64,000 bases of DNA from Thermoplasmata archaeon (GTDB lineage Archaea > Thermoplasmatota > Thermoplasmata > Halarchaeoplasmatales > Halarchaeoplasmataceae), in NCBI GenBank assembly GCA_046484045.1, contig JAWOBZ010000080.1:28630-92629 (forward strand). The letters run 5' to 3'. This document shows positions 1 to 64,000 of the stretch, piece after piece. How positions within the stretch are numbered: position 1 is the stretch's first letter; each line of letters starts with the position of its first letter. Below the pieces are notes generated by a model that saw only the letters and a program-made list of their open reading frames with translations, was not told where the DNA came from and ran no database searches. The position numbers were made by a program, and so were the translations under genes.

Positions 1-1176
1 ATGATAGAAGTTGCGTTGGAAGACGGCATAAGTTACGATTCATCCAATGTGGGTTTCACCGACGTTTCACAGAGCGACATGGTGGCGATACCGGACCCGG
101 ATACGTACAAGATCATGAATTACGAGAACGAAAAGCTGGCCGTCTTTTTGTGTAAGATGTACTGGCCGGACGGCTCTGATTTCGAAGGCGACCCCAGATA
201 TCTATTGGATACGACCATCAAGGGACTCCGAGAGGAAGGGATCTCAGTGCGTGTCAAGCCCGAGTACGAGTTCCATCTGCTCAAGGAGGGCTCTTACGAA
301 CCAATCGACGCCGGGCGGTACATCGACGGTAGAACCGGATACACCGGCATCATCGGAAAGCTGGCCAAAGTCATGAAAGAGTACGGGATCAGGGTCGAGA
401 AGATACACCACGAAGTCGGTAAGGGACAGTACGAGATCGAACCGCTTCCATACGATGATCCAGTGAAAGCTGCCGACGAGTTCGTATTCATCAAGGAGAT
501 AGTAAAAAAGGAGGCCCGTGAGAACGGTGCCCACGCTACTTTTATGCCTAAACCGGTGGTGGGGGATGCTGGAAATGGGCTGCACATTCACATATCCCTC
601 CTGAAGGACGGAGAGTACATGTTCTCTCCCAGCGAGCTCAATGAAAAGGCCAAGGGGTTCGTCGGAGGGCTGCTTCACCACGCAAAGGCGTTATCCGGCG
701 TGTGCTGCCCGACCATCAATTCATACAAGAGGCTCGTACCTGGATTTGAAGCACCCGTCTACATCTCATGGGGTGGTGAGAACAGGAGCGTTCTGGTCAG
801 GATCCCCGCCTACGGTAACGAGGAGGAGAAAAGAGGACGCGTCGAGTACCGAGCCAGCGACGCCTCCGCAAACATCTATCTGCTGTTGAACTCTCTGATA
901 ACCGCCGGTATAGACGGCATGAAAAGAGGGCTCGATCCGGGAGATGAAGTGAGGGAGAATCTTTACGATCTGAAGGAGAGGGAGATCCATGATATGGGTA
1001 TCGACGTACTGCCGAACAATCTTAACGAAGCGCTCAATCACCTAGAGAGCGACGAAGTTATAGCTAGATCTCTGGGAGAATCACTGCCTTTCTACCTGAA
1101 TCTGAAGCGGGAAGAGATACTGGAGTTCTCCAGGGACGTCACGGATTGGGAGATGGAAAGGTATATAGATTATTGA
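1..1176 (+). CDS. glnA: Glutamine synthetase type I, C-terminal ~390 aa (5' end lies outside the window)
   Basis: The translation carries GS catalytic-domain motifs (GDPRY, NGLHIHISL, region following ISWGGENRS). The ORF runs from base 1 with no start codon, so it is truncated by the window edge. Confidence 0.9.
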   Translation: MIEVALEDGISYDSSNVGFTDVSQSDMVAIPDPDTYKIMNYENEKLAVFLCKMYWPDGSDFEGDPRYLLDTTIKGLREEGISVRVKPEYEFHLLKEGSYEPIDAGRYIDGRTGYTGIIGKLAKVMKEYGIRVEKIHHEVGKGQYEIEPLPYDDPVKAADEFVFIKEIVKKEARENGAHATFMPKPVVGDAGNGLHIHISLLKDGEYMFSPSELNEKAKGFVGGLLHHAKALSGVCCPTINSYKRLVPGFEAPVYISWGGENRSVLVRIPAYGNEEEKRGRVEYRASDASANIYLLLNSLITAGIDGMKRGLDPGDEVRENLYDLKEREIHDMGIDVLPNNLNEALNHLESDEVIARSLGESLPFYLNLKREEILEFSRDVTDWEMERYIDY

Positions 1177-1202
1177 TATCATCACAAAATGGAGGTATAC
1201 AG

Positions 1203-1505
1203 ATGGAAGAAGCGATCAAGGAAGTAGAAGGAGAGAAGGACGAACACGAAGTCGTGGCTTACACACTTAGTACTTGTGGATGGTGCAAGAAAACCAAGAA
1301 ATTGCTCAAGGAATTGGGCGTAAAACACAAGTGTATAGACATAGACCTTCTATGGGGCAACGAAGGTAAGAAGATAAGGGAAGAGCTGGCTGAATACAAC
1401 CCGAAGATGTCCGCACCCACGGTTGTGATCGATGAGGGAGAAGAAGTGATCATAGGATTCGATGAAGAGAAGATAAGGGAGGTTTTAGAAGATGACGAGG
1501 AGTAA
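1203..1505 (+). CDS. Glutaredoxin-like / thioredoxin-fold CxxC protein
   Basis: The active-site motif TCGWCKK sits in a ~100-aa protein. A GGAGG RBS lies 9 nt upstream of the ATG at 1203. The ORF-track start at 1146 is probably an upstream extension. Confidence 0.65.
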   Translation: MEEAIKEVEGEKDEHEVVAYTLSTCGWCKKTKKLLKELGVKHKCIDIDLLWGNEGKKIREELAEYNPKMSAPTVVIDEGEEVIIGFDEEKIREVLEDDEE

Positions 1506-2028
1506 AGAAGAGATGTTGGAGTACGTAAAAAAGGATGCAGAAGAGAACGGATACTATGTATGCCCGGACGAGGACCTGCTGGATGACCTTATCGAAGGGC
1601 TCGTAGAGAACGAAGAGAGGTACGGCTACGCTTCCTGCCCGTGCAGACCAGGGAGCGGTGTGAAAGTCTATGACAGCGATATCGTCTGTCCGTGTGAGTA
1701 CCGGGATGCCGACGTAGAAGAGTACGGTATGTGCTACTGCGGTTTGTTCGTCTCCAAGGAAGTGAGCGAAGACCCGTCCAAGATGGGTTCTATACCGGAG
1801 AGAAGACCGGACGAGATAATAGATGCCGCTATGGGGGCTAGGGAGAAGAAGAAAGGGGGTGAACTAGATGAAATGGGTTTGAAGGGAGAGTCAGCCAAAA
1901 AGGATGAGAATGTAAAGGTCTGGAGGTGTACCGTGTGCGGTTACCTCGCTGCAAGAGAGGGACCACCGCCGGTATGCCCTATATGCAAAGCTAAAGCGGA
2001 GAGATTTGAAGAGTTCGACGTCGGTTAG
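1492..2028 (+). CDS. Ferredoxin:thioredoxin reductase catalytic-subunit-like protein fused to a C-terminal rubredoxin domain
   Basis: CPC...CPC...CYC spacing is typical of the FTR beta [4Fe-4S] site (CPCRPGSG...VCPCEY...CYCGLF). The C-terminus carries WRCTVCGY...CPICKA, a rubredoxin CxxC...CxxC pattern. The gene overlaps the glutaredoxin-like gene by 14 nt. Confidence 0.65.
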   Translation: MTRSKEEMLEYVKKDAEENGYYVCPDEDLLDDLIEGLVENEERYGYASCPCRPGSGVKVYDSDIVCPCEYRDADVEEYGMCYCGLFVSKEVSEDPSKMGSIPERRPDEIIDAAMGAREKKKGGELDEMGLKGESAKKDENVKVWRCTVCGYLAAREGPPPVCPICKAKAERFEEFDVG

Positions 2029-2087
2029 TTTAAAAAAATTAGTAAAAAAGGAAAGGGGTTTTCAGAATTTTAATAGGTTCAGCGAGT

Positions 2088-3269
2088 TTATATCAGATCC
2101 AATTCTTTACCGAGTTTCTCGTAGACTCTCAGGATCGTGTTGATGTCGTCCTTGGACATACCCGCGTTGATCTGGTTCCTGATCCGTGCCTTTCCTTTGG
2201 CTACCATGGGGAACACGATCGCTAGACCGAATATACCTTCTTCGTAGAGTCTATCTGCGAGCTTCTGAGCCTTCCTACTGTCACCGACCATCGCCGGTAC
2301 GATGGGGGTCTCGCTGTAGCCCGTGTCGAATCCCATGCTCTCCATCTCTTTCTTAAAGTAGTTGGTCAGGTCCCATAATTTCTTCACTCTTTCAGGCTCG
2401 TTCTCCACTATCTCCAGAGCCGCTATGTCCGCTGCTGCAACGTGAGGCGGGAACGCAGCGCTCAAGAGCCAACTACGTGATGTATTGTAAGCGTACTTTA
2501 CAAGATATTCCGTGCCAGCCAGCATACCTCCAAAGCCTCCGAATGCCTTGGAGAACGTTCCCATCTGGAAGTCGATCTTATCCTCTATGTCGAATTCCTT
2601 GGCGATACCGTGGCCGCCTCCCAGGACTCCTTCTCCGTGTGCATCGTCAACGTATGTCATGGCACCGTACTCGTCCGCTAGCTTCTGGATCTCTCCCATC
2701 TTGGCGATGTCGCCGTCCATGCTGAAAACGCCGTCGGTTATGACTATTCCTCTTCGATATCCTTCATCTTCCGCTTCTTTCAGGCACTTCTCTAGTTCAC
2801 CCATATCCGAGTGGCCGTAGATCATCTTGTCTGCTTTTGACAGCCGAACGCCGTCTATGATACTGCCGTGATTGAGCTCGTCGGAAATCAATACGTCCTC
2901 TTTACCAACAAGCTGTGGTATAAGGCCCGCGTTCACTGCGAATCCGGTTTGGTATGTCATCCCGGCTTCGGTGTTCTTGAAATCTGCGATCTTGTCCCAG
3001 AGTTCCTCGTGGATATCCATCGTTCCCGCGATGGACCAATCCGACCCTGCACCAGCGCCGTACTTTTTTACCGCTTCGATAGCGGCTTCTTTCAGTTTCG
3101 GATGGTTAGCCAAGTCCAGGTAGTTGTTTGACGCCAGCATGATACACTCTTTACCGTCAACAGTCACGTGAGGTTTGGACGGACCGTTTAAGTCTCTTAT
3201 CTTCCATGTCAGTCCTTCCTCTTTCATCCTGTGGTATTCCCTTTCTAGAAATTCCGTTTTCTCTTTCAT
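2088..3269 (-). CDS. PLP-dependent 2-amino-3-ketobutyrate CoA ligase / 8-amino-7-oxononanoate synthase family enzyme
   Basis: Class-II aminotransferase (alpha-oxoamine synthase) signatures are present, including the lysine region FSKAFGGFGG. The length of 393 aa fits the family. Confidence 0.8.
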   Translation of the reverse strand: MKEKTEFLEREYHRMKEEGLTWKIRDLNGPSKPHVTVDGKECIMLASNNYLDLANHPKLKEAAIEAVKKYGAGAGSDWSIAGTMDIHEELWDKIADFKNTEAGMTYQTGFAVNAGLIPQLVGKEDVLISDELNHGSIIDGVRLSKADKMIYGHSDMGELEKCLKEAEDEGYRRGIVITDGVFSMDGDIAKMGEIQKLADEYGAMTYVDDAHGEGVLGGGHGIAKEFDIEDKIDFQMGTFSKAFGGFGGMLAGTEYLVKYAYNTSRSWLLSAAFPPHVAAADIAALEIVENEPERVKKLWDLTNYFKKEMESMGFDTGYSETPIVPAMVGDSRKAQKLADRLYEEGIFGLAIVFPMVAKGKARIRNQINAGMSKDDINTILRVYEKLGKELDLI

Positions 3270-3367
3270 CTTATCTTCTCCGTGGATCGTATTATTCGTA
3301 TTATTTTTATCTCCCCTTGTAGGGATTTGTAACGTTAGTAGAAAAATACTTCGTACTTAATTCTTTC

Positions 3368-4909
3368 TCACGAATCGTTTTTTTCTCCCCATCCCCCTCC
3401 ACCTGGTGTTTTTATGATCAGGGCGTCTCCAGCCTTAACATCCCTGCTAACCCGGCTTCCCAATAGGATCTTTTCACCGCTTGAGAGTAAAATGTTCTCT
3501 CCTCGTTTACCGTTCCCTCCACCTTTCATCCCTTTGGGTTCGTGCTCCCTCCTCTCGGATTGTATGGATAGATGGCAGTCTTCCAAGAACTCTATCTCTT
3601 TGACTATACCATCTCCTCCTTTGTATCTCCCGGCTCCGCCGGAACCCTTCCTAAGTCTGTACTGTTTTACCCTGAGAGGATACTCGTTCTCCACGGATTC
3701 GATAGGCGTGTTCTGGGTGTTGGTCATGTGCACGTGGACACCGTCTTCCCCACCTCCCCTCCAATAAGCTCCGGCTCCGCCACCGATGGTCTCGTAGAAG
3801 GTGAAATTATCGTTTCCGATGGTGACGTTGTTCATGGTGCCTTGGGATTCTGCGGGTATCGTATCTGGAAGTACTTGTCGCAGGCATTTTAGAATGAGTT
3901 CGACGACTCTCTGCGACGTCTCCACGTTTCCGGAAGATACGGCGGCAGGCGGCTCTGGATTGAGTACGGTCCCCTTGGGAATATCGATGCTTATCGGTTC
4001 GTAACATCCGGCGGTTATAGGGATATCATCCGGTATCAAGCACCTCAGTACATAGTAAACGGCGGAGTGGGTGACCGGCGCGGGGGCATTGATGTTACCC
4101 TGGACCTGTGGGTGTGTTCCTTGAAAATCAAATCTCATCGCGTCCCCCTCCTTTTTCATACTCAGGTGGAGTTCGACCGGTTCCTTCCACTCCATGACAT
4201 CCATCTCTTTTACATCGAAGTCCTGCATCCCTTTGATGGCCTCCCTTGTTCTTTTTTCAGAATACCGGATAACATCATCTACAAACTCACCATAAGAATC
4301 CAGACCGAAACGCCGTACGGCTTTGGTGAACTCACTAGCTCCGAGTTCGTTTGCACCCATCTGTGCTCTCAGATCACCTATCCTCTCGCTGCTGCACCTT
4401 AGGTTCCTGAACATCTCCATAACATCTTCAACTATCTCTCCCTTGTCCATGATGTGCATGGGCGGGATCACAATACCTTCATCCTGGAGGGTCTTGCTGT
4501 CGCCGGGCATGGATCCAGGTGTTTTCCCTCCTATGTCCGAGTGGTGTGCCCTATTGACAACGTATCCCAAAAAATCTTCACCGGACCAGACCGGTTTTAT
4601 TATTGTGATATCGGGAAGGTGGGTACCCCCCTTGTACGGATCATTGAGTATTATCTGATCCCCCCGGGAAAGCTCACACCTTTCTACGGCGGCATCCAGG
4701 GCGTTGGGCATGGCTCCGAGATGCACGGGGATGTGTTCGGCTTGAGCTAACAGTTTCGCATCAGCCGAGAACAGAGCGCATGATTCATCCTTTCTTTCCT
4801 TTATATTCGGGGAGTAAGAACTCCTCTGGAGTGCCGCACCCATCTGTTCCGGGATGGAGACGAAAGCGTTCTTCATGACCTCGAGTTGTGTGGGAGATAA
4901 TTCGCTCAT
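3368..4909 (-). CDS. hyuB: Hydantoinase B / 5-oxoprolinase subunit
   Basis: 513-aa product with hydantoinase_B-type composition. It overlaps the upstream hyuA gene by 4 nt, indicating an operon. Confidence 0.8.
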   Translation of the reverse strand: MSELSPTQLEVMKNAFVSIPEQMGAALQRSSYSPNIKERKDESCALFSADAKLLAQAEHIPVHLGAMPNALDAAVERCELSRGDQIILNDPYKGGTHLPDITIIKPVWSGEDFLGYVVNRAHHSDIGGKTPGSMPGDSKTLQDEGIVIPPMHIMDKGEIVEDVMEMFRNLRCSSERIGDLRAQMGANELGASEFTKAVRRFGLDSYGEFVDDVIRYSEKRTREAIKGMQDFDVKEMDVMEWKEPVELHLSMKKEGDAMRFDFQGTHPQVQGNINAPAPVTHSAVYYVLRCLIPDDIPITAGCYEPISIDIPKGTVLNPEPPAAVSSGNVETSQRVVELILKCLRQVLPDTIPAESQGTMNNVTIGNDNFTFYETIGGGAGAYWRGGGEDGVHVHMTNTQNTPIESVENEYPLRVKQYRLRKGSGGAGRYKGGDGIVKEIEFLEDCHLSIQSERREHEPKGMKGGGNGKRGENILLSSGEKILLGSRVSRDVKAGDALIIKTPGGGGWGEKNDS

Positions 4910-6819
4910 GTATCCCCCTCCTTTTCCATGTACAACAGACCGTCCTTATCGACTCGCCATCTCCAACTGGGCGGGACCAATATAGTGGAATTAGAGTCCT
5001 CTATGACCGCAGGCCCTATGCCATTATCGTCGCCCTGCAGTCCCTTTCTATAATAGACTCTTGTCTTCATTCTACCCTCTGTGAACAGACATCTCCTGTC
5101 TGCAGGGTGCTCGACATCTTCGTATCCATGCGGTAGGATTTCTATACCGGTTTGCTTTTTCGACCTAACGTGAACCTTAACGACCTCTATTATCTCTCCT
5201 TCCTTGGAAAAACCGTACATATCCATGTGTTTCTTATGAAATCTGGACTCGATGTCCGAGATATCGCCTGTATATGTGAGATTGAGATGATAGCTCTGCC
5301 CTTTGTACCTGAGTCCCAGGATAATCTCTTCTTCCCAGCCCTCGTAGTGCGGTGCGATATCTTGGATGACTTCTTCTATCTCACTCTTGTTCGTCAACCT
5401 GGTGAAGTAAGTCCTGGTTTCATCCCTCACAAGATCTCCGGTCATCATACCGAAGGCGGAGAAAACACCGGGCAGGGGTGGGATTATCACCTGCGTGATG
5501 CCTAACTCATCGGCTAGACTTGCAGCGTGCAGAGGACCCGCTCCTCCGAAAGCTAATATGCTGAACTTTTCAGGGTCTAGACCCTTTTCGACCGTTATCT
5601 TCTTCATGGTCCTGCTCATGGTGGAGTTGGCTATGCGGTATATTCCGGTGATGGTTTCGTCCGCTGTCATGTCGAGGGCATCGGCCAGCTCTTCCAATTT
5701 CTCTTGCGCTTTGTTTATGTTCAGTTCCATCTTTCCCCCCACGAAGTAATCTGGATCTATGTAACCGGCGCACAACAGGGCATCGGTGACGGTCGGCTGC
5801 AGTCCTCCCTTCCCATAGCACACGGGTCCGGGGTCCGCGCCGGCACTCTGTGGACCGACCCTGAGTGCTCCGCCGGAATCTTTCCTAGCTATACTGCCGC
5901 CTCCGGCTCCGACGGTTACGATATCGGCCATCTCGGATTGTACGGGAAACGCACCTATAGTACCCTGGTCTTTCCATGATATCTCACCGTTGACGATAGA
6001 GCACATATCGGCGCTTGTCCCTCCCATATCGAACGTGACGATGTTTTTTATACCGGTGCATTCTGCGATGAATCGGCCTCCCGCCGCACCACCAGCGGGT
6101 CCGGATAGGAACGTATCCACGGGCTCAACTTTACTTGCAGTGTCTAGACCTCCGTTGGACTTCATTATCAAAGGTGTTTTGGGCAGTGAGCTGCTCAGTT
6201 CATCGAAGTAGTGCTTGACGATGGGTTTTAGATAGGCATCTATCAGCGTGGTCATCCCTCTTTCGTACTCTCTGTACTCTCCCGTCACTTCACAGGAGAG
6301 TGAATGTGGAACGCCGTACTTTTCCAGGATATCGCCTATCTTCTCTTCGTGCAATGGATTTTTGTACGAGTGAAGTAGGCATACCGCAGCGCACACCCCT
6401 TTTTGTTTCAGTGAACGGGCTAGATCGGTTATCTCGTTTTCATCTATCTTTTCGATAACCTCTCCATGGGGATCTGTCCTTCCAGATACCCCATGACAGT
6501 CTCCCTGTTCCAGAGGAGGCTTCTTTTTGGAAACGTGCAGATCATACAGATCCGGCCTCGTCTGGCGGCCTATGAACAGTATGTCTTCGAAACCACGGTT
6601 GGTGATAAAGGCGGTTTTTACCCCTTTACCCTCTAATAACGCATTTGTAGCCACGGTGGTTCCGTGAAATATGTCCCCCGTTATTTTTCTTCCATTTATA
6701 CCGTTTACAACGGATATGGAGGGGTTTTCCGGTGTGGAAGGAACCTTGTAGTAGGAAATATCCTCTTCGATCATAATGAAATCGGTGAAGGTTCCGCCAA
6801 CGTCGACAGACAATACCAT
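4906..6819 (-). CDS. hyuA: Hydantoinase A / N-methylhydantoinase A (ATP-dependent)
   Basis: 637 aa. The N-terminal motif VDVGGTFTD and glycine-rich sugar-kinase/Hsp70-like ATPase motifs (DMGGTS, GAGGGS) are present. Confidence 0.85.
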   Translation of the reverse strand: MVLSVDVGGTFTDFIMIEEDISYYKVPSTPENPSISVVNGINGRKITGDIFHGTTVATNALLEGKGVKTAFITNRGFEDILFIGRQTRPDLYDLHVSKKKPPLEQGDCHGVSGRTDPHGEVIEKIDENEITDLARSLKQKGVCAAVCLLHSYKNPLHEEKIGDILEKYGVPHSLSCEVTGEYREYERGMTTLIDAYLKPIVKHYFDELSSSLPKTPLIMKSNGGLDTASKVEPVDTFLSGPAGGAAGGRFIAECTGIKNIVTFDMGGTSADMCSIVNGEISWKDQGTIGAFPVQSEMADIVTVGAGGGSIARKDSGGALRVGPQSAGADPGPVCYGKGGLQPTVTDALLCAGYIDPDYFVGGKMELNINKAQEKLEELADALDMTADETITGIYRIANSTMSRTMKKITVEKGLDPEKFSILAFGGAGPLHAASLADELGITQVIIPPLPGVFSAFGMMTGDLVRDETRTYFTRLTNKSEIEEVIQDIAPHYEGWEEEIILGLRYKGQSYHLNLTYTGDISDIESRFHKKHMDMYGFSKEGEIIEVVKVHVRSKKQTGIEILPHGYEDVEHPADRRCLFTEGRMKTRVYYRKGLQGDDNGIGPAVIEDSNSTILVPPSWRWRVDKDGLLYMEKEGDT

Positions 6820-7343
6820 GTTTTGGTATCCGAGCTAGATATAAAATAGTTGTTGATTTCTCGATGATAACACCAGTTAATTTAAATACGTTCGCAGCGG
6901 CCAGTGTTTTTTAATAGAACGTTTTACACGTCTCCTTATCCACATATATAGGAAAAATAGCATTGTAAAGGTAAGGATATAGCCTGCAGCTAGAATTCCT
7001 TCATGAGCCGATCCTATGGGATCACCGAAATACATATATTTTGATCATTTATAAAACTTCGGTAGCGATTGATTTCTTATCCAGTAAAATCTATTTTGGG
7101 GGCTTATATAGTAAACGACCATTAAACTTATATAGAAAGTCTACCTTTGTATATATGCACATACGCGAGAATCTTACATCACGATAATCACCCTCCCTCC
7201 CTTTTTGAGTGAGTGGAGGATTCACCACATCACTATAACCTCCCCCTTCCCTTTTGCTATTGATTATAGGCAAATTATAAATAACATCTTGATAGGATAA
7301 GGTTTATAACTGAAAATATAATTATACGAAACGGTGAAAGAGA

Positions 7344-8057
7344 ATGCAGCCAGGACAGATGGGATACGATAGGGGAATAACGGTCTTCTCTCCAGACGGT
7401 CGGCTTTTCCAGGTGGAGTACGCCAGGGAAGCCGTAAAGAGAGGTACGACAACCGTAGGAATCAAAACAGAAGAGGGCGTAGCCCTTATCGTTGACAAAA
7501 GAGTTTCAAGTAAATTAGTTGAATCAAGTTCGATTGAAAAGATATTCAAGATCGATAGAAAGATTGGATTGGCAACCTCGGGACTCGTTGCGGATGCAAG
7601 GGTCCTCGTAGATCATGCCAGAGTTATGGCTCAGATCAATCGTGTTTCTTACAACGAGCGGATAGATATTTCCACTCTGGTCAAGAAGATATGTGATTAC
7701 AAGCAGACTTACACCCAGTACGGCGGCGTGAGACCCTTCGGAACTGCGCTTTTGGTCGCAGGGATAGACGAGGGGGGCGCACATCTGTATGAAACCGATC
7801 CAAGCGGTGCTTTTCAAGCGCTTAAAGCCAACAGCATCGGCATGGACCGAGAGGAAGTCCAGGAAGTCTTCGAAGAAGAGTACGAAGAGAACATGAGTCT
7901 TGAAGATGGCATCCAATTGGCGATCAAGGGATTGGACAGGGCCGCAGAAGGTGATTTGAACCCTGAATCTCTCGAGGTCGCGATCATCACAAAAGATGCT
8001 GATTTTCACACACTTGAGGAAGATGAGATAGAAAAATACACGAAATCACTGAAGTAA
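7344..8057 (+). CDS. psmA: Proteasome subunit alpha
   Basis: The N-terminus YDRGITVFSPDGRLFQVEYAREA is the canonical alpha-subunit signature. The gene is the first of the exosome superoperon. Confidence 0.9.
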   Translation: MQPGQMGYDRGITVFSPDGRLFQVEYAREAVKRGTTTVGIKTEEGVALIVDKRVSSKLVESSSIEKIFKIDRKIGLATSGLVADARVLVDHARVMAQINRVSYNERIDISTLVKKICDYKQTYTQYGGVRPFGTALLVAGIDEGGAHLYETDPSGAFQALKANSIGMDREEVQEVFEEEYEENMSLEDGIQLAIKGLDRAAEGDLNPESLEVAIITKDADFHTLEEDEIEKYTKSLK

Positions 8058-8069
8058 AGGAGGATTTAT

Positions 8070-8801
8070 TTGGGTAAAAAAGATTTTCAAAAGGAACACA
8101 CCGATACGCTGCTTGACGAGCACGTGATCGCAAGGTACAAGTCACACGGTAAGATCTTTGAGATCTTGATCAAGCCCGATGCCGTAGAGAAATTTCGAGG
8201 AGGAAAAGAGATCTCCATATTAGAGAACATGCCGGTGGACAAGATCTTTACCGACGCAAAGAAAGGTGAAGAAGCATCCAACGACGATCTTGAGGAGATC
8301 TTTGATACATCCGACGTCGAGGAGATAGCCAACTATATACTTGACCACGGCGATGTACAGATAACCACGGAACAGAGAAGGAAAAGACAGGAACAGAAGA
8401 TGAAGGAGATAATCAACAGGATAGTCCGCAATTCCATGAACCCACAGACGGGGACGCCACATCCACCGACGAGGATAGAGAACGCTTTAAAAGAGGCGAA
8501 TTTCCATATCGACCCGTTCAAACCAGTAAGTATACAGGTAGAAGAAGTGGTCGATGAGATCAAAGCCCTTATCCCATTGAGTTTCAAGAAACTTTCCGTA
8601 TCAGTCACCCTCAGAGGGGATTACTACGGAAAATTGTACAGTGACATGAAGAAGATGGGGACATTAGTTGAAGAGAACTGGCTCGACGATGGTAGATGGA
8701 ATGGAATCCTCAAGATTCCAGCGGGCATTAAGGATGAATTCTTCGATATGTTGAATAATAAAACGAAAGGTACAGCGGAGTTAGAAGTATTAGATGATTG
8801 A
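8070..8801 (+). CDS. sdo1: SBDS (Shwachman-Bodian-Diamond) family ribosome maturation protein
   Basis: 243 aa with the N-terminal FYSN-like domain (VIARYKSHGKIFEIL). Its position after psmA in the exosome superoperon is conserved. Confidence 0.85.
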   Translation: MGKKDFQKEHTDTLLDEHVIARYKSHGKIFEILIKPDAVEKFRGGKEISILENMPVDKIFTDAKKGEEASNDDLEEIFDTSDVEEIANYILDHGDVQITTEQRRKRQEQKMKEIINRIVRNSMNPQTGTPHPPTRIENALKEANFHIDPFKPVSIQVEEVVDEIKALIPLSFKKLSVSVTLRGDYYGKLYSDMKKMGTLVEENWLDDGRWNGILKIPAGIKDEFFDMLNNKTKGTAELEVLDD

Positions 8802-8859
8802 ATTGAATGATATAGAATGTAGGGATAAGATGAATAGATATATTTTGTGAGGTATTGTT

Positions 8860-9564
8860 ATGAGTGAAAATAAAAGAGAAGTTAAGAGAGAATTACTCCT
8901 GCCAGGAGATACTATTGAGGAAGAAGACGTTAAACCAGGCAGAGGAACTTTCAAAGATGGTAACGAAATCCACGCGTCAAAGTTGGGCGTTAAAACATTT
9001 CGTTCAGGTTACGTGAACGTCGCCGCACAGAGCGGTAGGTACGATGCCAAGAGAGGTGACAAGGTCGTCGGTACGGTTACAGATGTGAATTCATCCATAT
9101 GGATGGTCGACCTTAACGCACCGTTCCCGGCCGTACTGCACGTGAACGACGTTCCTTGGAGAGTAGAATTCGGAGACACTAAGAGTTACATAGACGTCGG
9201 AGACGCGGTCTTAGTAAAGATAGCCAACGTCGACGAGTTGAAGAAGATACAGATACGGATGGACGAAGAAGGGCTAAGAAAGCTCAACAGTGGACAGATA
9301 ATCGAGATAGCTCCTTCCCAAGTTCCCAGAGTTATAGGTAGAAAGGGCTCCATGATATCCATGTTGAAGAAGTACACCAACTGCAGGATATTCGTGGGAC
9401 AGAACGGAAGGATCTGGATAGACGGCGATCTAGAAGGACAGTATTTGGCAGTTCGCGCTATAAAGATAATCGAGGAAAAGGCACAGGTGGTCGGACTGAC
9501 CGAGATAGTCAAAGAATTTTTGAAGGATGAAACAGGTAAGGATTTAGAAGAGGAAGAGGAATAA
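8860..9564 (+). CDS. rrp4: Exosome complex RNA-binding subunit Rrp4 (S1 + KH)
   Basis: An S1 region (GDKVVGTVTDV) and a KH motif (VIGRKGSMISML) are present. No Zn-ribbon is seen, so it is Rrp4 rather than Csl4. It directly precedes rrp41. Confidence 0.8.
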   Translation: MSENKREVKRELLLPGDTIEEEDVKPGRGTFKDGNEIHASKLGVKTFRSGYVNVAAQSGRYDAKRGDKVVGTVTDVNSSIWMVDLNAPFPAVLHVNDVPWRVEFGDTKSYIDVGDAVLVKIANVDELKKIQIRMDEEGLRKLNSGQIIEIAPSQVPRVIGRKGSMISMLKKYTNCRIFVGQNGRIWIDGDLEGQYLAVRAIKIIEEKAQVVGLTEIVKEFLKDETGKDLEEEEE

Positions 9565-9583
9565 ATAATCAGGAGGATTTATT

Positions 9584-10348
9584 ATGGGTAGTAATAAAGA
9601 TATTGAATTGATTGATGAAGAAGGTAACAGACTAGATGGTAGAAAATTTGATGAATTGAGAGAGATAACGATCGAAGCGGGAGTGCTCAAAAGGGCCGAC
9701 GGTTCAGCTTATCTAACATGGGGTAAGAACAAAGTCATAGTCGCCGTTTACGGACCTAGAGAGATGCATCCGCGGCACGCCCAGGACCCGTCAAAAGCAG
9801 TGGTACAGGCGAGGTACAACATGGCCTCGTTTTCCGTTCCAGACAGGAAAAGACCGGGACCGGACAGGCGTTCCATGGAGATAAGTAAATTGTTGTCCGA
9901 AGCGTTGGAAGAAGTCGTATTTGTTGAACAGTTCCCACGCTCATCCATCGATGTTTTCATAGAGATACTGGAGGCAAGTGCCGGGACGAGATGTGCCGCA
10001 CTCACAGCGGCATCGGTAGCTTTGGCGGACGCGGGCATACCGATGTCAAATATGGTCACATCCTGCGCAGCCGGTAAGATCGGAGGACAGGTCGTACTCG
10101 ACCTAGGTAAAAAAGAGGACAACTTCGGACAAGCCGACGTTCCAGTCGGAGTAGTCCCCAGGACGGGGAAGATAACCCTTCTACAGATGGACGGCCACTT
10201 GACCGTCGAGGAATACGAACAGGTCATGGATTTGGCTATCAACGCATGCAGCGAGATTTACGAGATACAGAGAGAAGCACTGAAAAAGAAATACTCTACG
10301 AATCTAGAGGACTTCGATGAGATGGATGAAATACAAGAGGAGGACTGA
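9584..10348 (+). CDS. rrp41: Exosome complex exonuclease Rrp41 (RNase PH-like, catalytic)
   Basis: RNase PH domain with an RxDGR-type phosphate-binding region ([11 protein letters not shown]). Confidence 0.85.
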
Positions 10349-10353
10349 GAACA

Positions 10354-11148
10354 ATGAAAGAAATAATATCAAAGATAACAAAAGATTACCTATTCAGGTT
10401 GATGATGGACGGCAAGAGGATAGACGGTAGGGACATGCTCGAACACAGGGATATAAAGATTGAACCCGGATTCATAGGTACAGCCGAAGGCTCTGCTAGA
10501 ATCAAGCTGGGCGATACCGATGTCATCGTAGGCATAAAGATGGACACCGGTGAACCGTTCCCGGACACCCCGGATAAAGGCGTCGTCATCACATCCGCCG
10601 AATTGATACCGTTAGCATCGCCAAAATTCGAATCCGGTCCACCGAGAGAAGATGCCACCGAACTCGCAAGGGTGGTCGACAGAGGTATCAGAGAAGGAAA
10701 CGTAGTGGACGTTACTAAACTGTGTATTGAAGAAGGAGAGAAAGTATGGCTCATATTCATCGATATGCACATACTGGACTTCGACGGAAACCTGTTCGAC
10801 GCATGCGGCATAGGTGCCATGGCGGCGTTGATGAACACCATAGTTCCTGCAGAGAGACACGAGTTGGGCGATGATTATCAGCTTCCGATAGAACACACCG
10901 TTGTTCCCACGACATTCACTAAGATCAAGAAGCAGATCATATTGGACTCGAGACTAGAAGAGGAACAGATCGCCGAAGCAAGGTTGACGATAGGTACCAA
11001 CGAAGACGGAGACATAGTCGCTATGCAGAAGGGGCTGAGCGGTGTGTTCGACTACGAAGATACACTCGAGTGCATCAATAATTCCAGGAAGATAGGCGGA
11101 AAGATCAGGAAAATGTTGATAGAACTATCCAAAGAGGATAAAGTATAA
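10354..11148 (+). CDS. rrp42: Exosome complex subunit Rrp42 (RNase PH-like, non-catalytic)
   Basis: A second RNase-PH-like protein follows rrp41 immediately (RIDGRDMLEHR). Confidence 0.85.
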   Translation: MKEIISKITKDYLFRLMMDGKRIDGRDMLEHRDIKIEPGFIGTAEGSARIKLGDTDVIVGIKMDTGEPFPDTPDKGVVITSAELIPLASPKFESGPPREDATELARVVDRGIREGNVVDVTKLCIEEGEKVWLIFIDMHILDFDGNLFDACGIGAMAALMNTIVPAERHELGDDYQLPIEHTVVPTTFTKIKKQIILDSRLEEEQIAEARLTIGTNEDGDIVAMQKGLSGVFDYEDTLECINNSRKIGGKIRKMLIELSKEDKV

Positions 11149-11191
11149 ATATATTCATTGTAAAACAGAGTAGACAAGGGGCGTCATCAAG

Positions 11192-11440
11192 ATGGCTAAG
11201 AAGAAAAAAGTAGGAAGCACCGGTAGATTCGGAGCCAGATACGGTGTTAGAGTCAGAAGGTCTATCAGAGAGGTAGAGGATTCGCTGAGACAACATTACG
11301 AATGCCCTCGATGCCATCACGATAAGGTCAGGAGATTGAGTTCTGGGATTTGGAACTGCGATAAATGCGGTTTGAAATTCGCAGGCGGTGCTTATCGACC
11401 CAACCTTGGCAGAGAGATAAGGATGGAGGAGGAAGAATAG
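11192..11440 (+). CDS. rpl37ae: Ribosomal protein L37Ae (eL43)
   Basis: The C4 zinc ribbon CPRC...CDKCG sits in a basic ~80-aa protein. Its position in the superoperon is conserved. Confidence 0.85.
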   Translation: MAKKKKVGSTGRFGARYGVRVRRSIREVEDSLRQHYECPRCHHDKVRRLSSGIWNCDKCGLKFAGGAYRPNLGREIRMEEEE

Positions 11441-11442
11441 AC

Positions 11443-11577
11443 ATGTTCAGATGCGCTATCTGTAAAGAAAGGATCAAAGGAGACATCAGCACCGTCGGTA
11501 TACAGTGTGAGAACTGCGGTGCAAGGGTTTTCTACAAAGACAGGCCCAACGTAAAGAAGGACCTGAAGGCACGGTAG
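11443..11577 (+). CDS. rpoP: DNA-directed RNA polymerase subunit P (Rpo12)
   Basis: The 44-aa product carries CAICK...CENCG, a C4 Zn ribbon. The ORF-track version starts upstream at 11365, but the internal M at 11443 (MFRCAICKER) gives the canonical size. Confidence 0.7.
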   Translation: MFRCAICKERIKGDISTVGIQCENCGARVFYKDRPNVKKDLKAR

Positions 11578-11578
11578 T

Positions 11579-11809
11579 ATGATGCGTGCCACCTTGACAC
11601 TCGATAAAAAGCACTTGGATAAGAAGATGCTGGGTGCTTTGGAGCCCGAAGTAGAAGAGGGCATGAATCGGGTAAAGGCCAGCATCGAACACGATCCGCC
11701 AAGGATCTTGATAGAGGCAGAGGACAGCAGAGCTCTTAGAGCTGCTTTGAACTCTTACCTCAGATGGCTCGGAATAACTGACGAAATATCAGATAAATAC
11801 GCTAGATAA
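11579..11809 (+). CDS. KEOPS complex subunit Pcc1-like
   Basis: The 76-aa product matches the Pcc1 pattern ATLTL...EAEDSRALRAALNSYLRWL. It has the conserved position between rpoP and pfdB. Confidence 0.55.
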   Translation: MMRATLTLDKKHLDKKMLGALEPEVEEGMNRVKASIEHDPPRILIEAEDSRALRAALNSYLRWLGITDEISDKYAR

Positions 11810-11821
11810 GGAGGAAATATT

Positions 11822-12196
11822 ATGGTAGCATCACAGGAAGAATTACAAAACGAAATCGCAAAGGCACAACAACTCCAACAGCAGCTGCAGAACGTTCTCT
11901 CACAGAAGCAGCAGATGGAGATCAAGAAGAACGACCTTGAAAGAGCTCTTGAAGAGATCAAGGACCTCGAAGAAGATACTCCAATGTATCGGAATGTCGG
12001 GGAAAATATTCTCATCAAGGTGGAAGATCGGGGAAAATTGATCGAAGACCTCGAGGAACAGGTCGAATCCACCGAAGTGAGATTAAAGTCGTTTTCAAGG
12101 CAGGAAGAAAAATTACGAAACAACTTCCAAGAACTACAAAAAGAATTGAGTGCCAAACTCAGTGGAGTACAACCTGGTCCACAGACCGGGGGATAG
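11822..12196 (+). CDS. pfdB: Prefoldin subunit beta
   Basis: 124-aa coiled-coil protein with a central beta-hairpin (NVGENILIKVED) and Gln/Glu-rich helices. Confidence 0.8.
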   Translation: MVASQEELQNEIAKAQQLQQQLQNVLSQKQQMEIKKNDLERALEEIKDLEEDTPMYRNVGENILIKVEDRGKLIEDLEEQVESTEVRLKSFSRQEEKLRNNFQELQKELSAKLSGVQPGPQTGG

Positions 12197-13138
12197 ATGG
12201 GTTTACCCGAAGGGAAAAAAACGCTCTTCTTGAGTCATCAGAATGCAGACCCAGATGCAGTCGGTTGTCTGTATTTTCTACAGAGTCGGTATAGAGGAGA
12301 TATAGGTCTACCAGACGAGCCCGATAAAAGAGGGAAGAGGTTGGCTGATTATCTAGAGATGGAATACACTATTTGTCCCTCTCCTGAGGAGTACGAGCAG
12401 ATCGTGGTTGTCGATACTCCGGACCCTAAACAGCTCGAACCGATACCGATCGTTGAGGAAAAAACTACGGTTATAGATCACCACAGAGCAAATCTATGGG
12501 CGGGATGGGATGTCGAGATGATATATGAAGACAGGGGATCGTGTGCCGAGATAATCTACGAGATGGTCAAACCGAGAGATATGACGGAAAAAGAGGTCTT
12601 TGCACTCACCGCAGGCATATTGACGGATACATCGTACCTAAATCGTGCCGACGAGGGAACTTTTCGTATATTGTCAGAACTGTTTTCTCGCTCCGAGATA
12701 ACCATATCCCAGGTTAAAAGAGAGCTGTTTAAAAAAAGGACCTACTCCGAGAAGATATGCAGGTTGAAGGGAGCCAAAAGGAGCTCTTTCCAGAAGGTCA
12801 ACGGTTACCTTATCGCCTATACAAAAGTAAATTCATTCGAATCCTCTGCATGTGATATACTCTTGAAGGCCGGGGCGGATGTTGCCTTCACGGTATCTGA
12901 AAGAGATGATGGGATAATAATATCGGGAAGAACTCGAGATTCTATGCTTGAATTGGGGATGGACCTAGGAGCGATAATGAAGGTGGTTTCATCTGCAAAA
13001 GAAAGTGCCTCCGGAGGAGGACATCCCGGAGCGGCGGTTTTCAAAGGTAACTGCAACTCGGAACAAATTCTAAGAGAGCTCCTCGCCAAGGTCACGGAAG
13101 AGATAAAGAAGAACGGATGGTACCGGCGTAAGGATTGA
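12197..13138 (+). CDS. DHH/DHHA1 family phosphoesterase (NrnA-like nanoRNase/pAp phosphatase)
   Basis: DHH-region His/Asp motifs (LSHQNADPDAVG, VIDHH) and the DHHA1 GGGH motif (SGGGHPGAA) are present. Confidence 0.75.
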   Translation: MGLPEGKKTLFLSHQNADPDAVGCLYFLQSRYRGDIGLPDEPDKRGKRLADYLEMEYTICPSPEEYEQIVVVDTPDPKQLEPIPIVEEKTTVIDHHRANLWAGWDVEMIYEDRGSCAEIIYEMVKPRDMTEKEVFALTAGILTDTSYLNRADEGTFRILSELFSRSEITISQVKRELFKKRTYSEKICRLKGAKRSSFQKVNGYLIAYTKVNSFESSACDILLKAGADVAFTVSERDDGIIISGRTRDSMLELGMDLGAIMKVVSSAKESASGGGHPGAAVFKGNCNSEQILRELLAKVTEEIKKNGWYRRKD

Positions 13139-13140
13139 TA

Positions 13141-14214
13141 TTATCTCTCCAAATTTTTCTGCAGTTCTTTGAGATTATCTGGATTGACTTCGAAGAATCT
13201 TCTAACTGGTTCTAATAACTCGGAGAGGACATTTGCTACACCCTGCTTCAGATCTGCTGGGTGCAGTTCTTCGTTGACGTATGCATTTTCCAATTCTTCA
13301 TACGAGTCAAAGTGCATGTCACCACCCCACTTCTCCGGCCTATCGATATGAAGTTCACCGTTTTCAGGGAACACGATGAACCTACACATCTCTAAAATCG
13401 GGTTCCCTTCTACTTCCGGAGGGCAGTACGCCCCGTTGATCTTTTTCTCGATATCTTCGGGATCGTCGTGGATGAATATACAAGACTCCGGATCGCTTTT
13501 GCTCATCTTGCCTTCTGTCACAGAGTCCATCCTACCACCGCCCTTGAGACCGGACAAAATCGGTGTGTGTAGAGCTATGGGTTTCTTCCATCCCAGCTTA
13601 TCAGCGGTGTCCCTAGCCAGCATGTGTGCCCTTCTCTGGTCGATACCGGCATAGGCTACATCGACATCCAGTACGAAGATGTCGGTTGCCTGAAGTGATG
13701 GATATATCAGCATGGAGCTGTCTGCCTCCGTTTCATCGGTTTCTCTACCCATGATATCTACTGCCCTTCTTATCCTAGCTACCGAGTTAGCTTTTGCAAC
13801 TCTGAGCACTTTCCCCCAGTAATCCATTTTATCCATGATCTCACTTGCGAATATGAACTCGGTCTTTTTTGGATCGACTCCAAGGGCTAGAAAAGAATCG
13901 ATCAGGTATTTACCGCAGGTTTTTATGGTGTCTATGTCACCATTTAGCTTATCGTTTATGTATGCATGCCAGTCCGCTAGTAATATCTTGACGTCGAACC
14001 CGGCCTCCTGCATCTCTTTGATCTTACTGGCGCAGACCATCCCCTGTCCTACGTGCATAAGACCGGACGGCTCGAAACCGATATAAACCGATGGATTCTC
14101 TTTCTCTTCCAGCAATTCTTCCAGCTCTTCTTCCGTTACAACTTCCTCGACGTTGTGCATTACCAGCTCTAGCCTTTCTTCTATATCCATCGGCACGGGA
14201 TATATCGTGTACAA
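13141..14214 (-). CDS. tyrS: Tyrosyl-tRNA synthetase, archaeal class Ic (TyrRS/TrpRS family)
   Basis: A HIGH-like motif (IGFEPSGLMHVGQG) and KMSKS are present. The overall architecture resembles archaeal TyrRS (ILLADWHAY, AYCP..VEGNPI, RPEKWGGD, ELHPADLK). TrpRS is not fully excluded. Confidence 0.6.
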   Translation of the reverse strand: MYTIYPVPMDIEERLELVMHNVEEVVTEEELEELLEEKENPSVYIGFEPSGLMHVGQGMVCASKIKEMQEAGFDVKILLADWHAYINDKLNGDIDTIKTCGKYLIDSFLALGVDPKKTEFIFASEIMDKMDYWGKVLRVAKANSVARIRRAVDIMGRETDETEADSSMLIYPSLQATDIFVLDVDVAYAGIDQRRAHMLARDTADKLGWKKPIALHTPILSGLKGGGRMDSVTEGKMSKSDPESCIFIHDDPEDIEKKINGAYCPPEVEGNPILEMCRFIVFPENGELHIDRPEKWGGDMHFDSYEELENAYVNEELHPADLKQGVANVLSELLEPVRRFFEVNPDNLKELQKNLER

Positions 14215-14312
14215 TATGAAAATTTTGGTCAGTTCTCAACTAAAAGATTTATATAAAATATATAGAAATAAGTAAAGCTTATATGAGGAAGCAATAATCC
14301 TCAATCGATAAC

Positions 14313-15578
14313 ATGTCCGATAAATGGGATCTCTTCACTATGGACGATTTCGACCTGAGGGGAAGGACGGTCTTGTTAAGGGTAGATATAAATTCACCTA
14401 TCGATCCAAAGTCCGGCAGGATCCTGGATGACCACCGAATACGCAGACATCTTGAGACCATCAAGGACCTCGATCGATCAAAACTGATAATCATCGCCCA
14501 TCAGAGCAGGCCTGGGAAGAACGATTACACCACTTTGGATGCCCATGCCATAAGGATGAGTCAACTTTTGGGGAAGAGGGTGGAATACGTTGACGGTCTT
14601 TTCGACAGCCACGTTCGGACTAAGATCACGAATATGAAAGATGGAGATAAGCTACTGCTCGAAAACGCAAGATTCTATTCTGAAGAGACCTCTCTCAAGG
14701 GGAACAAAGATTGGAACAAACATCAGAACACACACATAGTTCAGAAGCTGGCTCCCATGATAGATTTCTTTATCCACGATGCCTTTGCTGCCGCTCACCG
14801 TGCACAGCCTACGCTCATCGGATTCTCCGAGGTGGTTCCTAGTTTAGCTGGAAGGGTGATGCAGAAGGAGATAGACGACATGGGGAAGGCATTTGAGGAC
14901 GGAATGAACCCGAAGATAGCCATACTCGGTGGCATGAAAGTCGATGACTCCATAGAAGTAGCGGACCACATGCTTGAATCCGGGGCCATCGACAAGATAC
15001 TGACAACGGGGGTGGTAGCTCAGTTCTTCCTTATAGCACAGGGGATAGATCTTGGTAAAGGGAGCATGGACTTCATCGATAAGGAGATCTCAGACTATGA
15101 AAAATTGGTAGAAAAGGCAAAGGATATGCTGGAAAGATGGGATGGAAAGATCAAGGTTCCAAATGCCGTAGCGGTCAACGATAACGGTACCAGGAGTGAT
15201 CTCAGCGTGGATAAGCTGCCCTCGGAACATCCCATATTCGATATCGGATTAGATACCGTAGTGGATTATGAAGAAGATATCAGAAATTCCAAATTGGTAG
15301 TGGTCAACGGTCCTGCTGGTGCGTTCGAGTACGATTCCTTCTCGATCGGCACTACAGAGTTGTTCAGAACGGTTGCTCACTCGGACGCATTCAGCATAAT
15401 CGGCGGGGGTCACTCAGTAGCGGTTGTAGAGAAGCTCGACATCGAAGGCGACATCGATCACATCTCAACAGGCGGCGGTTCGTGCATCAACTTCCTAGCT
15501 GGGAAAGAACTCCCCGGTATCGAAGCACTAGAAAAGAGCAAACGCATCTTCCGACAGGGACCCTTTCAGAAAAAATGA
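14313..15578 (+). CDS. pgk: Phosphoglycerate kinase
   Basis: 421 aa with N-terminal LLRVDINSP, and with GGGHSVA and STGGG motifs. Confidence 0.9.
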   Translation: MSDKWDLFTMDDFDLRGRTVLLRVDINSPIDPKSGRILDDHRIRRHLETIKDLDRSKLIIIAHQSRPGKNDYTTLDAHAIRMSQLLGKRVEYVDGLFDSHVRTKITNMKDGDKLLLENARFYSEETSLKGNKDWNKHQNTHIVQKLAPMIDFFIHDAFAAAHRAQPTLIGFSEVVPSLAGRVMQKEIDDMGKAFEDGMNPKIAILGGMKVDDSIEVADHMLESGAIDKILTTGVVAQFFLIAQGIDLGKGSMDFIDKEISDYEKLVEKAKDMLERWDGKIKVPNAVAVNDNGTRSDLSVDKLPSEHPIFDIGLDTVVDYEEDIRNSKLVVVNGPAGAFEYDSFSIGTTELFRTVAHSDAFSIIGGGHSVAVVEKLDIEGDIDHISTGGGSCINFLAGKELPGIEALEKSKRIFRQGPFQKK

Positions 15579-15735
15579 TATACGGGTATCTTTTGAATGA
15601 AATCATAATAGTAGATAAATGAATTTAAGTTATAAAACCGGTCAGCGGTTTCGTGGGAAATCGTGCAACGATTCCACTATACGAATCGAAATCCTACGGA
15701 TTTCGATGAGTAAGTGGGGTTTTGTGAAACAAAAC

Positions 15736-15810
15736 GCCACTATAGCTTAGCTCGGCTAAAGCGATGGTTTCGTAAACCATAGACCGTGGGTTCAAATCCC
15801 ACTAGTGGCT
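15736..15810 (+). tRNA. tRNA-Thr (anticodon CGU); no encoded CCA
   Basis: Hand-folded cloverleaf. Acceptor stem gccacta/tagtggc, anticodon stem atggt/accat with loop ttCGTaa, T-arm gtggg-ttcaaat-cccac. Confidence 0.85.
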
Positions 15811-15826
15811 TCCTCATTACTTTACA

Positions 15827-15840
15827 AGACCGTGGGTTCA
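15827..15840 (+). repeat. 14-nt direct repeat of the tRNA-Thr variable/T-arm segment (agaccgtgggttca), 17 nt downstream of the tRNA
   Basis: The sequence is identical to 15781-15794, which lies inside the tRNA. Confidence 0.8.
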
Positions 15841-15942
15841 CGAGCAAGAACACATTCTTGCGAGCTGTTGGAAGCTCTGCTTCCTATCCTCCACCCAATC
15901 AATTTTTATACTAATTTCATACTGTAGCAAGAGGTAAGACGG

Positions 15943-16416
15943 ATGCGCAGATACATATCTCTCTCGGGAAATTACTGGAAGACGCTCAACGGTCTTTGGG
16001 CAGTACTCAAAGAGAGCGACTTCCGCCCGGAAGAGGTCGTACTGATAACAGAGAAAAAATCGATGAATAAAGCGAAGAGGATCCAGAGGGACATGAAGAT
16101 ACTGATGGACAGCTACGACCTGCCGGAGGAAGTTGGGATAAAAAAAGTGGGCAACTCGGATTACAACGGAACTTCGAAGATCGTGACTGGACTCATCAAG
16201 GATAACCTGGAAGGGGATAATAAAAACGCACTGGACCTCACCGGAGGCAGTAAATTGATGGTCGCCGCCGCTCTTTTCACTCCAGATACAGGCAAGATAG
16301 ACCATATATTCTTCCTGGATTTCGATGAAGATGATGGCATAGAACTTCCTTATCCCGATATACCCCACGGATCCGTAGAACTCAAGGATCTAGTGGAAGA
16401 AAGGAGGCGGGTATAG
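15943..16416 (+). CDS. CARF-like (Rossmann-fold ligand-sensor) domain protein, standalone
   Basis: The N-terminal strand/loop ISLSGNYWKTLNG and the DLTGGSKLM motif match the two conserved CARF signatures (hxSxxG... and [DN]xTGG[TS]KxM). An AGAGGT RBS lies 8 nt upstream. The gene abuts the next gene (stop at 16416, ATG at 16417). Confidence 0.5.
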   Translation: MRRYISLSGNYWKTLNGLWAVLKESDFRPEEVVLITEKKSMNKAKRIQRDMKILMDSYDLPEEVGIKKVGNSDYNGTSKIVTGLIKDNLEGDNKNALDLTGGSKLMVAAALFTPDTGKIDHIFFLDFDEDDGIELPYPDIPHGSVELKDLVEERRRV

Positions 16417-17490
16417 ATGGAGGAAGTCTTCACTAAAAGAGATCTCATGATGTTCCTGAACGAAGTGAAGAGACAGGGCATCGATCACTTCACCGTGGTA
16501 GAGCCTTACTTCAAAACCAAGATGCTGGACATCGAATTGAAGGGAGGGAGATACGAGGTGACGCTATCAGGTAAAAGCGATTTCGGACCCTATCCGTCCA
16601 AGGACAAGTACTGGGACGTAAGCGATGTGCCTGATTTCTACAGCTACAAGGACTGCTTGATCTCGTCCGGTCTGGTCAAATTCGATAACTGGTCCAAGTT
16701 CGAAGATTGGATAGGTTACTTCTACAAGAGCGAGATCGATCCGAGCTTCGCCAGCAAGTCTATATTCCTCTCCATCGATACGAACATGGCATACTATCGG
16801 CTTATTTCTAGAAGATTTCCCATCGAGAACAACGGATACAACATACAGGCATCGGACTTCGATTACCTGCTGAGCTCGATCGTGGAAGGGGAGATCGACC
16901 ACCACATCAAGGACAAGTACAGCAACATGGACATCAAGATGATGGGGATGTACACTAAGATAGGTGATATCCGCTACAATTTCAATAACCGTGGAAAGCT
17001 GATGACCAGGAAGGCAAAATTCGCCACCCAGGAGTTGAATTACCTCAGAGGGAAGCTCAACGCGGCTAGAGTGAAAGGGAACGTATCTAAAACAGATTCG
17101 GAGAAGAACGATATCTGGATAATAGAATCCCTGGAGCAGTTCGGATGGACGAAGAACATCAACGTGGGCTTCATCTCAGCCGACAGGAACATGGGCAACC
17201 ACGCCGAAAATGCCGAGATACCGTACTTCATCCTGGAGATACCGCACAACATACCCAGGAAGAACGTGGTGAACGAAGACGTCATCAAGAATTTACTGCA
17301 CGACCTAGCACTCATATTCGGCGCGGTAAAACTACCCGAGTTGGAAACCACGATGTTCGGCGTGTGGGGGGGTAAAACGGACTTCGATTACCGCAACGAG
17401 AGCGTCAAAGCGTGGGTGAATCCTAATTCATCCCTGGAAAAAGGTTTGAAAAAGGATGTGAAGATACTTAGATCTCTGAAAGGACCCTGA
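16417..17490 (+). CDS. PIN-domain nuclease with an uncharacterised ~100-aa N-terminal domain
   Basis: IFLSIDTNMAYY (the first PIN Asp motif) plus downstream acidic positions (IIESLEQFGW, FISADRN). An AGGAGG RBS lies 9 nt upstream. Confidence 0.55.
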   Translation: MEEVFTKRDLMMFLNEVKRQGIDHFTVVEPYFKTKMLDIELKGGRYEVTLSGKSDFGPYPSKDKYWDVSDVPDFYSYKDCLISSGLVKFDNWSKFEDWIGYFYKSEIDPSFASKSIFLSIDTNMAYYRLISRRFPIENNGYNIQASDFDYLLSSIVEGEIDHHIKDKYSNMDIKMMGMYTKIGDIRYNFNNRGKLMTRKAKFATQELNYLRGKLNAARVKGNVSKTDSEKNDIWIIESLEQFGWTKNINVGFISADRNMGNHAENAEIPYFILEIPHNIPRKNVVNEDVIKNLLHDLALIFGAVKLPELETTMFGVWGGKTDFDYRNESVKAWVNPNSSLEKGLKKDVKILRSLKGP

Positions 17491-17502
17491 TGATCCGACG
17501 CC

Positions 17503-19647
17503 CTAGGGTTTTTTTATTTCGTAACGCAATTTACTCTCTAGATAACCGAAGGGTGCCAGTATCTCTCCGCCGACTCTATACAGATATCTTTCGTAGTAAG
17601 AGGTATCGTAATATTCATCGTGATAGCCCACTATAGACACCTTGTTTTTGTAGTTCTTACTTTTGGCATCCGTCACCACGTATCGGATCACCTGCCCGGG
17701 ATGCACTCGGATACCGTGTTCTTTGTACTGGAGCAGTGCCGCCTTGGTCTCTGTCATGTGCTCGTACTCCTCCGCACCCTTGGACGTTATCTTGGTGAAG
17801 TGCAGTTCTCCCATGTCGGCTTTCCCAGAGCGTATCTCTCTTGCGTATCTTCTTACTACGTCTAGATATCCATGGATGCCGTCGAATAGTTCTTTTCTGC
17901 TCGTGCAGTCCGACATCTGGCGCAGTATCTCTTTCTGACAGTTCTTGAACAGCGTCGGTGTGTCCCTTCTCCTTGCGTGGATACCTTTGAACTCGAGTTT
18001 ACCGTCCAGCAGTCCGAAATATCGATTCGGCACACCTATCTTCGGATCTCCTTTACTGCCCAGGAACACCACCCATGAGTACTTGCCCTCCTTCTCCAGT
18101 ACTACCTTGGTTTTCTCCTCGACTATGGATAACAACTCTTCCACTCGTTCCTCACCGCCCTTCAACCAAAGAGAGTCCACGATGCCGTGAACAACTTCGT
18201 AGCCCATATCCTGGGCCGTATCGGCGGCTTCCAGCAGTATATCCCTGCCGTAGGCGGTAATACTCTCGTGAACCTCGATGTTGCTGAAACGTGCTTTCTT
18301 GTACCCTGTGTAACCGAAGCAGGTAACCAGCAGCCATTTGAGCACCTTGGCTCTGTCTTTGAAGACTTCGTTATCAGGCGTGGACTTGTAGAGCTGTCTT
18401 CTTTCAACAACCGGCCCTACGACCTTCGGAATAAGTCCTCTCCTTTTATTGCAGACCTTGTACCCCAGCTCAGGGACTACGTGATGATCACCGCAGGTGC
18501 ACCCCAGAGTCTCTGGCGAGAGGTTGTACTTGTCGATGATAGAGGGATACATGCTGGCGAAGTCCAGCTTGATCAGGTCTTCGTGAACGCCGATTATCGG
18601 AGAGTAGATGTGCCCGCCTCTGTCTGAGAGTATCAGCTGTCTCATTGTCTTGAAGCGCTCGGTGATGTTCTTCTTCCACGGTATCAGGTATCCGTCTTTC
18701 ATCGCCTGGGCGATCTCCATCGCATCGATGGCACTACCCGGACTTCGGCGGGAGAGCCTCTGCAGGGGGATCTTTGACAACCTGGCGATCTCTATGAGGC
18801 CGTCGATGCCTCCTTCGCGGTACATGAAAGAGCTTTGTTCGTCTATGTGTATGCGGCCCTTGAGTGTGTATGTAGGCGGTTTGTAGAGCACCCTGCCATA
18901 GGAAACGTAAGATGAACCCTGCCTGGGGGAGTGCATCGAACGCTCTCGTCCAAGGCATAAGGACACCTCGTGAAGTTCACTCCGATAAGCAAGATAAGGT
19001 ATCAAAAACGTGTCTCCGCCGGAGGTGATGACTATATCTGGATCTATGTTTTTGATACCGTCGTTCAGGTCTTTCAGTATACTCTCTTCGTCACCGCGTA
19101 TATCCATATCATCCAGTGCTGCTGATCGGAGTGGATCGTCCATCCTAGGTAAACCATCAGATTCCGTTTCTACATCCAATCTCACCGTGCGTAGAGGTGG
19201 TTTAGAGTAACGTATATTATCGCTATCCTCCAGCTCCCGCCATCCGTGGTTCTTCTCGACCAGTGAAAAAGTGCTGATGTCGTTCTCTATGAGATATCTC
19301 TGGCCCAGCGGTATGTCGACGTTGTAGAAAAGGTATTTCTGGTAGCCGTTGAAGAAATCCAAAGCATCCGCGTTCTTTCTGGGATCGAAAACTCTACCGG
19401 GTGAAACACGCAGAACATCCCTTTCTTTTCTATCGTGGATATCCGTTATCCTCTTCTCCGAACAGGTCTCGAAACCCATCTTCTCGTAGTGCATTTCGGC
19501 TTCACGGTGATCTCCGTCTTTAGCTCTCAAGAAAAAGACCGGGTCGTAATCGACCAAGACCTTGTGGCAGTCCTTCTTAGTCCGGATCCAGAGGACCATC
19601 TTCCCCTTTTTCAAGTCGGGGTAGATGTCCAATATCCATCCCTTCAT
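17503..19647 (-). CDS. polB: Family B DNA polymerase with substituted catalytic residues (PolB2-like, probably inactivated)
   Basis: The N-terminus MKGWILDIYPDLKKGKMVLWIRT is archaeal PolB-like. Exo I DVETE is intact. The Exo II region DPDIVITSGGDTFLIPYL has L where the catalytic Asp is expected. Motif A DFASMYPSII is intact. Motif B KWLLVTCFGYTGY has lost the conserved N and S. Motif C reads HGIVDS instead of YxDTDS. Confidence 0.8.
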   Translation of the reverse strand: MKGWILDIYPDLKKGKMVLWIRTKKDCHKVLVDYDPVFFLRAKDGDHREAEMHYEKMGFETCSEKRITDIHDRKERDVLRVSPGRVFDPRKNADALDFFNGYQKYLFYNVDIPLGQRYLIENDISTFSLVEKNHGWRELEDSDNIRYSKPPLRTVRLDVETESDGLPRMDDPLRSAALDDMDIRGDEESILKDLNDGIKNIDPDIVITSGGDTFLIPYLAYRSELHEVSLCLGRERSMHSPRQGSSYVSYGRVLYKPPTYTLKGRIHIDEQSSFMYREGGIDGLIEIARLSKIPLQRLSRRSPGSAIDAMEIAQAMKDGYLIPWKKNITERFKTMRQLILSDRGGHIYSPIIGVHEDLIKLDFASMYPSIIDKYNLSPETLGCTCGDHHVVPELGYKVCNKRRGLIPKVVGPVVERRQLYKSTPDNEVFKDRAKVLKWLLVTCFGYTGYKKARFSNIEVHESITAYGRDILLEAADTAQDMGYEVVHGIVDSLWLKGGEERVEELLSIVEEKTKVVLEKEGKYSWVVFLGSKGDPKIGVPNRYFGLLDGKLEFKGIHARRRDTPTLFKNCQKEILRQMSDCTSRKELFDGIHGYLDVVRRYAREIRSGKADMGELHFTKITSKGAEEYEHMTETKAALLQYKEHGIRVHPGQVIRYVVTDAKSKNYKNKVSIVGYHDEYYDTSYYERYLYRVGGEILAPFGYLESKLRYEIKKP

Positions 19648-19897
19648 CTTTTAGCCTCCTTTCCAACCTGTCCAGGACGAGTTCGTGCTCAAGTAGTATG
19701 GAGATGAAAACCGATTCCATGGGATCGCTGTTGGCCTGGTACTGAGCGGCGGAGGCGTGCCTCTTCGCTTTTGTCATGAGCTCGTCGAATCTCTCACGCT
19801 CTTCCTTCCTGAGTGCTCGCCTGAACTTGCTCCATTCCGCTATTATGCTGTCCAGCTCCTGGCGGAACGTGGGAACGCTCTTACCCACCGCTCTCAC
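19577..19897 (-). CDS. Hypothetical small helical protein, operonic between the RadB-like gene and polB
   Basis: The 106-aa ORF overlaps the radB-like stop by 17 nt and the polB start by 70 nt. The polB RBS (AGGAGG) lies inside it. Its product has amphipathic-helix character and there is no homology call. Confidence 0.35.
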   Translation of the reverse strand: MRAVGKSVPTFRQELDSIIAEWSKFRRALRKEERERFDELMTKAKRHASAAQYQANSDPMESVFISILLEHELVLDRLERRLKDEGMDIGHLPRLEKGEDGPLDPD

Positions 19898-20366
19898 CCC
19901 CGTGATCTAAGAACAGTTCCGGCTTCTTATCTGCGACCACGCAGTAGAGCGAGAATTCGTCCACCGTACGCTTCAGCTCTTTGACCCCTGCAGAGCACAG
20001 CCAGATACCCTCGTCTTCGTTCATGTCGTCGTCTTGGAAGCGAGATGAGAAATCTATCAGGCCCAGGAACGATATGTCACCGCTGGTCTCCACTATCTTC
20101 CTCACGTCCTTAACCATGTTCTCTAGCTGGTAAGCGGTGAAGCCTCTGCCTACTATGGTCCTTTTGAGCACGTTGTTCTGGTCGTAACCGTACTTTTTGC
20201 AGATCCTGACCATCCAGTACGGATCTATCCTGGCGCTGCCGTCGATGACCAGGGCTCTGCCTCCGTTCTCTCCTATGCAGCGTACCGCTAGAGCGGTGAC
20301 TATCTGATGCTTCGTGGTCCGGAAGGCGCGTATCTCCCCTCTGTGCAAAGGATACTCCGCACTCAT
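19881..20366 (-). CDS. RadB/RecA-superfamily-like small protein with a degenerate Walker A
   Basis: It aligns by eye to the archaeal RadB core (VIDGSARIDP ~ VDTEGGFSP; FLGLIDFSSRF ~ Walker B hhhhDS). The P-loop position reads AFRTTKHQI and has no GxxxxGK[ST]. There is a TATA-like ttatac ~30 nt upstream of the ATG, suggesting a leaderless start. Confidence 0.5.
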   Translation of the reverse strand: MSAEYPLHRGEIRAFRTTKHQIVTALAVRCIGENGGRALVIDGSARIDPYWMVRICKKYGYDQNNVLKRTIVGRGFTAYQLENMVKDVRKIVETSGDISFLGLIDFSSRFQDDDMNEDEGIWLCSAGVKELKRTVDEFSLYCVVADKKPELFLDHGGESGG

Positions 20367-20438
20367 GTAATATCATAATTTAGCACTAAAGTATAAGAAA
20401 AGTATAGGTGGGGGGTGAAGTGAAAGTGATCCACTTTT

Positions 20439-21005
20439 TCAAGGTGTTATAACTGTTCCGTTTATGCTTTTTGAGGATCCACTAGTAGGGCACGTTTCGT
20501 ATGGCCGCCTGAGTACTTGGTCGGGCCGTTTTCCATCGGGAATATCTCTATTTATTTCGAATCGTGGAAATCCCTCTAAATCCTGGCAATCTATCTTGAA
20601 CGTCCATCTTACGATCTTCATAGTTTTATCCGTACCAAGAGGTATCTCAAAGGAATCGATCAAACTTTTATTTTCGCCTGTCCGCAATTCAAAAACTATT
20701 TTGCCACCACCTTTTTGCCTCAAGGTGAAGCCGTATCCGTAGGTTCTTTTCATATCTGCTGCGAATCCATCAGTCAATCTTATCAATATTTTATTCCATC
20801 CATCTACACTATTGTTCAGAATGACGGTTACTTGCACCGTTTTCTCAATTGTATCTAGATCAATATCTCCAGTCGTTCCCACACCTATACTAGAGGCTCG
20901 TTTAATCTTAGCAGGGGTATCGCCACCGTGGACCGCCGTAGAAGTTGAAATAAGGATACAGAGTACGGCGGACAGGGTGAAGAAGTTCAGGATGATATGT
21001 TTCAC
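20439..21005 (-). CDS. Secreted/lipoprotein-like hypothetical protein
   Basis: N-terminal signal peptide MKHIILNFFTLSAVLCILISTSTAVHG. No recognisable catalytic motifs. Confidence 0.5.
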   Translation of the reverse strand: MKHIILNFFTLSAVLCILISTSTAVHGGDTPAKIKRASSIGVGTTGDIDLDTIEKTVQVTVILNNSVDGWNKILIRLTDGFAADMKRTYGYGFTLRQKGGGKIVFELRTGENKSLIDSFEIPLGTDKTMKIVRWTFKIDCQDLEGFPRFEINRDIPDGKRPDQVLRRPYETCPTSGSSKSINGTVITP

Positions 21006-21132
21006 GATGGCGACCCCTTTGCGTTTATACGTTAAGATGGTCGCCCGAGATTTATATCAGTTCTCAGTAAATCAAAATCCGTTTCGTAACTCGAAATAAG
21101 TGTGTGAGAAAAACGATCTTGCCAAAAAATAA

Positions 21133-22575
21133 CTATTTCCAGTGCCAGCCAGACCCGTCTTCTTTGTCCTCGACCACGACGCCCATCTCAGCTAGTTCAT
21201 CCCTGATCTCATCCGCCAATCCGTATTCCTTCTTCTCCCTCATCTTCTGTCTGATCTGCAGGAGTAATCGGATGAACTCGTCGACTTCCACGGCTGTCTT
21301 TTCTCTACTATCCAAGCTTAAACCGAGGACTCTAGCGAGCTCTTTGAGCTTGTCCACCGCTTCTTCTATCAACTCTTTCTTGTTATCCAAGTTCTTGTTG
21401 ATCTTCTTGGAGAAATCGATCAGCTTGCTCATGGCCAGGGGTGTGTTCATATCGTCGTCCATGGCGGCTTCGAAATCGTTTTCGATATCTCCGATGTGCT
21501 CTCCCAGCTCGTTTCCTTCTCCGCCCTCAGCGGCCTCCGCCAAGCGTATCGTGTTGTAGAACCTGTCCAGCTTCTTCTTCGCTTCCTCTAGAGAGTTGAA
21601 GCTGAAGTCCGCCTGTGAGCGGTAATGTATGCTGGCATAGTAGGCTCGGATCACTTCGCCGTCGTATTGGTCCAGCAGGTCTGAGACAGTGTAGAAGTTA
21701 CCCTCGCTCTTGGACATCTTCTCTCCTTCCACGGAGATGTGCTCGCTGTGCAGCCAGAACTTTACCGGCTCTTCTTCTAGGTTATTCATGGCCATGTTCT
21801 GCGCCCTCTCGTTGGGGTGGTGCGGGAAGATGTGGTCTACGCCGCCTCCGTGTATGTCGAAGATCTCGCCCAGGTACTTGGTGCTCATCACGCTGCACTC
21901 CAGGTGCCATCCCGGGTATCCGAGGCTCCACGGGCTGGGCCATTTCATGATGTGCTCGGGTACGGCCTTTATCCACAGAGCGAAATCCAGCGGTGATCTC
22001 TTCTCCTGCATCTCCTCCTCGCTGACCCTTCCACCCGCCCCTTTCTTCATGTCTTCGATCCTCCGCCCACCCAACTCTGGATAACCGTGATCTTCGTAGA
22101 ATTTCATCACGTCGAAGTAAACGCTGCCGTTCTTCTCGTAGCCGTAGCCGTTCTCAATGATGCTCTTGATGCCTTCGATCATCTCTATCATGTGCCCCGT
22201 GGCCCTTGGTATAACGTCTGCGGGCTCCATGTTCAGGGCGTCCATCTCCCTGTAGAACCTCAGCACCTGCCTGGTCACCAGTTCCATAGGCTCCATCTGT
22301 TTCTCTTTTGCCGCTTTTTCGACTTTATCTTCTCCTTGGTCTGCGTCGTCCGTGAGGTGACCCACGTCGGTAATATTCATCACGTGGAAGACGTCGTACC
22401 CCTTCCACTTCAGGTATCTCTTCAGAACGTCCCAGACGGCATAGGTCTTCGCGTTACCTACGTGCATGTCCTCGTAGATGGTCTGGCCGCAGGTATACAT
22501 CCTAACCGTATTGTCTTCCAGCGGTTCGAATTCCTCCTCTTCGTTTCCCATGGTGTTGTAAAGTTTGAGCGTCAT
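21133..22575 (-). CDS. cysS: Cysteinyl-tRNA synthetase
   Basis: HIGH-type motif (HVGNAKTY), KMSKS, and a Zn-binding Cys near the N-terminus (YTCGQT). Confidence 0.9.
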   Translation of the reverse strand: MTLKLYNTMGNEEEEFEPLEDNTVRMYTCGQTIYEDMHVGNAKTYAVWDVLKRYLKWKGYDVFHVMNITDVGHLTDDADQGEDKVEKAAKEKQMEPMELVTRQVLRFYREMDALNMEPADVIPRATGHMIEMIEGIKSIIENGYGYEKNGSVYFDVMKFYEDHGYPELGGRRIEDMKKGAGGRVSEEEMQEKRSPLDFALWIKAVPEHIMKWPSPWSLGYPGWHLECSVMSTKYLGEIFDIHGGGVDHIFPHHPNERAQNMAMNNLEEEPVKFWLHSEHISVEGEKMSKSEGNFYTVSDLLDQYDGEVIRAYYASIHYRSQADFSFNSLEEAKKKLDRFYNTIRLAEAAEGGEGNELGEHIGDIENDFEAAMDDDMNTPLAMSKLIDFSKKINKNLDNKKELIEEAVDKLKELARVLGLSLDSREKTAVEVDEFIRLLLQIRQKMREKKEYGLADEIRDELAEMGVVVEDKEDGSGWHWK

Positions 22576-22663
22576 GATCGTAACGAGATTGATGGGAACG
22601 ATATTTGAAAGTTGTGTATGCCCTTGTAAATATTTTAATAGTGTTCAACGATATCCCAAATAG

Positions 22664-23668
22664 ATGAGCGGAAACATCAGCTACCCGGAACCCGACCAGG
22701 CCGTTCCACTGCATCTGAACGAGAACTTGTTCTTGGACGATGAATACTATGGCGAGTTGAAAGGGGTGATGGATGTAGAATTGAGCGGCTACCCGTCCCC
22801 CACCGGTGAAGGTCTTAGAAAAAAGCTTGCCGAGTACTACGGTTTAAGGGCGTCTCAGATCGTGATCGGCAACGGCTCCGATTCTATCCTGGATACGCTT
22901 TTCAAGATCACCATACCTACCCACGGTAAGATGGGGTATTTTACACCATCTTACGAGATGTACAAGTTCTTCGCTTCGAGGAACGGCATCCACTCCATCG
23001 AGATACCTCTAAGCTCGGACTTCGGCGTGCCCACCAACCACGATATCTTTGACGACATCGATACGCTGCTTGTCTGCTCTCCGAACAATCCTACTGGGTT
23101 ATGTATCGCCGATGACGTTCTTCGCAGGATACTCGATACGGATATCACCGTGATCGTGGACGAGGCCTACGTTGAATACTCATCCCAGGATTTTATCCCC
23201 TTACTCGAAGATTACGATAACCTTATTTTGGTTAGAACATTTTCCAAGGCTTGGGGCCTGGCGGGTATAAGACTGGGCTACAGCATCTCTTCGTCTGAGA
23301 TGGCTTTGGACCTGAGCGATATGATGCTTCCGTACAACGTCAACTGCCTTTCCCTTACCGTTGCTGAGAAAGCCCTGGATATGTCGGATCTAAAAGATGA
23401 ATCGATAAGAAAGACGGTCGAGGTTCGTGAATGGTTCAGAGAAGAACTCGAGATGTTGGATTTCAACACGATCCCCTCGGAATCGAACTTTCTGCTGTGC
23501 AGACCTCCTTCGGGTATAGAACCAAATTCTCTCTTCGAGCAGCTGTTGGAAGAAGGTTTCAGGGTCAGAATATTTGAAAGCAGGAGATTGGTGTGCTACA
23601 TGAGGATCACCATCGGTGAGAAAAAAAACATGAAGACGCTTTTAGAAGTGTTGGATGAAGTACTTTAG
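22664..23668 (+). CDS. hisC: Class I/II PLP aminotransferase (HisC / CobD family)
   Basis: NENL...SGYPSP, CSPNNPTG, IVDEAY, and the SKAWGLAGIRLGY lysine region are present. Confidence 0.7.
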   Translation: MSGNISYPEPDQAVPLHLNENLFLDDEYYGELKGVMDVELSGYPSPTGEGLRKKLAEYYGLRASQIVIGNGSDSILDTLFKITIPTHGKMGYFTPSYEMYKFFASRNGIHSIEIPLSSDFGVPTNHDIFDDIDTLLVCSPNNPTGLCIADDVLRRILDTDITVIVDEAYVEYSSQDFIPLLEDYDNLILVRTFSKAWGLAGIRLGYSISSSEMALDLSDMMLPYNVNCLSLTVAEKALDMSDLKDESIRKTVEVREWFREELEMLDFNTIPSESNFLLCRPPSGIEPNSLFEQLLEEGFRVRIFESRRLVCYMRITIGEKKNMKTLLEVLDEVL

Positions 23669-23785
23669 AGGATAAAAGAAATGATATTTTAGGTTTTAGA
23701 AAATCTTTGATCCGTTGCAGTATATCTTCTAGTATTTCAAGAATAGTAGAAAAACATATATGCCCTTCCCTTGGTAAATATCACG

Positions 23786-24307
23786 ATGGACGACATAGAC
23801 CCAGACTACGAAGAAGACCTGAAGAAGGAGAAGAAGTTCAGGAAGTATAAAATATTCGGAAAACTGGCAGGTATCATCATCATGGTCGGTTTCATCATCT
23901 GGATTTACCTAACTCAACCGTCACACACTATTGTCTATTATATCATCGCAGCGGTATACATGGTGTACACCACCTACAAACTGTTAAAGGAGATGGCACA
24001 GTACCATGCACTCATGGACGATCTACTGATAGAAGACGATCACATCGTGAAATACAACGACTCCATCAAGAGGGAGATAATGAGGATCCCTATCCAGAAG
24101 ATCAAAAAGGTGTACTACAACGTCGAAGGACTTCCCAGGACGTTGTACGTCGTGTATAAAAAAGACGGTAACCTGTTGGCCGAGAATTTCTATAAAACCA
24201 GGATCAAAGGGAAGAAGAAATTCATCGATATGATGGAGAAGAAGGGAGTTCTCATCGAAGACGAGATATCATTCGATGCCTTGAAAGAGATGATCGAATC
24301 ATCTTAG
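23786..24307 (+). CDS. Hypothetical membrane protein (2 TM + cytoplasmic domain)
   Basis: Two hydrophobic helices (AGIIIMVGFIIWIYL, IVYYIIAAVYMVY). The start is chosen at the internal ATG at 23786. Confidence 0.4.
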   Translation: MDDIDPDYEEDLKKEKKFRKYKIFGKLAGIIIMVGFIIWIYLTQPSHTIVYYIIAAVYMVYTTYKLLKEMAQYHALMDDLLIEDDHIVKYNDSIKREIMRIPIQKIKKVYYNVEGLPRTLYVVYKKDGNLLAENFYKTRIKGKKKFIDMMEKKGVLIEDEISFDALKEMIESS

Positions 24308-24314
24308 TTAAAAA

Positions 24315-25826
24315 TTATAGAAGCGGGTACTCTTCCAGTGTAGTCAGATCGTTCGAGTAGCACTCCCGGATATCGTCTATACCCAGCCTGAGCATCACCA
24401 TCCTTTCCAGACCGAGACCCCATGCGAGAACCGGATGTTCGATACCATGGGGCTTGGTGACCTCTTCTCTGAATATACCCGCCCCGCCCATCTCCAGGTA
24501 GTCGTCCTTGAATTTAGCGAACACCTCCAAGCTGGGCTCTGTGAACGGGAAGTAAGACGGTTTGACTTTCACGTCGTCGAATCCCATCTTTTTGTAGAAT
24601 TCTTTCATCAGTCCGATCAGCATGTTAAGATTGGCCCCCTTCTCCATAACGATACCCTCTATCTGGATGAACTGTGAAAGGTGGGTGGCATCAGTTGCCT
24701 CGCTCCTGAAATTCCAATCCAGCGAGAACGCCTTGACAGGAGGCTCCGTATGTTCTGATAAGTATTTGATCGAGCTGACCGTGGTATGTGTCCTAAGAAC
24801 GGCCCTCTGGGCTTCTTCCTTGCTCCACCTGTACCTCCAACCTTTCGACCTGCCGTCTCCACCGTCCTCGTGCATGCCCTTGATCTTCTCAACTATCTCA
24901 CCCTGGATCTCTATCTTCTCCGGATGTTTCATGTAAAAAGTATCCTGCAGATCCCTTGCGGGATGGTCCTGGGGTATGAACAGCGCGTCCATGTTCCAGA
25001 AGGTAGGTTGAACGAAATCGTGCTTCATCTCGGTGAATCCCATGTCCAAAAAGACCCTCCTGACCTTCTCGATCTCCCTACGAACCGGATGTTTCTTTCC
25101 GCCGTATCTAGTGGGTGCGAAGGCGTGTATGTCATAGGATCTGATCTCGGCTTCCTTCCAAGCACCGGTCCTGATTATATCGGGAGTGAGCTGGGATATC
25201 TGCGGCCGGATCTCGATGCCCTGGTCCACGATCTTTTGCCCTTTATCTGTAAGTTTCACTGTTCGAGATACCTGCTGTTTTTCATCGATTATTTCTTTCC
25301 TGGAAAGCAGTTTCTTTACCGTGTATTCGTCAACATCTTTTTCAGACAGTTCTCCCTCTTTGGCGAGTCTGAGTATCAATCTCTCGTCCTTTCCCTTCTC
25401 CTTCAGCGCCTTCCTACCCTTCTTTGTGAGCTCCAAGAACGTGTCTCCACCTTCCTTCCGCATATCCACCCAGCCCTTGTCTTTGAGCCACCCGAGAGCG
25501 ATCCCCGTCTTCTTTTTGTCGAGTCCGCTCTCTTCCTGCATCTCGGAGATGGTGCACCTTCCGCCCACCTTGTCGATGTACTTCAAAGCGGTCCTTTCGG
25601 GAAGGTCTTTCTTCGCCATGCTCTTCTTAGCCAGTGAATAGAATTTGGTCACATCCTCATCTACTTCCACAAGGGACTTTGAATTGAGCCACGAAACGGC
25701 GTTCATCACTTGGACCATCTGATCAAAGTCCCCGTTCTTTTGGATCTCTTCAGGGCTCCCCTCTCCACCTATCTCTCCGAGAACGACGAGTACTTTTTTT
25801 TCCAGATGACTCAAATCATCAGACAT
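24315..25826 (-). CDS. pheS: Phenylalanyl-tRNA synthetase alpha subunit (archaeal type, with N-terminal wHTH domains)
   Basis: Class II core motifs are present (FWNMDALFIPQDHPARD, FRSEATDATH, motif 3 GAGIFREEV...GLGLERM). Confidence 0.9.
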   Translation of the reverse strand: MSDDLSHLEKKVLVVLGEIGGEGSPEEIQKNGDFDQMVQVMNAVSWLNSKSLVEVDEDVTKFYSLAKKSMAKKDLPERTALKYIDKVGGRCTISEMQEESGLDKKKTGIALGWLKDKGWVDMRKEGGDTFLELTKKGRKALKEKGKDERLILRLAKEGELSEKDVDEYTVKKLLSRKEIIDEKQQVSRTVKLTDKGQKIVDQGIEIRPQISQLTPDIIRTGAWKEAEIRSYDIHAFAPTRYGGKKHPVRREIEKVRRVFLDMGFTEMKHDFVQPTFWNMDALFIPQDHPARDLQDTFYMKHPEKIEIQGEIVEKIKGMHEDGGDGRSKGWRYRWSKEEAQRAVLRTHTTVSSIKYLSEHTEPPVKAFSLDWNFRSEATDATHLSQFIQIEGIVMEKGANLNMLIGLMKEFYKKMGFDDVKVKPSYFPFTEPSLEVFAKFKDDYLEMGGAGIFREEVTKPHGIEHPVLAWGLGLERMVMLRLGIDDIRECYSNDLTTLEEYPLL

Positions 25827-25863
25827 GGTACCTCTCTATTAACTGATTGAATATATATTTTTA

Positions 25864-27384
25864 TCAGAGCATCTCTCCGATTACTTTTTCTACGTCCCTG
25901 ACCAACTCGCCGTTCACTATCGTCTCCTTGACGACATCTATATCTGGAGCCAACGGTCTGTCGGTTTCCAATGGAGGTACCTTAGCTCTTAATACCTCGT
26001 AAGCGGCTTTCACACCTTTGCCGGGCTCTAGCTCGTGAAATTCCAGACCCTGTGCCGCAGCTAGAAGTTCTATGGCTACGACGTACTCCACATTGTTAAG
26101 TATCTCCCTTGCCTGCCGGGCTGCGATGGTCCCCATGCTTACATGGTCCTCCTGCCCGGCTGAGGTTGGGATCGAATCAACGCTGGCGGGATGAGCTAGT
26201 ACCTTGTTCTCGGAAACGAGTGAAGCAGCGGTGTACTGAGCTATCATGAAGCCGGAGTTCAAACCCGGGTCCTTCGTTAGAAACGGCGGTAGACCGCTCT
26301 CTTGTTCGAACATCAACTTGTCGGTGGTCCTCTCGGATATGTTGCCGATCTCTGCGATCGATGCGCCGAAGAAGTCCATGGCTAGTGCAACCGGCTGACC
26401 GTGAAAATTCCCTCCGGAGATTATGTCTCCATTTGGAAACACGAGAGGGTTATCGTTCGCGGAGTTCATCTCGATAGATATGACCTTCTCTACGTAATCC
26501 ATCGTGTCCCTGGCAACTCCGTAGACCTGGGGCATGCATCTCAGGGTGTAGGGATCCTGCACCTTCTCGCAGTCCTTGTGTGATTCGATTATCTCACTGC
26601 CCGTTGTGAGAAGTCTAAGATTCTTGGCACACGCTATCTGGCCGGGATGTGGTCTTACACTGTGTATCCTCTCGTCGAATGCAGTGGACGTACCTCTTAG
26701 AGCCTCCAAGCTCATGGCGCTTGCGATCTGTGCCGCTTTGAGAAGCTGCCTTGCATCCCTTATAGCCAGGGCGCCTATGGCGGTCATAACTTGTGTGCCG
26801 TTCAGAAGGGCTAGACCCTCTTTTGCCTTGAGTTTCAGCGTGTCTATACCGGCTCTCTCCATCGCTTCGTCGCCCGGCAGCAGTTCTCCTTTATAAACCG
26901 CCTCTCCCTCTCCGATCATCACCAAAGACATGTGTGCAAGCGGTGCTAGATCACCGGAGGCTCCCACACTGCCCTTGCTGGGGATCACTGGGTGTACCTT
27001 CTTGTTCAGCATCTCGATAAGCGTTTCTATGACCTCGGGTCTCACTCCGCTGTATCCCTTGGCCAGAGTGTTAGCTCTGAGAAGCATCGTCCCTCTTACC
27101 ACGTCCCTATCCAACGGCTCTCCCACTCCACTTGCATGACTCAGGATCAGATTTCTCTGCAGTTCTTCTGTCTTTTCTTTATCGATCTTGACGTTGGAAA
27201 GTTCACCGAAACCCGTGTTTATCCCGTAGACACTCTCATCGCCCTTTTGTGCCTTCTCCACTGTATCACGGGAGTGATTTATTTTTACCAAACACTCATC
27301 GGATAGGGCGACCTCCTCGTCCAATCTCGCAGTACGATGTACGTCTAAAATACTCAAATTCTCTCCATCTACAGTTACTGTCAT
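25864..27384 (-). CDS. hutH: Histidine ammonia-lyase (MIO-dependent aromatic amino-acid lyase)
   Basis: GASGDLAPLAH carries the MIO-forming ASG triad. Length is 506 aa. Confidence 0.85.
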   Translation of the reverse strand: MTVTVDGENLSILDVHRTARLDEEVALSDECLVKINHSRDTVEKAQKGDESVYGINTGFGELSNVKIDKEKTEELQRNLILSHASGVGEPLDRDVVRGTMLLRANTLAKGYSGVRPEVIETLIEMLNKKVHPVIPSKGSVGASGDLAPLAHMSLVMIGEGEAVYKGELLPGDEAMERAGIDTLKLKAKEGLALLNGTQVMTAIGALAIRDARQLLKAAQIASAMSLEALRGTSTAFDERIHSVRPHPGQIACAKNLRLLTTGSEIIESHKDCEKVQDPYTLRCMPQVYGVARDTMDYVEKVISIEMNSANDNPLVFPNGDIISGGNFHGQPVALAMDFFGASIAEIGNISERTTDKLMFEQESGLPPFLTKDPGLNSGFMIAQYTAASLVSENKVLAHPASVDSIPTSAGQEDHVSMGTIAARQAREILNNVEYVVAIELLAAAQGLEFHELEPGKGVKAAYEVLRAKVPPLETDRPLAPDIDVVKETIVNGELVRDVEKVIGEML

Positions 27385-27432
27385 CGAAGGGTGATTGACA
27401 AGATATACTTTAAAATTCTCCCTATATTCATC

Positions 27433-27906
27433 CTATAGATTGACTCCTCTCTGTCCCTGATAGTTACCCGATCTTTCGGCGTAGGATTTCTCACTAGATG
27501 CATCCAACTTGTGTAACACCATCTGAGCGAAGGTCTCTCCGATGGGGACTTCTATTTCCTTGTGCGAGTTGAAGGCGCTCAGGGTTAGATTACCCTCGAA
27601 ACCGGCGTCTATCATACCGAAGGATGCTAGGACTCCTTTACGCGCCCAAGTAGTTCTTATCCACAGCTCACCTGCAACATCGGGTGGGAATTTTACGTAC
27701 TCCTTGGTGGAAACAGCGAACCAAGTGTAGCCCGGGATCACCGCTTTACCCTCTCTTTCCGACCTCCTACCTTCGACGGAGATCTCATCTATGGTAAGAT
27801 CATATCCGTTGGGCGTTAGATTCTCCTCTCTGTAGTCCTCGATCACCAGCGTTTTGTCGTCCAGCATCTTGGTTATTTGGGCATCGGATAGTATCATATT
27901 ACTCAC
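27433..27906 (-). CDS. dcd: dCTP deaminase / dUTPase-superfamily enzyme
   Basis: 157 aa with a Dcd-like N-terminus MILSDAQI and the beta-clip motif GMIDAGFEGNLTL. Confidence 0.75.
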   Translation of the reverse strand: MSNMILSDAQITKMLDDKTLVIEDYREENLTPNGYDLTIDEISVEGRRSEREGKAVIPGYTWFAVSTKEYVKFPPDVAGELWIRTTWARKGVLASFGMIDAGFEGNLTLSAFNSHKEIEVPIGETFAQMVLHKLDASSEKSYAERSGNYQGQRGVNL

Positions 27907-27984
27907 CGAGAAACACGGTTATAGGAATCGGTTTTGTGCTAATCGATAAAGCTTATTAACGATGATGATTTAAAGATTTCTCAT

Positions 27985-29535
27985 ATGTTAGATCCGGACT
28001 TTTTGGAAAAATTGAACGTCGAGAAGCTCCTATCCACTGCGAAAAACGGGGACTACGAATCCAAAAAGTTCGCTATCAAAGCGCTTGGTATGTTGAAAGA
28101 GGAAAGAAGTGTCGACATTCTGAGAGAGATCGCTTGGAACAGCGAGTACACCTTGATCAGAGGCAATGCCATCTGGGCGCTTGGTGAGATAGGTAGTACC
28201 GAGGACGCTTCGGATCTAAAACACCTGGCACTCTATGATGTGGATGAAAGTATAAGGATCAGTTCGATAAAGGCACTAGGCTACATCGGTGATAAGTCGG
28301 TCATAAGGGACCTGATCAATCTGGTGGTTCACGACCCGTCTAAAAATGTGCGTTTGGCTGCTGCATGGGCGTGTTCTGAATTGGATCCCGATATGTCTTT
28401 GAAAGAGATAATACCGTGGTTGAAGAAACCGGATGCGGAAGTTAGAGGGTACGCCGCTGAAGCGATGGGTATGATACAAACGGATACTTCTTTAAAATAT
28501 CTCATACGTGCTTTGAAAGATGAGAAAGTGGTCGTTAGACGGGCCGCAGCTAGGTCCCTGGGACAGATCGGCTCTGAAGAGGCGGTTCCCGCCCTGGTCG
28601 AGTGCCTCAACGATGTGGATGATAGGGTGAGAAGGGCTGCGGTCAAATCCATGGGCGAGATAGGTTCTGACCAAGCGGTACCAGATCTGATAGAATCCCT
28701 TCGTAAAAGTGGGGACCGGATATTCAAAGGCATGGTGGTATGGTCTCTTGGAATCATCGGAGATGATAGAGCAGCAAACATTCTAAACGAACTGCTCATC
28801 CACGACGAATATATAATAAGAAAATCGGCCATCTGGGCACTGGGTGAGATATGCTGTACCGATCATATCGAGGGGCTCATCGAGGGGCTCTATGACAAAC
28901 GAGACGATATGAGGAAAGAAGCGGCAGAAGCACTGGGTAAACTCGGTGATCGCAGGGCGGTTTTCGAGCTTCTTCGTGCTCTGAATTATCATGATCCAGG
29001 CGTGAGAAAAGATGCCGCTTATGCCCTGGGTGTGCTCGGGGAAGATATCGCCGTTAAATACTTGAAGGCATTGTTATCGGACCCATCTCCACAGGTCAGA
29101 AAGGAGACTGTGATAGCTCTCGGTAAGATAGGTAACGAATCACCAGTCACCGACCTTATACGTTTGCTCTACTACGATGATCGGCAGTTAAGGCAGTGTG
29201 CCGCCTGGGCTCTTGGCTGCATCGGTGACGAGATGGCGGTCGCGGACCTCGTAACTATATTGAAGGACGAGGGCCCGCATGTAAGGGGTGAGGCGGTAAA
29301 AGCGCTGGGCAAGATCGGTGATCCAGATGCTTTGGAAAATCTGATCGATGTTTTAAGTGACGACAATAGATGGGTAAGAAAATACGCGGTAAGGGCTCTC
29401 GCCGAGATCGGGGGTGAAAAATCGATGATGAGTTTGATAAGAGCATTCAATCAACAACCTCCGTGGCTAATGGACGATATCTTGGAATCCCTCTTTATTT
29501 TAGAAAAGAAACATTATTCAGGGAAGAGAGTGTGA
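27985..29535 (+). CDS. HEAT-repeat (PBS-lyase-type) protein
   Basis: About 16 tandem ~31-aa repeats of the form AxWALGEIGxxxAvxxLixxLxDxdxxVRxxA. Confidence 0.75.
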   Translation: MLDPDFLEKLNVEKLLSTAKNGDYESKKFAIKALGMLKEERSVDILREIAWNSEYTLIRGNAIWALGEIGSTEDASDLKHLALYDVDESIRISSIKALGYIGDKSVIRDLINLVVHDPSKNVRLAAAWACSELDPDMSLKEIIPWLKKPDAEVRGYAAEAMGMIQTDTSLKYLIRALKDEKVVVRRAAARSLGQIGSEEAVPALVECLNDVDDRVRRAAVKSMGEIGSDQAVPDLIESLRKSGDRIFKGMVVWSLGIIGDDRAANILNELLIHDEYIIRKSAIWALGEICCTDHIEGLIEGLYDKRDDMRKEAAEALGKLGDRRAVFELLRALNYHDPGVRKDAAYALGVLGEDIAVKYLKALLSDPSPQVRKETVIALGKIGNESPVTDLIRLLYYDDRQLRQCAAWALGCIGDEMAVADLVTILKDEGPHVRGEAVKALGKIGDPDALENLIDVLSDDNRWVRKYAVRALAEIGGEKSMMSLIRAFNQQPPWLMDDILESLFILEKKHYSGKRV

Positions 29536-29541
29536 TGTCGA

Positions 29542-30489
29542 TTGAAAGTCGTTGACAAAACTAAACCTATAGAGCGATTGAGTTCTAAATACATCACCGT
29601 TCTCGTCTTCTCGATGGTGCTCTGGGGCCTTTCTTTTCCCGCCATCAAATTGGCTCTCGAGGAAGTCGATCCCATAACTCTGGGCTTGATGCGGACCCTT
29701 TTCGGTGCCATCCCGTTCTCTATAGTCGTGTTCAAAAAACTCGGCACCAAGTACGTGTTGAGATCCTTGAAAGAAGACCCTTATCCCTTCACTGCCATCG
29801 CACTCTTTCAATTCTTCTTACCGTTAGCGGCTCAGAACGTCGGTATGAACATGATGGCCCCGGAGACCGCCGCATCACTCAGCTCAATCATCCAAGCAAC
29901 ATCCCCCATATTCGGCCTGTTCTTATCCGCTATGATATTAAAAGAGTACATCGGATTGAAAAAGGCCTTCGGAGCTGCGATAGCCCTGAGTGGAACGATC
30001 TTGTTGGTCACTAGAGGTGGGGTCGTTCTCAGCGGGTCTGATTTCACCGGAAATATGCTTCTTCTAGCCAGCGCGGTTTTCTATTCGATTTCGGGGGTCA
30101 TAACCAAGCAGGCATTGAATAAACACGAGCCCGAGAAGGTGATAACCCTCGCCTTGATCTTATCATCCCTATTCTTCTTGCCAACGGCACTTCTTACCGA
30201 GAATATTCATAATTTAGCTTCCGTATCTGTTTTCAGCTGGACGCTGATGGCTTACCTAGGGATCATATGTACTGGGATAGCTCTTTTCTTATGGTATGTA
30301 GTCTTGAAAAAGAACCAGCTCTCCAAGCAGATACTGTTCACTTACTTGATCCCCCTCTTCGGAACCGGCTTTTCTCACATCTTCCTCGGTGAAAGCATGG
30401 GAGTGAAAACCGCCCTTTTCGGTATTGTCATTATCGCCGGGATATCCATAGCCCAGTACGAAAAAAAACGTGAAGCTGAAGATGGATGA
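29542..30489 (+). CDS. EamA/DMT-superfamily transporter (10 TM)
   Basis: Two EamA-like halves with ~10 hydrophobic helices. Confidence 0.7.
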   Translation: MKVVDKTKPIERLSSKYITVLVFSMVLWGLSFPAIKLALEEVDPITLGLMRTLFGAIPFSIVVFKKLGTKYVLRSLKEDPYPFTAIALFQFFLPLAAQNVGMNMMAPETAASLSSIIQATSPIFGLFLSAMILKEYIGLKKAFGAAIALSGTILLVTRGGVVLSGSDFTGNMLLLASAVFYSISGVITKQALNKHEPEKVITLALILSSLFFLPTALLTENIHNLASVSVFSWTLMAYLGIICTGIALFLWYVVLKKNQLSKQILFTYLIPLFGTGFSHIFLGESMGVKTALFGIVIIAGISIAQYEKKREAEDG

Positions 30490-30648
30490 TCGATGTTATC
30501 TACAGCACGAGTGACCGCAACTGGGACAAAGCCAACATCCTTCACGCGGTTGAAGTTCTTCTCCACATTTAGGGCATTCTATCTCCATGTTAAACGATGA
30601 TCATCAAGATATATAAGTCTAAAATAGGGTGGGTAGGGTGAAAGTAGT

Positions 30649-31977
30649 TTAAGAAACAATTACAACTGAAATGTCGTTGACGTTCGTGTTGCTTTCGAAC
30701 TCGATGGAATCACCCAACTCATCGAAGAAAATCTCAGTTTGATGTTCGTTAAGAGCTTTTTCTGCGTTCAGTGAGGAACGGTATATGGTCATACCATCGG
30801 CTATAGCTCCCGATTTTCCCACCCCATCCACACCGTCTGTATCTATACTTGCCACGACTATGTCCCTTCCTCTTATCTCTTGGGCAAAACTTAGAACGAA
30901 CTCCCTGTTCGGTCCGCCTTTCAACTCTGTATCCATCTTTTTTTTCATCTCCACCGTCATCTCACCACCGATTATCAGTGCCGCCGGTGTTTTTATCGGG
31001 TTGCCGCTTTTCTGTATCTCCACAGCTATACTTGCCAGAGGTTTCGCCACCTCGGTCGCTATACCCTGATTCTCCGATGTCAAAAGCCAGTTGGTAAGGT
31101 TTTTACTTTCTGCAACGGCTTTTACTTTCTGGAGCGCGATCATGTTGCTCCCCACGAGGAAGTTATTCGCTTCGACCCTCTTCGGTGTCTCTTCTATCTC
31201 ACCGCTCTTACCCATGGAAAGATGGACCCTGATAGATTCTGATACTTTATCCCACAAGTCATATCTCTTTATGACCGCCACCGCATCTCCATATGTAGAT
31301 GGATCTGCAACGGTGGGACCGGATGCCACATCGGTCAGCTCATCTCCTACCACGTCGGAGATGATGAGAGAAATTATTTGATTTCCGTCACTGCACAAAT
31401 CAGCTGACCTTCCACCTTTCACCTTGGATAGATGTTTTCTCACCGTGTTGATCTCACTGACGTTGGCACCGCTCTCCAACATCATCTCATTCAGTTCTAT
31501 AATATCTTTGAGTTCGATATCGTCGTGGGGTAACGTGTAGAGTGATGATCCGCCTCCGGATACCAAGAAGATGATAATGCTGTTCTGTGCGGAACTTATC
31601 TTATCGTATATCTCTTTGGAATGTCTAATATTTTCTTCTGAAGGGAGTGGGTGCGTACCGGATCTCACTTCCACGTTTAGATCCCCTGCATCCATGTGTT
31701 TTTTATTGGTGATGATAAGCCCGTCATCTATTTCGAGCTCTGAGAAGGGTTTCGCCATGGGCACGGAGGACTTTCCTATACCGAACAGCAGGATCTTATC
31801 GTAAGAATCTAACTCGAATGTTTCGTCTTTGACTTTTAAAACGTTATCTTCGATGGATATACTATCTTCAACTAATTTCTCTGGATCGGCTCCTTTTACA
31901 CCTGCCATGAGCATCTCGATCGCTATCTCTCGCATCTCCGGAATTTCCATATCACGAGTGGTAATTACAAGTAGCAA
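30649..31977 (-). CDS. Glycerate 2-kinase, MOFRL family (GckA-like)
   Basis: DUF4147/MOFRL-type motifs (IFLVSGGGSSL, IIGGEMTVEM). Length is 442 aa. Confidence 0.7.
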   Translation of the reverse strand: MLLVITTRDMEIPEMREIAIEMLMAGVKGADPEKLVEDSISIEDNVLKVKDETFELDSYDKILLFGIGKSSVPMAKPFSELEIDDGLIITNKKHMDAGDLNVEVRSGTHPLPSEENIRHSKEIYDKISSAQNSIIIFLVSGGGSSLYTLPHDDIELKDIIELNEMMLESGANVSEINTVRKHLSKVKGGRSADLCSDGNQIISLIISDVVGDELTDVASGPTVADPSTYGDAVAVIKRYDLWDKVSESIRVHLSMGKSGEIEETPKRVEANNFLVGSNMIALQKVKAVAESKNLTNWLLTSENQGIATEVAKPLASIAVEIQKSGNPIKTPAALIIGGEMTVEMKKKMDTELKGGPNREFVLSFAQEIRGRDIVVASIDTDGVDGVGKSGAIADGMTIYRSSLNAEKALNEHQTEIFFDELGDSIEFESNTNVNDISVVIVS

Positions 31978-32350
31978 AAATATTTTGTGTTCTTTTATCT
32001 ATCGATGTTGAACGAGCTCGTCCAAAAATCACCGGAGATTTTTCTAAAGCTCTTTAAAATCAAAGATTTCAAACGAGCTTATCAGAAATCAAAGATTTCT
32101 AAATGCTCGTTAAAACAAGTTGAACGAGCTTCACAAAATGCTAACGCATTTTCTTCGCCTGCCAAAACAAGTTTGGCAGACCCGGGGGGATTCTGGTCAC
32201 AATCACTCGCTTTGCTCGTGATTCTAACCGCTCGTGAAGCAAAGCTACACCCCCTGCTCGGAATTGTTCACTAAGTTCACAATTCCAACCGTTCATCTAT
32301 TTTTCCAAAATAGACTCACGAACCCAAGGGTTCTCACCCCCTCACATAAA

Positions 32351-32424
32351 CGAGCTCGGGGGGATTCGAACCCCCGTCCATGGCTCCGAAGGCCATAAGG
32401 ATATCCAGACTACCCTACGAGCCC
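32351..32424 (-). tRNA. tRNA-Arg (anticodon UCG); no encoded CCA
   Basis: The reverse complement folds as GGGCTCG...ATGGC-cTTCGGa-GCCAT...GGGGG-TTCGAAT-CCCCC-CGAGCTC-G. It has a G2:U71 wobble and anticodon TCG. Confidence 0.85.
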
Positions 32425-32640
32425 AGAAATGATATAAATCTATGAAGGGACTCATAACCGTCCATGTATTAATAATTTTAATTTATTATTTTTAATTTAT
32501 GGGATGTTCCACGCTATCTTATACGGACGCTATACATCTAGCCACTGCACTAATGGCTGATTGTGATGTTTTGTATACTGGTGATCCAATTTTTAAAGAT
32601 ATAGATGAGATCGAAAACGTAGTTATCCCATGCTAGTTCA

Positions 32641-33117
32641 TCAAAGCAGCGCCCGGATATCCTCCGCTACCTTATCCAACTGCTCCCTTTCCCTGCGAAT
32701 AAAATGTTTTTTCTTATCGTATTTGAACTCGAAGCCATCTCCCTCGAATCTCGGTACTAGGATGAGGTGATGATGGAAAATCTCCTGACCGGCTTCTTCA
32801 CCGTCAGCTATGAACCAATTTATGCCTTCACTCTTGTAATCCGATCTTATTATGGCATCCGATACTTTTCTAGCGATCTTGGTAATATGAAGGTGGGTTT
32901 CTTCATCCAGATCCTTCAGATAGGGTATGTGCTTTTTAGGTATGACCACCATCTGACCATCGTTAACTGGATAAAGATCCGGGAAGACTATCACTTTGTC
33001 ATCTTCGTATACCAGGCTGACCGGTGATTTCCCTTCTACTATCCTGCAGAACACACATTTAGACTCATCTTCTTTCGTCATGATATCATCAAACTCCTTT
33101 TTGATCACCCAATTCAT
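32641..33117 (-). CDS. HIT-family hydrolase
   Basis: Histidine triad HHHLILVP and an N-terminal CVFCRI nucleotide-binding region. Confidence 0.75.
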   Translation of the reverse strand: MNWVIKKEFDDIMTKEDESKCVFCRIVEGKSPVSLVYEDDKVIVFPDLYPVNDGQMVVIPKKHIPYLKDLDEETHLHITKIARKVSDAIIRSDYKSEGINWFIADGEEAGQEIFHHHLILVPRFEGDGFEFKYDKKKHFIRREREQLDKVAEDIRALL

Positions 33118-33333
33118 GGTATGTCGTCATCCCTCCGTAGATGACCCCAGCTATGCCCATTATGATGATTATGGCGCCTATAATCAAGTTAATAGATCTG
33201 CCCGCCATGGTATCATACCAATTAACTCAAAATATATTAAGTCTCCTAAAAAAATAATGAGTAGCCCCAGGGCGGATTCGAATAAAGATAATATGGGAAA
33301 TTTATATAAATGTGTATGTACATATATGTACCC

Positions 33334-33549
33334 ATGTCAAAGAACATATCTATCTCCGATGATGTATATGAGTGGCTCAAAGAGATGAAGGGTGCCGACA
33401 GCTTTTCATCCATAATCAGAAAATTGGGTAAAGGGGGCAATTTAGAAGACATTAACGGATTGAACATCCTGGAGGACTGGGGTAAGACCAAAAACGAATT
33501 AAAGAAAATGAGCGATAAAGAATGGGAGCGGTTGGAAGATGCTGCTTGA
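33334..33549 (+). CDS. vapB: Putative antitoxin (VapB-like) of the downstream PIN toxin
   Basis: Small (~71 aa) acidic protein whose stop overlaps the vapC start by 11 nt. The internal start at 33334 (MSKNISISDDVYEWL) is preferred over the ORF-track start. Confidence 0.5.
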   Translation: MSKNISISDDVYEWLKEMKGADSFSSIIRKLGKGGNLEDINGLNILEDWGKTKNELKKMSDKEWERLEDAA

Positions 33550-33922
33550 TACTACAGTGATGGTAGACATCGACAGGGGTATAGAAGAGAGAAAGATGGA
33601 TCACCTCATATCTCTATCTCCGCACATAGTTTCATCCGCTACCGTTATGGAGATATCGACCGGGTTCTTCAGATCTGATCGAAAAGCGATATTGTTAGAT
33701 GAGTTCATATCTCCGCTAACTATTATCCCCATCGATCAGAAAGTGGCTAGAAAAGCGGGAAAGATAGCTGCTAACTTGATCGAAAAGGGTAAAAGGATAG
33801 AGATCAACGATCTGTATATAGCTGCCACCGCTCTGTTACATGAAGAAACGATTTTAACTACTGATGTTAAGCATTATAAAAGAATAGAGGGTCTGGAAGT
33901 AGCAAACTGGGGAGATGTGTAG
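33539..33922 (+). CDS. vapC: PIN-domain toxin VapC
   Basis: The first PIN Asp lies in MLLDTTVMVDI. The conserved D/E/D positions fit (LTIIPID, TTDVKHY). Confidence 0.75.
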   Translation: MLLDTTVMVDIDRGIEERKMDHLISLSPHIVSSATVMEISTGFFRSDRKAILLDEFISPLTIIPIDQKVARKAGKIAANLIEKGKRIEINDLYIAATALLHEETILTTDVKHYKRIEGLEVANWGDV

Positions 33923-33934
33923 TGAGTATTACTA

Positions 33935-34387
33935 CTATCGTGGCATAACGATGTATCCTAAGCTCTTAAAATCATCATCAAAAGAAAATATATGTCCGAT
34001 GTCATACTCATCCATATATACCGCCGTACTCCAGTCCACGAAAGATAACTTGTTTTCTTCCCTTTTTAACCTATTCCATACAACTTTAAAATTCAACGAA
34101 GAGAAAGGGTGTATGATGACGTTTGAGTTCAACACCCTCTCTACGATATCCACAGCAGCATCGTAGTTATAATTATAACGAAGAAAGGTATAAGTCTCCT
34201 GTAAAACCATCTCAGACGTGTGTATCGACCCGAAACTGAGTTCGTTCTTTTTATTTCTATCGACAAAGGATCTTGCTTCCTCGTGATGTTTATCTTTTTT
34301 CTCGTTTAAGGCTATCCATGCACTAGTGTCAATAAAAATAGAGGGGTAGTCTCCCGCCATACTTTTACTTCCCGTAAAGTACTTCAT
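33935..34387 (-). CDS. vapC: PIN-domain toxin (second VapC-like)
   Basis: IFIDTSAWIAL is the first PIN motif, and FSFDDDF is the C-terminal acidic motif. An upstream RHH gene overlaps it. Confidence 0.7.
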   Translation of the reverse strand: MKYFTGSKSMAGDYPSIFIDTSAWIALNEKKDKHHEEARSFVDRNKKNELSFGSIHTSEMVLQETYTFLRYNYNYDAAVDIVERVLNSNVIIHPFSSLNFKVVWNRLKREENKLSFVDWSTAVYMDEYDIGHIFSFDDDFKSLGYIVMPR

Positions 34388-34619
34388 CTATTGTAGTATC
34401 TTTTATCTTGGGTTCATCTTCTCTAGGGTTTGAACCGAAGCATGGTGATCTCCAATCTACTTTCTTTTTTTGGACTTCTTTATGAAGCAATTTTCTCAGT
34501 AGAGAGGATATACTCTCATCTTCCTCCTCAGCGATGTTTTTGATAGTTTCAACTTCATCATCTGGAACCTTAGTACTCAATACTTTATCTGACATTGGTA
34601 TGCCAAGGTATACCTCCAT
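34365..34619 (-). CDS. vapB: CopG/RHH-like antitoxin (VapB-like)
   Basis: The 84-aa product has an N-terminal beta strand followed by helices (TKVPDDEVETIKNIAEEEDESISSLLRKLL). It is operonic with the downstream PIN gene. Confidence 0.55.
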   Translation of the reverse strand: MEVYLGIPMSDKVLSTKVPDDEVETIKNIAEEEDESISSLLRKLLHKEVQKKKVDWRSPCFGSNPREDEPKIKDTTIDEVLYGK

Positions 34620-34759
34620 ATAAATATTTTTTCACATCAAATCCTCATATTTTCTTAGCACATATCAAACGCAACAGATTTTAGGCTATTGTAATATCGT
34701 ATAAAATCTGTCCATATATTAAAAACCTAGACAATTATCTATATCTTAGCATTAAAAAG

Positions 34760-34832
34760 TAGCCCCGGGCGGATTCGAACCGCCGTTACGAGGACCAGAA
34801 CCTCGTATGATTGACCACTACACCACGGGGCT
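34760..34832 (-). tRNA. tRNA-Gln (anticodon CUG); no encoded CCA
   Basis: The reverse complement reads AGCCCCG...CGAGG-ttCTGgt-CCTCG...GGCGG-TTCGAAT-CCGCC-CGGGGCT-A. Acceptor, anticodon and T arms form cleanly. Confidence 0.85.
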
Positions 34833-35054
34833 AGTGAACGAAGTGAGCTAGGTCCGTGGAAGGAGGAATCTGTGATTCCTGTGCACCACGGGGAATTTGC
34901 TCTGCAAATTTCCCGAGTTGGTTAGAAGCTCTGCTTCTGACAAACTACGGGGCTTTTTTCTTACTCTCTATTCAGGGCTCTCCGATATCGTAACCCCTTA
35001 AAAATATTATTGGTGCTTATAGCTCGAAAACCAGATTTATATATCCGGAAGTAA

Positions 35055-35270
35055 TTGGTGATTCGATTCACCATGAAGATAACGGAGATGCTCGCCATAG
35101 CTCTATTTGCCACTGGTCTATCTCTAACCGCATGGCTTTTGATCTATTTTATAACCGGTGGGAATAACTCGTTCTTCAGCTCATACTACTCTGCATTGAT
35201 ATTTCCTCCCATCTTCGTAGCTTTGATATTGTTCATCAGATACTTGGCGAGGAAACCAAAAAGGTTATAA
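35055..35270 (+). CDS. Small hypothetical membrane protein (2 TM)
   Basis: The 71-aa product has two hydrophobic segments. Support comes from composition only. Confidence 0.3.
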   Translation: MVIRFTMKITEMLAIALFATGLSLTAWLLIYFITGGNNSFFSSYYSALIFPPIFVALILFIRYLARKPKRL

Positions 35271-35298
35271 TCTTTTTCTTCGAGTGGGTGAAACGTTC

Positions 35299-36300
35299 AT
35301 GAAACTATCGGATTTTGATTACGAACTGGACAAGTCGAAGATAGCCCAGAGACCCATGCGACCCAGGGATGAATCCAAACTCTTCTACCTTAAACGAGGA
35401 GGGCATGAGCACTTGCGATTTCATGATCTACCCGGACTGCTCCAAGAAGGCGACGTTCTGGTGAGAAACAGATCAAAAGTATTCCCGGCACGAGTCAATG
35501 GTAAAAAGGACACGGGAGGAAAGGTCGAGATCCTGTTCTACAGTGAAGTAAAAAAGGGTTGGGAATGCCTCGTTAAAGGCAAGAACATCAAGGAAGGTAG
35601 AGTGCTGGTCGTGGAGGGGGAGACCCTCGAAGTGGTAGAAAATCTGGATGGAGGACATTTTATCTTGAAATCAGACAATATCGAGGAGTTGATCGCCACG
35701 CACGGCGAGATGCCGACGCCACCGTACATAAAAAAAGATCTGGAAGAAATGTCGGAGTACCAGACGATCTACGCAGAAGAAGAAGGTTCCATAGCTGCAC
35801 CCACCGCTGGATTTCATTTTACCCAGGAAGTATTGAATGAGATAAGAGACAAAGGTACGGATATATACGACGTGATACTTCACGTGGGGCCCGGTACATT
35901 CCTCCCGGTGCGAACGGATGATGTTGAAGAGCATGACATGGAGAGAGAATGGTATCGGATACCGGAAGATACCGCAGAAGCGGTCACCAGAGCTAATAAA
36001 GAGGGCAGAAGAGTGGTTTTGGTCGGAACAACGACGGTCAGAGCTATAGAATCCGCGTCGGAGAACGGAGAAGTCAAAGCGGAAGAAGGATGGGCCGACC
36101 TTTTCATATATCCCGGTTATGAATTCCAATCGGGTATGGACCTGCTGCTCACCAATTTCCATTTACCAAAATCCACCCTGATAATGCTGGTGAGCGCCTT
36201 CGTAGGTAGAGAACGTATATTGGACGCTTACAGGGAAGCCGTGGATAAAGACTACAGATTCTACAGCTTCGGGGATGCCATGCTGATCGAGGGGGTATGA
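35299..36300 (+). CDS. queA: S-adenosylmethionine:tRNA ribosyltransferase-isomerase
   Basis: The N-terminus MKLSDFDYELDKSKIAQRP is the canonical QueA start. Its length matches ~340-aa QueA. Its stop overlaps tgt by 4 nt. Confidence 0.8.
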   Translation: MKLSDFDYELDKSKIAQRPMRPRDESKLFYLKRGGHEHLRFHDLPGLLQEGDVLVRNRSKVFPARVNGKKDTGGKVEILFYSEVKKGWECLVKGKNIKEGRVLVVEGETLEVVENLDGGHFILKSDNIEELIATHGEMPTPPYIKKDLEEMSEYQTIYAEEEGSIAAPTAGFHFTQEVLNEIRDKGTDIYDVILHVGPGTFLPVRTDDVEEHDMEREWYRIPEDTAEAVTRANKEGRRVVLVGTTTVRAIESASENGEVKAEEGWADLFIYPGYEFQSGMDLLLTNFHLPKSTLIMLVSAFVGRERILDAYREAVDKDYRFYSFGDAMLIEGV

Positions 36301-37385
36301 TGCTGGAGTTCGAGGTCGAAGAAAAGGACGGAAGAGCTAGAACGGGCGCTATGACGGTCAACGGTAGGAAGGTTAATACACCGCTTTTCATGCCCGTGGC
36401 GACAAGCGGGGACGTTAAAACGCTCATTTCCAGTGATCTGAAAAGCCTCGGAGTCCAAGCCTTGATAACAAACGCCTATCATCTTCTGATGAGACCGGGG
36501 ATCGAGATAATCGAAGAACACGGGGGTCTCCATGAATTCATGAATTGGGACGGAGTCATCTTCACCGACAGCGGGGGGTTCCAGATGATACGCAAGGGTT
36601 TCGATAAAAAGGTAGACAAAAAGGGGGTCCACTTCAAATCCGAGATAAACGGAAAGGAACTCTTCATCTCACCGGAGGAGGACATCGAGATCCAGAAAAG
36701 GCTCGGGTCTGACGTTGCCATGTGCTTGGACTACTGTCCGTCGTATCCAGCGGATCAAGATGAACTCGAGATGTCGGTGGATAGGACGACTAGCTGGGCG
36801 GAGAGATGCAGAAACGTTGACGGGGACATATTTGCCATCTCGCAGGGCGGAACGGATCCAACGTCGCGTGAAAGGAGCTGTCTGGAGTTGAGCGAAATCG
36901 ATTTCCAGGGCTACGCACTCGGCGGGCTGTCGATAGGAGAACCCGCCAGGGACATGTACCGTATGACCGAGATCGCAGACAGTGTATTTCCAGAGGATAG
37001 ACCCCGTTATCTCATGGGACTGGGATCACCCGTAGATATCTTAGAGTCCATAAAAAGAGGTGTGGATATATTCGACAGCGCCTATCCGACCAGGAACGCA
37101 AGGCACGGCACGGTGTTCACCTCTAGAGGCAAGATTAACGTCGAGAAGGGTAGATACCGAAGGGACAAAGGTCCCCTGGACGACAGCTGTGGATGTGAGA
37201 TCTGCGAGAACTACTCCCGAGCATATATCAACCACCTCAGTAGAGCCAACGAGATAACGTGGATGAAGATGACTACCATCCACAACCTGTATTTTATACT
37301 CAAGATGATGGAGGAAGCGAGAGCGTCTATAGCAAGGGGTGAATTCGAGGATTACTTAACAGAATTCAAAAATAATTACGGGTAA
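36297..37385 (+). CDS. tgt: Queuine/preQ1 tRNA-guanine transglycosylase, bacterial-type (no PUA domain)
   Basis: The 362-aa product has FMPVATSG, FTDSGGFQ, GGLSIGEP and the zinc site CGCEICENYSRAYINHL (CxCxxC...H). Confidence 0.85.
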   Translation: MMLEFEVEEKDGRARTGAMTVNGRKVNTPLFMPVATSGDVKTLISSDLKSLGVQALITNAYHLLMRPGIEIIEEHGGLHEFMNWDGVIFTDSGGFQMIRKGFDKKVDKKGVHFKSEINGKELFISPEEDIEIQKRLGSDVAMCLDYCPSYPADQDELEMSVDRTTSWAERCRNVDGDIFAISQGGTDPTSRERSCLELSEIDFQGYALGGLSIGEPARDMYRMTEIADSVFPEDRPRYLMGLGSPVDILESIKRGVDIFDSAYPTRNARHGTVFTSRGKINVEKGRYRRDKGPLDDSCGCEICENYSRAYINHLSRANEITWMKMTTIHNLYFILKMMEEARASIARGEFEDYLTEFKNNYG

Positions 37386-37418
37386 GATTTTTATCCGTCG
37401 ATGTCATCCTGTTGTTGA

Positions 37419-38681
37419 ATGTCCGGTAAATGCATCAAGTGTGACGAGGAAATCGATGATTTTTTCCTGATATGTTCAGATTGTGCGAGAGGACTCTTTT
37501 CAGACAATATGTTTTGGATAGCCGCCAGTCCGGTGATCGGACCGCCTGTAATAGACAGGTGTAAAGAGGATTCCGAACCCACGCTCACTATCGGTGAGAG
37601 ACCGGGAGACGAGCTTCAGTTCAGAGGGGGTAAAAAAACATTGGCAGAAGTCAAGGAACTCATGGAAAAACGTGGAAGTTCGTACTCCGAAGAAAATATC
37701 TTTCAGCGATACGATCGTATACTGGTTGAGATGGGGGTTCCGAAGCACATCGATTTTGACCATTACATCTATTCCAGGGAAAGCGTCAGGGTATTCACGG
37801 AGATATTTTTTGCCGTGGAAGAGATTCGTGAGGACAATAACGCATCTTTGTACGCACCTGGATTGTTCCTTAGACTTGGTAACCTCCTTCATTATACATC
37901 TAAGAAAACCGACGACAGTGCATTCGAACCGAAGTTCAGACATAAGGCCGTCGACGACCTCGTCGAAGAAGCTAAGAGCTACTACGAAATCGCAGAAAAA
38001 CTATCTGAAAAACCCGATATCCACGGGTATAATAACCTTGGAAAACTGCATCTCGACAACGGTGAATATGAATCCGCAAAGGATAATTTCCAAAGGGCTC
38101 TGAGGATCGACAAGGACAACTTCGATACCAGGATAGGACTGACCAAATCTCTGATCGGTCAAGAGCAGCCTGAAGAGGCGGAGAGGGTGGTCGACCAGAT
38201 GCTGAAAAAATTCTCCGATAAACCGGATGTCTGGTATCTCAAAGGCGATATCTCGTTCGTAAAGGATGTTTGGGGCGGTGCGATCCAATTCTATAATCAA
38301 GCACTTTCCAAAGACGATACCTTCCATAAAGCGAGGATGGCAAAAGCAAAGGTGTTCCATGAAAAGGGGATGCTTCAGGAGGCAAATGACGAACTCGATG
38401 ATCTCATAGAGAAGGATGAATCCAATGCCGAGGCTTGGTATATGAAAGCGGATATATTGGACAGGATGGAAAAGTGGGGTGGAGCTATACAGTGCTTGAC
38501 TCAGGCATTGTCTCTCGACCCACAGATGATCAGAGCGTGGGATCTCCAGGGAGATATATTGGTGGAACAGGAGCAGTTCGAAGAAGCCTTCGAGGCCTAC
38601 AATACTTCATTGAAGATATATCCTAATAGAGAAGAGATCGTCAAAAAGAAGAAAGAATGTGAAGAGATGATGGATCAGTGA
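37419..38681 (+). CDS. TPR-repeat protein with an N-terminal C4 zinc ribbon
   Basis: CIKCDEEIDDFFLICSDCARG lies at the N-terminus. About 8 TPR-like 34-aa repeats follow (AWYMKADIL..., AWDLQGDIL...). Confidence 0.7.
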   Translation: MSGKCIKCDEEIDDFFLICSDCARGLFSDNMFWIAASPVIGPPVIDRCKEDSEPTLTIGERPGDELQFRGGKKTLAEVKELMEKRGSSYSEENIFQRYDRILVEMGVPKHIDFDHYIYSRESVRVFTEIFFAVEEIREDNNASLYAPGLFLRLGNLLHYTSKKTDDSAFEPKFRHKAVDDLVEEAKSYYEIAEKLSEKPDIHGYNNLGKLHLDNGEYESAKDNFQRALRIDKDNFDTRIGLTKSLIGQEQPEEAERVVDQMLKKFSDKPDVWYLKGDISFVKDVWGGAIQFYNQALSKDDTFHKARMAKAKVFHEKGMLQEANDELDDLIEKDESNAEAWYMKADILDRMEKWGGAIQCLTQALSLDPQMIRAWDLQGDILVEQEQFEEAFEAYNTSLKIYPNREEIVKKKKECEEMMDQ

Positions 38682-38685
38682 CGGT

Positions 38686-38853
38686 TTAAACCGGCCATCT
38701 CCATTTTGCCAGTTCTATAACCACTAAACATGCTACAGCTACGATAAGGATCAATCTATGATCAAACTTGGGTCCTTTGGACTCTTCTTCATCGAAATAG
38801 CGCATCAATCCTGCTGCGGATTGAAAACCTCCGCCGCCTTGTTTTGCTGACAT
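38686..38853 (-). CDS. secG: Preprotein translocase subunit Sec61-beta (SecG, archaeal). It is below the ORF-track size cut-off.
   Basis: Hand translation gives MSAKQGGGGFQSAAGLMRYFDEEESKGPKFDHRLILIVAVACLVVIELAKWRWPV (55 aa). The AGLMRYFDE motif and the single C-terminal TM are typical of archaeal Sec61-beta. Confidence 0.65.
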   Translation of the reverse strand: MSAKQGGGGFQSAAGLMRYFDEEESKGPKFDHRLILIVAVACLVVIELAKWRWPV

Positions 38854-38897
38854 TGTTATCATATTATAGGCATGATTATTTAAGGATTACGTTCCAT

Positions 38898-40457
38898 CTA
38901 CCTTAGTTTTTTACCGTTCTTAAGGGTAAGCATGCTCGTGGAACCGCTCATCTTGATGAGTTCCTGCAGTGCGTTGGCATATTCCATGCCCTCCGAATTC
39001 AGTAATTTTTTCACGTAGCTCGAGAGGTACTCACCGGACTCGATCTCGTGGGAGTTGAATTTCCACTTCTTGGTGTCGCCTTTGTCTAAGGCGGCGAGAA
39101 AACCGAAAGCAAGTGATTTCATCCGCGTGTCAGATAGATTGGAATTATCTATCTGCCGTAGTACGCTGTCCTCACCCTTTATCTTGTAGAGCCTAGCCAG
39201 GTCGTTTGCGAGCTTGGCCTTAGGAGGCAGATCTTTGAACTCTGGCAGAGAAGACAACCTATCTTTTTCTTTCCTTTTACTCATGGCCTTCCGAAGTACG
39301 TCCCTCGGATTAACACTGGATTCGTGATACTTTTGATAGATTTGTTCCGCCATCCCATCATCGTTAGTGATTGTTTTTATTAAATCCAGTGCTCCCTCGT
39401 CCCAGACCTTCTCTAGAAGTTCGTTCACGGTGCCCTGCTCCAGGACTATCGAATTAGCAGATTCGATGGCTTTTTTGATCACTTCCTCCTCCCAACTCTC
39501 GTAATCGAACTGCCTGAGCAGTGCTCCCATATCACTCCCATAACAGTAATCTCCGACTATGTAAACCCGCGATCTATCCACCAGTGTTTTCATGGCGTCC
39601 CTTTTATACTTTCTGAGCAGTTCGCGATCCGAGGTTTCTCCACGCTCGTATGCCTTGACCAGATCTTTGTCCATTGAAATGTTCCTATCCAACTTACATT
39701 CAGAGCAGTCCGTCCTGCACATCATGTTGTACCTCGTGGAAATTTCGAATGACTTTGAATTATCCTTGGATATCATCCCGCGGCTCAGATGATGCACTAG
39801 ATTCTTGTTGTTATCAGCACACCTAGAACACAGTTTCAGAGTGAGTCCGGCGGCACTCCAGTCGATCTGTATGTATGATCGGTCACCGTTGGTTATGTGG
39901 GGACAGATTATCTTGTCACCCCTCTTCCTCATGTTGTACGGTAGAGAATCCAGCGTATTTTTGACGTATCCATTCGGTGGATTGTCCTTCTTACCGGTGC
40001 AAACTATATTGTCATCCCATGAGTAGAAGTAAAATCCCTTTTTTGCTTCGAAAGAATATGCCAAAAGCCTGAGGTGTGGATCGTTAAAATGCTGTACACC
40101 GATGAGCCTTTCTTCGTTGGCATTCCCTCTTTTTGCGTATGATATCTTTCCGTCTGGTGTCCTGGTACTAGCGAGCAAAGGCGCTTTATGTGTCAAAGCC
40201 AGGAGAAGTGTACCGGCGACGGCTTTGGCGAGGTCGGGCCCTTTGTTAGAGTATTTTTTTAGATACTCTTTGTCTTCTTTGTGTTTAACTATTTTTTTGA
40301 TATACTTTTCAGCTCTACTGAATTTGCATAAAAAACAACGGCCCTCACATTTCGGTATGACTTTCAAAGGGTCTTTTGCCAGTTTTCTAGCGTTGTTTAT
40401 CAGCTTTCTTTCCTGCACCTTGCTCGCACGTTTGGGTCTTTTTCTTCGCATTGCCAT
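38898..40457 (-). CDS. Hypothetical basic, Cys-rich (multi zinc-ribbon) protein
   Basis: 519 aa. The N-terminus is Lys/Arg-rich. Several CxxC pairs are present (CEGRCFLCKF, CPHITNG...CSRCADN, CRTDCSECK). There is no confident family assignment. Confidence 0.45.
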   Translation of the reverse strand: MAMRRKRPKRASKVQERKLINNARKLAKDPLKVIPKCEGRCFLCKFSRAEKYIKKIVKHKEDKEYLKKYSNKGPDLAKAVAGTLLLALTHKAPLLASTRTPDGKISYAKRGNANEERLIGVQHFNDPHLRLLAYSFEAKKGFYFYSWDDNIVCTGKKDNPPNGYVKNTLDSLPYNMRKRGDKIICPHITNGDRSYIQIDWSAAGLTLKLCSRCADNNKNLVHHLSRGMISKDNSKSFEISTRYNMMCRTDCSECKLDRNISMDKDLVKAYERGETSDRELLRKYKRDAMKTLVDRSRVYIVGDYCYGSDMGALLRQFDYESWEEEVIKKAIESANSIVLEQGTVNELLEKVWDEGALDLIKTITNDDGMAEQIYQKYHESSVNPRDVLRKAMSKRKEKDRLSSLPEFKDLPPKAKLANDLARLYKIKGEDSVLRQIDNSNLSDTRMKSLAFGFLAALDKGDTKKWKFNSHEIESGEYLSSYVKKLLNSEGMEYANALQELIKMSGSTSMLTLKNGKKLR

Positions 40458-40494
40458 TCAATTCCTCGTGATATCGGTATATATAATTTACTTT

Positions 40495-40698
40495 TCAATC
40501 TCCTCTAAAATAGAGTCCTACCGGTTCTCTGGTGTACTTTTTGGTCTTCCTGGCCTTCACTATAGATGCGGCCACGGCGGTCTTATTCGGTAGACTATCT
40601 GCATTCGTGATGCCCTCGTTGAGCGCTATACGGTTCAGCTCTTCTCTTGTGTGGTTATCCACCAGCTCGTCTACTTCCTCCATATTACCATCTAACAA
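40495..40698 (-). CDS. Small hypothetical protein (SAP/Rho-N-like helix-extended motif)
   Basis: 67-aa ORF containing ELNRIALNEGITNADSLPNKTAVAASIVKARK. Support is weak. Confidence 0.3.
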   Translation of the reverse strand: MLDGNMEEVDELVDNHTREELNRIALNEGITNADSLPNKTAVAASIVKARKTKKYTREPVGLYFRGD

Positions 40699-40759
40699 TC
40701 ATACAACCAATATTTTACTTTTTGGCATGAAAACGAAAACTATATTAGTTTTACATAGA

Positions 40760-41725
40760 ATGATGAGCAAGATGAAGGACATTTGGACGGAGAAGTACAG
40801 ACCGCAGACATTGGACGAGGTTTTCGGGCAGGAACAGGTGGTCGAGAGGTTGAAAGCCTATGTTAAACAGGGTAATATACCTCACCTCCTATTCGCCGGA
40901 CCTGCCGGAACGGGTAAGACCACGTCTGCCATAGCACTTTCTAAGGAGATATTCAAGGACAAATGGAAGTCGAACTTCTTCGAGTTGAACGCCAGTGACG
41001 AAAGGGGTATCGACGTTATCAGGAACAAGATCAAGGAGTACGCCAGGACGAGTTCACTGGGTGCAAGGGGGTTCAAAGTGATCTTCATGGACGAGGCGGA
41101 TTCACTCACTTCAGAGGCTCAAGCGGCGCTCAGGAGGACCATGGAGAAGTTCTCCAGCAACTGCCGGTTCATACTGTCCTGCAACTATTCATCCAAGATC
41201 ATCGATCCCATACAATCCAGATGTGCCGTATTCAGGTTCAGTAGATTGACCAAGGAGAACGTAAGAAAATGGATCCAGCACATCTCGGAAGAAGAGGGGT
41301 TGACGGTGACCGAGGATGCTGTGGAAACTCTTATAAGGATAGCCGAGGGGGATCTCAGGAAGGCGACCAACCTCTTACAAATATCCGCTTCAACCACGTC
41401 CGAGATCACGGAAGAGAACGTTAGACTGAGTGCCAACGTGGCGAAACCCGGTGACATCGAGGAGCTGATAAAGATCGCTATAGAGGGAGAGTTCATGGAA
41501 GTAAGAAACAAACTCCAGGACCTCCTGATCGAGTACGGTCTCTCCGGCTCCGACATCGTCAAACAGATACACCGCACGATATACGACATCCCCATGGACA
41601 ACGAAAGGAGGATGATGTTGGTGGACAGGATAGGTGAAGCCGAGTTCAGGATAGTCCAGGGCTCGAACGACATGATCCAACTCGAGGCTCTGCTGGCCAA
41701 CTTCGCCTTCGAGGTTGAAGATTGA
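40760..41725 (+). CDS. rfcS: Replication factor C small subunit
   Basis: WTEKYRP, the Walker A motif GPAGTGKTT, DEAD-like FMDEADSL, and SRC (SCNYSSKIIDPIQSRC). The start is placed at the internal MMSKMKD rather than the ORF-track start at 40532. Confidence 0.85.
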   Translation: MMSKMKDIWTEKYRPQTLDEVFGQEQVVERLKAYVKQGNIPHLLFAGPAGTGKTTSAIALSKEIFKDKWKSNFFELNASDERGIDVIRNKIKEYARTSSLGARGFKVIFMDEADSLTSEAQAALRRTMEKFSSNCRFILSCNYSSKIIDPIQSRCAVFRFSRLTKENVRKWIQHISEEEGLTVTEDAVETLIRIAEGDLRKATNLLQISASTTSEITEENVRLSANVAKPGDIEELIKIAIEGEFMEVRNKLQDLLIEYGLSGSDIVKQIHRTIYDIPMDNERRMMLVDRIGEAEFRIVQGSNDMIQLEALLANFAFEVED

Positions 41726-41727
41726 AC

Positions 41728-42156
41728 CTATTCTCCGATGATCTTTACAGTGATCTCTCTTTTTCTTGCCGGTACATCCATATCGCACAAGATTATCTGC
41801 TGCCACGTGCCGAGCTTCAGTTTTCCGTTAGAGATGGGTACGGTCAGACTGGGTCCTATGAAGGATGCTCTCACATGTGAATGACCGTTCCCGTCGTGCC
41901 ACTTTTCGTGATGTTTGTAGTACATATCTTTGGGGAAAAGTCTGTCCAGTGCTTCCGGCAAGTCGTGGAGTAGACCCGGTTCGTACTCGATGGTGGTGAT
42001 AGCCGCCGTGGAGCCGGAGACGAAGAAAAGTGCGATCCCTTCTTTGATCCCTGTTTTTTTGACGGCCTCTTGACCCTGGTTTGTGATGTTCTTTATGTCC
42101 AGTTCCTGATGTGTCTTTACGTGGATAGTGGTCTCTGCTACTGTCATGGTCGTCAA
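41728..42156 (-). CDS. yjbQ: YjbQ/UPF0047 family (secondary thiamine-phosphate synthase-like) protein
   Basis: 142 aa with the typical N-terminus ...TIHVKTHQELDIKNITNQ and the HVRASF region. Confidence 0.7.
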   Translation of the reverse strand: MTTMTVAETTIHVKTHQELDIKNITNQGQEAVKKTGIKEGIALFFVSGSTAAITTIEYEPGLLHDLPEALDRLFPKDMYYKHHEKWHDGNGHSHVRASFIGPSLTVPISNGKLKLGTWQQIILCDMDVPARKREITVKIIGE

Positions 42157-42401
42157 ATCGAAGTATGAAATATACCTGTTTTGGTCGTTTTTCCGTCTGA
42201 CGAACCGTCATACTTGTGTTTATTAGTTCGTTTTCGAACGATTATTTTATTTCTAAGACCATAATTATTTCATTTTTGGACCACTGGCTTTAATCAATTA
42301 ATAATCGGTATACACGTGAAAATCGTTTTATTTTTTTACCAAAAGATATATATATATTTAAAATATAAACTGAATTGCAATATTCCAAGGAGGAATATGA
42401 A

Positions 42402-45119
42402 ATGAATGTGAAAAAAATGAATAAAAGAATTAGTGTACTAGTATGCGCTATGCTTATGATGTCTTTGGTAGGACTTTTAGTTAGTCCTGCCCAGGCAGAA
42501 GACATAGCAGACAATCCCGACGATAGAGATGACTTTGTACGATTAGTAAGCACAACAAGTGATACAGGTGCCGCAGGTGATTACATAGACTGTTATGTAG
42601 GAGAAGAAGACGTTAGATTCGGACTGGAAGTTCAGTCGCTGCAGTATGGTGACGGAACTGGAAAGAACGTATCTAGAGTTTGGGTAGAATTGGATGTCAG
42701 CGCGCCCATATCCTGGGAAAACAGGGAAGAGACTCCAGGAGCACAGGGCGCAGACATGAGTGGAACTGAACCCGCTGCCAACTCGACGATAGTTTTCGGT
42801 GTCGACAGCGACGCATGGTACAATGCAAGACCGTTCGAGTTCGACGTTGACCCAGATGCCACACCCGGCGAGTACAGCATGACAGTGACTATCCACTACA
42901 GGTACGTAGACGAAACAAACACGGGACAAACCACAGAGCTCGAAACATGGATCCTTTTCGACATCATGGATAACACCATGGTCGATGATGGACAACCTGA
43001 TCTGTGGGCTGGAGAAGACTTCCAGCCGATAAGCTTCGACGTTGACCCAGATGCAGGAACGGTGAACATAGAAGATACGCACGTCACACTTGACGAAGCC
43101 AGTATCTCACCATCAGTAGACATCACCATCAGGGACGAAACCGCATTTATTCCTGGTGTATTAGCCAATCCAGACACAGCTAACTACAGATTCGATGTCG
43201 GAGCTGACGTACCACCGGATATCTACAGTGTAGATTACACACTCACAGCCATGAGAGCTGGAGTTGAGATCGAAGAAACTGGAAGAGTAAACTTCACAGT
43301 CGAATACACACCGAAAATAGAAGTGTCATACGATCCGATAGAGATAGAACAGGGAACTCTGACGTCAACGTTTAACGTTACCTTCGAGAACGTCGGCAAC
43401 GTGGACCTTAGTCAAGTGTATGTCGGTCTCAACGACGATCAAGACTATTTCCCAACCAAAGTTGAACATTACGAATACGGTGACGCTGTAGGTCCTGGAG
43501 CTTATTTATTGGGCGACGGCGATCTCGCAATAGCTGGTTCTGAGAGCATGACCTTCGGAATCGGATTCCACAGATACCTACAAGAAGGAGACCACAAACT
43601 GGAATTCAGATGGGACGGTTGGTATTACAACGACGGTTCCACTGGAGATCCAAGCTCTTACGAGCACATCGGTGTTGATTGGGCCGATGCAGACCCAGAC
43701 ACAGCATTCTTATACAATGTAGTTGCAGATAACCATGAATATGATAACCCTGGAGGAGACACTATCATTGGAGCCGCAGACCCATGGACAGAGCCGTATG
43801 CGATGATGTCGGTAGTTGACGAAGTCATAGACATGGAAGGGACCGCAGTAGGCAGTGTAATACTCGACGGAGATATCACATATGTACAGTTCCAAGTTAC
43901 GATATTCAACTATGAACTCGTAGATTTCAAGGATATCGAAGCCGTCCTGAACGTAGGAAGCGGAACTCCGTTCTTCCACCCACAGGACCACACGGCTACC
44001 ACGGTAGAGATGGACAAATCAGTATCAGATACAGAGATAGCTGCTTACGATCCAGCTACAGGTGACCCGGGAGAAGCTGATTTATCCTTCAACGTGGACA
44101 CCAACGACGACTTCGTTGCTGATACATTGTCCGGTAATGCTCACGCATACGCTGGAATAGTAACCATCAATAGGATGGTCAACGAAGACACACTGGAAGA
44201 GGTAACCAATCAGGACGTACCGATAGACGGAGAACTAGAAGGACTCGGACCCAAGATGGTCGTAGAAGGAACACTAGAGGATGACAAGGTCAAAGCCGGA
44301 GAGATGTTCAACCTGACCTACACACTTTCAAACCACGGCGACGACGTAGCTAGAGACGTATGGATGACCATGCAGCCCGAGTTATACGACAACGACGACT
44401 GGACGATCCACGATGGATTCATAACTGCCATCGCATCCGACAACGAAACGATGTCGATGTGGGGCATGTCAGAAGCCACAAACACAGAGTACTCCGAAGT
44501 GACCCTCGAAAACCTCGGTATCAACGATGCCAAGGAGATCGTCGAACTGCACATGTACGTGGAAGGTGCACTTTCCTCACCACAACCGCACATTTGGACG
44601 ATGTACGTCGGCGAACTCGCACCCGGTGAAGAGATCGAAGTGACCTGGCAGATGGTATCTGACAGGGACATGGAGATCGGAAAACCGTACCAGGAAGACA
44701 TCGAAGTTACTTGGATGGATTCAAACGGTGCCAACGATACACAGGTATTCCCAACTACCATCAGAACACAGAGTAAAGGTGAAACCTACGAGCCAAGCAG
44801 TGGATTCGCAGGAACTTCAACCGAAACCGGCTTGATAATCGTGTTCATCATAATCGTGATAGCACTACTGCTCATCGTTATGATGACTACGAAGAAAGGC
44901 GGTAAGAAAGAAGAGCCTGAAGAGGAAACCTGGGAAGAACCTGAACCAGAACCAGTGATGGAAGAAGAGACAGTCGAAGAAGAACCTTGGGGCGAACCTG
45001 AAGAGGAATCTTGGGAAGAAGAACCCGAAGAGGAATCCTGGGAAGAAGAACCCGAAGAGGAATCCTGGGAAGAAGAACCCGAGGAAGTCGAAGAATCCAA
45101 AGAAGAGGAAGTCTGGTAA
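42402..45119 (+). CDS. Large secreted cell-surface protein (S-layer/adhesin-like) with a C-terminal TM anchor and acidic repeat tail
   Basis: Signal peptide MNKRISVLVCAMLMMSLVGLLVSPAQA, an AT-rich strong promoter region and GGAGG RBS upstream, C-terminal TM LIIVFIIIVIALLLIVMM, then an (EEPEEESWE)n tail. Confidence 0.7.
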   Translation: MNVKKMNKRISVLVCAMLMMSLVGLLVSPAQAEDIADNPDDRDDFVRLVSTTSDTGAAGDYIDCYVGEEDVRFGLEVQSLQYGDGTGKNVSRVWVELDVSAPISWENREETPGAQGADMSGTEPAANSTIVFGVDSDAWYNARPFEFDVDPDATPGEYSMTVTIHYRYVDETNTGQTTELETWILFDIMDNTMVDDGQPDLWAGEDFQPISFDVDPDAGTVNIEDTHVTLDEASISPSVDITIRDETAFIPGVLANPDTANYRFDVGADVPPDIYSVDYTLTAMRAGVEIEETGRVNFTVEYTPKIEVSYDPIEIEQGTLTSTFNVTFENVGNVDLSQVYVGLNDDQDYFPTKVEHYEYGDAVGPGAYLLGDGDLAIAGSESMTFGIGFHRYLQEGDHKLEFRWDGWYYNDGSTGDPSSYEHIGVDWADADPDTAFLYNVVADNHEYDNPGGDTIIGAADPWTEPYAMMSVVDEVIDMEGTAVGSVILDGDITYVQFQVTIFNYELVDFKDIEAVLNVGSGTPFFHPQDHTATTVEMDKSVSDTEIAAYDPATGDPGEADLSFNVDTNDDFVADTLSGNAHAYAGIVTINRMVNEDTLEEVTNQDVPIDGELEGLGPKMVVEGTLEDDKVKAGEMFNLTYTLSNHGDDVARDVWMTMQPELYDNDDWTIHDGFITAIASDNETMSMWGMSEATNTEYSEVTLENLGINDAKEIVELHMYVEGALSSPQPHIWTMYVGELAPGEEIEVTWQMVSDRDMEIGKPYQEDIEVTWMDSNGANDTQVFPTTIRTQSKGETYEPSSGFAGTSTETGLIIVFIIIVIALLLIVMMTTKKGGKKEEPEEETWEEPEPEPVMEEETVEEEPWGEPEEESWEEEPEEESWEEEPEEESWEEEPEEVEESKEEEVW
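45000..45080 (+). repeat. Three tandem copies of a 27-nt unit (gaagaggaatcYtgggaagaagaaccc) encoding the EEESWEEEP repeats
   Basis: Exact or near-exact tandem units are seen directly at 45000-45026, 45027-45053 and 45054-45080. Confidence 0.9.
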
Positions 45120-45158
45120 GTCTTGAGAGCTTTGCTCGAAAGATATCGAGAAATCCTC

Positions 45159-45225
45159 AAGGATTTCTGGTAAACTTCCGGTAAAACAAAACCTTTAAAC
45201 CCTTTTTTTTCTTTTTTCTATTTCT
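45159..45225 (+). terminator. Hairpin (agaaatcct-caa-ggatttct) followed by a long T-tract, downstream of the surface-protein gene
   Basis: A perfect 9-bp inverted repeat is seen at 45159-45181. ccctttttttttcttttttc follows at about 45205-45225. Archaeal terminators are oligo-T. Confidence 0.4.
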
Positions 45226-45291
45226 TAAGATTTTCGTCCAAAGTTTTCCAAAAATTTTTACCCTCTAGAACTCATACCCTCTTGAATCTAC

Positions 45292-46554
45292 ATGTTCGGT
45301 AAACTAGACGTACCAACTATCAGGGAAGCGAAGAAGAGGGTGAGAGCAAGGAATAGATTCTTCGTAGTGTTATCGGTGATCTTCGTTCTTTTCTTGTTCT
45401 ACGTACTTTTTTGGATCATCATATTCCCAGGTCCCAAGCGATTGGACTTCACCAAGACCCTTTTGTGGAGCGGTGCTACCTTCGTTCTGTACATCGGAGC
45501 GAAGGCGTTAGGACGTTTGTTCTTGAATAAGATGATCAGTGCCTGGGAGAGCTTGGATGATTTCGATCCTGAAGAGAAGGTCGGCGGATTCAAGGTTGGT
45601 AAGATCAAGGGATACACTAAGAAGATAGCGGACGATATGGGTATCGACGGCGAGCCGGTCAAGGTATGCACCATGGATTCACCGATGCCCAACGCGTTCG
45701 GTCTCCTGTGGAGGAACGTGATCTGCCTTGACAGGTCGTGGCTGCGTATATTGGATGAACAGGAACTGAAGGCGCTTATAGCCCACGAGTTGACCCACCT
45801 GAAAATGAAGAAGACCCGACCCATGTTCTCGCATCCCACGTTGTTCAGCTTCGTTATATTTTTACAGATATCCGTGCTGACGTCCCTTTTCTTCTTCTAT
45901 GAAGTGTCTGATTATTACTTCAGGTTCATGACGCTTTTCTTCATCTTCCATTGGGTGGATATGATGTTCCTGTTGTTACCTTTGAAATCATCCAGGGCGG
46001 AAGAGCATCTGTGTGATTGGTCGGCGGTCAAGTACACAGATATCTTTGGTGCTGTCAACCTCATGCTGAAGCTGGGACAGAGGTACGAAGCCATCAACAT
46101 AATCAACGCCGCCATAAGCGAGATGAAGAAAAAGTACCGGATCCCTCTTTCCGACTACGTCCAACTCCCACAGATGATCGATAAGAACATAAAACGGTCG
46201 AAGATAGACCCGGAGGGCATCAGAGAGACTGTCAGAGAGACCGTAGAGGATATGGCGGCAGAGAATGGATGGAAAAAGGCTACATTCAGCTTTTCGACCG
46301 GCGGAGGAGACAGCTTGTTCAGCGGTAGAAATAGACACAAAGTCGACTGGATCCAGTACGACAGTCACATAATGGATTTCAGATTAGATGAGAAGGAACT
46401 ACCACAGTTTATAGAGGACATAAAATCAGACAGGAAAAGCTTCCTCTTCGACGCCAAGATAGATTCCTATAAGGACTCACACGGCACCCATCCTACCATA
46501 AAACAGCGCGTCCTGTTCCTTTGGAAGAACTACAAGAACAGAGCGGTCAGCTGA
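45292..46554 (+). CDS. Membrane zinc metalloprotease, M48-like (HExxH)
   Basis: The HELTHLKM (HExxH) motif lies between multiple TM helices. Confidence 0.55.
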   Translation: MFGKLDVPTIREAKKRVRARNRFFVVLSVIFVLFLFYVLFWIIIFPGPKRLDFTKTLLWSGATFVLYIGAKALGRLFLNKMISAWESLDDFDPEEKVGGFKVGKIKGYTKKIADDMGIDGEPVKVCTMDSPMPNAFGLLWRNVICLDRSWLRILDEQELKALIAHELTHLKMKKTRPMFSHPTLFSFVIFLQISVLTSLFFFYEVSDYYFRFMTLFFIFHWVDMMFLLLPLKSSRAEEHLCDWSAVKYTDIFGAVNLMLKLGQRYEAINIINAAISEMKKKYRIPLSDYVQLPQMIDKNIKRSKIDPEGIRETVRETVEDMAAENGWKKATFSFSTGGGDSLFSGRNRHKVDWIQYDSHIMDFRLDEKELPQFIEDIKSDRKSFLFDAKIDSYKDSHGTHPTIKQRVLFLWKNYKNRAVS

Positions 46555-47329
46555 TACTTCTTACCTCGTCCATCAGTTCTTTCACCTTTTCCACGGAAAC
46601 TGGGTTATGGATATCCTGGTTCTCTTTTATTGAGGTTCCCACTATGGCTCCGTCGGAGTTTTTCAGGACGTTGATGGCGTTGTTAACGGTTAAACCGGAG
46701 CCTATCAGCACCGGTGCTTGTACAGAATCTTTCGCCCTCTTCAACTCGACCAAGTCCACGGGTGTACCGGTCTCCTCCCCGCTGATGATGATACCGTCGG
46801 CTTTCCCTCTTATAACAGCGTCTCTGGACCCTTTAACTATATCTTTCGGATAGATCTGATCGCCGTGCTTGACGTGGATGTCGGCCAATATGCCGGCCTT
46901 TATGTCGAGGGCGTTCTTATATCGATGGATCTGGGCGGCTTCTCCCTCGATAATACCCTGCTCCGTCGCCGTTACGCCGGTGTACACGTTCACCCGGATG
47001 AAGTCCAGGTTGAGGACTTTAGCGATGCCAAGGGCGGCTTCCCAGTCGTTCCTGAGTACGTTAACACCCACGGGGACGTCCACTATCTTCTTTATCTCAC
47101 AGCAGGCCATGGTCATGGCGGCCACGGTCTCTTTGGACACCTTCACCGAGAACGGCATGTCACCGTAGTTCTCCACGAGGATGGCGTCTATACCTCCCTG
47201 TTCGAGGTTTCGGGCGTCTCTAAGCCCGCTCTTCATCACGTGATTCATACCCTTATAACCGGATTTTCCCGGCAGAGGGGGCAGATGTACCATCCCTATG
47301 ATCTTCTTCTTATCACCGAACCTTAACAT
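46547..47329 (-). CDS. BtpA/SgcQ family TIM-barrel protein
   Basis: The N-terminus IIGMVHLPPLPGKSGYKG is characteristic of BtpA. Confidence 0.7.
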   Translation of the reverse strand: MLRFGDKKKIIGMVHLPPLPGKSGYKGMNHVMKSGLRDARNLEQGGIDAILVENYGDMPFSVKVSKETVAAMTMACCEIKKIVDVPVGVNVLRNDWEAALGIAKVLNLDFIRVNVYTGVTATEQGIIEGEAAQIHRYKNALDIKAGILADIHVKHGDQIYPKDIVKGSRDAVIRGKADGIIISGEETGTPVDLVELKRAKDSVQAPVLIGSGLTVNNAINVLKNSDGAIVGTSIKENQDIHNPVSVEKVKELMDEVRSIS

Positions 47330-47362
47330 GTTCTATGATTGTGTTTCTATGGTTTAACGTTT

Positions 47363-47379
47363 TTGAACCATGTCACTTC
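47363..47379 (+). repeat. 17-bp direct repeat tttttgaaccatgtcac (left copy; the right copy is at 49127-49143), bracketing the DUF234 ATPase gene
   Basis: The same 17-mer appears in the same orientation in both intergenic regions flanking 47562-48932. Confidence 0.8.
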
Positions 47380-47561
47380 TTATCCAAGAACTTCTTGATC
47401 TCTTCCTCATCTCGCTCTTCAAAAGTGCAGATTGACCCCAGATCTTCAACCTATATTAATTCACGGATATCAAATATTTTCGAAGTTGTATAGCCAGAAT
47501 CAAATATTACAATCTCGTATTTAGACCGCGGTCATAACTATTACTTGTAGGTGTGTTATAT

Positions 47562-48932
47562 TCATACTAAGATATCTTCTAACTGGTGAAGTATGATATC
47601 ATCTCTTCCTTCGGATCTATCAATAAGTTTCTTTTCATATCCTGATCTTGAGAATAGACCAAATGTCTCTTCACGACTATCATTTCTCCATCTGACCTGA
47701 GCGGCTTTCCTTTCTAGCTTTTTCAACACTCCGATGTCGACCTTATCTTTACTCCATTTACATTCTCCCAAAAAGATCTGGTTGTCTTTTTCATCGAGCG
47801 CAACTATGTCTATCTCGTTTTCTTCGTGCCACCACCGACCAATTTTATTATATTCATATTTGCGTTTTACGGCTTTCAGACATACATCCTCAAATATCCT
47901 ACCCATATAATGACTGTAATCTTCTTTTACAGTATCTATCACTCCATCTGGGTTTACCTCGATCTGGCTCATATTAGGATAAACAAAGGTGATCCAGAAA
48001 CGGAAATAATTATCCTTTAATTTGTATAGGAAATTTCTCTGTTTTGGCTTTTCAGTTACTGGATATTCCTTATAGATTATATCCAATCTGTCCAAGGAGT
48101 TTAGATACTTATTGATATTTGTGATGGATATTTTACTTTTAGAAGATATCTCTGAAAGTTTGGTAGCACCGTCTATTATGGATTTGATGATGTTAAAATA
48201 AGTATTGGGCTTTCTTAATTCCTCTCTAAGCAATATCTCCGCTTCCTCGTAGAGTATATTCAATTTATTCAGGAAGGTGCCCTGGATATTATCGTAGAAA
48301 CCTTTCTTCGGGTCGAATTCTTTTAGATAGAAAGGTACGGCTCCAATCGCACCGTAAGTTTTTATCAAATCTTCCTGTGAATAATCTGGTAGGAATTCAC
48401 TTAGTTTCATTATGGGTATCTCGTCTACCTTGAGCTGCCCAGTTCGACGTCCATACAGTGGACTGCTGTAATCGAGCACCTCCTTTTCCATCATACCTAT
48501 GGAAGAACCGGTTAATACGAGGAAGATGTTTTCTTCACTCAGCACCTCATCCCAGATGTACTGCATCTCGGACAATATCTCTTTGTTCTCCTCGATCCAA
48601 TAGGGAAACTCGTCGATGATGAAGACGAATTTTTCTTGCGTGGATATCTTGTCGACCATGTTTATGAACAGCTCAGAGAGGGAGTTGGTTTCTGGAAGGT
48701 AAATATCGTGTTCTTTCGCAAGTTCATTCCTTAATCTCTCGACTTCAAGAGAAAAATCCTGTTTCCTAGAGAGAAAGTAAAAATTTGGTTTATCCTTTGA
48801 AAACTCCTTGGCTAGGGTGGTCTTACCGATCCTCCTCCTTCCATAGATGATAAAAAAATCAGAGCCTTCGCTTTCGTACCTCTCTTCGAGTCCGTCGAGC
48901 TCGTACTCCCGATCTATGAATTGTAGTATCAT
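47562..48932 (-). CDS. Archaeal AAA+ ATPase (Arch_ATPase + DUF234)
   Basis: FIDREYELDGL...YGRRRIGKTTL (Walker A) and Walker B IIDEFPY are present. Length is 456 aa. Confidence 0.75.
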   Translation of the reverse strand: MILQFIDREYELDGLEERYESEGSDFFIIYGRRRIGKTTLAKEFSKDKPNFYFLSRKQDFSLEVERLRNELAKEHDIYLPETNSLSELFINMVDKISTQEKFVFIIDEFPYWIEENKEILSEMQYIWDEVLSEENIFLVLTGSSIGMMEKEVLDYSSPLYGRRTGQLKVDEIPIMKLSEFLPDYSQEDLIKTYGAIGAVPFYLKEFDPKKGFYDNIQGTFLNKLNILYEEAEILLREELRKPNTYFNIIKSIIDGATKLSEISSKSKISITNINKYLNSLDRLDIIYKEYPVTEKPKQRNFLYKLKDNYFRFWITFVYPNMSQIEVNPDGVIDTVKEDYSHYMGRIFEDVCLKAVKRKYEYNKIGRWWHEENEIDIVALDEKDNQIFLGECKWSKDKVDIGVLKKLERKAAQVRWRNDSREETFGLFSRSGYEKKLIDRSEGRDDIILHQLEDILV

Positions 48933-49180
48933 AATACTTAGTATTACGCTACTATGTTATATATTTTTTGTCAGAAAGTATTTCTTCATGCCTTCCGTCC
49001 GTGTGACCAGTGCCCTCTATCTGCTCTTAATCGACTGTTTGATCGTCGTTGTCACCGTCATCATCTACTTCACTATCACCGCTACTTCCCATCGTTTCAT
49101 CCTACATATATGAAATCAGTCATGTCAAATATTTTTGAACCATGTCACAACTTTTATAACCTTCATGCAATCGGTGAACG

Positions 49181-50062
49181 ATGCTCGACTACTTGATGTC
49201 CAAGATAGTTTGGATAATCGCCGCAGTGGTGCTCACCGCCTCAGTCATCGGAGTCTACAACTGGCAGAGGCATTCCATGGAAGAGGTGGAGCTCGAAGAG
49301 AGGGCGAAGGGTATCTCGGAGATGGTGAACCGGATCTGCACTACGGACGGAGAGATCAAGCTGTTAGCGTCCAGCAACGAGAGCAGGGATCCAGATATCT
49401 ACTTGGAACCGTCGATAAACGGTCGGGTATATCAGCTGCAGTTCACACCCTCCGGTTTCTACTTAAAACAGGGTGACAAGATCATCTGGAGGGACTTCGT
49501 GGAGAACGTCCACATGATGAACCCTGCGTTGATAGGCGAAAACGATTACTCCCTGGTGAGCCAAGTCGACAGCATCGACCACGACCTGTCGATCTCGTCG
49601 GGTGAAAACTTCTACATCATGTCCAAGGGGTACAACGGGGTCTACGAAGTCTTCATCTACTCGGAAGATTCGGAAGGGGTCGTGGCTGAGACGAAAACGG
49701 TGGGCAGCGTCATAGCGGATTTCTTCCAAGTTAGGCCGTCCAAAGGTAATCTTAGCTACAACAAAACTGCCAACGACACCTTCAAGGGCGATATTACATT
49801 TCAAACGGACTGCCTTTTCCTCAACAACAATACGGAACTGCCGTGTCCCATACCGAAGGTACATCTGTGGAACGTGAGCTCTGAAAATATATCTGATATC
49901 AATATCACCCAGATGGACGAAGAGCACAGTAGATTACAAGTCCATAAGAACGAAAAGGTCCATCTGAAAAGACAGTTGTTATACATCGATGGAAATTTTA
50001 CAGCACATAGATTCATCTACACGGATCAAGCTTCTGTGATCTCTCCGGCGACCAGGTGGTAG
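49181..50062 (+). CDS. Hypothetical N-terminally membrane-anchored protein
   Basis: The N-terminal hydrophobic helix KIVWIIAAVVLTASVIGVY is followed by a ~270-aa extracytoplasmic region with N-glycosylation sequons. Its 3' end overlaps the giant gene by 37 nt. Confidence 0.45.
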   Translation: MLDYLMSKIVWIIAAVVLTASVIGVYNWQRHSMEEVELEERAKGISEMVNRICTTDGEIKLLASSNESRDPDIYLEPSINGRVYQLQFTPSGFYLKQGDKIIWRDFVENVHMMNPALIGENDYSLVSQVDSIDHDLSISSGENFYIMSKGYNGVYEVFIYSEDSEGVVAETKTVGSVIADFFQVRPSKGNLSYNKTANDTFKGDITFQTDCLFLNNNTELPCPIPKVHLWNVSSENISDINITQMDEEHSRLQVHKNEKVHLKRQLLYIDGNFTAHRFIYTDQASVISPATRW

Positions 50063-53000
50063 TCCGGACCCTTGACTCCGAATTCCACCTTGGACCTACC
50101 CATGTCTTTGCCTATCAAGGACGCTATCGCCGGGACGTTGGCTGAGAAGAAACCGGTGTATTTACCCTTGCCTACTTCCACTCCAAGATACGTGTCGTCC
50201 AGTATCTCCATGGGAAATTCATTCGTTGAACAGGAGGGTTTTTTATCGACTATACTCATGATCAAGTTCTTGATAGCGGTAGCTATCCAGGTGACGAAAG
50301 ATGCGATGGATTCACCACCTGTCAAAGCGAAAGTGAGTGTCACTTGGACTTCGTTCACGGTGGCTTGGAAGAAGAGCACCAGTTCCTGCACCACTTCCTT
50401 TATGAACTCGATGACCTCTTCGATGAACTTCATAACCATGGTTTTGACGAAGTTGATGATGTAGTCCAAACTGAATTTTGTTTTGCCCATCTTATCAGCG
50501 GTGTCTCTGAACGCACTGTTCACCAATCCCACTAGAATATCCCCGAAGCTCTCGTTGACATCTAAGTAAACTATCTGAAAACCAAGGTCCACATCGCTCA
50601 CAACAACGGGACCGATGGGGAACCTCGCTTCGTTTATACCTGTGTATTCTCCCAGGGTCACTTCGGTTTCGTTTTTCGGTGTTTTTCTCTTTGGGATGGT
50701 CAGGTTGACGTAGGTGCCGTCCCCCTCCTTTCCATGCAGACCCTGGCACTGGAACCATGCGGGGTATATGCTCGGTGACTCGTGGAACGGGTCCGCCAAC
50801 GGGTCCACCTGCCAATCGATATCAGTCTTTCCCACCCGTATCTTGCCGAAAGCGATCACGTCGCTCTCGAGAACGTTGAGGTTCAATCTGTAAGAAGTTC
50901 CGAACAGCTCACCGCCCAGGCTTATGTTGACGTACCTCGTCACGTTGTTTTCATACTTTGGAATCGAGGTCTCGTATCCGTCCGCGGTGACGTTCACCAT
51001 ACTGGACAGCCCGGTTATGGACAGGATCTTGTCCAAACACTTCAGTTTACCCTTGTCTTTCAGCTTGTCCAGTAAACTTTTGGCCTTGGGTCTTAAAAGG
51101 TCATTGATCGTGCTGTTGATAACGTCACCCAGCTTCTGGACCAACTTGGTGGCGTACTCTTTCAGTTTGTCCACCAGTTTATCGAATAACTCCATGATCT
51201 TTTCGATACCGTCTATGAGGTACGAAAGTGGCTTCTTGATGTACTTCCAGACTTTGTTCAAAAAGTTCATCGCATCAGAAAAAACGTCGTCGGAGAGCTT
51301 GTACTTGACTCCCGCCAACTTCCAGCCTGAATAAACCGTCAGCTCCAAAGAGAAAGAGATGTTCTCGGTGTGGTTCATCCAGACGTACCTGGGTTCACCG
51401 TCCTCTATGAGCGTAGGATCGGCCCTGCTGACGTTGTAATCCACCTCTATCGGGTCTATCTGTATCTTCCAATCCGTGCTGAACGGTCTGCTGGATATCT
51501 TGTTTACTTTCGTGTAGTGGACCCCTTTGGGCTTGCTTATATCGATCCTGTTGTCCAGTGAGATATAATCCGGCGTACAGTCGAATCTGAGCTTGAGCTC
51601 CCGCTCCCCTTCACCGTGTGAGAAACCAGCGGTTGTATCCACGGGTAAACGGTACTCCAGGTTGCTCATCTGACCTCCCATTATCATCTGGGTAGTCGTC
51701 GTTTTTAAAAACGATGACGCAAGCTCGAAAAGGGAATCGGTCATACTGCCTCCCCCTATTATCGACCATACCTTTCTCTGAAACAGGTTGCCCTGGATGT
51801 GCTCACCGTTCTTACTGGTCTTGAACTCGACGTGTTCTGCCTTCTTCAGTGAATTACCGTATAGGTCTTCCACGTCCGTGATGTTGAACCAGTAGCGCTG
51901 GTCGGACTCGAATTCACCATGGTGTAGGGTGATCATGGTCCCGTCTGCGTTCATATCGTACTCCCAAGACCCATCGTATGGATGGCACGTGAACTCCAGA
52001 CTGCTCTCTTTTATGGGCTCACTGAAAACGATGTGAAGTGGTATATCGGAGAGATACCGCTCGTTACCGTCCTCTGGACAAACGGCGATAACCTCCGGCC
52101 TGGTTGATTCCTTGATCTTGAACACGAATGGATTCGATATCCCCTCTGATATCCTCAGGTCGCTGCCGTTCTCGTCCTCTCCCTTTATGAACACCTTGTA
52201 TTTTACGCCGATTTCGAACGTTTCATGCGATATGACGACTTCGTCATCACCCACCCACGCGAAAGAGATGTTGGTTGTGTGGGGCTGTACGGACAGGTTG
52301 AAAGTGGTTTTGTTGATGGGTTTGCTGAACCTCACCCTTATGTTCTCGTTCTTGGAGATGTTCTCCGAACCGTTTACTGGGTAAGTGTAGGTGATCTCTG
52401 GAAGGTCTATCGACTTGGTCCTGTAATCCGCTGAGAAGAGAGTAGTACCGGTCCCTTCAGCTGTGACCGCGGCGCCGTCGTATCTGCTCTGCAGAGCGGA
52501 CAGATCGAACTCCAGGTCGATGTCGGCGCCGGGCGGGAAGGGTTCATGGTCCAGAACGAGTCGTTTACCGTTCTTTTCGAAACTATACTGCCAGGTGAGG
52601 TTGGAATCGATGAGATCTTGGATGCCGGTTGAAAATTCCACCCTCTCGTCGAAGGTCATGATTATCGAGCTCTCGACAGTTATCTCGCTGCCCGAGGACG
52701 GGTAGATACCGGTGACCTGTGGATACATCATGGTGGTCCAGGTGATGTCCTGGGGCTGCATCAAAGATGAATTCGTCCCGTTGTCCACGTCCTTAACACC
52801 ATCTATGGTCAGCTCGTATTCAGTGTAACGGAAGTAGAATTCAGATGGTGTCAATACCGCCCGGGTATCGTTATCATGCCAATTGACCGTGAAATCGACG
52901 TTTGGTGAGATAGAGTATGCCAAAGATTTCGTGTCCACTTTCTCGCTGAAGGTGACGGTGATCTCCTGGTCGGTGTTCCAGCTGTTGTTGCTGCTGGGTA

Positions 53001-55956
53001 AGATGTCCAGCACCCTCGGTCTGTTATCGACGAGCACCTGCACCGTGGTGTTATCGTGTCCCCCGCAGTCGTCCCAAACATCCAGAGTTACGTTGTAGGT
53101 ATCGGGTGTCATGAAAGTGTGGTTCACGTTCTTTCCCGTCTCATTTGTCCCGTCACCGAAGGTCCAGATACTTTGGATAACGCTGCCGTCGGGGTCGGTG
53201 CTGTCGCTATGAAAAGCCATCATCTCTGTTTCGGATGCAGGTGATGGTGAAACGCTCCCTATCTCTGCTTTCGGTGGTAGATTTACGAATATCTCTACAC
53301 TGTCCGAGTGAGTGAATCCGTCTTCGTCCACGACCTCGAATGTGATGACGTGCGTGCCGGGTGAGAGAAAACCGGCCGACATGTTGAAGTCCTCTTTGTT
53401 GGATAGATGACCGTCGATGTTCGATATCCACGATACCATGGAGGCGTTCACCCCGGTGAGATCGCCTTGGAATGATATCACGTGCTGTCCCCTGGTGGCT
53501 GGGTCCGGTGTGATATCCTCGATGTAGACCGTGCTTCGACTCCTGGTTTCAGTTCTTTTATGAGCTTGATAGTTCTTCACGGACGTGTTATACTGGTAGG
53601 AATCCAGTGCTTGGATGATCAGACCGTCGGAATCCGAGTGCTGGCTGTCTTCGTTCACCTCGCTGATCTCCCGGTCCCTTATATCATCGAATGCGGCCTC
53701 GACCTCTGGTTTTAGCTCCTTTTGGAGATCTTCTATTTTGGGACCTGAGAGTGTGCCTCCCTTCTGCAAGATATCGGCTATCTGCTGTTTATCTAACTCG
53801 CCGTCTCTTTTCCAGACGTAGTCGCACTCCGTGTTCGCCTTTCCTACCTTCACTTCAGAACTAGTTACGTCGTACTCCAGGTATGGATTAGTGTGACAAG
53901 ACAATTCTTCGGCGGTCCTTTGAGCCGTTGAATCAATCACATCCTTCTTTTGTGACAGAGAACCGTATTTTTTCTTTAAAAATTTCTTTAGGTCGTTGAT
54001 GCGTGGATCTCCCTCTTCATCGTGGAGAACGTCCAAGACGGCATCGACGATCTTCCCCGGATTATCCTGGTAGTAATCCATGGTTTCATCGATGGAGCTG
54101 GAGACCGCATCGTTGAGTTCTTTGAACAGCGATCTTCTATCGTAGGGATCGAGTTCCAACTTGGTGTATTTAGTCAATATCTCCTCCAATCCCGGGTCCT
54201 CCAGTACCGATTCGATGAACTTGGAGATCACCTCTTTTACCGCACCCCTGATGTTCTCCGCTTTCTTCTTGCTCTCCTTTTTGTAGTGGTCGTCGTAGAA
54301 CTCCTGCCAGTGCTTGTCGTTGTCCTCCAAGAGGTCTCTAGGGGTGAACATCAACTTTCCTTCGTCGATGGTGACTTTGACCTCTTTCTCTATGAAATCG
54401 TATCCGTAGAGCACTTCTGCGCCTCCACAGCGGCCGTAAACCGGTTCTCCGTCATCCTCACCCTTGACAACGGACTCGTTGCACGTGTGTCCGTGTTCCC
54501 TGTGAACCGTGCCGTGACCGCAGTCGTACGTGTACCATCTGTGCTCCGGGGATTTCAGCCTGATCCTGATCTTTAGGGTGTATACCTCTTTGAAATTCGG
54601 CGGTAGATTCGGGTATCCAGATATCGTTTTTCCGTTCATCTCGTCGTACACGTAATAATTCGATTTGAGCGTGTTGGTGTTCATAAGACCGGCGGAGATG
54701 AAATTCTTGGCCACCCAGTTCTTGACGGTTTCCACCTGTTCCGGATTAATTTCATCCTCCTCCCCAGATAAGAAATGAGAGAATATGTCCTCCGACCCCT
54801 CTTTCATGTCTTCGTAGATGTCGACGAGCGCCTGATATGCCTTGAACCCAATGTTTGCCACCTCCATATAGTGGAAGTAATCTAGGTACTTGAAAACGAA
54901 CTGATCCGACAGTGCGTTTATAGCTTGGGAGATCACCGCCGTTAAGTTGATGTCAGTCGAGTCCTCGCGCTCTACGATCTCTCCATCGTATCCGTAACCG
55001 TAGTACAGAGATACGATATCACCAGGATCGATACGGCCTCTCTGGATGTATTCGTCCACCAGTTCCCGTATAGTGCATGCGGCTTTGGTGGTTCGATTGG
55101 ATATCTCTCGGACGGATCCATCGTCGAAGGTCCTGTACTGGTAAGCTGTCTCTAAAAGGAAGGCCATGTTAACAGCCAGCTCGACGTCTTTCTTCGTGAT
55201 TATCTCGCTTGTGGCTTTGCAGGACGAGTTATCGATGTTCTCGTACTTTCTCATCCCGTAGCCCATCAACGTCCTGTACTGCGCTAGAGTGGTGATGATG
55301 TAGTCCGTGATCCTGGCCACGTGGCTTTGTTCTCCGGAGAGCTGTGAGTTAAAGGATGAGCACTTCTTTTTCAGGAACGGATACGGCACGTCCACGTCGA
55401 TGGTGAAATCTTTTTCTTTGTCCATGGAGAGGCCTTTGGGATTCTTAACTCTTAGAGAGATCGACCCCTCAACCTTGTACGCGTAGGTCTCGTTGTTCTT
55501 GTCTAACTCACCCGGTTGGTCGTTGGATACCCTGTCGTATCCTCCCCTGTCCTGGACCGTTTTGTTTATGGAGTCCGTCTCTTCGAATTTGATGTCCATG
55601 GAGAGGCTGTGGTTCAATATCTTTACAATGGCTCCCGGGACTTTTTTTTCCTCGTACTCATCCATAAAGTCTTCCGTCCGATTCTGGAATACTGTTGAAA
55701 CTGACATGTCCTTCCTGTTGGCTTTGTATGCACTCCTGACGGCCAATAGTTTGATCCTGGACTTCAGTGCATCGAGTTCGTTGTCCGCTCTCTCCTCGAG
55801 CTCGGATATCTCGTCGGCCCTGAGCTCGTTCTCGTAGCTGATCATCTGTATCCTAGATAGGTAAGCTACCGCTAGAACCGACAGTAATACAATTAGCACT
55901 CCTAAAAGGGCGAAGGATACGGTACCAACGTCTTTTCGGTCACTTCTAAAGATCAT
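50026..55956 (-). CDS. Giant (1976 aa) cell-surface protein with PKD and Ig-like domains and an N-terminal TM/pilin-like anchor
   Basis: The N-terminus is RKDVGTVSFALLGVLIVLLSVLAVAYL. The PKD signature is WTFGDGTNETGKNVNHTF...DDCGG. Repeated beta-sandwich-like segments are rich in N-x-S/T sequons. Confidence 0.7.
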   Translation of the reverse strand: MIFRSDRKDVGTVSFALLGVLIVLLSVLAVAYLSRIQMISYENELRADEISELEERADNELDALKSRIKLLAVRSAYKANRKDMSVSTVFQNRTEDFMDEYEEKKVPGAIVKILNHSLSMDIKFEETDSINKTVQDRGGYDRVSNDQPGELDKNNETYAYKVEGSISLRVKNPKGLSMDKEKDFTIDVDVPYPFLKKKCSSFNSQLSGEQSHVARITDYIITTLAQYRTLMGYGMRKYENIDNSSCKATSEIITKKDVELAVNMAFLLETAYQYRTFDDGSVREISNRTTKAACTIRELVDEYIQRGRIDPGDIVSLYYGYGYDGEIVEREDSTDINLTAVISQAINALSDQFVFKYLDYFHYMEVANIGFKAYQALVDIYEDMKEGSEDIFSHFLSGEEDEINPEQVETVKNWVAKNFISAGLMNTNTLKSNYYVYDEMNGKTISGYPNLPPNFKEVYTLKIRIRLKSPEHRWYTYDCGHGTVHREHGHTCNESVVKGEDDGEPVYGRCGGAEVLYGYDFIEKEVKVTIDEGKLMFTPRDLLEDNDKHWQEFYDDHYKKESKKKAENIRGAVKEVISKFIESVLEDPGLEEILTKYTKLELDPYDRRSLFKELNDAVSSSIDETMDYYQDNPGKIVDAVLDVLHDEEGDPRINDLKKFLKKKYGSLSQKKDVIDSTAQRTAEELSCHTNPYLEYDVTSSEVKVGKANTECDYVWKRDGELDKQQIADILQKGGTLSGPKIEDLQKELKPEVEAAFDDIRDREISEVNEDSQHSDSDGLIIQALDSYQYNTSVKNYQAHKRTETRSRSTVYIEDITPDPATRGQHVISFQGDLTGVNASMVSWISNIDGHLSNKEDFNMSAGFLSPGTHVITFEVVDEDGFTHSDSVEIFVNLPPKAEIGSVSPSPASETEMMAFHSDSTDPDGSVIQSIWTFGDGTNETGKNVNHTFMTPDTYNVTLDVWDDCGGHDNTTVQVLVDNRPRVLDILPSSNNSWNTDQEITVTFSEKVDTKSLAYSISPNVDFTVNWHDNDTRAVLTPSEFYFRYTEYELTIDGVKDVDNGTNSSLMQPQDITWTTMMYPQVTGIYPSSGSEITVESSIIMTFDERVEFSTGIQDLIDSNLTWQYSFEKNGKRLVLDHEPFPPGADIDLEFDLSALQSRYDGAAVTAEGTGTTLFSADYRTKSIDLPEITYTYPVNGSENISKNENIRVRFSKPINKTTFNLSVQPHTTNISFAWVGDDEVVISHETFEIGVKYKVFIKGEDENGSDLRISEGISNPFVFKIKESTRPEVIAVCPEDGNERYLSDIPLHIVFSEPIKESSLEFTCHPYDGSWEYDMNADGTMITLHHGEFESDQRYWFNITDVEDLYGNSLKKAEHVEFKTSKNGEHIQGNLFQRKVWSIIGGGSMTDSLFELASSFLKTTTTQMIMGGQMSNLEYRLPVDTTAGFSHGEGERELKLRFDCTPDYISLDNRIDISKPKGVHYTKVNKISSRPFSTDWKIQIDPIEVDYNVSRADPTLIEDGEPRYVWMNHTENISFSLELTVYSGWKLAGVKYKLSDDVFSDAMNFLNKVWKYIKKPLSYLIDGIEKIMELFDKLVDKLKEYATKLVQKLGDVINSTINDLLRPKAKSLLDKLKDKGKLKCLDKILSITGLSSMVNVTADGYETSIPKYENNVTRYVNISLGGELFGTSYRLNLNVLESDVIAFGKIRVGKTDIDWQVDPLADPFHESPSIYPAWFQCQGLHGKEGDGTYVNLTIPKRKTPKNETEVTLGEYTGINEARFPIGPVVVSDVDLGFQIVYLDVNESFGDILVGLVNSAFRDTADKMGKTKFSLDYIINFVKTMVMKFIEEVIEFIKEVVQELVLFFQATVNEVQVTLTFALTGGESIASFVTWIATAIKNLIMSIVDKKPSCSTNEFPMEILDDTYLGVEVGKGKYTGFFSANVPAIASLIGKDMGRSKVEFGVKGPDYHLVAGEITEA

Positions 55957-56017
55957 TCTCCAAGGAGTCCGAATTACGAATGGTATAAACTTTTTTCGAC
56001 CGTCCTGTTCTCTCGAT

Positions 56018-56224
56018 CTATTCGAGTTCGAATTTACTCTCTAGCTTCCTTTTGTTGATAATATCCTTAAAATCGGTGGTTTCGAACTCGGGGAATTCCT
56101 CGAACTCCTGTACATACATCTTCTTTGCCAGCTCTCTGATAACGGGGTTATCGCTGAAGGCAATAGCCAGCTTCAATTTGTTCCTGGTCAGGCATCTATC
56201 CTCTTCGCTCATATGTCCCACCAC
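56018..56224 (-). CDS. Small hypothetical protein
   Basis: 68-aa ORF. Coding potential only. Confidence 0.3.
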   Translation of the reverse strand: MVGHMSEEDRCLTRNKLKLAIAFSDNPVIRELAKKMYVQEFEEFPEFETTDFKDIINKRKLESKFELE

Positions 56225-56357
56225 CTGTCAGTCGTATGACAAGTGCATCCATAATAGATATTGATTAAGTTATATTTATAATTTTATTATATTATATATT
56301 GGACTACGTAGTGAGATAGAAAAATTCGGATGAAGTGGCGGTTAGTCCTCAGCGGAG

Positions 56358-56531
56358 TCAGTAGAAGGCCTTTTCAACTTCCATCTGTATGTCTTCGTAG
56401 ATGGTCTCCATCAAGTACTCCAGGTCATCGCCTTCGAACTCGAAATACCTTCCCATGGCACTCTGCACTTTGGCCCTGTATCCACTACCGTTTTCGACTA
56501 TTTCGATTGAACAGACTGCTTCTTCCACCAT
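56358..56531 (-). CDS. UPF0150/HicB-like small protein (below the ORF-track cut-off)
   Basis: Hand translation gives MVEEAVCSIEIVENGSGYRAKVQSAMGRYFEFEGDDLEYLMETIYEDIQMEVEKAFY. This fits the hhIE..EDGGYxAxV...G pattern of HicB-type antitoxin N-domains. Confidence 0.4.
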   Translation of the reverse strand: MVEEAVCSIEIVENGSGYRAKVQSAMGRYFEFEGDDLEYLMETIYEDIQMEVEKAFY

Positions 56532-56671
56532 TAATTAGGCGCACCCGGGTGTGGTATAAATATTTTTGGTTTGGATAAAACGATATATATGGGAAAATCC
56601 ATAGGGTATGCAAGTGATGACAAACCCCTAGCTGAGCGATAAGCTGTGATGAAGATTTTGAGTTCTGAAAA

Positions 56672-56896
56672 TCAGGGTTCTATGGTCTCGTATTCGTCGA
56701 TGGAATAAGGCTGCAGCACCAGGAGTGCGAATCCCATCCAACCGATGACAAAGATGGATAGAAATATATTGTCGATCCAGAACATGTGGTTGATAATAAC
56801 GACTAGGACCGGGATGATCACCGATATCAGCATGTAGAACAATATCTTCAAGTCAGATCTCTGTTCTGCCATCGGAGAATGAAATATAGGGGTCAA
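56672..56896 (-). CDS. Small hypothetical membrane protein (2 TM)
   Basis: 74-aa product with two hydrophobic helices. Confidence 0.3.
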   Translation of the reverse strand: MTPIFHSPMAEQRSDLKILFYMLISVIIPVLVVIINHMFWIDNIFLSIFVIGWMGFALLVLQPYSIDEYETIEP

Positions 56897-56913
56897 TAAA
56901 AACTTTTTGGGAG

Positions 56914-57213
56914 TTATTTTCTTGCCGTGAGTATCAGTCTTTTGGCGTTTTCGTCGTATGGAGAGCCGTGGAGGTCGCCGTAAGCCTGGATGCCTACGAA
57001 GCCTGCTTTTTCAAGCATCTCTTCGAGCTCGTGTGCGGAATACAGCCTGTGGTCTATGGCGAATTCGTTGACTTCTCCTTGATCTATGGTTATCCATCGG
57101 TTGGACATGCGGCTCCAGTCGTCGGTGACGCTTCTCTCTTCAAGGTAGTATACACCGTCTTTCTGGTACCAGTCCCTCTTCTGGAAGATCCTGGCGATGA
57201 TCTCTTTTCCCAT
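56914..57213 (-). pseudogene. C-terminal fragment of a class I SAM-dependent methyltransferase (truncated)
   Basis: The 99-aa ORF ends ...RLYSAHELEEMLEKAGFVGIQAYGDLHGSPYDENAKRLILTARK, typical of the last strands of a Rossmann MTase. There is no upstream room for the SAM-binding motifs, because the next gene ends at 57262. Confidence 0.45.
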
Positions 57214-57261
57214 AATAATGCTGATGGTTTCATACCTTTAGGATGTCGATATCCGGGTCCG

Positions 57262-57906
57262 TCATCCACATCCCTCTTCGTAAAAAAACGGGAACATGTC
57301 TTTCCTCAGTTTCGCCATCCTCCCGTCGGGGTGGGTGAACACTACGCCCTCTACGTAGCCCTTCTCTTTTGCTGTGTCGTACTTCATGTTGTGTGTTTTA
57401 GCGTAGAACAACGGAATGAGATCTTCCTTGAACCATTTGGAGATGGATTCGTAGGTCTTGGGGTATTTACCCCATGAGTGGTAAACGAGTTTTTCTCGAC
57501 TGTAGGTCGAGAACGGGATCCACAACCGCTGGTCTAGGTCGTATTTATTTTCCCTCCATTTAGGACTGGGGCCCACCAGTTCACCGAAATGCTGCCCGTC
57601 TTCTAGGTCATCCATGTATCCCTTGGAGTAGGAGTTGATCAGTCCTTTCATTATGAACGCCCCCTGCTTGCTGAAGAACGGGATCCTGTTCATCCTGTTC
57701 CAAACCTCGACGATCTCTCCATCTTCGATAATTATCGATACGTTGGTGCCGTCGAGCTTTTCGACCGCCATGACGGAGTCGTCCTGGAAGACCCATTCGT
57801 AGCCTTCGTTTATCTCGTCGATGACGACATAGTTGTCGTTCTCGTCATGTTCCCGGACAAATGGGCTGTGGAGCTTCGGCATGTTCTGAGCTTTGTACTC
57901 GGTCAT
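57262..57906 (-). CDS. Minimal ATP-dependent RNA/DNA-ligase-like nucleotidyltransferase (Rnl2/Rnl5-like)
   Basis: Motif I VEKLDGTNVSI (KxDG), motif IV-like EGVVFTHPDG and motif V AKLRK. Length is 214 aa and there is no OB domain. Confidence 0.55.
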   Translation of the reverse strand: MTEYKAQNMPKLHSPFVREHDENDNYVVIDEINEGYEWVFQDDSVMAVEKLDGTNVSIIIEDGEIVEVWNRMNRIPFFSKQGAFIMKGLINSYSKGYMDDLEDGQHFGELVGPSPKWRENKYDLDQRLWIPFSTYSREKLVYHSWGKYPKTYESISKWFKEDLIPLFYAKTHNMKYDTAKEKGYVEGVVFTHPDGRMAKLRKDMFPFFYEEGCG

Positions 57907-58053
57907 CTGTTATCACCGTAGTTTTTGTATTATAGAGCTGATTTTTAAGGCTTTTCGAGGGGGGCGGGTGAATGTGGGGGTTGGGTGAGATTGGGGGTAA
58001 GAGGTATAGTTGATGGGGGTAAAATTCTTGATAAAGTGGGTTATCTATAATCA

Positions 58054-59007
58054 TTATCGAGGCAAGTTCGTTAAACCTTCAAAAGACTCTACATAAACCT
58101 CGTGTATCTTTTCTGCGGCATTTTCTATCTGCACCATCTCTTTATCCGGCAGAGAGATCGCATCTCCTATCATTTTCCCTACGACCCTAGGGGTGCTCAC
58201 CATGACTTCTTCCTTAATATTCAAACCCTGGTATGGTGCTGCCACGGGGAGTATCTTATTTTCATTTAAAGCAATAGAACGTAGTATATCTCTAAAGGAA
58301 ACTGCCGGCCCCATCCTTGTTCCTCCACTGGTCTTGATAATTTGTCGGGATATCTCCTTTACATGCTCTTGGATTTGTTCTATATCCAAGGATCCGTTCG
58401 TTTCTCTCAGATATCGTTCCAAAGGCATCCCGTGTATTTCAACGGTCGACCACAGGAACACGGCGTCCTTTCCGTGCTCTCCGCCTACGAAACCTTTTAT
58501 GGATGTTATGGGGACGTCGAGTCTTTTTGAGAGCTCCGCTCTGAAGCGAAGGCTTTCAAGGTTCGTACCCGTGCTGATCACCCAGTCTGCGTTGGATAGT
58601 TTCTTAAAGAGGGTCGCCATGGCGTCCACCGGGTTGGTAACCACGACATAGTACGCATCTGGGTTCGTGGGACCTACGGCTTCCGCGATGTCTTTTATTA
58701 TCCTGGCGTTGGCTTCTGTTAGATCCGTTCTATCCTTCATGTCCTTGGTCCTCGGTGCACCGGCCGTTATCAGGACTATATCCGCTCCTTCTACTGAATC
58801 ATCTTCATCGTATGATACAACATCAATGTCGTTTTCTGTGCTTCCTAGAGAGTGTCTCACCTCTTCTGCTATCGATCCCGCGAGTTCAGGCTTCGTATCC
58901 ACTAAGGTCAATCTGTCTATCCATCTCTCGTGTGCCAGCAGGAGAAGGGTGGCCCTACCGACTCGACCCGTTCCGACGACCGCCACGTGTTTTCCAGAGT
59001 CGATCAT
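58054..59007 (-). CDS. mdh: Malate / L-lactate dehydrogenase (LDH/MDH family)
   Basis: The N-terminus HVAVVGTGRVGRAT is a Rossmann NAD-binding region. The ITAGAPR region and a catalytic H-containing region are present. Confidence 0.85.
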   Translation of the reverse strand: MIDSGKHVAVVGTGRVGRATLLLLAHERWIDRLTLVDTKPELAGSIAEEVRHSLGSTENDIDVVSYDEDDSVEGADIVLITAGAPRTKDMKDRTDLTEANARIIKDIAEAVGPTNPDAYYVVVTNPVDAMATLFKKLSNADWVISTGTNLESLRFRAELSKRLDVPITSIKGFVGGEHGKDAVFLWSTVEIHGMPLERYLRETNGSLDIEQIQEHVKEISRQIIKTSGGTRMGPAVSFRDILRSIALNENKILPVAAPYQGLNIKEEVMVSTPRVVGKMIGDAISLPDKEMVQIENAAEKIHEVYVESFEGLTNLPR

Positions 59008-59046
59008 GAGTTGACAAAAGATATTCTCGTATAAGTTGATTTGGTC

Positions 59047-59418
59047 TTAAGCTAATCTGTCTGCGCCCTGGTAGACTTCTTTTACGGTGAGTACTGCGGC
59101 TGCATGGCCCGGGAACCTGGGTTCCAACCATCCCCTCATCTCCTCGTAGACCTCTCCTTCCGTGTGGTAGGAGATGGTCCCTTTGATCTGGAAGGATTCG
59201 TGGTCGTCGGTGATGAACAGTATCGAGCCGTGGCTTCCGTTCTCTATGTTCGTTCTTGTTTTATCGAAGTAGTTGTCGGCGATGACGAACTGCTCTTCGT
59301 TCCGTTTTTTGATGCAGCTCACGTAGATCGCATTGGGTTCTCCGTTCCTGTTGACTGTTGCGAATACTGCTGGCCCTTCTCTTTTTTCCCATCTAACTTC
59401 TTCTGGTAAGGCTGTCAT
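59047..59418 (-). CDS. Pyridoxamine 5'-phosphate oxidase-like FMN-binding split-barrel protein
   Basis: AVFATVNRNGEPNAIYVS...FVIADNYFDKTRTNI is typical of the PNPOx-like family. The internal start at 59418 is used. Confidence 0.6.
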   Translation of the reverse strand: MTALPEEVRWEKREGPAVFATVNRNGEPNAIYVSCIKKRNEEQFVIADNYFDKTRTNIENGSHGSILFITDDHESFQIKGTISYHTEGEVYEEMRGWLEPRFPGHAAAVLTVKEVYQGADRLA

Positions 59419-59518
59419 ATGTGATCTCTCCTTTGGGTTGGGAAGATGTGGTTGGTTTATAAAATTATGTTGGGGGGTACTGGGGGAAATTTTATATGTT
59501 ACGTATATCATCTAATAC

Positions 59519-60340
59519 GTGATTATCGTGAATAAAAGTATAAATCTCGGTCCATTGGAATCAAAACTCCTATTCGAGTTGGAAAAGAGAGGTAAGTTTT
59601 TGTTTGATTTCAAGGATTCAAAAGACATATTGGATACTTCAGATTCATCCGTAGCCAATGTTCTGTATAGGTTGAGGGAAAAGGATAGAGTTCAAGAGAT
59701 ACAGAAGGGGAAGTACGTATTGAATCCAGCTAGATCAGGTTTGGAGGGTGAATGGATGGAAAACTTATATCTCATAATCGATCACATAGTGGATGATTAT
59801 TACGTCGGTTTCTGGTCAGCCATGAGTTACTGGGACCTGACTGAACAGATCCCCGTTGTGACCCAGGTTGCTTTAACTAAAAGGAAGAGGCGAGTAGAAT
59901 ATCTAGGTCAGGAAATCAAGTTCATCAAGATATCTGGAAAACGGTTTTTTGGAGATGTGAAAAAGGATGTTGAAGATGGAAGTTTCTATATATCTTCATT
60001 AGAGAAAACCGTTGTGGATGGTCTGACGTATCCGCAGTATTGTGGAGGGTTGTATGAAGTTTCCAAGGCGTTGTGGAACTCCCGAGAGATCATCGATTGT
60101 GAGAAAGTCTTTAGATTCCTAAATAGGTTGGATATGAGTGCGGTTACCAGGAGGATGGGGTATCTTTTGGATGTGCTCGATATCAAAAAAGATTTGAAGG
60201 ATAAATTAAGAGATGAATATAGTGGTTTCAGATGGTTGGATCCCTCTTCTTCCAAACCGGACTTTATTTATAATAAGGAGTGGGGTCTTAAATTGAATAT
60301 ATCTGATAAAGAAATGTTGGGTTGGAGAGTGCTACGTTGA
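59519..60340 (+). CDS. abiEi: AbiEi-family antitoxin / transcriptional regulator (type IV TA)
   Basis: An N-terminal wHTH (VANVLYRLREKDRVQEIQKGKYVLNP) plus a C-terminal AbiEi-like domain. Its 3' end overlaps the abiEii start by 19 nt. Confidence 0.7.
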   Translation: MIIVNKSINLGPLESKLLFELEKRGKFLFDFKDSKDILDTSDSSVANVLYRLREKDRVQEIQKGKYVLNPARSGLEGEWMENLYLIIDHIVDDYYVGFWSAMSYWDLTEQIPVVTQVALTKRKRRVEYLGQEIKFIKISGKRFFGDVKKDVEDGSFYISSLEKTVVDGLTYPQYCGGLYEVSKALWNSREIIDCEKVFRFLNRLDMSAVTRRMGYLLDVLDIKKDLKDKLRDEYSGFRWLDPSSSKPDFIYNKEWGLKLNISDKEMLGWRVLR

Positions 60341-61092
60341 AGATGGATGAACTGAAGAGATTATCTGGAAGAAAGAAAATCCCCCAAGGGATCATCTATA
60401 AGGATTACGTGATAACAGTGATCCTAGAGGATATATCTAGGAAGGATTATAAGGAGGATTTGATCTTCAAAGGAGGTACCTGTCTAAAAAAGATATATTT
60501 TGATGAAACGAGATTTTCTGTAGATATAGATTTCACCTGCACTCGTCAGAAGGTTTCCGACGAACTACTTACTGACCTCAAAGGGGATATAGAGGATAAA
60601 ACGGTCAGAGGTGTATCCTTCGGAGGTATAAAAGAGGATCGTGGTTGGGCAGATAGTGTCAGTTTCAAATTAGGATATTACGATCTAAATGAACATCCCA
60701 ACAGTGTTAAGATAGACCTGAGTTTTAGAGAGCAGCCGATCTTAAAGCCTGAAATTAAGCACGTGTTGATTCCAGATTACGGGAGGATCGATAAGTTCGA
60801 AATGTATGTTTTCCCTCTAAAAGAGATTCTATCAGAAAAAATTCGCGCTCTTATTACAAGGGGAGCTGCGAGGGATGTCTTTGATGTGTGGTTTCTTTTG
60901 AAAAATGGTGTGGAATTGGATATTAGCTTGGTTGAGGAGAAGATGGATTTATATGATGAAGAATTCGACATGGAGGAATTTATTGATAAGATCGGTGAGA
61001 TGGAGAGTAAGTGGAAACGTGACCTGGGGATGCTCGTGCCGGAGGCACCAGGATTCGAAACTGTTAAGGAAGAGATACGTTCGATCCTTTAG
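60322..61092 (+). CDS. abiEii: AbiEii/AbiGii-family nucleotidyltransferase toxin (DUF1814)
   Basis: DLIFKGGTCLKKIYFDETRFSVDIDFT is the hallmark of the family. Confidence 0.8.
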   Translation: MESATLKMDELKRLSGRKKIPQGIIYKDYVITVILEDISRKDYKEDLIFKGGTCLKKIYFDETRFSVDIDFTCTRQKVSDELLTDLKGDIEDKTVRGVSFGGIKEDRGWADSVSFKLGYYDLNEHPNSVKIDLSFREQPILKPEIKHVLIPDYGRIDKFEMYVFPLKEILSEKIRALITRGAARDVFDVWFLLKNGVELDISLVEEKMDLYDEEFDMEEFIDKIGEMESKWKRDLGMLVPEAPGFETVKEEIRSIL

Positions 61093-61185
61093 TTCATGTA
61101 TTATGTTATATTGTGAAATAAATCATTTAAATTTCAAATTCGAAACAGAGTTCGAAATGAAGGGGGGGCGTGTGAGGAAATTGAT

Positions 61186-61626
61186 TTATTTATCATCTAA
61201 CCTTTTTTCCAACGCATCGATTAGTATCTCTATGATCCTTTCGATATCATCTAGGTTTCTGAAAAGGTAATCTTGAGCGATATCCCTTCCCCTGTATATG
61301 ATATCGCTTCTGAGTAATCTTAAGTCGTCTATAAGATGGGTATATTGATATTCTATAAGATCTGGTTCTATGTCGTTAATATATGAGATCAAACATTCAT
61401 GACTGTAACTTTTGTATCCATCTAATGCTAATAATGCGGTCAATAGTTCCTTGATAGCTTCATAATACGATTCCAACAAAAGTTGAGGATATTCGTCTTC
61501 TTTCCTTTTCTCTATGGATTTCATCCTACGTTTTGCCAGGATTAAAAGAGATCTAGCCTGCTCTGGATTCTCTTGAATCTCCTTCACTTTCTTCTTTTCC
61601 TTACAATCTTCCCAATCTTTCATCAT
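61186..61626 (-). CDS. HEPN-like protein, putative partner of the upstream MNT
   Basis: The 146-aa helical protein overlaps the MNT stop by 4 nt. An R-x4-[HY] motif candidate is LRSDIIYRG. No canonical H is seen. Confidence 0.45.
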   Translation of the reverse strand: MMKDWEDCKEKKKVKEIQENPEQARSLLILAKRRMKSIEKRKEDEYPQLLLESYYEAIKELLTALLALDGYKSYSHECLISYINDIEPDLIEYQYTHLIDDLRLLRSDIIYRGRDIAQDYLFRNLDDIERIIEILIDALEKRLDDK

Positions 61627-62147
61627 ATCACTTTTAGGAAACCGTGTAGAACGATCCCGTTAGCCAACGAGTTTCTTAACTCTTCGTTCACGTTGTCGAT
61701 GTCAGGTTCGTATAAAAGGTTTATTTTCCTGTTCAGTTTTTCTTCGTATTCGTTTAAGTTCAAGTTTGTCTTCTTTGATTGGATGAACAAGTCTATATCT
61801 CCGTTGGTGTCGTCTCTTCCAGAGGCAGCACTACCGAATAGAACTAAACAGTTCGGTGTAGATTGATTTTTTATTAAATCTATCAGTCCAGATGTTTTTA
61901 AACGTATTAGTAGATCGTTGACCTTGTAGGTTCTAAATTTATCGTTTATTACAGCACGGTATCCTTTGTAGAGTCCATCTTCATTCGATTCGATAAGGTC
62001 CTCTTCGATCAGCTTCAGTAGATGACTCTTTACCGATGGGTGGCTGATGTTCACTTCTCTTGAGATCTCCCTAAGATGCCATATCTTGTTCGGCTCGTCG
62101 AAGAAAACCTGTAGGACTTTGTATAGATTTGATGATCGGTATATCAT
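61623..62147 (-). CDS. Minimal nucleotidyltransferase (MNT) with an N-terminal wHTH
   Basis: LVLFGSAASGRDDTNGDIDLFI matches GSx9-13DxD of the Pol-beta NTase fold. A palindrome at 62151-62181 upstream may be an operator. Confidence 0.75.
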   Translation of the reverse strand: MIYRSSNLYKVLQVFFDEPNKIWHLREISREVNISHPSVKSHLLKLIEEDLIESNEDGLYKGYRAVINDKFRTYKVNDLLIRLKTSGLIDLIKNQSTPNCLVLFGSAASGRDDTNGDIDLFIQSKKTNLNLNEYEEKLNRKINLLYEPDIDNVNEELRNSLANGIVLHGFLKVI

Positions 62148-62347
62148 ATTACCACCTGGTATAATATTTTACCAAGTGGTATTAATAGTTACCGGTTTGA
62201 GATACTAAACGTGAACTTTGTGGAGTGGCGTGTTTATCGAAACAGAGTGCGAAATGAAGGAGGGAGACAAACACTTTTCCAAAATCTGTGATGATATTTT
62301 TTTGAGTGTGATTTTGAGTTGTCTTAAGTTTTTAGTATTTACTCTGA

Positions 62348-62842
62348 TCACTTTTCATCCAATTCAGTACGCACTTTTTCGTACAGTTCATCGCTGATCC
62401 AAAAACCTGAATCCCTTAAAGTATCCAAGTGTTCTATTGGATCCTTCAATTTATTCAATTTTGCAGCCTTTAAAAGTAGGCCTATAACTCCGGTTATTTG
62501 CAGATCATGATTTCTAGCCAGTTCCCTAGCATCGTACTCATCTAACAAGATGATATCTGCAGATTCCTGAATAGCTAAAACAATTGCCTCTGATTCACCT
62601 TCATCTACATCTTTAAAGAATGCTGTTTTTAGATGTATATTCTCTCTTTTTATTTGTTTTACATATATCCATTCAGCATTTTCTATGTCCCTTGAATCCT
62701 TTCTATCTCCACCCTCTACAACGCATTCTTCGTAGACCGCTTCAGGGATGAGTACTTCATCGAATAGTTCATTTAAGATCTCTAGAAGCCCTATCTTCGA
62801 TAGGTGAATCAATGGAGAAGAATTACTGACCGCGATTGGCAA
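62348..62842 (-). CDS. DUF3368 PIN-like nuclease domain protein
   Basis: The N-terminus VSNSSPLIHLSKIGLLEIL and the acidic ILLDEYDARE motif are typical of DUF3368. The upstream UPF0175 gene overlaps it by 20 nt. Confidence 0.65.
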   Translation of the reverse strand: MPIAVSNSSPLIHLSKIGLLEILNELFDEVLIPEAVYEECVVEGGDRKDSRDIENAEWIYVKQIKRENIHLKTAFFKDVDEGESEAIVLAIQESADIILLDEYDARELARNHDLQITGVIGLLLKAAKLNKLKDPIEHLDTLRDSGFWISDELYEKVRTELDEK

Positions 62843-63077
62843 ATTCGATGTCCTCCTTCAATTCCCTCTCATCATAGTGTCTTTCTATCTTCCTTTTTTT
62901 AAGTTCATCTATAAATTCCCATTTCCCCATCTCTGCCAACTTCCTCGCTTTACCGAGAGATATTATTCCCCTTTGGTAAAGAGCTAAAGCTAGTTCTAGT
63001 TTTAGCATCTTTTGCCTATCTTTCTTGGGGAGTTTGATAGCATTCAATATCTCTTCGCCTATCGATATAGATTCCAT
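62823..63077 (-). CDS. UPF0175-family small protein (antitoxin-like partner of DUF3368)
   Basis: LELALALYQRGIISLGKARKLAEMGKWEFIDEL matches the UPF0175 pattern. Confidence 0.65.
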   Translation of the reverse strand: MESISIGEEILNAIKLPKKDRQKMLKLELALALYQRGIISLGKARKLAEMGKWEFIDELKKRKIERHYDERELKEDIEFANRGQ

Positions 63078-63401
63078 TTTATCCTGTTTTAAATAGAGTA
63101 GTGAATAGATTTAAAACTTTTCATCTTTGAAAATTTTTGCATAGTGCGAAATGAAGGAGGGGGCGTATGGATAAAATAGTAAATTTTATACATGCGTGAG
63201 GAACAGGGTTCCTAACAGTGTGAAATAAGAAAAAAAGTGAACCGGTAAAATAGGGTTGTCTTTCACAATTTTATTCGTGCAATAGATACTTTGTAATCTT
63301 CCCCTTTCCTTCGTGATATTGTTTGTATTGAAATATCTAGATAAGAGCTCCGGTATGCTGTTAATTCTGTTGAAATCCATATAAACAGTATTCCGTTCTC
63401 A

Positions 63402-64000
63402 CTACCCTTCACTTTTTTTTATTATACCGTGACCGGCTTTGCCGTCCACCTTAACGAGCAGAGGTGATGAAAGACGTAGGTGCCTCACGTACCGTTCCTT
63501 GTTCTCAGCGGGCATATCATCCATCCAAGTCCAATCAACGAAATCCTCCTTCGATTTGTTAGCAATTGTAAGGTAAGGGATCCCAAGAGATGTAATGTTG
63601 TGAAAGAAATGAGAGCCCTGTGAAGGGTCCACCCGTATGTCCATGATCGGAGTTTCCACTATGGCCCTTACTCCGGCCATGTGGCCCCAATTGACCGGAA
63701 TACCAAGCCATTTGTCGTTGCTGCCCCATCGGCCCGGACCGATGAGTAGATAGGGCCTCCCGTTCACCTTTTCGTTCATCTCACCGATCTCTTTGGCGAT
63801 GTTAACGGTTTGACTTCGATCAAAGGTTTTGGGTGGCACATAGACGATGTCATATATATCGTTAAATTTTCCGTTACCAAGGGCTTTAGAGGAATAAATA
63901 AGGCACCCCTCTCGTTCGTTATCTTCAATAACAACATGATTGTGCTCTTTCATAGAGAGAAATGGTCTTATCTGCAGTATGTAAAACACCAGATCACCAT
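63402..64000 (-). CDS. Hypothetical protein, C-terminal portion (5' end beyond the window)
   Basis: The long ORF runs to the window edge. Conserved-looking segments such as LLIGPGRWGSNDKWLGIPVNWGHMAG are present, but no family is assigned. Confidence 0.4.
   Translation of the reverse strand, partial: GDLVFYILQIRPFLSMKEHNHVVIEDNEREGCLIYSSKALGNGKFNDIYDIVYVPPKTFDRSQTVNIAKEIGEMNEKVNGRPYLLIGPGRWGSNDKWLGIPVNWGHMAGVRAIVETPIMDIRVDPSQGSHFFHNITSLGIPYLTIANKSKEDFVDWTWMDDMPAENKERYVRHLRLSSPLLVKVDGKAGHGIIKKSEG

Follow-up and report, generated by a model that had tools for sequence, protein, structure and literature searches.

Partial duplication of a tRNA gene is the customary mark of integrative elements that target tRNAs. 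Such elements include the integrated plasmids and viruses of archaea and the cis-mobilizable elements of bacteria, where direct copies of a tRNA end form the att repeats that bound the insert and accretion occurs in tandem; tandem tRNA-anchored elements of the same tRNA-targeting kind have been described as the tycheposon arrays of Prochlorococcus (10.1101/2020.12.28.424599). Integrons likewise build polar arrays, made of short cassettes, whose recombination-associated hairpins fold on one strand and keep structure more than sequence; their attC sites are defined by structure and are reported in Archaea too (PMC9668308), and ORF-less and toxin-antitoxin cassettes are known. Inserts between positions 57 and 58 of the T-loop are found in archaeal bulge-helix-bulge introns (Thermoproteales and others) and in split or permuted tRNAs, while MITEs, REP/BIME and PATE (IS200/IS605 derivatives) are short, non-coding and hairpin-forming, with strand-specific folding. 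Template switching, a mutational process rather than an element family, yields perfect stems that copy adjacent sequence and replaces stems wholesale (PMC8794818).

The window, as we call the whole stretch of 64,000 nucleotides of Thermoplasmata DNA analysed, carries short non-coding units that resemble these systems in the respects just named. With tRNA-targeting elements they further share the retention of an intact tRNA, tandem stacking, strain-variable content and nearby toxin-antitoxin cargo. Unlike those elements, the units are 50-165 nt long and gene-less, with no integrase found and with bounding repeats of 7 to ~50 nt; their module lies within a split T-loop copy or antisense at the tRNA 5' end, and they have in common a two-hairpin architecture with covariation. 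A literature search found no described equivalent. As the number of units differs between sister strains, they have the appearance of a small family of tRNA-anchored repeats, undescribed so far, and not of scars around the neighbouring polymerase gene block. The inspected set comprised three tRNAs of this genome and a handful of relatives, whose loci carry L numbers below. The features of the window are:

15674-15735, + strand: structured 5' leader of tRNA-Thr
15736-15810, + strand: tRNA-Thr (CGU), by ARAGORN and the Rfam tRNA model (70.6 bits)
15811-15826, + strand: trailer of the tRNA (X); homologous copies come after each tRNA-end repeat in L002 and L051
15827-15840, + strand: partial tRNA-Thr copy A' (variable loop, T-stem 5' strand, UUCA), identical to 15781-15794
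15841-15891, + strand: truncated E-type unit (covariance model R1, 38.9 bits, E 4e-6)
32005-32178, - strand: further short hairpin units, each closing with the tRNA-Arg 3' terminus (GA)GCTCG (repeat family D1; R1, 51.4 bits)
32074-32129, - strand: Arg unit 'a', consisting of GUUCAACUUGUUUUAAC, GAGCAUUU, AGAAAUC-UUUG-AUUUCU, GAUAA and GCUCG
32179-32341, - strand: large E-type unit downstream of tRNA-Arg (descriptor scan, composite pattern, R1)
32350-32425, - strand: tRNA-Arg (UCG), by tRNA call and Rfam
33262-33283, - strand: partial copy of tRNA-Gln from T-loop to 3' end (TTCGAATCCGCCCTGGGGCTAC), the distal att-like repeat (repeat families D3 and D12)
33284-34758: low-GC (0.39-0.41) island with two PIN/antitoxin pairs and tRNA-Gln 3' repeats at both ends
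34759-34832, - strand: tRNA-Gln (CUG), by tRNA call and Rfam
34833-34883, + strand: extra module of the window, lacking in L039
34884-34959, + strand: E-type unit on the strand opposite tRNA-Gln (R1, 41.6 bits, E 1e-6)

An earlier note on this DNA had drawn attention to repeats and hairpins beside tRNA-Thr and tRNA-Gln, all of which were recovered. On the Thr side these are the 14-mer AGACCGTGGGTTCA, in exact copies at 15781-15794 and 15827-15840, the hairpin GCAAGAA-caca-TTCTTGC (15844-15861) and the motif cgagctgttggaagctctgcttcc (15861-15884); on the Gln side they are caccacgggg (34884-34893, a copy of 34821-34830), a hairpin at 34889-34915, cgagttggttagaagctctgcttct (34914-34938) and ctacggggc (34945-34953), followed by a T6 run (34954-34959). 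The partial tRNA copies do bound short inserted segments, which are polymorphic among close relatives, and the proposal that the motifs of the two sides belong to one element family was borne out by covariance model R1. The match of the two sites in the core GAAGC-TCT-GCTTC is largely secondary; in the window Thr unit this hairpin occupies a deletion junction, with tRNA end and trailer forming its 3' arm. The site downstream of tRNA-Arg (32179-32341, - strand, with further units to ~32005) had been overlooked. The note had allowed that a motif found beside many tRNAs would speak for a generic element, and this is in part what was seen: the motif flanks all three window tRNAs, and is therefore a general tRNA-flank feature of the lineage, not a pair of isolated scars.

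Short-word tests inside the window gave poor significance. The 13-mer GAAGCTCTGCTTC had three matches in the window at up to two mismatches, against 1.76 expected, and the test of the 14-mer was circular because the pattern came from the sequence itself. The composite pattern GGGTTCRYGAG-N(10-30)-YGARCNNTTGGAA gave two matches, at the Thr and Arg flanks, as against none in 100 shuffles.

The leader of tRNA-Thr contains an acceptor-stem-like unit, CCACUAUAC-GA-hairpin(15685-15707)-GA-GUAAGUGG, which copies tRNA positions 2-9 together with an acceptor 3'-like strand, and is followed by the hairpin GUUUUGUGAAACAAAAC (15719-15735). Orthologous 5' units were found in L002 and L051, and two in L036, with unrelated hairpin sequences; when the window, L002 and L036 are compared, the pair adjoining GA in these units swaps between C-G and G-C. 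Downstream of the tRNA, the two 14-mers are 32 nt apart, with nothing but tRNA end and trailer between them, and the A' piece recurs twice in L002 and also in L051, with a 1-nt deletion. The truncated unit then reads CGAG, hairpin 1 (15844-15861), CGAG (15861-15864), the linker CUGUU, the junction hairpin GGAAGC-UCU-GCUUCC (15870-15884) and a remnant of tRNA end and trailer, GCTTCCTATCCTC, at 15879-15891. Measured against L051 and L002, three pieces have been deleted from it: the remainder of hairpin 2, the segment GAACUG and, within the tRNA-end copy, AATCCCACTAGTG. Direct repeats are represented here by the 14-nt A' copy and the 3'-end remnant. Beside the single truncated unit of the window, the number of units at tRNA-Thr is zero in L034, L032 and L036, one in L051 and two, identical to each other, in L002, where a 1.76-kb toxin-antitoxin/protease island directly follows the units.

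At tRNA-Arg, the large unit begins with GGGGG-UGA, GAACCC-UU-GGGUUC, GUGA, hairpin 1 and UGAACGGUU, and continues with hairpin 2 (GGAAUUGU..ACAAUUCC), more hairpins, CCAG and a diverged tRNA-end copy, AAUCCCCCCGGGUC. Direct copies of the tRNA end at this locus are AATCCCCCCGGGTC and (GA)GCTCG. The large unit, which is the one proximal to the tRNA, is absent from the sister strain L048; the array of that strain includes units c and d, both missing in the window.

At tRNA-Gln the E-type unit starts with CACCACGGGG, an antisense copy of the tRNA 5' end, followed by hairpin 1 (34889-34915), CGAG and UUGGUU, and ends with hairpin 2, AGAAGC-UCU-GCUUCU (34924-34938), GACAAA, CUACGGGGCU, which is a second antisense copy of the 5' end, and T6. 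Its ortholog in L039/L038 is a 49-nt unit between 10-nt repeats, CTACGGGGCT on either side. The hairpin AGGAAUC-UGU-GAUUCCU of the extra module (34864-34880) is identical to the hairpin 2 in the tRNA-Lys unit of L014. Together with the antisense 5'-end copies, the direct repeats of this locus include the 3' copy at 33262-33283, which is 21/22 nt long in the window and has a longer, 36-nt counterpart at the corresponding position in L039. Across the tRNA from the E-type unit lies the 1.5-kb toxin-antitoxin island (33284-34758), in which no integrase was found. The flanks of tRNAs here are recombination hot spots. In the window a HIT gene adjoins the tRNA-Gln repeat; L048/L039 lack it.

The order of parts is hairpin 1, CGAG, a GUU linker, hairpin 2 (RGAAKC..GMUUCY), GAC and a copy of the terminal sequence of the adjacent tRNA; read in its own orientation, the module starts next to the tRNA gene terminus. 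The terminal copy runs from T-loop to 3' end for Thr, Arg and Lys and is the antisense 5' end for Gln. In the units of Thr, Arg and Lys, a T-arm copy is split by the module (GGGUUCR / module / AAUCCC), and several stems use a tRNA-derived piece as one arm (CGGGG..CCCCG, GAACCC..GGGUUC and GGAAGC..GCUUCC). Bounding repeats measure ~30 nt in L051 and ~50 nt in L005; in L014, AATCCCCACAGGCCCG and a T-run flank a 71-nt unit on each side, and each unit of L048 terminates in GAGCTCG.

Units occur beside all three window tRNAs and, in other metagenomes, beside tRNA-Lys. All 15 matches of R1 in 234.5 kb fall in tRNA flanks, including those outside the training set: L027 (twice), L005, the second L002 copy, unit d of L048 and an antisense unit upstream of the L002 tRNA-Thr. 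A descriptor scan also found modules solely beside tRNAs, and half of the perfect hairpins of at least 7 bp in the window lie within ~1 kb of tRNA flanks. A metagenome scan returned 28 loci, 24 of which were chance matches in coding DNA and four true (L005, L014 = L018, L027). An identical stretch of 26 nt (GGTGAGAACCCTTGGGTTCGTGAGTC), only about half of it T-arm-derived, occurs in the Arg unit of the window and, in a different organism, in the Lys unit of L014; the hairpin GGAATCTGTGATTCC is found in L014 as well as in the Gln flank of the window.

Hairpin 2 is 95.8% paired, with four of nine pairs changing on both sides, and its covariation score of 0.50 compares with 0.17 in shuffles and was reached in none of 500. 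The linker and the base of hairpin 2 (CGAG..GUU..GAC with a U·G pair) are conserved in seven of eight units, as is the U·G pair itself. In hairpin 1 an A-U pair becomes G-C by a double change between the window and L002/L051. Read in sense orientation, the stems contain 24 G·T and three A·C; with G·T in such excess, one strand folds. Fold z-scores range from -2.4 to -5.6, with significant values for folds in which GUGGG/CCCAC or GGGGG/CCCCC closes a three- or four-way junction. Hairpin interiors are replaced entirely between sister genomes at Gln and at Thr. GA..GA flanks hairpin 1 and the hairpins of the 5' units; in predicted folds this forms a 2x2 loop that is symmetric and has no 3-nt bulge such as a K-turn would show. 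On the sequence, a K-junction geometry is conceivable.

A range of known identities was considered for the units and rejected. Integron attC sites do not fit: neither intI/integrase nor attI was found, the junction repeats are tRNA-specific rather than GTTRRRY, hairpin 2 measures 15-21 nt as against at least 55 nt for an attC with its R''/L''/L'/R' boxes, and GTTRGAA of the unit matches the R' box GTTRRRY at six of seven positions in the wrong place. A likeness to bulge-helix-bulge introns goes beyond the site of insertion, in that some copies allow a 4-bp helix (UUCR with CGAG or UGAA) to be drawn next to an AAU bulge of 3 nt; however, the host sequence is a 3' fragment only, with an intact intron-less tRNA upstream, and in L005 and the Arg unit, where the AAU bulge and a 3-4-bp helix are drawable, the second bulge and flanking helix are unconserved. 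Minimum-energy folds pair otherwise and, unlike T-loop introns, the Gln and small Arg units lie outside T-loops. A MITE, REP, PATE or other IS-derived origin is at odds with unit ends that are not inverted repeats, the lack of a fixed target duplication (7 to ~50 nt), copies at tRNA ends only rather than dispersed, and hairpin sequences that differ. Although the 14-mer repeat length and a nearby PolB were suggestive of a casposon or mini-casposon, no Cas1 match was found, the PolB cluster is conserved chromosome without Cas1, the repeats flank the tRNA tail alone and their lengths vary. Over its full length the window matched tRNAs alone in Rfam 15 at the gathering threshold, and in 15600-15950 and 31950-35060 nothing credible appeared with E allowed up to 10; known ribozymes, the C/D and H/ACA families and known riboswitches (preQ1 among them, upstream of queA) are thereby excluded. 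Manual reading found box sequences and spacing unfit for C/D and H/ACA guide RNAs, and the CUGANGA/GAAA core of a hammerhead or other three-way-junction ribozyme is missing. The AT-rich tracts after tRNA-end copies, considered as promoters, are duplicated tRNA trailers, and no consistently spaced TATA box precedes the units.

The earlier note had likened the tRNA copies at 15827-15840 and 34884-34893 to attL/attR scars of tRNA-targeting elements and remarked that the CARF-PIN/PolB2 block 'begins exactly here'; taken to mean large elements, this reading would make 15.84-21.1 kb one insertion. Partial tRNA duplications are indeed the usual signature of such elements, att-type repeats do exist in the window (the tRNA-Gln 3' copy at 33262-33283 belongs to a genuine att-like pair bounding the toxin-antitoxin island), and the genes downstream of tRNA-Thr differ at deeper divergence (L032, L036). 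Synteny contradicts the insertion, however: the 157-aa, 357-aa and PolB genes directly follow tRNA-Thr in L002, L051 and L034, and in L034 the block starts 13 nt past the tRNA without any repeats. There is no second or distal tRNA-Thr 3' copy anywhere in the window, no GC anomaly of the block and no integrase, and the repeats flagged earlier bound just ~50-110 nt of non-coding sequence. The block is ordinary conserved chromosome, outside any element; its reading as a large insertion is already contradicted, and scars of large elements are a very improbable source of the repeats. We favour instead, tentatively and with rather less than even confidence, a lineage-specific set of miniature non-coding modules that tRNA termini acquire and lose by way of recombination involving the tRNA-end repeats. 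Modules would be gained, duplicated, truncated and lost through these repeats in an att-like accretion, site-specific or driven by microhomology, with the newest units adjoining the tRNA; the outcome would be short arrays differing between sister strains, as the Thr, Arg and Gln arrays do among relatives, and the hairpins would act as single-stranded structure on the module sense strand, as RNA or ssDNA. The family, its anatomy, its confinement to tRNA flanks, its polymorphism and the covariation and strand asymmetry of its stems are observed; the recombination mechanism, any trans-acting recombinase and the RNA or DNA nature of the folded strand are what we infer here. The search for further copies and for an element with an integrase was successful for the copies and not for the element: a Pfam search of the window ORFs (save about a dozen in the syntenic core) and of the L002 and L014 neighbours gave no integrase or recombinase, no recombinase was found in any locus carrying units, and three scans of viral contigs gave no viral or proviral unit copy and no autonomous parent element. 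Within a single population no excision products came to light, nor any exact-junction pair of an empty and a filled site. Repeat lengths of 7 to ~50 nt are unlike one enzyme with a fixed staggered cut, a module within a split T-arm copy is not predicted by simple att-core integration, and stem arms made of tRNA pieces also fit fold-back copying or RNA selection.

Selection on RNA is at the centre of another account, possible although on the unlikely side, in which the units are functional structured RNAs tied to tRNA genes, putatively leader or trailer domains or small independent RNAs. The tRNA-like closing helices (a T-stem-like P1 and the acceptor-like stem of 5' units) and GA-hairpin-GA would serve processing by RNase P or tRNase Z, or else protein binding (e.g. 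L7Ae-type tandem G·A recognition) or regulation, with array variation as duplication and loss of accessory RNA genes. Covariation and the conserved U·G pair in hairpin 2, the compensatory change in hairpin 1, the C-G/G-C swaps beside GA in 5' units, the G·T excess over A·C and the significant z-scores of the junction folds all point this way, as do a hairpin-2-like hairpin re-formed at the deletion junction of the window Thr unit and T-runs after the terminal repeat in several units. By sequence reading, tRNA-Thr and tRNA-Gln are without a proximal TATA box, and their long structured leaders must therefore be transcribed. A T6-T8 run, however, is a strong archaeal terminator, and one lies between tRNA and unit in L014 and L005; no consistent promoter is found ahead of the units and no Rfam family matched, even at E up to 10. 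The units are dispensable (absent from L032 and L034, variable between sister strains), their hairpin interiors are entirely replaced between sister genomes, the predicted GA-hairpin-GA folds are without the K-turn bulge, and the Gln unit is antisense to its tRNA, so that tRNA mimicry is not general. That turnover would be expected if the arrays were non-functional mutational by-products of replication stalling or breakage at tRNA genes, with tandem partial tRNA-end duplications arising by slippage, new perfect hairpins by template switching or fold-back synthesis, hairpin arms copying adjacent sequence and hairpin-rich flanks turning over fast. Many stems are perfect and young, and neighbouring tRNA-derived sequence forms one arm in L039 (GGGGCTTTTTTG-TT-CAAAAACCCC), in GGAAGC-TCT-GCTTCC of the window (its 3' arm being tRNA end and trailer) and in GAACCC-TT-GGGTTC. 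In documented cases template switching has produced hairpins and seemingly compensatory changes at a single step (PMC8794818), and no recombinase was found. We nevertheless regard this origin as doubtful, as it leaves unexplained a multi-part architecture common to four tRNA species, the 26-nt Arg/Lys identity across organisms, the linker and hairpin 2 base conserved in seven of eight units and the G·T strand bias; template switching predicts neither a conserved linker and base nor sharing across loci.

Beyond the recombining modules favoured above, it is conceivable, if rather improbable, that halophilic Thermoplasmata carry a hitherto undescribed system in which tRNA termini anchor polar arrays of mini structured modules, added beside the tRNA with duplication of its end, much as integron or CRISPR arrays grow, and serving as small RNAs or folded single-stranded recombination substrates. 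In this picture each module would have a three- or four-way junction of set form, with a T-stem-like helix to close it, a GA-hairpin-GA arm and an RGAAKC hairpin bearing the conserved U·G.

If the units are mobile or recombining, tRNA genes here anchor tiny non-coding structured cassettes beyond gene-sized islands, a layer wholly missed by current annotation, and the loci would offer a tractable case for the origin of tRNA-end repeats without a nearby integrase. If they are expressed, they would be small RNAs of a new archaeal family, tied to tRNAs and closed by helices of tRNA origin. Partial tRNA copies from such arrays may be confused with the scars that large insertions leave, the PolB block being a case in point. 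The arrays also break assemblies, the contigs L027, L048 and L049 ending within them.

The three tRNA genes of the window (Thr, Arg and Gln) are flanked by members of one family of short non-coding units, each with two hairpins and bounded by a copy of the adjoining tRNA end. The family is confined to tRNA ends, polymorphic between genomes and conserved in structure. All sequence elements listed in the earlier note were confirmed and are given here with the tRNA genes.

tRNA genes and repeat elements of the window
15736-15810, + strand: tRNA-Thr(CGU)
starts 15781 and 15827, tRNA-Thr side: 14-mer AGACCGTGGGTTCA, two copies
15844-15861, tRNA-Thr side: hairpin GCAAGAA-caca-TTCTTGC
15861-15884, tRNA-Thr side: cgagctgttggaagctctgcttcc, after that hairpin
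32350-32425, − strand: tRNA-Arg(UCG)
34759-34832, − strand: tRNA-Gln(CUG)
34884-34893, + strand, beside tRNA-Gln: caccacgggg
between caccacgggg and cgagttggttagaagctctgcttct, + strand, beside tRNA-Gln: 12-bp hairpin
34914-34938, + strand, beside tRNA-Gln: cgagttggttagaagctctgcttct, followed by ctacggggc, then T6

Short-word statistics for the Thr- and Gln-side repeats, tested within the window, were weak; the significance of the motif lies in its composite architecture and in comparison with other genomes. Downstream of tRNA-Arg, a third copy was reached through a match, with two mismatches, to the shared 13-mer, and its parts (GGGUUCG-UGAG, hairpin 1, UGAACGGUU and a hairpin starting GGAAUU) are ordered as at the other sites. 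The pattern GGGTTCRYGAG-N(10-30)-YGARCNNTTGGAA matched the Thr and Arg flanks, with no match in 100 shuffles. When the window and all fetched loci were scanned with a structural descriptor, the two-hairpin module was found beside tRNAs only. A covariance model trained on eight units, whose E-values are rough because of its short calibration, gave 15 matches in 234.5 kb; all lie in the flanks of tRNA genes, and some are copies absent from the training set. Half of the distinct perfect hairpins of at least 7 bp in the window (11 of 22) lie within ~1 kb of tRNA flanks. No Rfam family matched the unit regions. The sample comprises three tRNAs of the window genome and a few relatives, with one pass each of the genome and metagenome scans; the window is from an uncultured Thermoplasmata archaeon, whose QueA and PGK proteins have named relatives that include Natronoplasma- and Saliniplasma-like MAGs.

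The complete Thr unit, seen in the sister-strain loci L051 and L002, runs through the trailer, GACGUGGGUUCA, a CGAG-hairpin 1-CGAG segment, CGUUU, hairpin 2 (GGAAUAAC..GUUAUUCC), GAACUG and AAUCCCACUAGUGGCU, and amounts to a copy of tRNA-Thr from variable loop to 3' end in which an insert of ~65 nt separates T-loop positions 57 and 58. It is single in L051 and present as two identical tandem copies in L002. BLASTN homology between L002 and the window ends exactly at 15873/15892, and the window unit is missing the remainder of hairpin 2 together with GAACUG and the greater part of the tRNA-end copy. Because 15879-15891 (GCTTCCTATCCTC) consists of GCT, from the end of the tRNA, and trailer, and agrees with GCTTCCTATTCTC of L002 at 12 of 13 positions, the window hairpin GGAAGC-UCU-GCUUCC sits at the deletion junction. 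The 24-nt motif that the earlier note had seen at both tRNA-Thr and tRNA-Gln is therefore only partly family homology, which holds for CGAG, the GUU linker and RGAA; the remainder is secondary convergence on the hairpin-2 consensus.

Copy number varies likewise at the other tRNAs. Unrelated metagenome contigs carry one (L014), at least two (L027) or one plus a partial unit (L005) at tRNA-Lys(CUU), with insertions of variable kind within hairpin 2. At tRNA-Gln, the orthologous unit of the relatives L039 and L038 is 49 nt long and lies between 10-nt repeats CTACGGGGCT, antisense to the first 10 nt of tRNA-Gln, to which the window adds a ~50-nt module. At tRNA-Arg, the relative L048 has four short units (a to d), each with a terminal GAGCTCG, the last 7 nt of the tRNA; the window shares a and b, is without c and most of d, and has a large tRNA-proximal unit absent from L048. 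The tRNA-Thr 5' leaders of the window, L002/L051 and the relative L036 also carry acceptor-stem-like units (tRNA positions 1-10, GA, hairpin, GA, acceptor 3'-like strand), whose hairpins are unrelated by sequence and whose GA-adjacent pair alternates between C-G and G-C. In all these cases the order, in the unit's own orientation, is tRNA gene end, unit, copy of that end. The public contigs L027, L048 and L049 begin or end within tRNA-flank arrays or partial tRNA copies, and assemblies from short reads appear to be broken by such repeats.

Across eight units, hairpin 2, taken together with its GUU/GAC extension, is 95.8% paired, and 4 of its 9 pairs are altered on both sides; its covariation score of 0.50 (0.17 in shuffles) was reached in none of 500 shuffles, and slid controls collapsed. 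Seven of the eight units retain a U·G pair at the base of the helix, and in hairpin 1 the window and L002/L051 differ by a double change, A-U to G-C. Stem juxtapositions in unit-sense orientation comprise 24 G·T and 3 A·C, an indicative count that includes orthologous and some overlapping stems; the excess points to folding of one strand, as RNA or single-stranded DNA. The folds are predicted to be junctions, three-way for Thr and four-way for Lys and Arg, in which GUGGG/CCCAC or GGGGG/CCCCC forms the closing helix; z-scores are as low as −5.6.

That the units are tRNA-linked structured RNAs is possible, if doubtful: the covariation, the conserved U·G pair and the strand bias speak for it, but the units are dispensable, terminator-like T-runs separate tRNA from unit, and the Gln unit is antisense to its tRNA. 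An origin purely as by-products of slippage and template switching is unlikely. Hairpin interiors are fully exchanged between sister genomes and a tRNA-derived piece forms one arm of several unit stems, and replication template switching can produce both replaced interiors and stem arms copied from adjacent sequence (PMC8794818); yet such an origin leaves the shared architecture unexplained, nor can it account for 26 identical nt (GGTGAGAACCCTTGGGTTCGTGAGTC) common to a tRNA-Arg unit of the window (32310-32335, − strand) and a tRNA-Lys unit of L014 (189-214), which is of a different metagenome lineage. Beside this identity the closing-helix strand is GGGGG in the Arg unit and GUGGG in the Lys unit, paralleling each tRNA's own T-stem 3' strand.

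Our tentative preference is for mini non-coding modules that tRNA termini gain and lose, with duplication and truncation on the way; these changes would proceed by recombination through the tRNA-end repeats, a mechanism weakened by the lack of a recombinase among the ORFs scanned, by the variable repeat length and by the location of some units inside the T-loop. The closest known parallel is offered by att repeats and by accretion in tandem at tRNA genes, as in tycheposons (10.1101/2020.12.28.424599); integron cassette arrays (PMC9668308) resemble the units in logic only, and the defining features of integrons, MITEs, casposons, bulge-helix-bulge introns and Rfam families are lacking. No comparable tRNA-end units were described in the literature searched, and there is a small chance that they constitute a distinct tRNA-anchored cassette or small-RNA system.

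The earlier note had instead suggested that the motif marks scars of tRNA-targeting integrative elements, or else a tRNA-associated small RNA, and had pointed out that the CARF-PIN/PolB2 block begins at tRNA-Thr. For this block, with its 157-aa, 357-aa and PolB genes, the reading as a large inserted element is rejected as highly improbable: the three genes follow tRNA-Thr in L002, L051 and the relative L034, where they begin 13 nt past a repeat-free tRNA-Thr, and the window has no second tRNA-Thr 3' copy, no integrase in its ORF scans and no GC shift at the block. L036 retains a 154-aa/357-aa pair beside CysRS and is missing the family-B polymerase. In the window, 17503-21005 encodes this polymerase (714 aa) and a Rad51/KaiC-like 161-aa protein, which adjoin the 157-aa/357-aa pair in some relatives; L034 (12875-15657) adds DUF8156. 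Cas1 is absent from these loci, and the sole match of the 357-aa protein, to PIN_4, is weak.

At tRNA-Gln there is nevertheless a classical att-like pair, on the side opposite the motif of the earlier note. The tRNA-Gln T-loop-to-3' end (TTCGAATCCGCCCGGGGCTAC) is repeated at 33262-33283 (22 nt) with one inserted base, and gene and partial copy enclose 1.48 kb of low-GC DNA (0.39-0.41; 33262-34779) with two PIN/antitoxin (VapBC-like) pairs and no integrase. The island recurs in the sister MAG locus L039, where the distal copy is 36 nt long and at least one more copy adjoins an N-masked stretch. Two further pieces of variable DNA are associated with these tRNA sites. Between the partial copy and tRNA-Arg lies a HIT-family gene (32641-33117), absent from L048 (1-220) and L039 (1-125), where the partial copy is ~190 nt from tRNA-Arg; L048 has in its place a duplicated leader and first 13 nt of tRNA-Arg. 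In L002, the tRNA-Thr units are immediately followed by a 1.76-kb strain-specific insertion (11757-13519), which contains a small ORF similar to DUF5678 and encodes a 153-aa retropepsin-like aspartyl protease as well as a ParE-like toxin and its antitoxin; the distal junction of the insertion showed no tRNA-end repeat.

Elsewhere in the window, 35284-37385 is an operon of two queuosine genes of bacterial type, for QueA (Queuosine_synth, E 7e-123) and TGT (E 2e-136), a pair conserved in many Thermoplasmatota MAGs, which suggests queuosine in addition to, or replacing, archaeosine-type modification. A 1976-aa ORF occupies 50026-55956 (− strand). A toxin-antitoxin/defence cluster at 59519-62842 encodes the pairs AbiEi/AbiEii and HEPN/Polbeta-type nucleotidyltransferase, and a DUF3368 PIN-like protein that is accompanied by UPF0175 in locus L052.

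Follow-up and report, generated by a model that had tools for sequence, protein, structure and literature searches.

CARF domains generally dimerise and bind nucleotide second messengers. To our knowledge, CARF genes outside CRISPR loci are common and almost none of them is understood. Among the closest described systems are the Sulfolobales CARF+PIN proteins (Msed_1167 cluster; ST0035, a "CARF-PIN toxin"), which are accessory genes of type III-A/B/D systems (PMC6546367). ST0035, the one CARF-PIN protein with biochemistry in the papers searched, bound cA4 weakly, with no induction of RNase activity (PMC6546367). SiRe_0806 of Sulfolobus islandicus, deposited as a 429-aa "PIN domain-containing protein," has been solved in apo form (PDB 9jxw) and with cA4 (PDB 9jxx); a literature search found no paper on it. 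Stand-alone CARFs are represented by the Crn1 ring nuclease (Sso2081/Sis0455, CARF_m13), in which the roles of Ser11 and Lys106 have been described (PMC10018336), and CARF function outside CRISPR-Cas by RtcR, regulator of the RtcBA RNA-repair operon (PMC7790460).

Here, we report a CARF-PIN gene pair in the window (the whole 64-kb stretch of DNA that was analysed). The pair matches the CARF_m1 models of PADLOC (PDLC01971/01972, CARF_m1--CARF; PDLC01973, CARF_m1--CARF_PIN) with no essential difference and adds a lineage-specific member to an archaeal family that has been catalogued before and is in part associated with CRISPR. It stands out in one respect only: throughout a clade of halophilic Thermoplasmata it occupies a single fixed position among housekeeping genes, with no cas gene nearby. 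Compared by description, the Sulfolobales proteins share its domain logic (CARF sensor with PIN nuclease), but they are fused, lie beside type III cassettes, and are patchily distributed. The single chain of SiRe_0806 is ~70 residues longer than the PIN protein of the window (16% sequence identity) and has ~195 residues before the PIN core, presumably a ligand-binding domain. Crn1 resembles the first protein of the pair in being a small stand-alone CARF, the closest solved one by sequence, with a shared GG(R/S)K lysine, whereas the window protein has no catalytic serine, and Crn1 has a C-terminal helical insert and no coupled nuclease partner. RtcR, likened by domain only, is bacterial, with its CARF fused to a sigma-54 AAA+ activator and a different output.

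The gene pair and its domains

Features of the locus are as follows.

15736-15810, + strand: tRNA-Thr, anticodon CGT (ARAGORN)
15827-15840, + strand: 14-nt duplicate of the tRNA T-arm (AGACCGTGGGTTCA, tRNA positions 46-59)
15943-16416, + strand: CARF sensor gene, 157 aa, CARF_m1 clade (PADLOC, alignments of relatives)
16402-16407, + strand: Shine-Dalgarno AGGAGG, inside the CARF 3' end and 9 nt upstream of the PIN start codon
16417-17490, + strand: PIN ribonuclease subunit gene, 357 aa
16417-16746, + strand: N-terminal adaptor domain, aa 1-110, beta-alpha-beta3 unit plus two helices (model secondary structure)
16762-17256, + strand: PIN core, aa 116-280
16777-16779, 16891-16893, 17110-17112, and 17182-17184, + strand: predicted PIN catalytic residues D121, E159, D232, and D256, respectively
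17260-17487, + strand: C-terminal alpha/beta subdomain, aa 282-357; conserved residues are G302, G315, and W317-G-G-K320
17501-17519, no strand assigned: palindrome CCCTAGGG and then a T-run, in the gap where the PIN and PolB genes converge (direct sequence reading)

The CARF gene ends in TAG (16414-16416), and the PIN ATG follows at 16417 with zero spacing; the reading frames, junction, and ribosome-binding site are all as the initial annotation had given them. Because the Shine-Dalgarno lies inside the end of the CARF gene, the PIN gene is translationally coupled to it. Independent gene calls on two other assemblies yielded the same 157-aa and 357-aa products, and the stop-to-start gap, as called, is −4 to +6 nt in 32 of 36 related loci; junction and relatives together bear out the description of two separate but coupled polypeptides. 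An antisense open reading frame (15838-16368; 176 aa) was rejected as spurious, as it overlaps the conserved CARF gene.

Profile matches assign the 157-aa protein to the CARF_m1 clade, as a CARF domain that stands alone. It matches CARF_m1--CARF (PDLC01971) end to end (E = 3.5e-22; model positions 2-155 of 156), which upholds the earlier call of a CARF sensor, and 33 other CARF-type PADLOC models match it as well. Its relatives are hit in Pfam by Csa3_N (6e-6), HFX_2341_N, CARF_Card1, Cas_APE2256, and Cas_NE0113; the window protein itself falls below Pfam and NCBIfam cut-offs (Csa3_N, E = 0.22). With a profile built from fused relatives, residues 8-155 could be aligned to Sso2081, a cA4 ring nuclease (E = 0.002). 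One Csa3-like neighbour, compared with the CARF alignment by hhalign, gave no significant match. Residues 5-17 (ISLSGNYWKTLNG) and 98-106 (DLTGGSKLM), both quoted by the initial annotation, contain the two CARF ligand-pocket motifs, S8-G-N-Y-W12 after strand 1 and D98-L-T-G-G-S-K104 (D-x-[ST]-G-G-x-K) after strand 4; further key residues are N16, W19, and the P136-Y-P138 motif. In two alignments (A2, 25 sequences; A6, 19 sequences) D98 is invariant and K104 mostly retained, and the first pocket loop is variable within the halophile clade. The ligand loop also varies in the clade (SAAS or GGDN replaces TGGS in some members), and the subunit as a whole evolves fast (median identity, ~32% among related genomes).

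The 357-aa protein was modelled with AF2 from 84 diverse relatives (pLDDT, 95.3; an input of 25 close homologues gave 52.6 and was discarded), and the model resolves the adaptor, PIN core, and C-terminal subdomain. Foldseek placed it on "SiRe_0806 in complex with cA4" (E = 6.5e-7), in keeping with a PIN fold, and CARF_m1--CARF_PIN (PDLC01973) matched with E = 1.6e-19 over positions 222-452 of 465 (the C-terminal 230). Fold model, Foldseek, and PADLOC thus agree with the initial annotation, which had described a PIN nuclease with an extra N-terminal domain and had suggested profile searches of both proteins; CARF and PIN models were matched in PADLOC. Its quoted PIN motif is present at residues 116-127 (IFLSIDTNMAYY), and the conservation that it had proposed to check holds for the acidic tetrad across 138 diverse relatives (D121, 100%; E159, 99%; D232, 100%; D256, 99%), in which T122, N123, and R198 are also conserved. 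Adaptor residue N15 is conserved at 95%. Against Pfam PF13638 (PIN_4) the protein scores 19 bits, below the 21.9 gathering threshold, and some close relatives carry a precomputed PF13638 match; its NCBIfam hits are sub-threshold as well. Its best non-CARF PIN matches are the RNA-processing PINs Rrp44, SMG6, Nob1, and Utp24, and it is nearer PIN_4/RNA-processing PINs than VapC.

The initial annotation had taken separate sensor and nuclease chains to be unusual. This does not hold for the CARF_m1 family: a stand-alone, 156-position CARF_m1--CARF model exists, and ~146 of the 150 best cluster representatives have no fused CARF, leaving four fusions. These four clusters read CARF-adaptor-PIN (510 to 531 aa), with the adaptor between CARF and PIN; alignments to P0087, P0089, and P0099 start with query residue 3-5 at their own residues 175-178, and that to P0195 with query residue 28 at its residue 200. 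The window pair shares the motifs YIxLxGxxxWxxxNS, LDITGGRK, and PYPxIP with these natural fusions. A CARF gene lies directly upstream of the PIN gene in all 11 distant loci examined (upstream open reading frames against the CARF HMM, E = 1e-16 to 1e-32), and a third word-indexed homologue search with broad alignment added four further proteins only. The split PIN subunit has no separate model in PADLOC and none in NCBIfam, its source annotation is "hypothetical" or "PIN domain-containing protein," and the text matches for CARF_m1 in the literature searched all concerned CARF_m13.

Genomic setting and CRISPR-Cas linkage

In related genomes the backbone runs PGK, tRNA-Thr, the pair, (PolB), and CysRS. 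All 36 related species genomes carry the pair in synteny, with CARF directly upstream (37/37 with the window), these loci having been retrieved through the PIN gene. Median identity is 64% for both the PIN subunit and PGK, and PIN identity follows that of flanking genes (Spearman: CysRS, 0.58; c3, 0.85; PolB, 0.71). From these sequence comparisons the module appears to be vertically inherited at a fixed housekeeping position in halophilic Thermoplasmata ("Haloplasmatales"-type MAGs). The rest of the window consists mostly of housekeeping genes, with the exosome genes Rrp4/41/42 5 kb from the pair. Such synteny, with a PIN subunit as conserved as PGK, weakens the "defence island" reading: the module that the initial annotation had linked to defence is a conserved operon in its relatives. 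A fixed position together with housekeeping-like PIN conservation is atypical for defence effectors and counts against the reading favoured below.

No CRISPR-like array was found in the window, and no cas gene or cyclase was seen there in a PADLOC scan of 54 proteins (among the best 25 of 80 families), by Pfam on 28 proteins, or in a further PADLOC run on 9 proteins that mostly had no Pfam assignment, in line with what the initial annotation had read from the sequence. In the 36 related loci, tblastn of limited sensitivity, with the cas proteins encoded at loci L037, L050, and L051 as queries, detected no cas homologue up to 8 kb on either side (contig permitting). The MBL, Csa3-like, TIR, and cas genes that flank distant members, used as tblastn queries, returned nothing in the window or these loci. 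With no cas gene or array in the window or related loci and no cyclase in the window, no source of a ligand is shown there.

Distant members differ in setting. A survey of homologue neighbourhoods, as the initial annotation had proposed, found Cas10 co-occurrence in Methanosalsum natronophilum (L051), where the pair is 5 kb away from Cas10 and the RAMPs of a type III system; no such type III (cas10) neighbourhood is present in the window. In a Baldrarchaeota MAG (L050) the pair sits between cas2 and cas4 at a locus with cas1/2/4/6, and in another MAG (L037) Cas6 and a Cas2-like open reading frame adjoin it. In other Thermoplasmata and in Thermococci the pair occurs in housekeeping contexts without cas genes; an RNA-metabolising MBL-fold gene adjoins it in L041 and L044 and lies ~5 kb away in L038-L040. 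The label "orphan" is therefore accurate for the 64 kb of the window and not for the family, and the genome may encode a type III system outside the window, since that status covers 64 kb and relatives are cas-linked.

Possible functions of the pair

On balance, we favour the reading that the pair encodes two subunits of a ligand-gated RNase, probably gated by cyclic oligoadenylate and vertically inherited. The CARF subunit would dimerise like other CARFs and bind a nucleotide second messenger, with the D98-K104 loop lining the pocket, and the PIN protein would be the effector, its PIN_4-type core acting between adaptor and C-terminal subdomain as a metal-dependent endoribonuclease on an RNA substrate. 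Both subunits would be made in a fixed ratio through translational coupling and, given this coupling and the natural CARF-adaptor-PIN fusions, would act as one complex, in which ligand on the CARF dimer may switch the PIN RNase on. By homology the likeliest ligand would be a cyclic oligoadenylate such as cA4, produced by the Cas10 of a type III CRISPR system located outside the window, or a related oligoadenylate. By analogy, cA4 gating may draw support from the nearest structure, SiRe_0806, having been solved with cA4, and from the weak cA4 binding of ST0035; a link of the family to CRISPR signalling is backed by the cas-adjacent distant pairs and by the type III accessory status of the Sulfolobales proteins. 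Weighing against this reading, besides the housekeeping-like setting, are the failure to find cas genes, arrays, or cyclases locally, the uninduced RNase of ST0035, the sub-threshold Pfam scores of both window proteins, and the fast evolution and variable ligand loop of the CARF subunit.

More tentatively, at a likelihood that we would put as low though worth weighing, the module may have been co-opted as a CRISPR-independent housekeeping or stress-response RNase whose CARF senses an endogenous nucleotide or RNA end (e.g., 2',3'-cyclic-phosphate oligonucleotides, as for the RtcR CARF) and tunes RNA turnover or tRNA/rRNA processing rather than acting against viruses. In that case halophilic Thermoplasmata would have domesticated an ancestrally CRISPR-linked pair into an RNase of their core genome, a history that we regard as doubtful to the same degree, with the fast-evolving CARF subunit reading an endogenous nucleotide or RNA-end signal and the operon in some genomes co-transcribed with tRNA-Thr(CGT). 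The orthologous position among PGK, tRNA-Thr, aminoacyl-tRNA synthetases, PolB, and exosome genes points this way, although 37/37 counts PIN-bearing loci rather than clade universality. So do the PGK-like conservation of the PIN subunit, the implied co-transcription in four genomes (13- to 30-nt spacing), the cas-free contexts in other Thermoplasmata and Thermococci, the MBL-fold gene near the pair in L038-L041 and L044, the RNA-processing character of the best non-CARF PIN matches, and the non-CRISPR precedent of RtcR (PMC7790460). Set against domestication are the distant pairs of this two-gene family embedded in or adjoining CRISPR-cas loci, the cA4 bound by the closest solved structure, and the scope of the type III absence, which is that of local DNA.

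Two further proposals assign the CARF protein another job. That it is a Crn1-type ring nuclease degrading cA4, with PIN a separate effector or one switched off by CARF in a self-limiting on/off module, strikes us as improbable. Its stand-alone ~150-aa form is Crn1-like, among solved structures Sso2081/Crn1 matches the family's CARF best by sequence, K104 is the equivalent of Sso2081 Lys106, and Ser or Thr occupies the Ser11-equivalent position in all four fusions (GxSxW) and in 6 of the 8 distant CARFs that are split; the window protein, however, has N10 at that position, which varies freely (D/S/N/K/E) in the halophile clade, and obligatory coupling and fusion to PIN favour a sensor role. A VapBC-like toxin-antitoxin system with CARF as the proteinaceous antitoxin of a PIN toxin, an alternative named in the initial annotation, fits poorly, and we consider it very improbable. 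A small upstream gene does overlap or abut the downstream PIN gene, the upstream partner evolves much faster than PIN, and the window holds AbiE-type matches and several other open reading frames that look PIN- or HEPN/MNT-like by eye. The upstream protein is nevertheless a CARF without a match to a DNA-binding antitoxin family, natural CARF-PIN fusions exist, and the PIN protein is a 357-aa multidomain chain; the pair keeps its synteny and seems to be inherited vertically, not scattered patchily, with no second copy seen in the DNA examined. It does not fit the VapBC pattern of a small DNA-binding antitoxin, a compact ~130-aa VapC PIN, and a patchy, mobile distribution.

The family offers a tractable case: a two-subunit CARF-PIN system with a confident effector model and a clear predicted catalytic tetrad, its architecture defined by natural fusions. 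Lineages contrast, the pair being found at cas loci, type III or other, in some and fixed among housekeeping genes in at least 37 halophilic Thermoplasmata species genomes, and the CARF ligand in each setting would tell whether cyclic-oligoadenylate effectors can serve non-defence RNA control. Domestication, if true, would make this a native example of CARF signalling for housekeeping RNA control; if a type III system encoded at another site uses the pair as its distal effector, this would be one more ancillary nuclease.

The tRNA-Thr gene and the ends of the locus

The initial annotation had placed the pair behind a tRNA with a duplicated fragment, and this is correct, the copy being 14 nt of the T-arm. 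By arithmetic estimate, ~3e-5 such copies are expected by chance in the 132-nt spacer, and the duplicate was probably left behind when DNA integrated or was excised here; 16- to 17-nt duplicates of the tRNA 3' end also occur in L001, L010, and L032. A same-strand tRNA-Thr lies upstream of the pair in 16 of 36 related loci (anticodon CGT in 15, TGT in one) and is its ancestral upstream neighbour. Between the two, 16 related genomes carry variable DNA of 13 bp to 6.3 kb. Because these insertions lie between tRNA and pair and the pair stays on the PGK...CysRS backbone, it is not cargo of a tRNA-integrated island. A virus origin was rejected as well, since IMG/VR yielded no relatives and the fold matched nothing viral. 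The CARF start codon follows tRNA-Thr by 13 to 30 nt in four genomes, which leaves no room for a separate promoter and implies co-transcription with the tRNA there. At the other end of the locus, the palindrome between PIN and PolB looks, from its sequence, like a bidirectional terminator.

A translationally coupled CARF and PIN gene pair

The pair is a real feature, made up of two open reading frames on one strand, and the identical two gene calls were present in two other assemblies.

15943-16416, forward strand: gene for the CARF subunit (157 aa), with stop codon TAG at 16414-16416
16402-16407: AGGAGG
16417-17490, forward strand: gene for the PIN subunit (357 aa), with its ATG directly after the CARF stop codon, at 16417

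The genes form a translationally coupled CARF and PIN pair; coordinates, abutting stop and start, and AGGAGG agreed with the initial annotation, and every peptide motif quoted there was found in the translations.

The CARF call was borne out by profile search: the 157-aa protein matched PADLOC model CARF_m1--CARF (positions 2-155 of 156, E = 3.5e-22) and 33 further CARF-type PADLOC models (Csx1, Csm6, Csa3, Can-type, and others). PADLOC contains CARF census profiles and was treated as decisive for CARF identity. Matches of the window proteins to Pfam/NCBIfam were sub-threshold only (Csa3_N, E = 0.22; TIGR02710, E = 0.04; PIN_4, 19 bits versus 21.9), and single members among 19 family proteins reached Pfam Csa3_N (best, 6e-6), HFX_2341_N, CARF_Card1, Cas_APE2256, and Cas_NE0113. 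With a profile of fused relatives, residues 8-155 aligned with the cA4 ring nuclease Sso2081/Crn1 (E = 0.002). TGGSK was replaced by SAASE/K or GGDN in some halophile CARF subunits (CARF-subunit alignments A2 and A6).

The 357-aa protein matched the PADLOC fusion model CARF_m1--CARF_PIN (positions 222-452 of 465, E = 1.6e-19), and its AlphaFold2 model (84 diverse relatives in the alignment; pLDDT 95.3, pTM 0.93) was divided as follows.

Residues 1-110: N-terminal beta-alpha-beta3 unit plus two helices (adaptor domain)
Residues 116-280: PIN core
Residues 282-355: C-terminal alpha/beta subdomain

Conservation of the PIN residues, proposed earlier as a test, was 99 to 100% among 138 diverse relatives (D121, in the DTN motif, E159, D232, and D256); as judged from sequence, the active site is intact. 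The structure closest to the PIN subunit was solved with cA4. This 357-aa effector stands out as lacking any dedicated annotation model.

An exhaustive HMMER search gave 252 PIN-subunit clusters (50% identity), nearly all of 330 to 375 aa and aligning over their full length, and thus comprising adaptor, PIN, and C-terminal subdomain without CARF. An N-terminal extension was found in only 4 of the best 150 clusters (representatives P0087, P0089, P0099, and P0195; 510 to 531 aa), where it was plainly the same CARF (YITLMGRSGWAVVNS...LDITGGRKALVAG...KPYPMIP), so that the split form is the norm and fusion the exception. At each of the 11 distant split loci examined, the protein directly upstream (128 to 188 aa) matched the halophile-CARF HMM (E = 1e-16 to 1e-32); Csa3-like CARF proteins neighboring distant pairs gave no match to this HMM. 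The pair belongs to the CARF_m1 family, known in PADLOC as stand-alone CARF and as CARF-PIN fusion, for which the split arrangement, initially put forward as novel, is normal. By source name, members came from Thermoplasmata, "Euryarchaeota", Thermococci, Methanosalsum natronophilum, Thorarchaeota, Baldrarchaeota, and one Deltaproteobacteria MAG. CARF-PIN effectors have been recognized since 2014 (PMC4012209).

Conservation of the locus in halophilic Thermoplasmata

Scanning 185,579 species genomes yielded 36 related loci (L001 to L036), all within the halophilic Thermoplasmata group to which the window belongs (relatives titled Ca. Saliniplasma, Natronoplasma, Halarchaeoplasma, and Haladaptatiplasma). 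The CARF gene lay directly upstream of the PIN gene in all 36, a count that genomes of the clade without the pair would escape, since retrieval was via the PIN gene; the gap, as called, was -4 to +6 nt in 32. Neighbor clustering gave a conserved backbone, with CysRS downstream in 26 loci, PGK upstream in 12, an insertion of PolB plus two small genes separating PIN from CysRS in 9, and the complete Rrp4-Rrp41-Rrp42-DHH-aaRS-PGK string in 6.

Upstream of the pair, the window held the following.

15736-15810: tRNA-Thr(CGT)
15827-15840: 14-nt copy of the tRNA-Thr T-arm
15903-15910: TTTTTATA box

A tRNA-Thr preceded the pair in 16 loci as well as in the window (anticodon TGT in a single case, CGT in the others). 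The tRNA adjacency, previously considered novel, is ancestral synteny. In related genomes, the tRNA-to-CARF spacer was as short as 13 bp and as long as 6.3 kb, which indicates that variable DNA inserts downstream of the tRNA but ahead of the pair; the pair as cargo of a tRNA-linked insertion was thereby ruled out. The tRNA-Thr(CGT) site resembles an insertion hot spot (window 15736-15943; L001, L010, L011, L013, L032, and other loci); the window, L001, L010, and L032 each had a 14- to 17-nt duplicate of the tRNA 3' part, located 17 to 90 nt downstream of the tRNA. In four genomes (L014:1628-1657, L015:7555-7567, L018:3294-3322, and L020:103-123), the CARF start followed the tRNA 3' end by 13 to 30 nt with a Shine-Dalgarno-like AGGA, too short a distance for the operon to have an archaeal promoter of its own, and cotranscription with the tRNA is therefore probable; unlike these, the window has the TTTTTATA box.

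Median pairwise identity was 0.64 for PIN, 0.64 for PGK, 0.73 for CysRS, 0.52 for PolB, and ~0.32 for CARF; the CARF subunit evolves at roughly double the rate of the PIN subunit. The correlation of PIN identities with identities of neighboring genes was 0.58 for CysRS, 0.85 for the c3 gene, and 0.71 for PolB. Clade-wide fixation at a housekeeping locus without local cas genes, and asymmetric subunit evolution, are what remains of interest. Viral contigs and viral fold libraries contained no relatives.

Distant relatives and proposed function

Among the distant loci of the CARF-PIN family (L037 to L051), cas linkage of the pair was present in some lineages, and the missing CRISPR link is thus no novelty of the family. 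In Methanosalsum (L051), type III RAMPs and Cas10 lay 5 kb from the pair; in Baldrarchaeota (L050), the pair lay between cas2 and cas4, with Cas_NE0113, cas1, and cas6 nearby; at L037, cas6 and a cas2-like ORF adjoined it. Sulfolobales CARF+PIN proteins are type III accessory genes, of which ST0035 showed weak cA4 binding and no induced RNase activity (PMC6546367), and CARF homologues are abundant outside CRISPR loci (PMC12669027).

The remaining contexts were without cas genes. Three Thermoplasmata loci (L043:8202-11068; L045 and L046:8203-11074) had a same-strand four-gene cluster among housekeeping genes, in the order Csa3-like CARF+wHTH, second Csa3-like CARF protein (Pfam HFX_2341_N/Csa3_N), CARF_m1, and PIN, i.e., three consecutive CARF proteins with the pair at the cluster end. 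L041 was defense-island-like (Csa3-like regulator, MBL-fold gene, HerA-like and SbcCD-like genes, integrase), and surroundings were housekeeping at L038 to L040, L048, and L049. In a Thorarchaeota MAG (L047:1255-8430), the genes flanking the pair encoded a TIR-domain protein of 464 aa, two unknown proteins, and a member of the PLD family; the TIR enzyme may be an alternative source of the signal. An MBL-fold protein (Lactamase_B_2 plus RMMBL RNA-specificity motif, 454 to 501 aa; N terminus RNase J-like as read by eye) lay beside or near the pair in the L041/L042, L044, and L038 to L040 loci, adjoining it in L041 and L044 and ~5 kb away in L038 to L040 (genes at L041:8098-9462, L044:892-2397, and L038:3116-4504); the proteins of the three groups were mutually homologous. 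By tblastn, neither this protein nor the cas, TIR, and Csa3-like proteins of distant loci had a match in the window or the 36 halophile loci.

In the mechanism we propose, the CARF subunit would dimerize, bind a nucleotide messenger at the D98-LTGGS-K104 loop, and dock onto the adaptor domain of the PIN subunit, and ligand binding would switch on RNA cleavage. Homology points to a cyclic oligoadenylate as the likeliest ligand; no producer was found in the window. Of the rival explanations, we rate highest that the module was domesticated in the halophile lineage for CRISPR-independent RNA control, as favored by the fixed position of the pair, its housekeeping-like conservation, probable cotranscription with tRNA-Thr where the spacer is 13 to 30 nt, and its placement among housekeeping genes in other Thermoplasmata and in Thermococci. 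The CARF subunit may possibly be a ring nuclease in relatives that retain a Ser at the position of Sso2081 Ser11. In alignments A2 and A6, this position held Ser or Thr in all 4 fusions and in 6 of the 8 split relatives from outside the halophiles, but it is N10 in the window protein and varies across the halophile clade. The initial annotation also raised a toxin-antitoxin arrangement; a VapBC-like pair fits poorly with the CARF identity of the 157-aa protein and the multidomain PIN subunit.

Other content of the window

As first reported, no cas gene, CRISPR-like array, or nucleotide cyclase was found in the window (array search; PADLOC on 54 proteins, among the 25 strongest of 80 families listed; PADLOC on 9 proteins, mostly without Pfam assignment; Pfam on 28 proteins). 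The window was otherwise mostly housekeeping (exosome cluster, DHH-DHHA1 protein, Tyr/Trp-tRNA synthetase, PGK, PolB, CysRS, RFC, and others; PGK and PolB labels read from translations).

7344-11148: archaeal exosome/proteasome superoperon, 5 kb upstream of the pair (Rrp4 and Rrp41 by Pfam; proteasome alpha, SBDS, and Rrp42 read from translations), part of it syntenic with the pair in 6 loci
12197-13138: DHH-DHHA1 phosphoesterase (313 aa), 2.8 kb upstream of the pair, syntenic in 6 related loci; no PADLOC match
57262-57906: RNA-ligase-family protein (214 aa; Pfam RNA_ligase, E = 1e-9); no PADLOC match
42375-45119: CARDB-containing protein (914 aa) with an acidic 27-nt (9-aa) tandem repeat at 44913-45085
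50026-55956: predicted membrane or surface protein (1976 aa)

Some DHH-DHHA1 family enzymes degrade short oligoribonucleotides and cyclic nucleotides. Small defense or toxin-antitoxin genes occurred elsewhere in the window (59519-62842 and 33539-34387): AbiEi/AbiEii, matched by PADLOC and placed by us at ~59.5 to 61.1 kb, and, by eye, a putative HEPN/MNT-like pair (ORFs at 61186-62147) and putative PIN-like ORFs (33539-33922, 33935-34387, and 62348-62842). PADLOC also gave PDC-S27, PDC-S70, and HEAT-repeat matches.

Follow-up and report, generated by a model that had tools for sequence, protein, structure and literature searches.

An iRadA-PPB2-PolB2 operon in an uncultured Thermoplasmatota archaeon and the conserved element upstream of it

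The iRadA-PPB2-PolB2 operon was described by Makarova in 2014, and inactivation of PolB2 was proposed there from the replacement of canonical residues (PMC4104785). Timinskas, Timinskas and Venclovas (2025) modelled in silico a PolB2:iRadA:PPB2 heteropentamer with 1:1:3 stoichiometry, and these high-confidence models define roles for the MGRT arm, the D(K/R) motif and a Rad51-like oligomerisation motif (PMC11791011). The earlier prediction of inactivation is expressly called erroneous in that work, and motif C of the S. islandicus PolB2 is IID (PMC11791011). The Dpo2 enzymes of S. islandicus and S. solfataricus, with the IID form of motif C, are robust polymerases in which only the exonuclease is missing, and Sulfolobus Dpo2 is an extender of mismatches and lesions (PMC8764526). 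Dpo2 is also damage-inducible and is the sole polymerase needed for damage-induced mutagenesis (PMC7390963, PMC6061795). The Sulfolobales DDRE, 5'-ANTTTC-3', is bound by Orc1-2 (PMC6061795).

The trio of genes considered here, found in a 64-kb window (the whole stretch of DNA that was analysed), is a typical example of the already described iRadA-PPB2(arCOG07300/DUF8156)-PolB2 operon. We consider it likely that this operon is chromosomal, that it belongs to an uncultured, probably halophilic archaeon of the Thermoplasmatota, and that its products form a damage-induced PolB2 mutasome with an active polymerase. Gene identities, motif states, synteny and the conservation of the promoter element were established here; the promoter element is the only point of the locus that may be new.

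Gene layout and conservation of the operon

The operon consists of three overlapping minus-strand ORFs (19881-20366, 19577-19897 and 17503-19647), and the features within and upstream of it are listed in Table 1. The start of PPB2 was moved from 19897 to the GTG at 19888, which is the most likely start because homologues begin MGKSVPTYR or MGRTVPTYR. The N-terminal arm is then MGKSVPTFR, with basic residues K3 and R9, and an MG(K/R)(S/T)VPT(F/Y)R N-terminus in the same register is common to about 60 loci. With this start, the iRadA and PPB2 genes overlap by 8 nt, and PPB2 and polB2 by 71 nt (stop codon counted). The first-pass annotation, made from the sequence alone, had given these overlaps as 17 and 70 nt; the overlapping frames, and with them the translational coupling that it proposed, were confirmed but the sizes were not. 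Close homologues of PPB2 bear the precomputed Pfam label PF26485, and the protein in the window aligns with them. A single-sequence AF2 model of PPB2, of low confidence (pLDDT 64), has helices at residues 8-25, 28-50 and 56-81, a free N-terminal arm and disorder in the tail (residues 82-103).

Table 1. Features of the iRadA-PPB2-PolB2 locus, with positions in the window
Feature	Position	Strand	Basis or remark
Conserved upstream promoter element GATCACTTTCACTTCACCCCCCACCT, DDRE-like	20406..20431	-	Best PWM match of the whole window
Hexamer ACTTTC	20422-20427	-	-61..-56 from iRadA ATG, 31 nt before TTATAC
TATA-like TTATAC	20391..20396	-	-30..-25 from iRadA ATG
iRadA, 161-aa RadA/Rad51 ATPase-core homologue, inactivated ATPase, truncated 'mini' form	19881..20366	-	
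Degenerate Walker A of iRadA, R13-AFRTTKHQ-I22	20301..20330	-	Aligned to yeast Rad51 GEFRTGKSQL
Lost catalytic Glu of iRadA, I41-DGS-A45 vs Rad51 IDTEG	20232..20246	-	PDB profile alignment
Retained Walker B strand of iRadA, FLGLIDFSS, D105	20043..20069	-	PDB profile alignment and clade conservation
Shine-Dalgarno-like GGGGGTGA	19894..19901	-	5 nt 5' of PPB2 GTG, within iRadA gene end; read from sequence
PPB2 (arCOG07300/DUF8156), 103-aa helical protein, corrected start GTG 19888	19577..19888	-	
Shine-Dalgarno AGGAGG	19655..19660	-	7 nt 5' of polB2 ATG, within PPB2 gene; read from sequence
PolB2, 714-aa family-B DNA polymerase, decayed exonuclease site, IVD motif C	17503..19647	-	
Exo II region ITSGGDTFLIPYL, N->G210, catalytic D->L215	18991..19029	-	Alignment and homologue conservation
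WKKNITERFKTMRQLILSDRGG: FxxA-like segment F332-K-T-M335, then invariant D342-R343 'D(K/R)'	18613..18678	-	
Motif A KLDFASMYPSII, metal ligand D362	18535..18570	-	D362, Y367, P368 invariant in 114 sequences
Motif B LKWLLVTCFGYTGY, K437 kept, Asn/Ser->Val/Thr	18301..18342	-	Invariant in 114 sequences
Motif C HGIVDSLW, first Asp->Ile, metal ligand D491 kept	18166..18189	-	PDB alignment

PolB2 homologues numbered 3467, and residue conservation was counted in 114 homologues, down to ~40 % identity. Among the 69 related archaeal loci with enough upstream flank, 54 have the full collinear trio, and PPB2 adjoins polB2 in 60; the range of the collinear trio extends from Thermoplasmata to Bathyarchaeia and Nitrososphaerales. 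This synteny, which the first-pass annotation had proposed for checking, does not sit with its view of an unusual, non-textbook pairing, as the trio had already been described (PMC4104785) and modelled (PMC11791011). Two features stand out locally: iRadA is of a truncated 'mini' form that lacks a clamp-binding tail, and the end of the PPB2 gene runs 71 nt into polB2.

Divergent PolBs are frequent on archaeal mobile genetic elements (PMC4104785), and the window includes other mobile or defence genes, namely AbiEi/AbiEii and a CARF/PIN pair. However, the operon is flanked by the housekeeping genes cysS, pgk and tyrS, an 87 %-identical relative has the same order, neither GC content nor skew stands out, no gene for Cas1, an integrase or a terminal protein adjoins the operon, and the trio has been inherited across phyla. 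It is therefore extremely improbable that the polymerase is part of a mobile element (for example a casposon, a pPolB plasmid or virus, or an integrated element) rather than serving a host function.

State of the catalytic sites in iRadA and PolB2

The first gene product matched the Pfam Rad51 model with 27.9 bits, over the cutoff of 22, and a profile search against the PDB matched Rad51/RadA at 1e-9. Its AF2 model (pLDDT 87.9) was compared with the RAD51, DMC1 and RadA cores using Foldseek, giving query-normalised TM scores (TMq) of 0.73-0.79 and an rmsd of about 2.5 Å. The protein has the RadA/Rad51 core fold, the N-terminal helical domain is absent, and only about 150 of the about 215 core residues are spanned. 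It stops just past the strand equivalent to Rad51 'VVTNQ' and has neither the L2 loop nor the last 70 or so residues of the core. A shortened iRadA might bind differently, and this counts against the complex proposed below. The C-terminus (...KKPELFLDHGGESGG) contains no Qxx[LIMV]xx[FYW] PCNA-binding pattern, and a PCNA-binding motif, looked for in both iRadA and PolB2, was found in neither. The long iRadAs of Methanomassiliicoccales terminate in NQTTLDEF, and a C-terminal PCNA-binding motif is optional in the iRadA family, occurring in many but not all members.

The name RadB-like, used initially, describes only the length of this protein, which belongs to iRadA. A RadB identity was rejected, as the P-loop is destroyed and the best matches are Rad51, DMC1 and RadA; the NCBIfam matches are to RAD51, DMC1 and RadA only, and no chain named RadB is among the 53 PDB sequence matches listed at E<=1. 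In the PDB profile alignment, iRadA has RAFRTTKH where the Rad51 Walker A has GEFRTGKS, such that both Gly and the Ser/Thr are gone and the Lys is retained, and Ser occupies the position of the catalytic Glu (IDTEG to IDGSA). These replacements are conserved within the clade, in which G102, L103, I104 and D105 of the Walker B strand are invariant. The loss of the P-loop (AFRTTKHQI for GxxxxGKT) and the Walker B strand FLGLIDFSS, with its Asp kept in the alignment (LGLIDF), had both been recognised correctly, as had a RecA-like protein with no working ATPase site.

The 714-aa polymerase matched the Pfam models DNA_pol_B (PF00136; 1.3e-29) and exo1 (PF03104; 1.5e-6), and aligned to archaeal PolB structures in the PDB with E~1e-41. 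The match to the best NCBIfam model, NF004416, fell short of the cutoff (471.8 bits against 516), and the model is not necessarily PolB2-specific. On the basis of motifs and synteny, we assign the polymerase to the PolB2 class, in agreement with the original proposal; motif C, the loss of the exonuclease, the D(K/R) motif and the operon partners all fit. As the substitutions had been aligned by eye, they were checked by HMMER alignment to the P. abyssi and P. calidifontis PolB, which upheld each of them. Exo II is GGDTFLIPYL compared to YNGDNF(D)FPYL (Asn to Gly, catalytic Asp to Leu), motif B is KWLLVTCFGY compared to KILANSYYGY (Lys kept, Asn to Val, Ser to Thr), motif C is HGIVDS compared to YIDTDG (first Asp to Ile, second Asp retained), and motif A, LDFASMYPSII, is intact. 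In Exo III, the Tyr is replaced by Arg and the Asp is retained. The exonuclease site is thus broken, as had been claimed, and its carboxylates are not conserved among the 114 homologues. The Exo I residues of DVETE, also listed as kept, are present (D158-V-E160), but with the D found in 22 and the E in 29 of the 114 homologues, this DxE is an unconserved relic.

The polymerase site presents a different picture. LVT.FGYTGY and HG..D491..W are invariant in the 114 homologues; within motif C, H487, G488, D491 (114/114) and W494 do not vary, and I489 and V490 are found in 110 and 107, respectively. With these blocks and D362, Y367, P368 and K437 all invariant, PolB2 is under purifying selection as an enzyme. 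Upstream of motif A, residues W324, K325, N327, E330, K333, L338, D342, R343, G344 and G345 are also invariant, F332 is present in 112 of the 114, and the Ala at position 335 (75/114) is a Met here. The conserved block reads W324-K-K-N-x-x-E-x-F332-K-x-(A/M)335, and the D(K/R) motif after it sits in the loop ahead of motif A. The FKTM segment and D342-R343 are predicted to contact iRadA and the PPB2 arm, with the roles taken from published models (PMC11791011).

The products could instead form a pseudo-enzyme complex, with PolB2 and iRadA both dead and serving only a structural or regulatory role, such as the sensing or remodelling of stalled forks. This was the view taken initially, and reportedly also that of Rogozin in 2008 and Makarova in 2014. 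Exo II, Exo III and motifs B and C do carry substitutions of canonical residues, the ATPase site of iRadA is destroyed, and inactivation has been proposed on the same grounds (PMC4104785). However, none of the 114 homologues deviates at the metal-binding Asp of motif A or motif C or at the dNTP-contacting motif-B Lys, a pattern that is enzyme-like and not scaffold-like, the Sulfolobus PolB2 with the same replacement of the first Asp is fully active (PMC8764526), and the inactivation prediction has been termed erroneous (PMC11791011). We consider a pseudo-enzyme complex unlikely, and the designation 'inactivated polymerase' is probably wrong. The Asn and Ser that replicative PolBs have in motif B are missing, as are the Tyr and first Asp of motif C, and activity is therefore only extrapolated from the distantly related Sulfolobus enzymes. 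Of the initial claim that both enzymes are likely to be catalytically impaired, what stands is the iRadA ATPase site and the PolB2 exonuclease; the same conclusion cannot be drawn for the PolB2 polymerase, given the invariant D362, D491 and K437 and the active Dpo2.

Promoter and upstream element

The TATA-like box (Table 1), the lack of a Shine-Dalgarno in the sequence ahead of the iRadA ATG, and an element-to-ATG spacing that is conserved in the close clade support a leaderless first gene, as suggested originally. The upstream element scored 24.1 bits and is invariant in loci L001 and L002. The hexamer ACTTTC was present in 32 of 54 upstream regions compared to 6.7 % of controls (P~6e-24), and the element was found 5' of 9 of the 12 stand-alone polB2 genes left out of training (null rate 0.34 %). 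In related loci, the hexamer lies 59-86 nt from the ATG, and the spacing from hexamer to TATA is 24-31 nt across loci. The same element fronts XPB helicase and tandem-HARP genes beside other PolB2 operons and, within the window, also precedes a ligase-like gene and a 30-aa zinc-ribbon gene.

Overall, transcription units of the PolB2 system in four archaeal phyla are preceded by the CACTTTC(A/G)...C-rich element, and the lineages bearing it are Thermoplasmatota, Methanomassiliicoccales, Methanoperedens, Bathyarchaeia and Nitrososphaerales. In the literature searched, the hexamer is reported for Sulfolobales only. We tentatively suggest that CACTTTC(A/G)NN(C)ACCYCYCCC, 24-31 nt 5' of TATA, may be a pan-archaeal DNA-damage-response element preceding essentially every PolB2-system unit, including loci with a split trio or a lone polB2. 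In that case, the Orc1-2/DDRE circuit, which to date is known from Sulfolobales only, would be ancestral to archaea, and an SOS-like circuit of the Orc1 type would extend from one crenarchaeal order to most archaea. The damage regulons of uncultured lineages could then be read from genomes, with a simple sequence handle for prediction. The element is a more useful result than the operon.

The resemblance of the element to the site bound by an Orc1 paralogue (PMC6061795) and the enrichment of orc1/cdc6 genes near PolB2 (PMC4104785, PMC11791011) could also indicate that the complex acts in the initiation or regulation of replication, for example an origin-independent, recombination-dependent form involving Orc1/Cdc6, and not in lesion bypass. 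However, the Sulfolobus Orc1-2 is a damage-response transcription regulator and not an initiator (PMC6061795), the other genes with the same element are repair genes (XPB, HARP), neither an orc gene nor origin-like repeats were seen beside the operon, and no Orc1/Cdc6 gene was found within the 64-kb window. A role in replication initiation is thus very unlikely.

Proposed function and comparison with known systems

We infer complex formation, polymerase activity, damage induction and the type of regulator as follows. The iRadA, PPB2 and PolB2 products would assemble into a PolB2 'mutasome', a damage-tolerance DNA polymerase complex, in which PolB2 is the catalytic subunit, active but proofreading-deficient, and extends primer ends that are mismatched or lie opposite a lesion. 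The ATPase-dead iRadA would dock on PolB2 via the FxxA-like FKTM, just ahead of the invariant DR motif, and one N-terminal arm (MGKSVPTFR) of a PPB2 trimer would be inserted into the PolB2/iRadA cleft. DNA damage probably turns on transcription via the CACTTTC...C-rich element about 30 nt 5' of TATA, to which an Orc1/Cdc6-type regulator would bind, by analogy with Sulfolobus. The three frames of a single leaderless transcript would be translationally coupled, with an internal Shine-Dalgarno at each overlap. The operon itself is one more example of a known system, from a probably halophilic member of the Thermoplasmatota. As a minimal version, in which iRadA lacks a clamp-binding motif and is reduced to about 150 core residues, it helps to define which parts of iRadA the complex requires.

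The Sulfolobus/Saccharolobus Dpo2 operon shares with this locus the same three protein families, a replaced first Asp in motif C (IVD here, IID there), a lost exonuclease site, a conserved D(K/R) motif, an N-terminal MG(R/K)(T/S) arm in PPB2 and a promoter hexamer of the ANTTTC type. It differs in that the system described here, known from sequence, is from a euryarchaeal lineage (Thermoplasmatota), has the order iRadA-PPB2-PolB2 and a leaderless transcript, and includes a longer PolB2 (714 aa) with a recognisable exonuclease fold, relic DxE included, and an iRadA shortened to 161 aa.

Every sequence feature of the modelled mutasome (PMC11791011) is present, namely the PPB2 arm with its basic residues 3 and 9, the D(K/R) of PolB2 after a segment resembling the Rad51 oligomerisation motif, and an iRadA lacking the N-terminal domain and ATPase residues. 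However, there is no PCNA-interaction motif in iRadA or PolB2 here, iRadA is missing the last third of the RecA core (the part that bears NQTTLDEF in Methanomassiliicoccales), PPB2 ends in an additional acidic stretch of about 22 aa within the polB2 overlap, and the Ala of FxxA is Met.

The element resembles the Sulfolobales DDRE (PMC6061795) in having ACTTTC, AGTTTC or ATTTTC on the coding strand 5' of TATA and a conserved C at +7 and +9 after the hexamer (compare the 20-bp Sulfolobus consensus AATAGTTTCRGWDTACTCWS), and in fronting polB2 and other repair genes. Unlike the DDRE, it occurs in Thermoplasmatota, Halobacteriota, Bathyarchaeia and Nitrososphaerales, and a C/T-rich tract (CACCYCYCCC) follows the hexamer, which lies here just beyond the Sulfolobus range of -23..-55 from the ATG.

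The E. coli Pol V mutasome (UmuD'2C-RecA-ATP) is, like the complex proposed here, a damage-inducible translesion polymerase with a RecA-family partner held by a filament-type contact and a small accessory oligomer that inserts an N-terminal arm, but its catalytic subunit is of the Y family, its RecA ATPase is active, its accessory proteins are unrelated to PPB2 and it is under LexA control. Eukaryotic Pol zeta (Rev3-Rev7 with Pol31/Pol32) has unrelated accessory subunits and no RecA-like partner, but, like the proposed complex, is a multisubunit, post-bypass extender of the B family with an inactivated proofreading domain.

The iRadA-PPB2-PolB2 trio and its genomic setting

The three overlapping ORFs of 161, 106 and 714 codons had been singled out in the first-pass annotation as an unusual, non-textbook pairing of a RadB-like protein with a probably impaired family-B polymerase. 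The observation itself is correct, but the trio represents an operon that is already known, not a novel type of system. Makarova, Krupovic and Koonin described a conserved predicted operon of an 'inactivated' PolB2, a small helical arCOG07300 protein and an inactivated RadA paralogue (PMC4104785), and the partners were renamed PPB2 and iRadA by Timinskas, Timinskas and Venclovas, who modelled a PolB2:iRadA:PPB2 heteropentamer (1:1:3; PMC11791011).

The closest polymerases are from Thermoplasmatota MAGs, several of them from hypersaline samples, including Candidatus Saliniplasma and Halarchaeoplasma. The gene order Rad51-like/DUF8156/PolB is kept on the contigs of homologues that are 87 %, 60 % and 41 % identical to the window PolB2. 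These three contigs, 80 species-level genome loci and the window make up 84 non-redundant loci, and conservation of synteny, which had been proposed as a check, was found among the 69 with enough upstream flank: PPB2 is directly upstream of polB2 in 60 and the complete collinear trio is present in 54. Three Nitrososphaerales loci (L077, L078 and L084) have two PPB2 copies, and the iRadA of L078 and L084 has an extended N-terminus containing a Cys-rich motif that resembles a zinc ribbon.

In the 87 % relative (L001), the operon is flanked by the same housekeeping genes as in the window: cysS at one end, pgk and tyrS at the opposite end. This shared context argues against a mobile-element origin of the trio, which was rejected. 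As the gap between cysS and iRadA is just 97 nt in L001, the 188-aa ORF found there in the window is an indel between close relatives. The adjacent CARF and PIN genes, which converge on polB2, are also present in L001; neither a CRISPR array nor cas genes were noticed near them.

Among 30 further window ORFs searched, including most of those >230 aa, no second PolB, PolD or Orc1/Cdc6 was found and an RFC small subunit was present. PolB3 and PolD are expected in the genome from the phyletic patterns in PMC4104785. Apart from the trio, the RFC homologue is the sole replication gene seen in the window. Its AAA domain begins near residue 90-120 of the 397-aa ORF, and the true start may therefore lie downstream of the listed GTG.

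Table. Coordinates of the operon, its promoter element and other features of the window
Feature	Position	Strand	Details
CARF and PIN genes	15943-17490	+	Like a split CARF-PIN effector: 157 aa (PADLOC CARF_m1, 3.5e-22), then 357 aa (PIN half of CARF_PIN fusion, 1.6e-19)
iRadA-PPB2-polB2 trio	17503-20366	-	iRadA ATG at 20366
Promoter element	20406-20431		ACTTTC at 20422-20427, with C-rich tract
188-aa ORF	20439-21005	-	Between cysS and the operon promoter; hydrophobic, signal-like N-terminus; no family match
30-aa zinc-ribbon ORF	30496-30588	-	MEIECPKCGEELQPREGCWLCPSCGHSCCR; unannotated, between two convergent genes
Second-best matrix match	30624-30649	-	AACTACTTTCACCCTACCCACCCTAT, then CTTATATAT; 18.3 bits
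RFC small-subunit homologue	40532-41725	+	Rep_fac_C and AAA
Archaeal ATPase	47562-48932	-	PF01637 and DUF234; PADLOC candidate defence family PDC-S27 (6.6e-52)
1976-aa ORF	50026-55956	-	PKD and Big_5 Ig-like domains; presumed surface protein
RNA_ligase-family gene with element	57262-57979		214 aa; minus strand; PF09414
Third-best matrix match	57954-57979	-	CCCCACATTCACCCGCCCCCCTCGAA, then CCTTAAAAAT; 17.2 bits
AbiEi/AbiEii pair	59519-61092		Toxin-antitoxin pair
Ligase-AbiEi/AbiEii region	57262-61092

The partner proteins iRadA and PPB2

The 161-aa protein scores above the Pfam Rad51 threshold (27.9 bits versus 22). In a search of PDB sequences with a profile that also included three homologues, RAFRTTKH aligned with the Rad51 Walker A sequence GEFRTGKS, with both Gly and the Ser/Thr gone, so that the loss of the P-loop reported from the sequence is borne out. 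IDGSA replaces IDTEG, removing the catalytic Glu, and LGLIDF falls on the Walker B strand with the Asp kept. The protein ends just past the strand equivalent to 'VVTNQ' of Rad51, so neither the L2 loop nor the C-terminal third of the core is present. From an alignment of 11 sequences, AF2 gave a model (pLDDT 87.9, pTM 0.84) that superposes on the ATPase cores of RAD51, DMC1 and RadA (TM 0.73-0.79, ~2.5 Å) and spans only ~150 of the ~215 core residues. iRadA is 150-180 aa long in the window's clade and ~240 aa elsewhere; a PCNA-box-like NQTTLDEF is found at the end of the long forms but not of the short ones, including that of the window. Clamp-binding motifs are optional in the published models and are located at the C-terminus of iRadA or PolB2 (PMC11791011). 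At this locus, both C-termini were searched and a PCNA-binding motif was absent from each.

The middle protein gave only noise in the local Pfam and NCBIfam libraries, and was identified as PPB2 by synteny, the N-terminal motif and precomputed PF26485 labels. The aligned homologues start with MGKSVPTYR or MGRTVPTYR. As the matching register in the window begins at GTG 19888, with GGGGGTGA just before it, this codon and not 19897 is most likely the start. PPB2 would then have 103 aa and overlap the iRadA stop by 8 nt. The genes overlap, as noted earlier, but the overlap between iRadA and PPB2 is most likely 8 nt, not 17. A single-sequence AF2 model of low confidence (pLDDT 64) shows three helices between a free N-terminal arm and a disordered tail; in the published models, the N-terminal 'MGRT' arm has basic residues at positions 3 and 9 (PMC11791011). 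PPB2 of the window's clade is ~20 residues longer, and the additional acidic tail is encoded within the 71-74-nt overlap with polB2. This tail may have a function of its own, or it may be a by-product of strong conservation of the PolB2 N-terminus, which is encoded in the other frame.

A conserved element in the operon promoter

A TATA-like TTATAC is found at -30 to -25 from the iRadA ATG and there is no Shine-Dalgarno sequence, which supports a leaderless iRadA mRNA, as the first-pass annotation had suggested. Upstream of the TATA box, a CACTTTCACTTC.CCC block is identical in the window and in the relatives with 87 % and 60 % PolB2 identity, while the flanking DNA has diverged. ACTTTC within this block was present in 32 of 54 windows of 300 nt upstream of iRadA genes versus 6.7 % of controls (binomial P ~6e-24). 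Across loci, the TATA box is 24-31 nt further downstream, and a C/T-rich tract comes after the hexamer.

Using a 26-nt matrix derived from 36 other loci, the iRadA promoter was the top match in the entire 64-kb window (24.1 bits). Scores of at least 14.7 bits were obtained 59-76 nt before the start of nine of 12 stand-alone or separated polB2 genes, none of them in the training set, and only 0.34 % of null windows reached at least 14 bits; the remaining three have a recognisable hexamer. The element also precedes separately transcribed PPB2 and iRadA genes. In locus L009 iRadA is inverted and in L007 it is 2 kb upstream, each with its own copy. Near other PolB2 operons, the element is found before genes for XPB helicase, tandem-HARP proteins and a GyrI-like protein. 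We regard it as a real, conserved cis-regulatory site, and it is the part of this locus worth following up.

The hexamer matches 5'-ANTTTC-3', which in Sulfolobus is the DNA-damage-response element that Orc1-2 binds (PMC6061795), and by analogy we infer that the element may be a damage-response site bound by an Orc1/Cdc6 paralogue. In the literature searched, the hexamer is discussed for Sulfolobales only, with no mention found outside this group, and the 2025 PolB2 paper (PMC11791011) includes no promoter analysis.

The second- and third-best matrix matches in the window are promoter-like, with a TATA box ~24 nt downstream and an ATG ~30 nt further. However, each is only suggestive, because matches >17 bits arose in one of 20 single-strand shuffles. 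The second is upstream of the 30-aa zinc-ribbon ORF, which may be a small member of the PolB2-promoter regulon. The third precedes the RNA_ligase-family gene, whose membership of the putative regulon is weakly supported, as homologues of the protein are mostly in virus-like contigs, one MAG copy of the gene is without the element, and the element is kept only in near-identical copies (two MAG copies, L091 and L092). The MAG Thermoplasmata HAP27 also has the ligase-like gene together with the AbiEi/AbiEii pair. Identity to the window is 92 % for its ligase protein but only 50 % for its PolB2 (L017), which suggests that this region moves horizontally as an island or that the pattern is an artefact of binning.

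PolB2 and comparison with Sulfolobus Dpo2

Pfam identifies the 714-aa protein as a family-B DNA polymerase (DNA_pol_B, 1.3e-29; DNA_pol_B_exo1, 1.5e-6), and its top NCBIfam model, NF004416, scores 472 bits, slightly below the model cutoff. The exact full-length entry is absent from the assembly index, where P0001 is a 100 % identical but shorter gene call. HMMER alignment to solved archaeal PolB structures upheld every substitution read by eye, and the PolB2 assignment was correct. Exo I retains DVE. Exo II is GGDTFLIPYL versus YNGDNF(D)FPYL, with the catalytic Asp replaced by Leu and Asn by Gly, and Arg takes the place of the Exo III Tyr. Motif A (LDFASMYPSII) is unaltered, motif B (KWLLVTCFGY) keeps the Lys with Val/Thr for Asn/Ser, and motif C (HGIVDS) has Ile for the first Asp and keeps the second.

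In an alignment of 114 PolB2 homologues, D362, Y367 and P368 of motif A, K437 and LVT.FGYTGY of motif B, and H487, G488, D491 and W494 of motif C are invariant. Since the Exo I Asp is found in just 22 and the Glu in just 29 of the 114, DxE in the window PolB2 is a relic and no conserved feature. D342-R343-G-G does not vary, and is preceded by an FxxA-like segment, W324-K-K-N-x-x-E-x-F332-K-x-(A/M)335, with F332 in 112 and A335 in 75 of the 114. In the published models, the D(K/R) motif contacts the PPB2 arm, and the segment before it is an iRadA-binding mimic of the Rad51 oligomerisation motif (PMC11791011). Some homologues of ~895 aa (P0078, P0098 and P0109) contain an intein (PF14890).

The first-pass annotation followed the older literature in considering the polymerase impaired. 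However, purified Dpo2 of S. islandicus and S. solfataricus are robust polymerases without exonuclease that efficiently extend mismatched and lesion-opposed termini; in these enzymes, too, the Tyr and the first Asp are missing from motif C (PMC8764526). Strict retention of both metal-ligand Asp and the motif-B Lys, while the exonuclease carboxylates drift, is the pattern expected for an active, proofreading-free enzyme, and 'inactive polymerase' is probably the wrong reading of the window PolB2. Given the Dpo2 biochemistry and this conservation, the best explanation is that PolB2 would act as a translesion 'extender' polymerase whose partners are a RadA core with a dead ATPase and a trimer of PPB2. 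For the window's lineage, we infer polymerase activity, complex assembly and damage induction; Dpo2 is inducible by damage and needed for induced mutagenesis (PMC7390963, PMC6061795). The window PolB2 shares with Sulfolobus Dpo2 a motif C without the first Asp, and its locus is a new, somewhat minimal example of the iRadA-PPB2-PolB2 operon.
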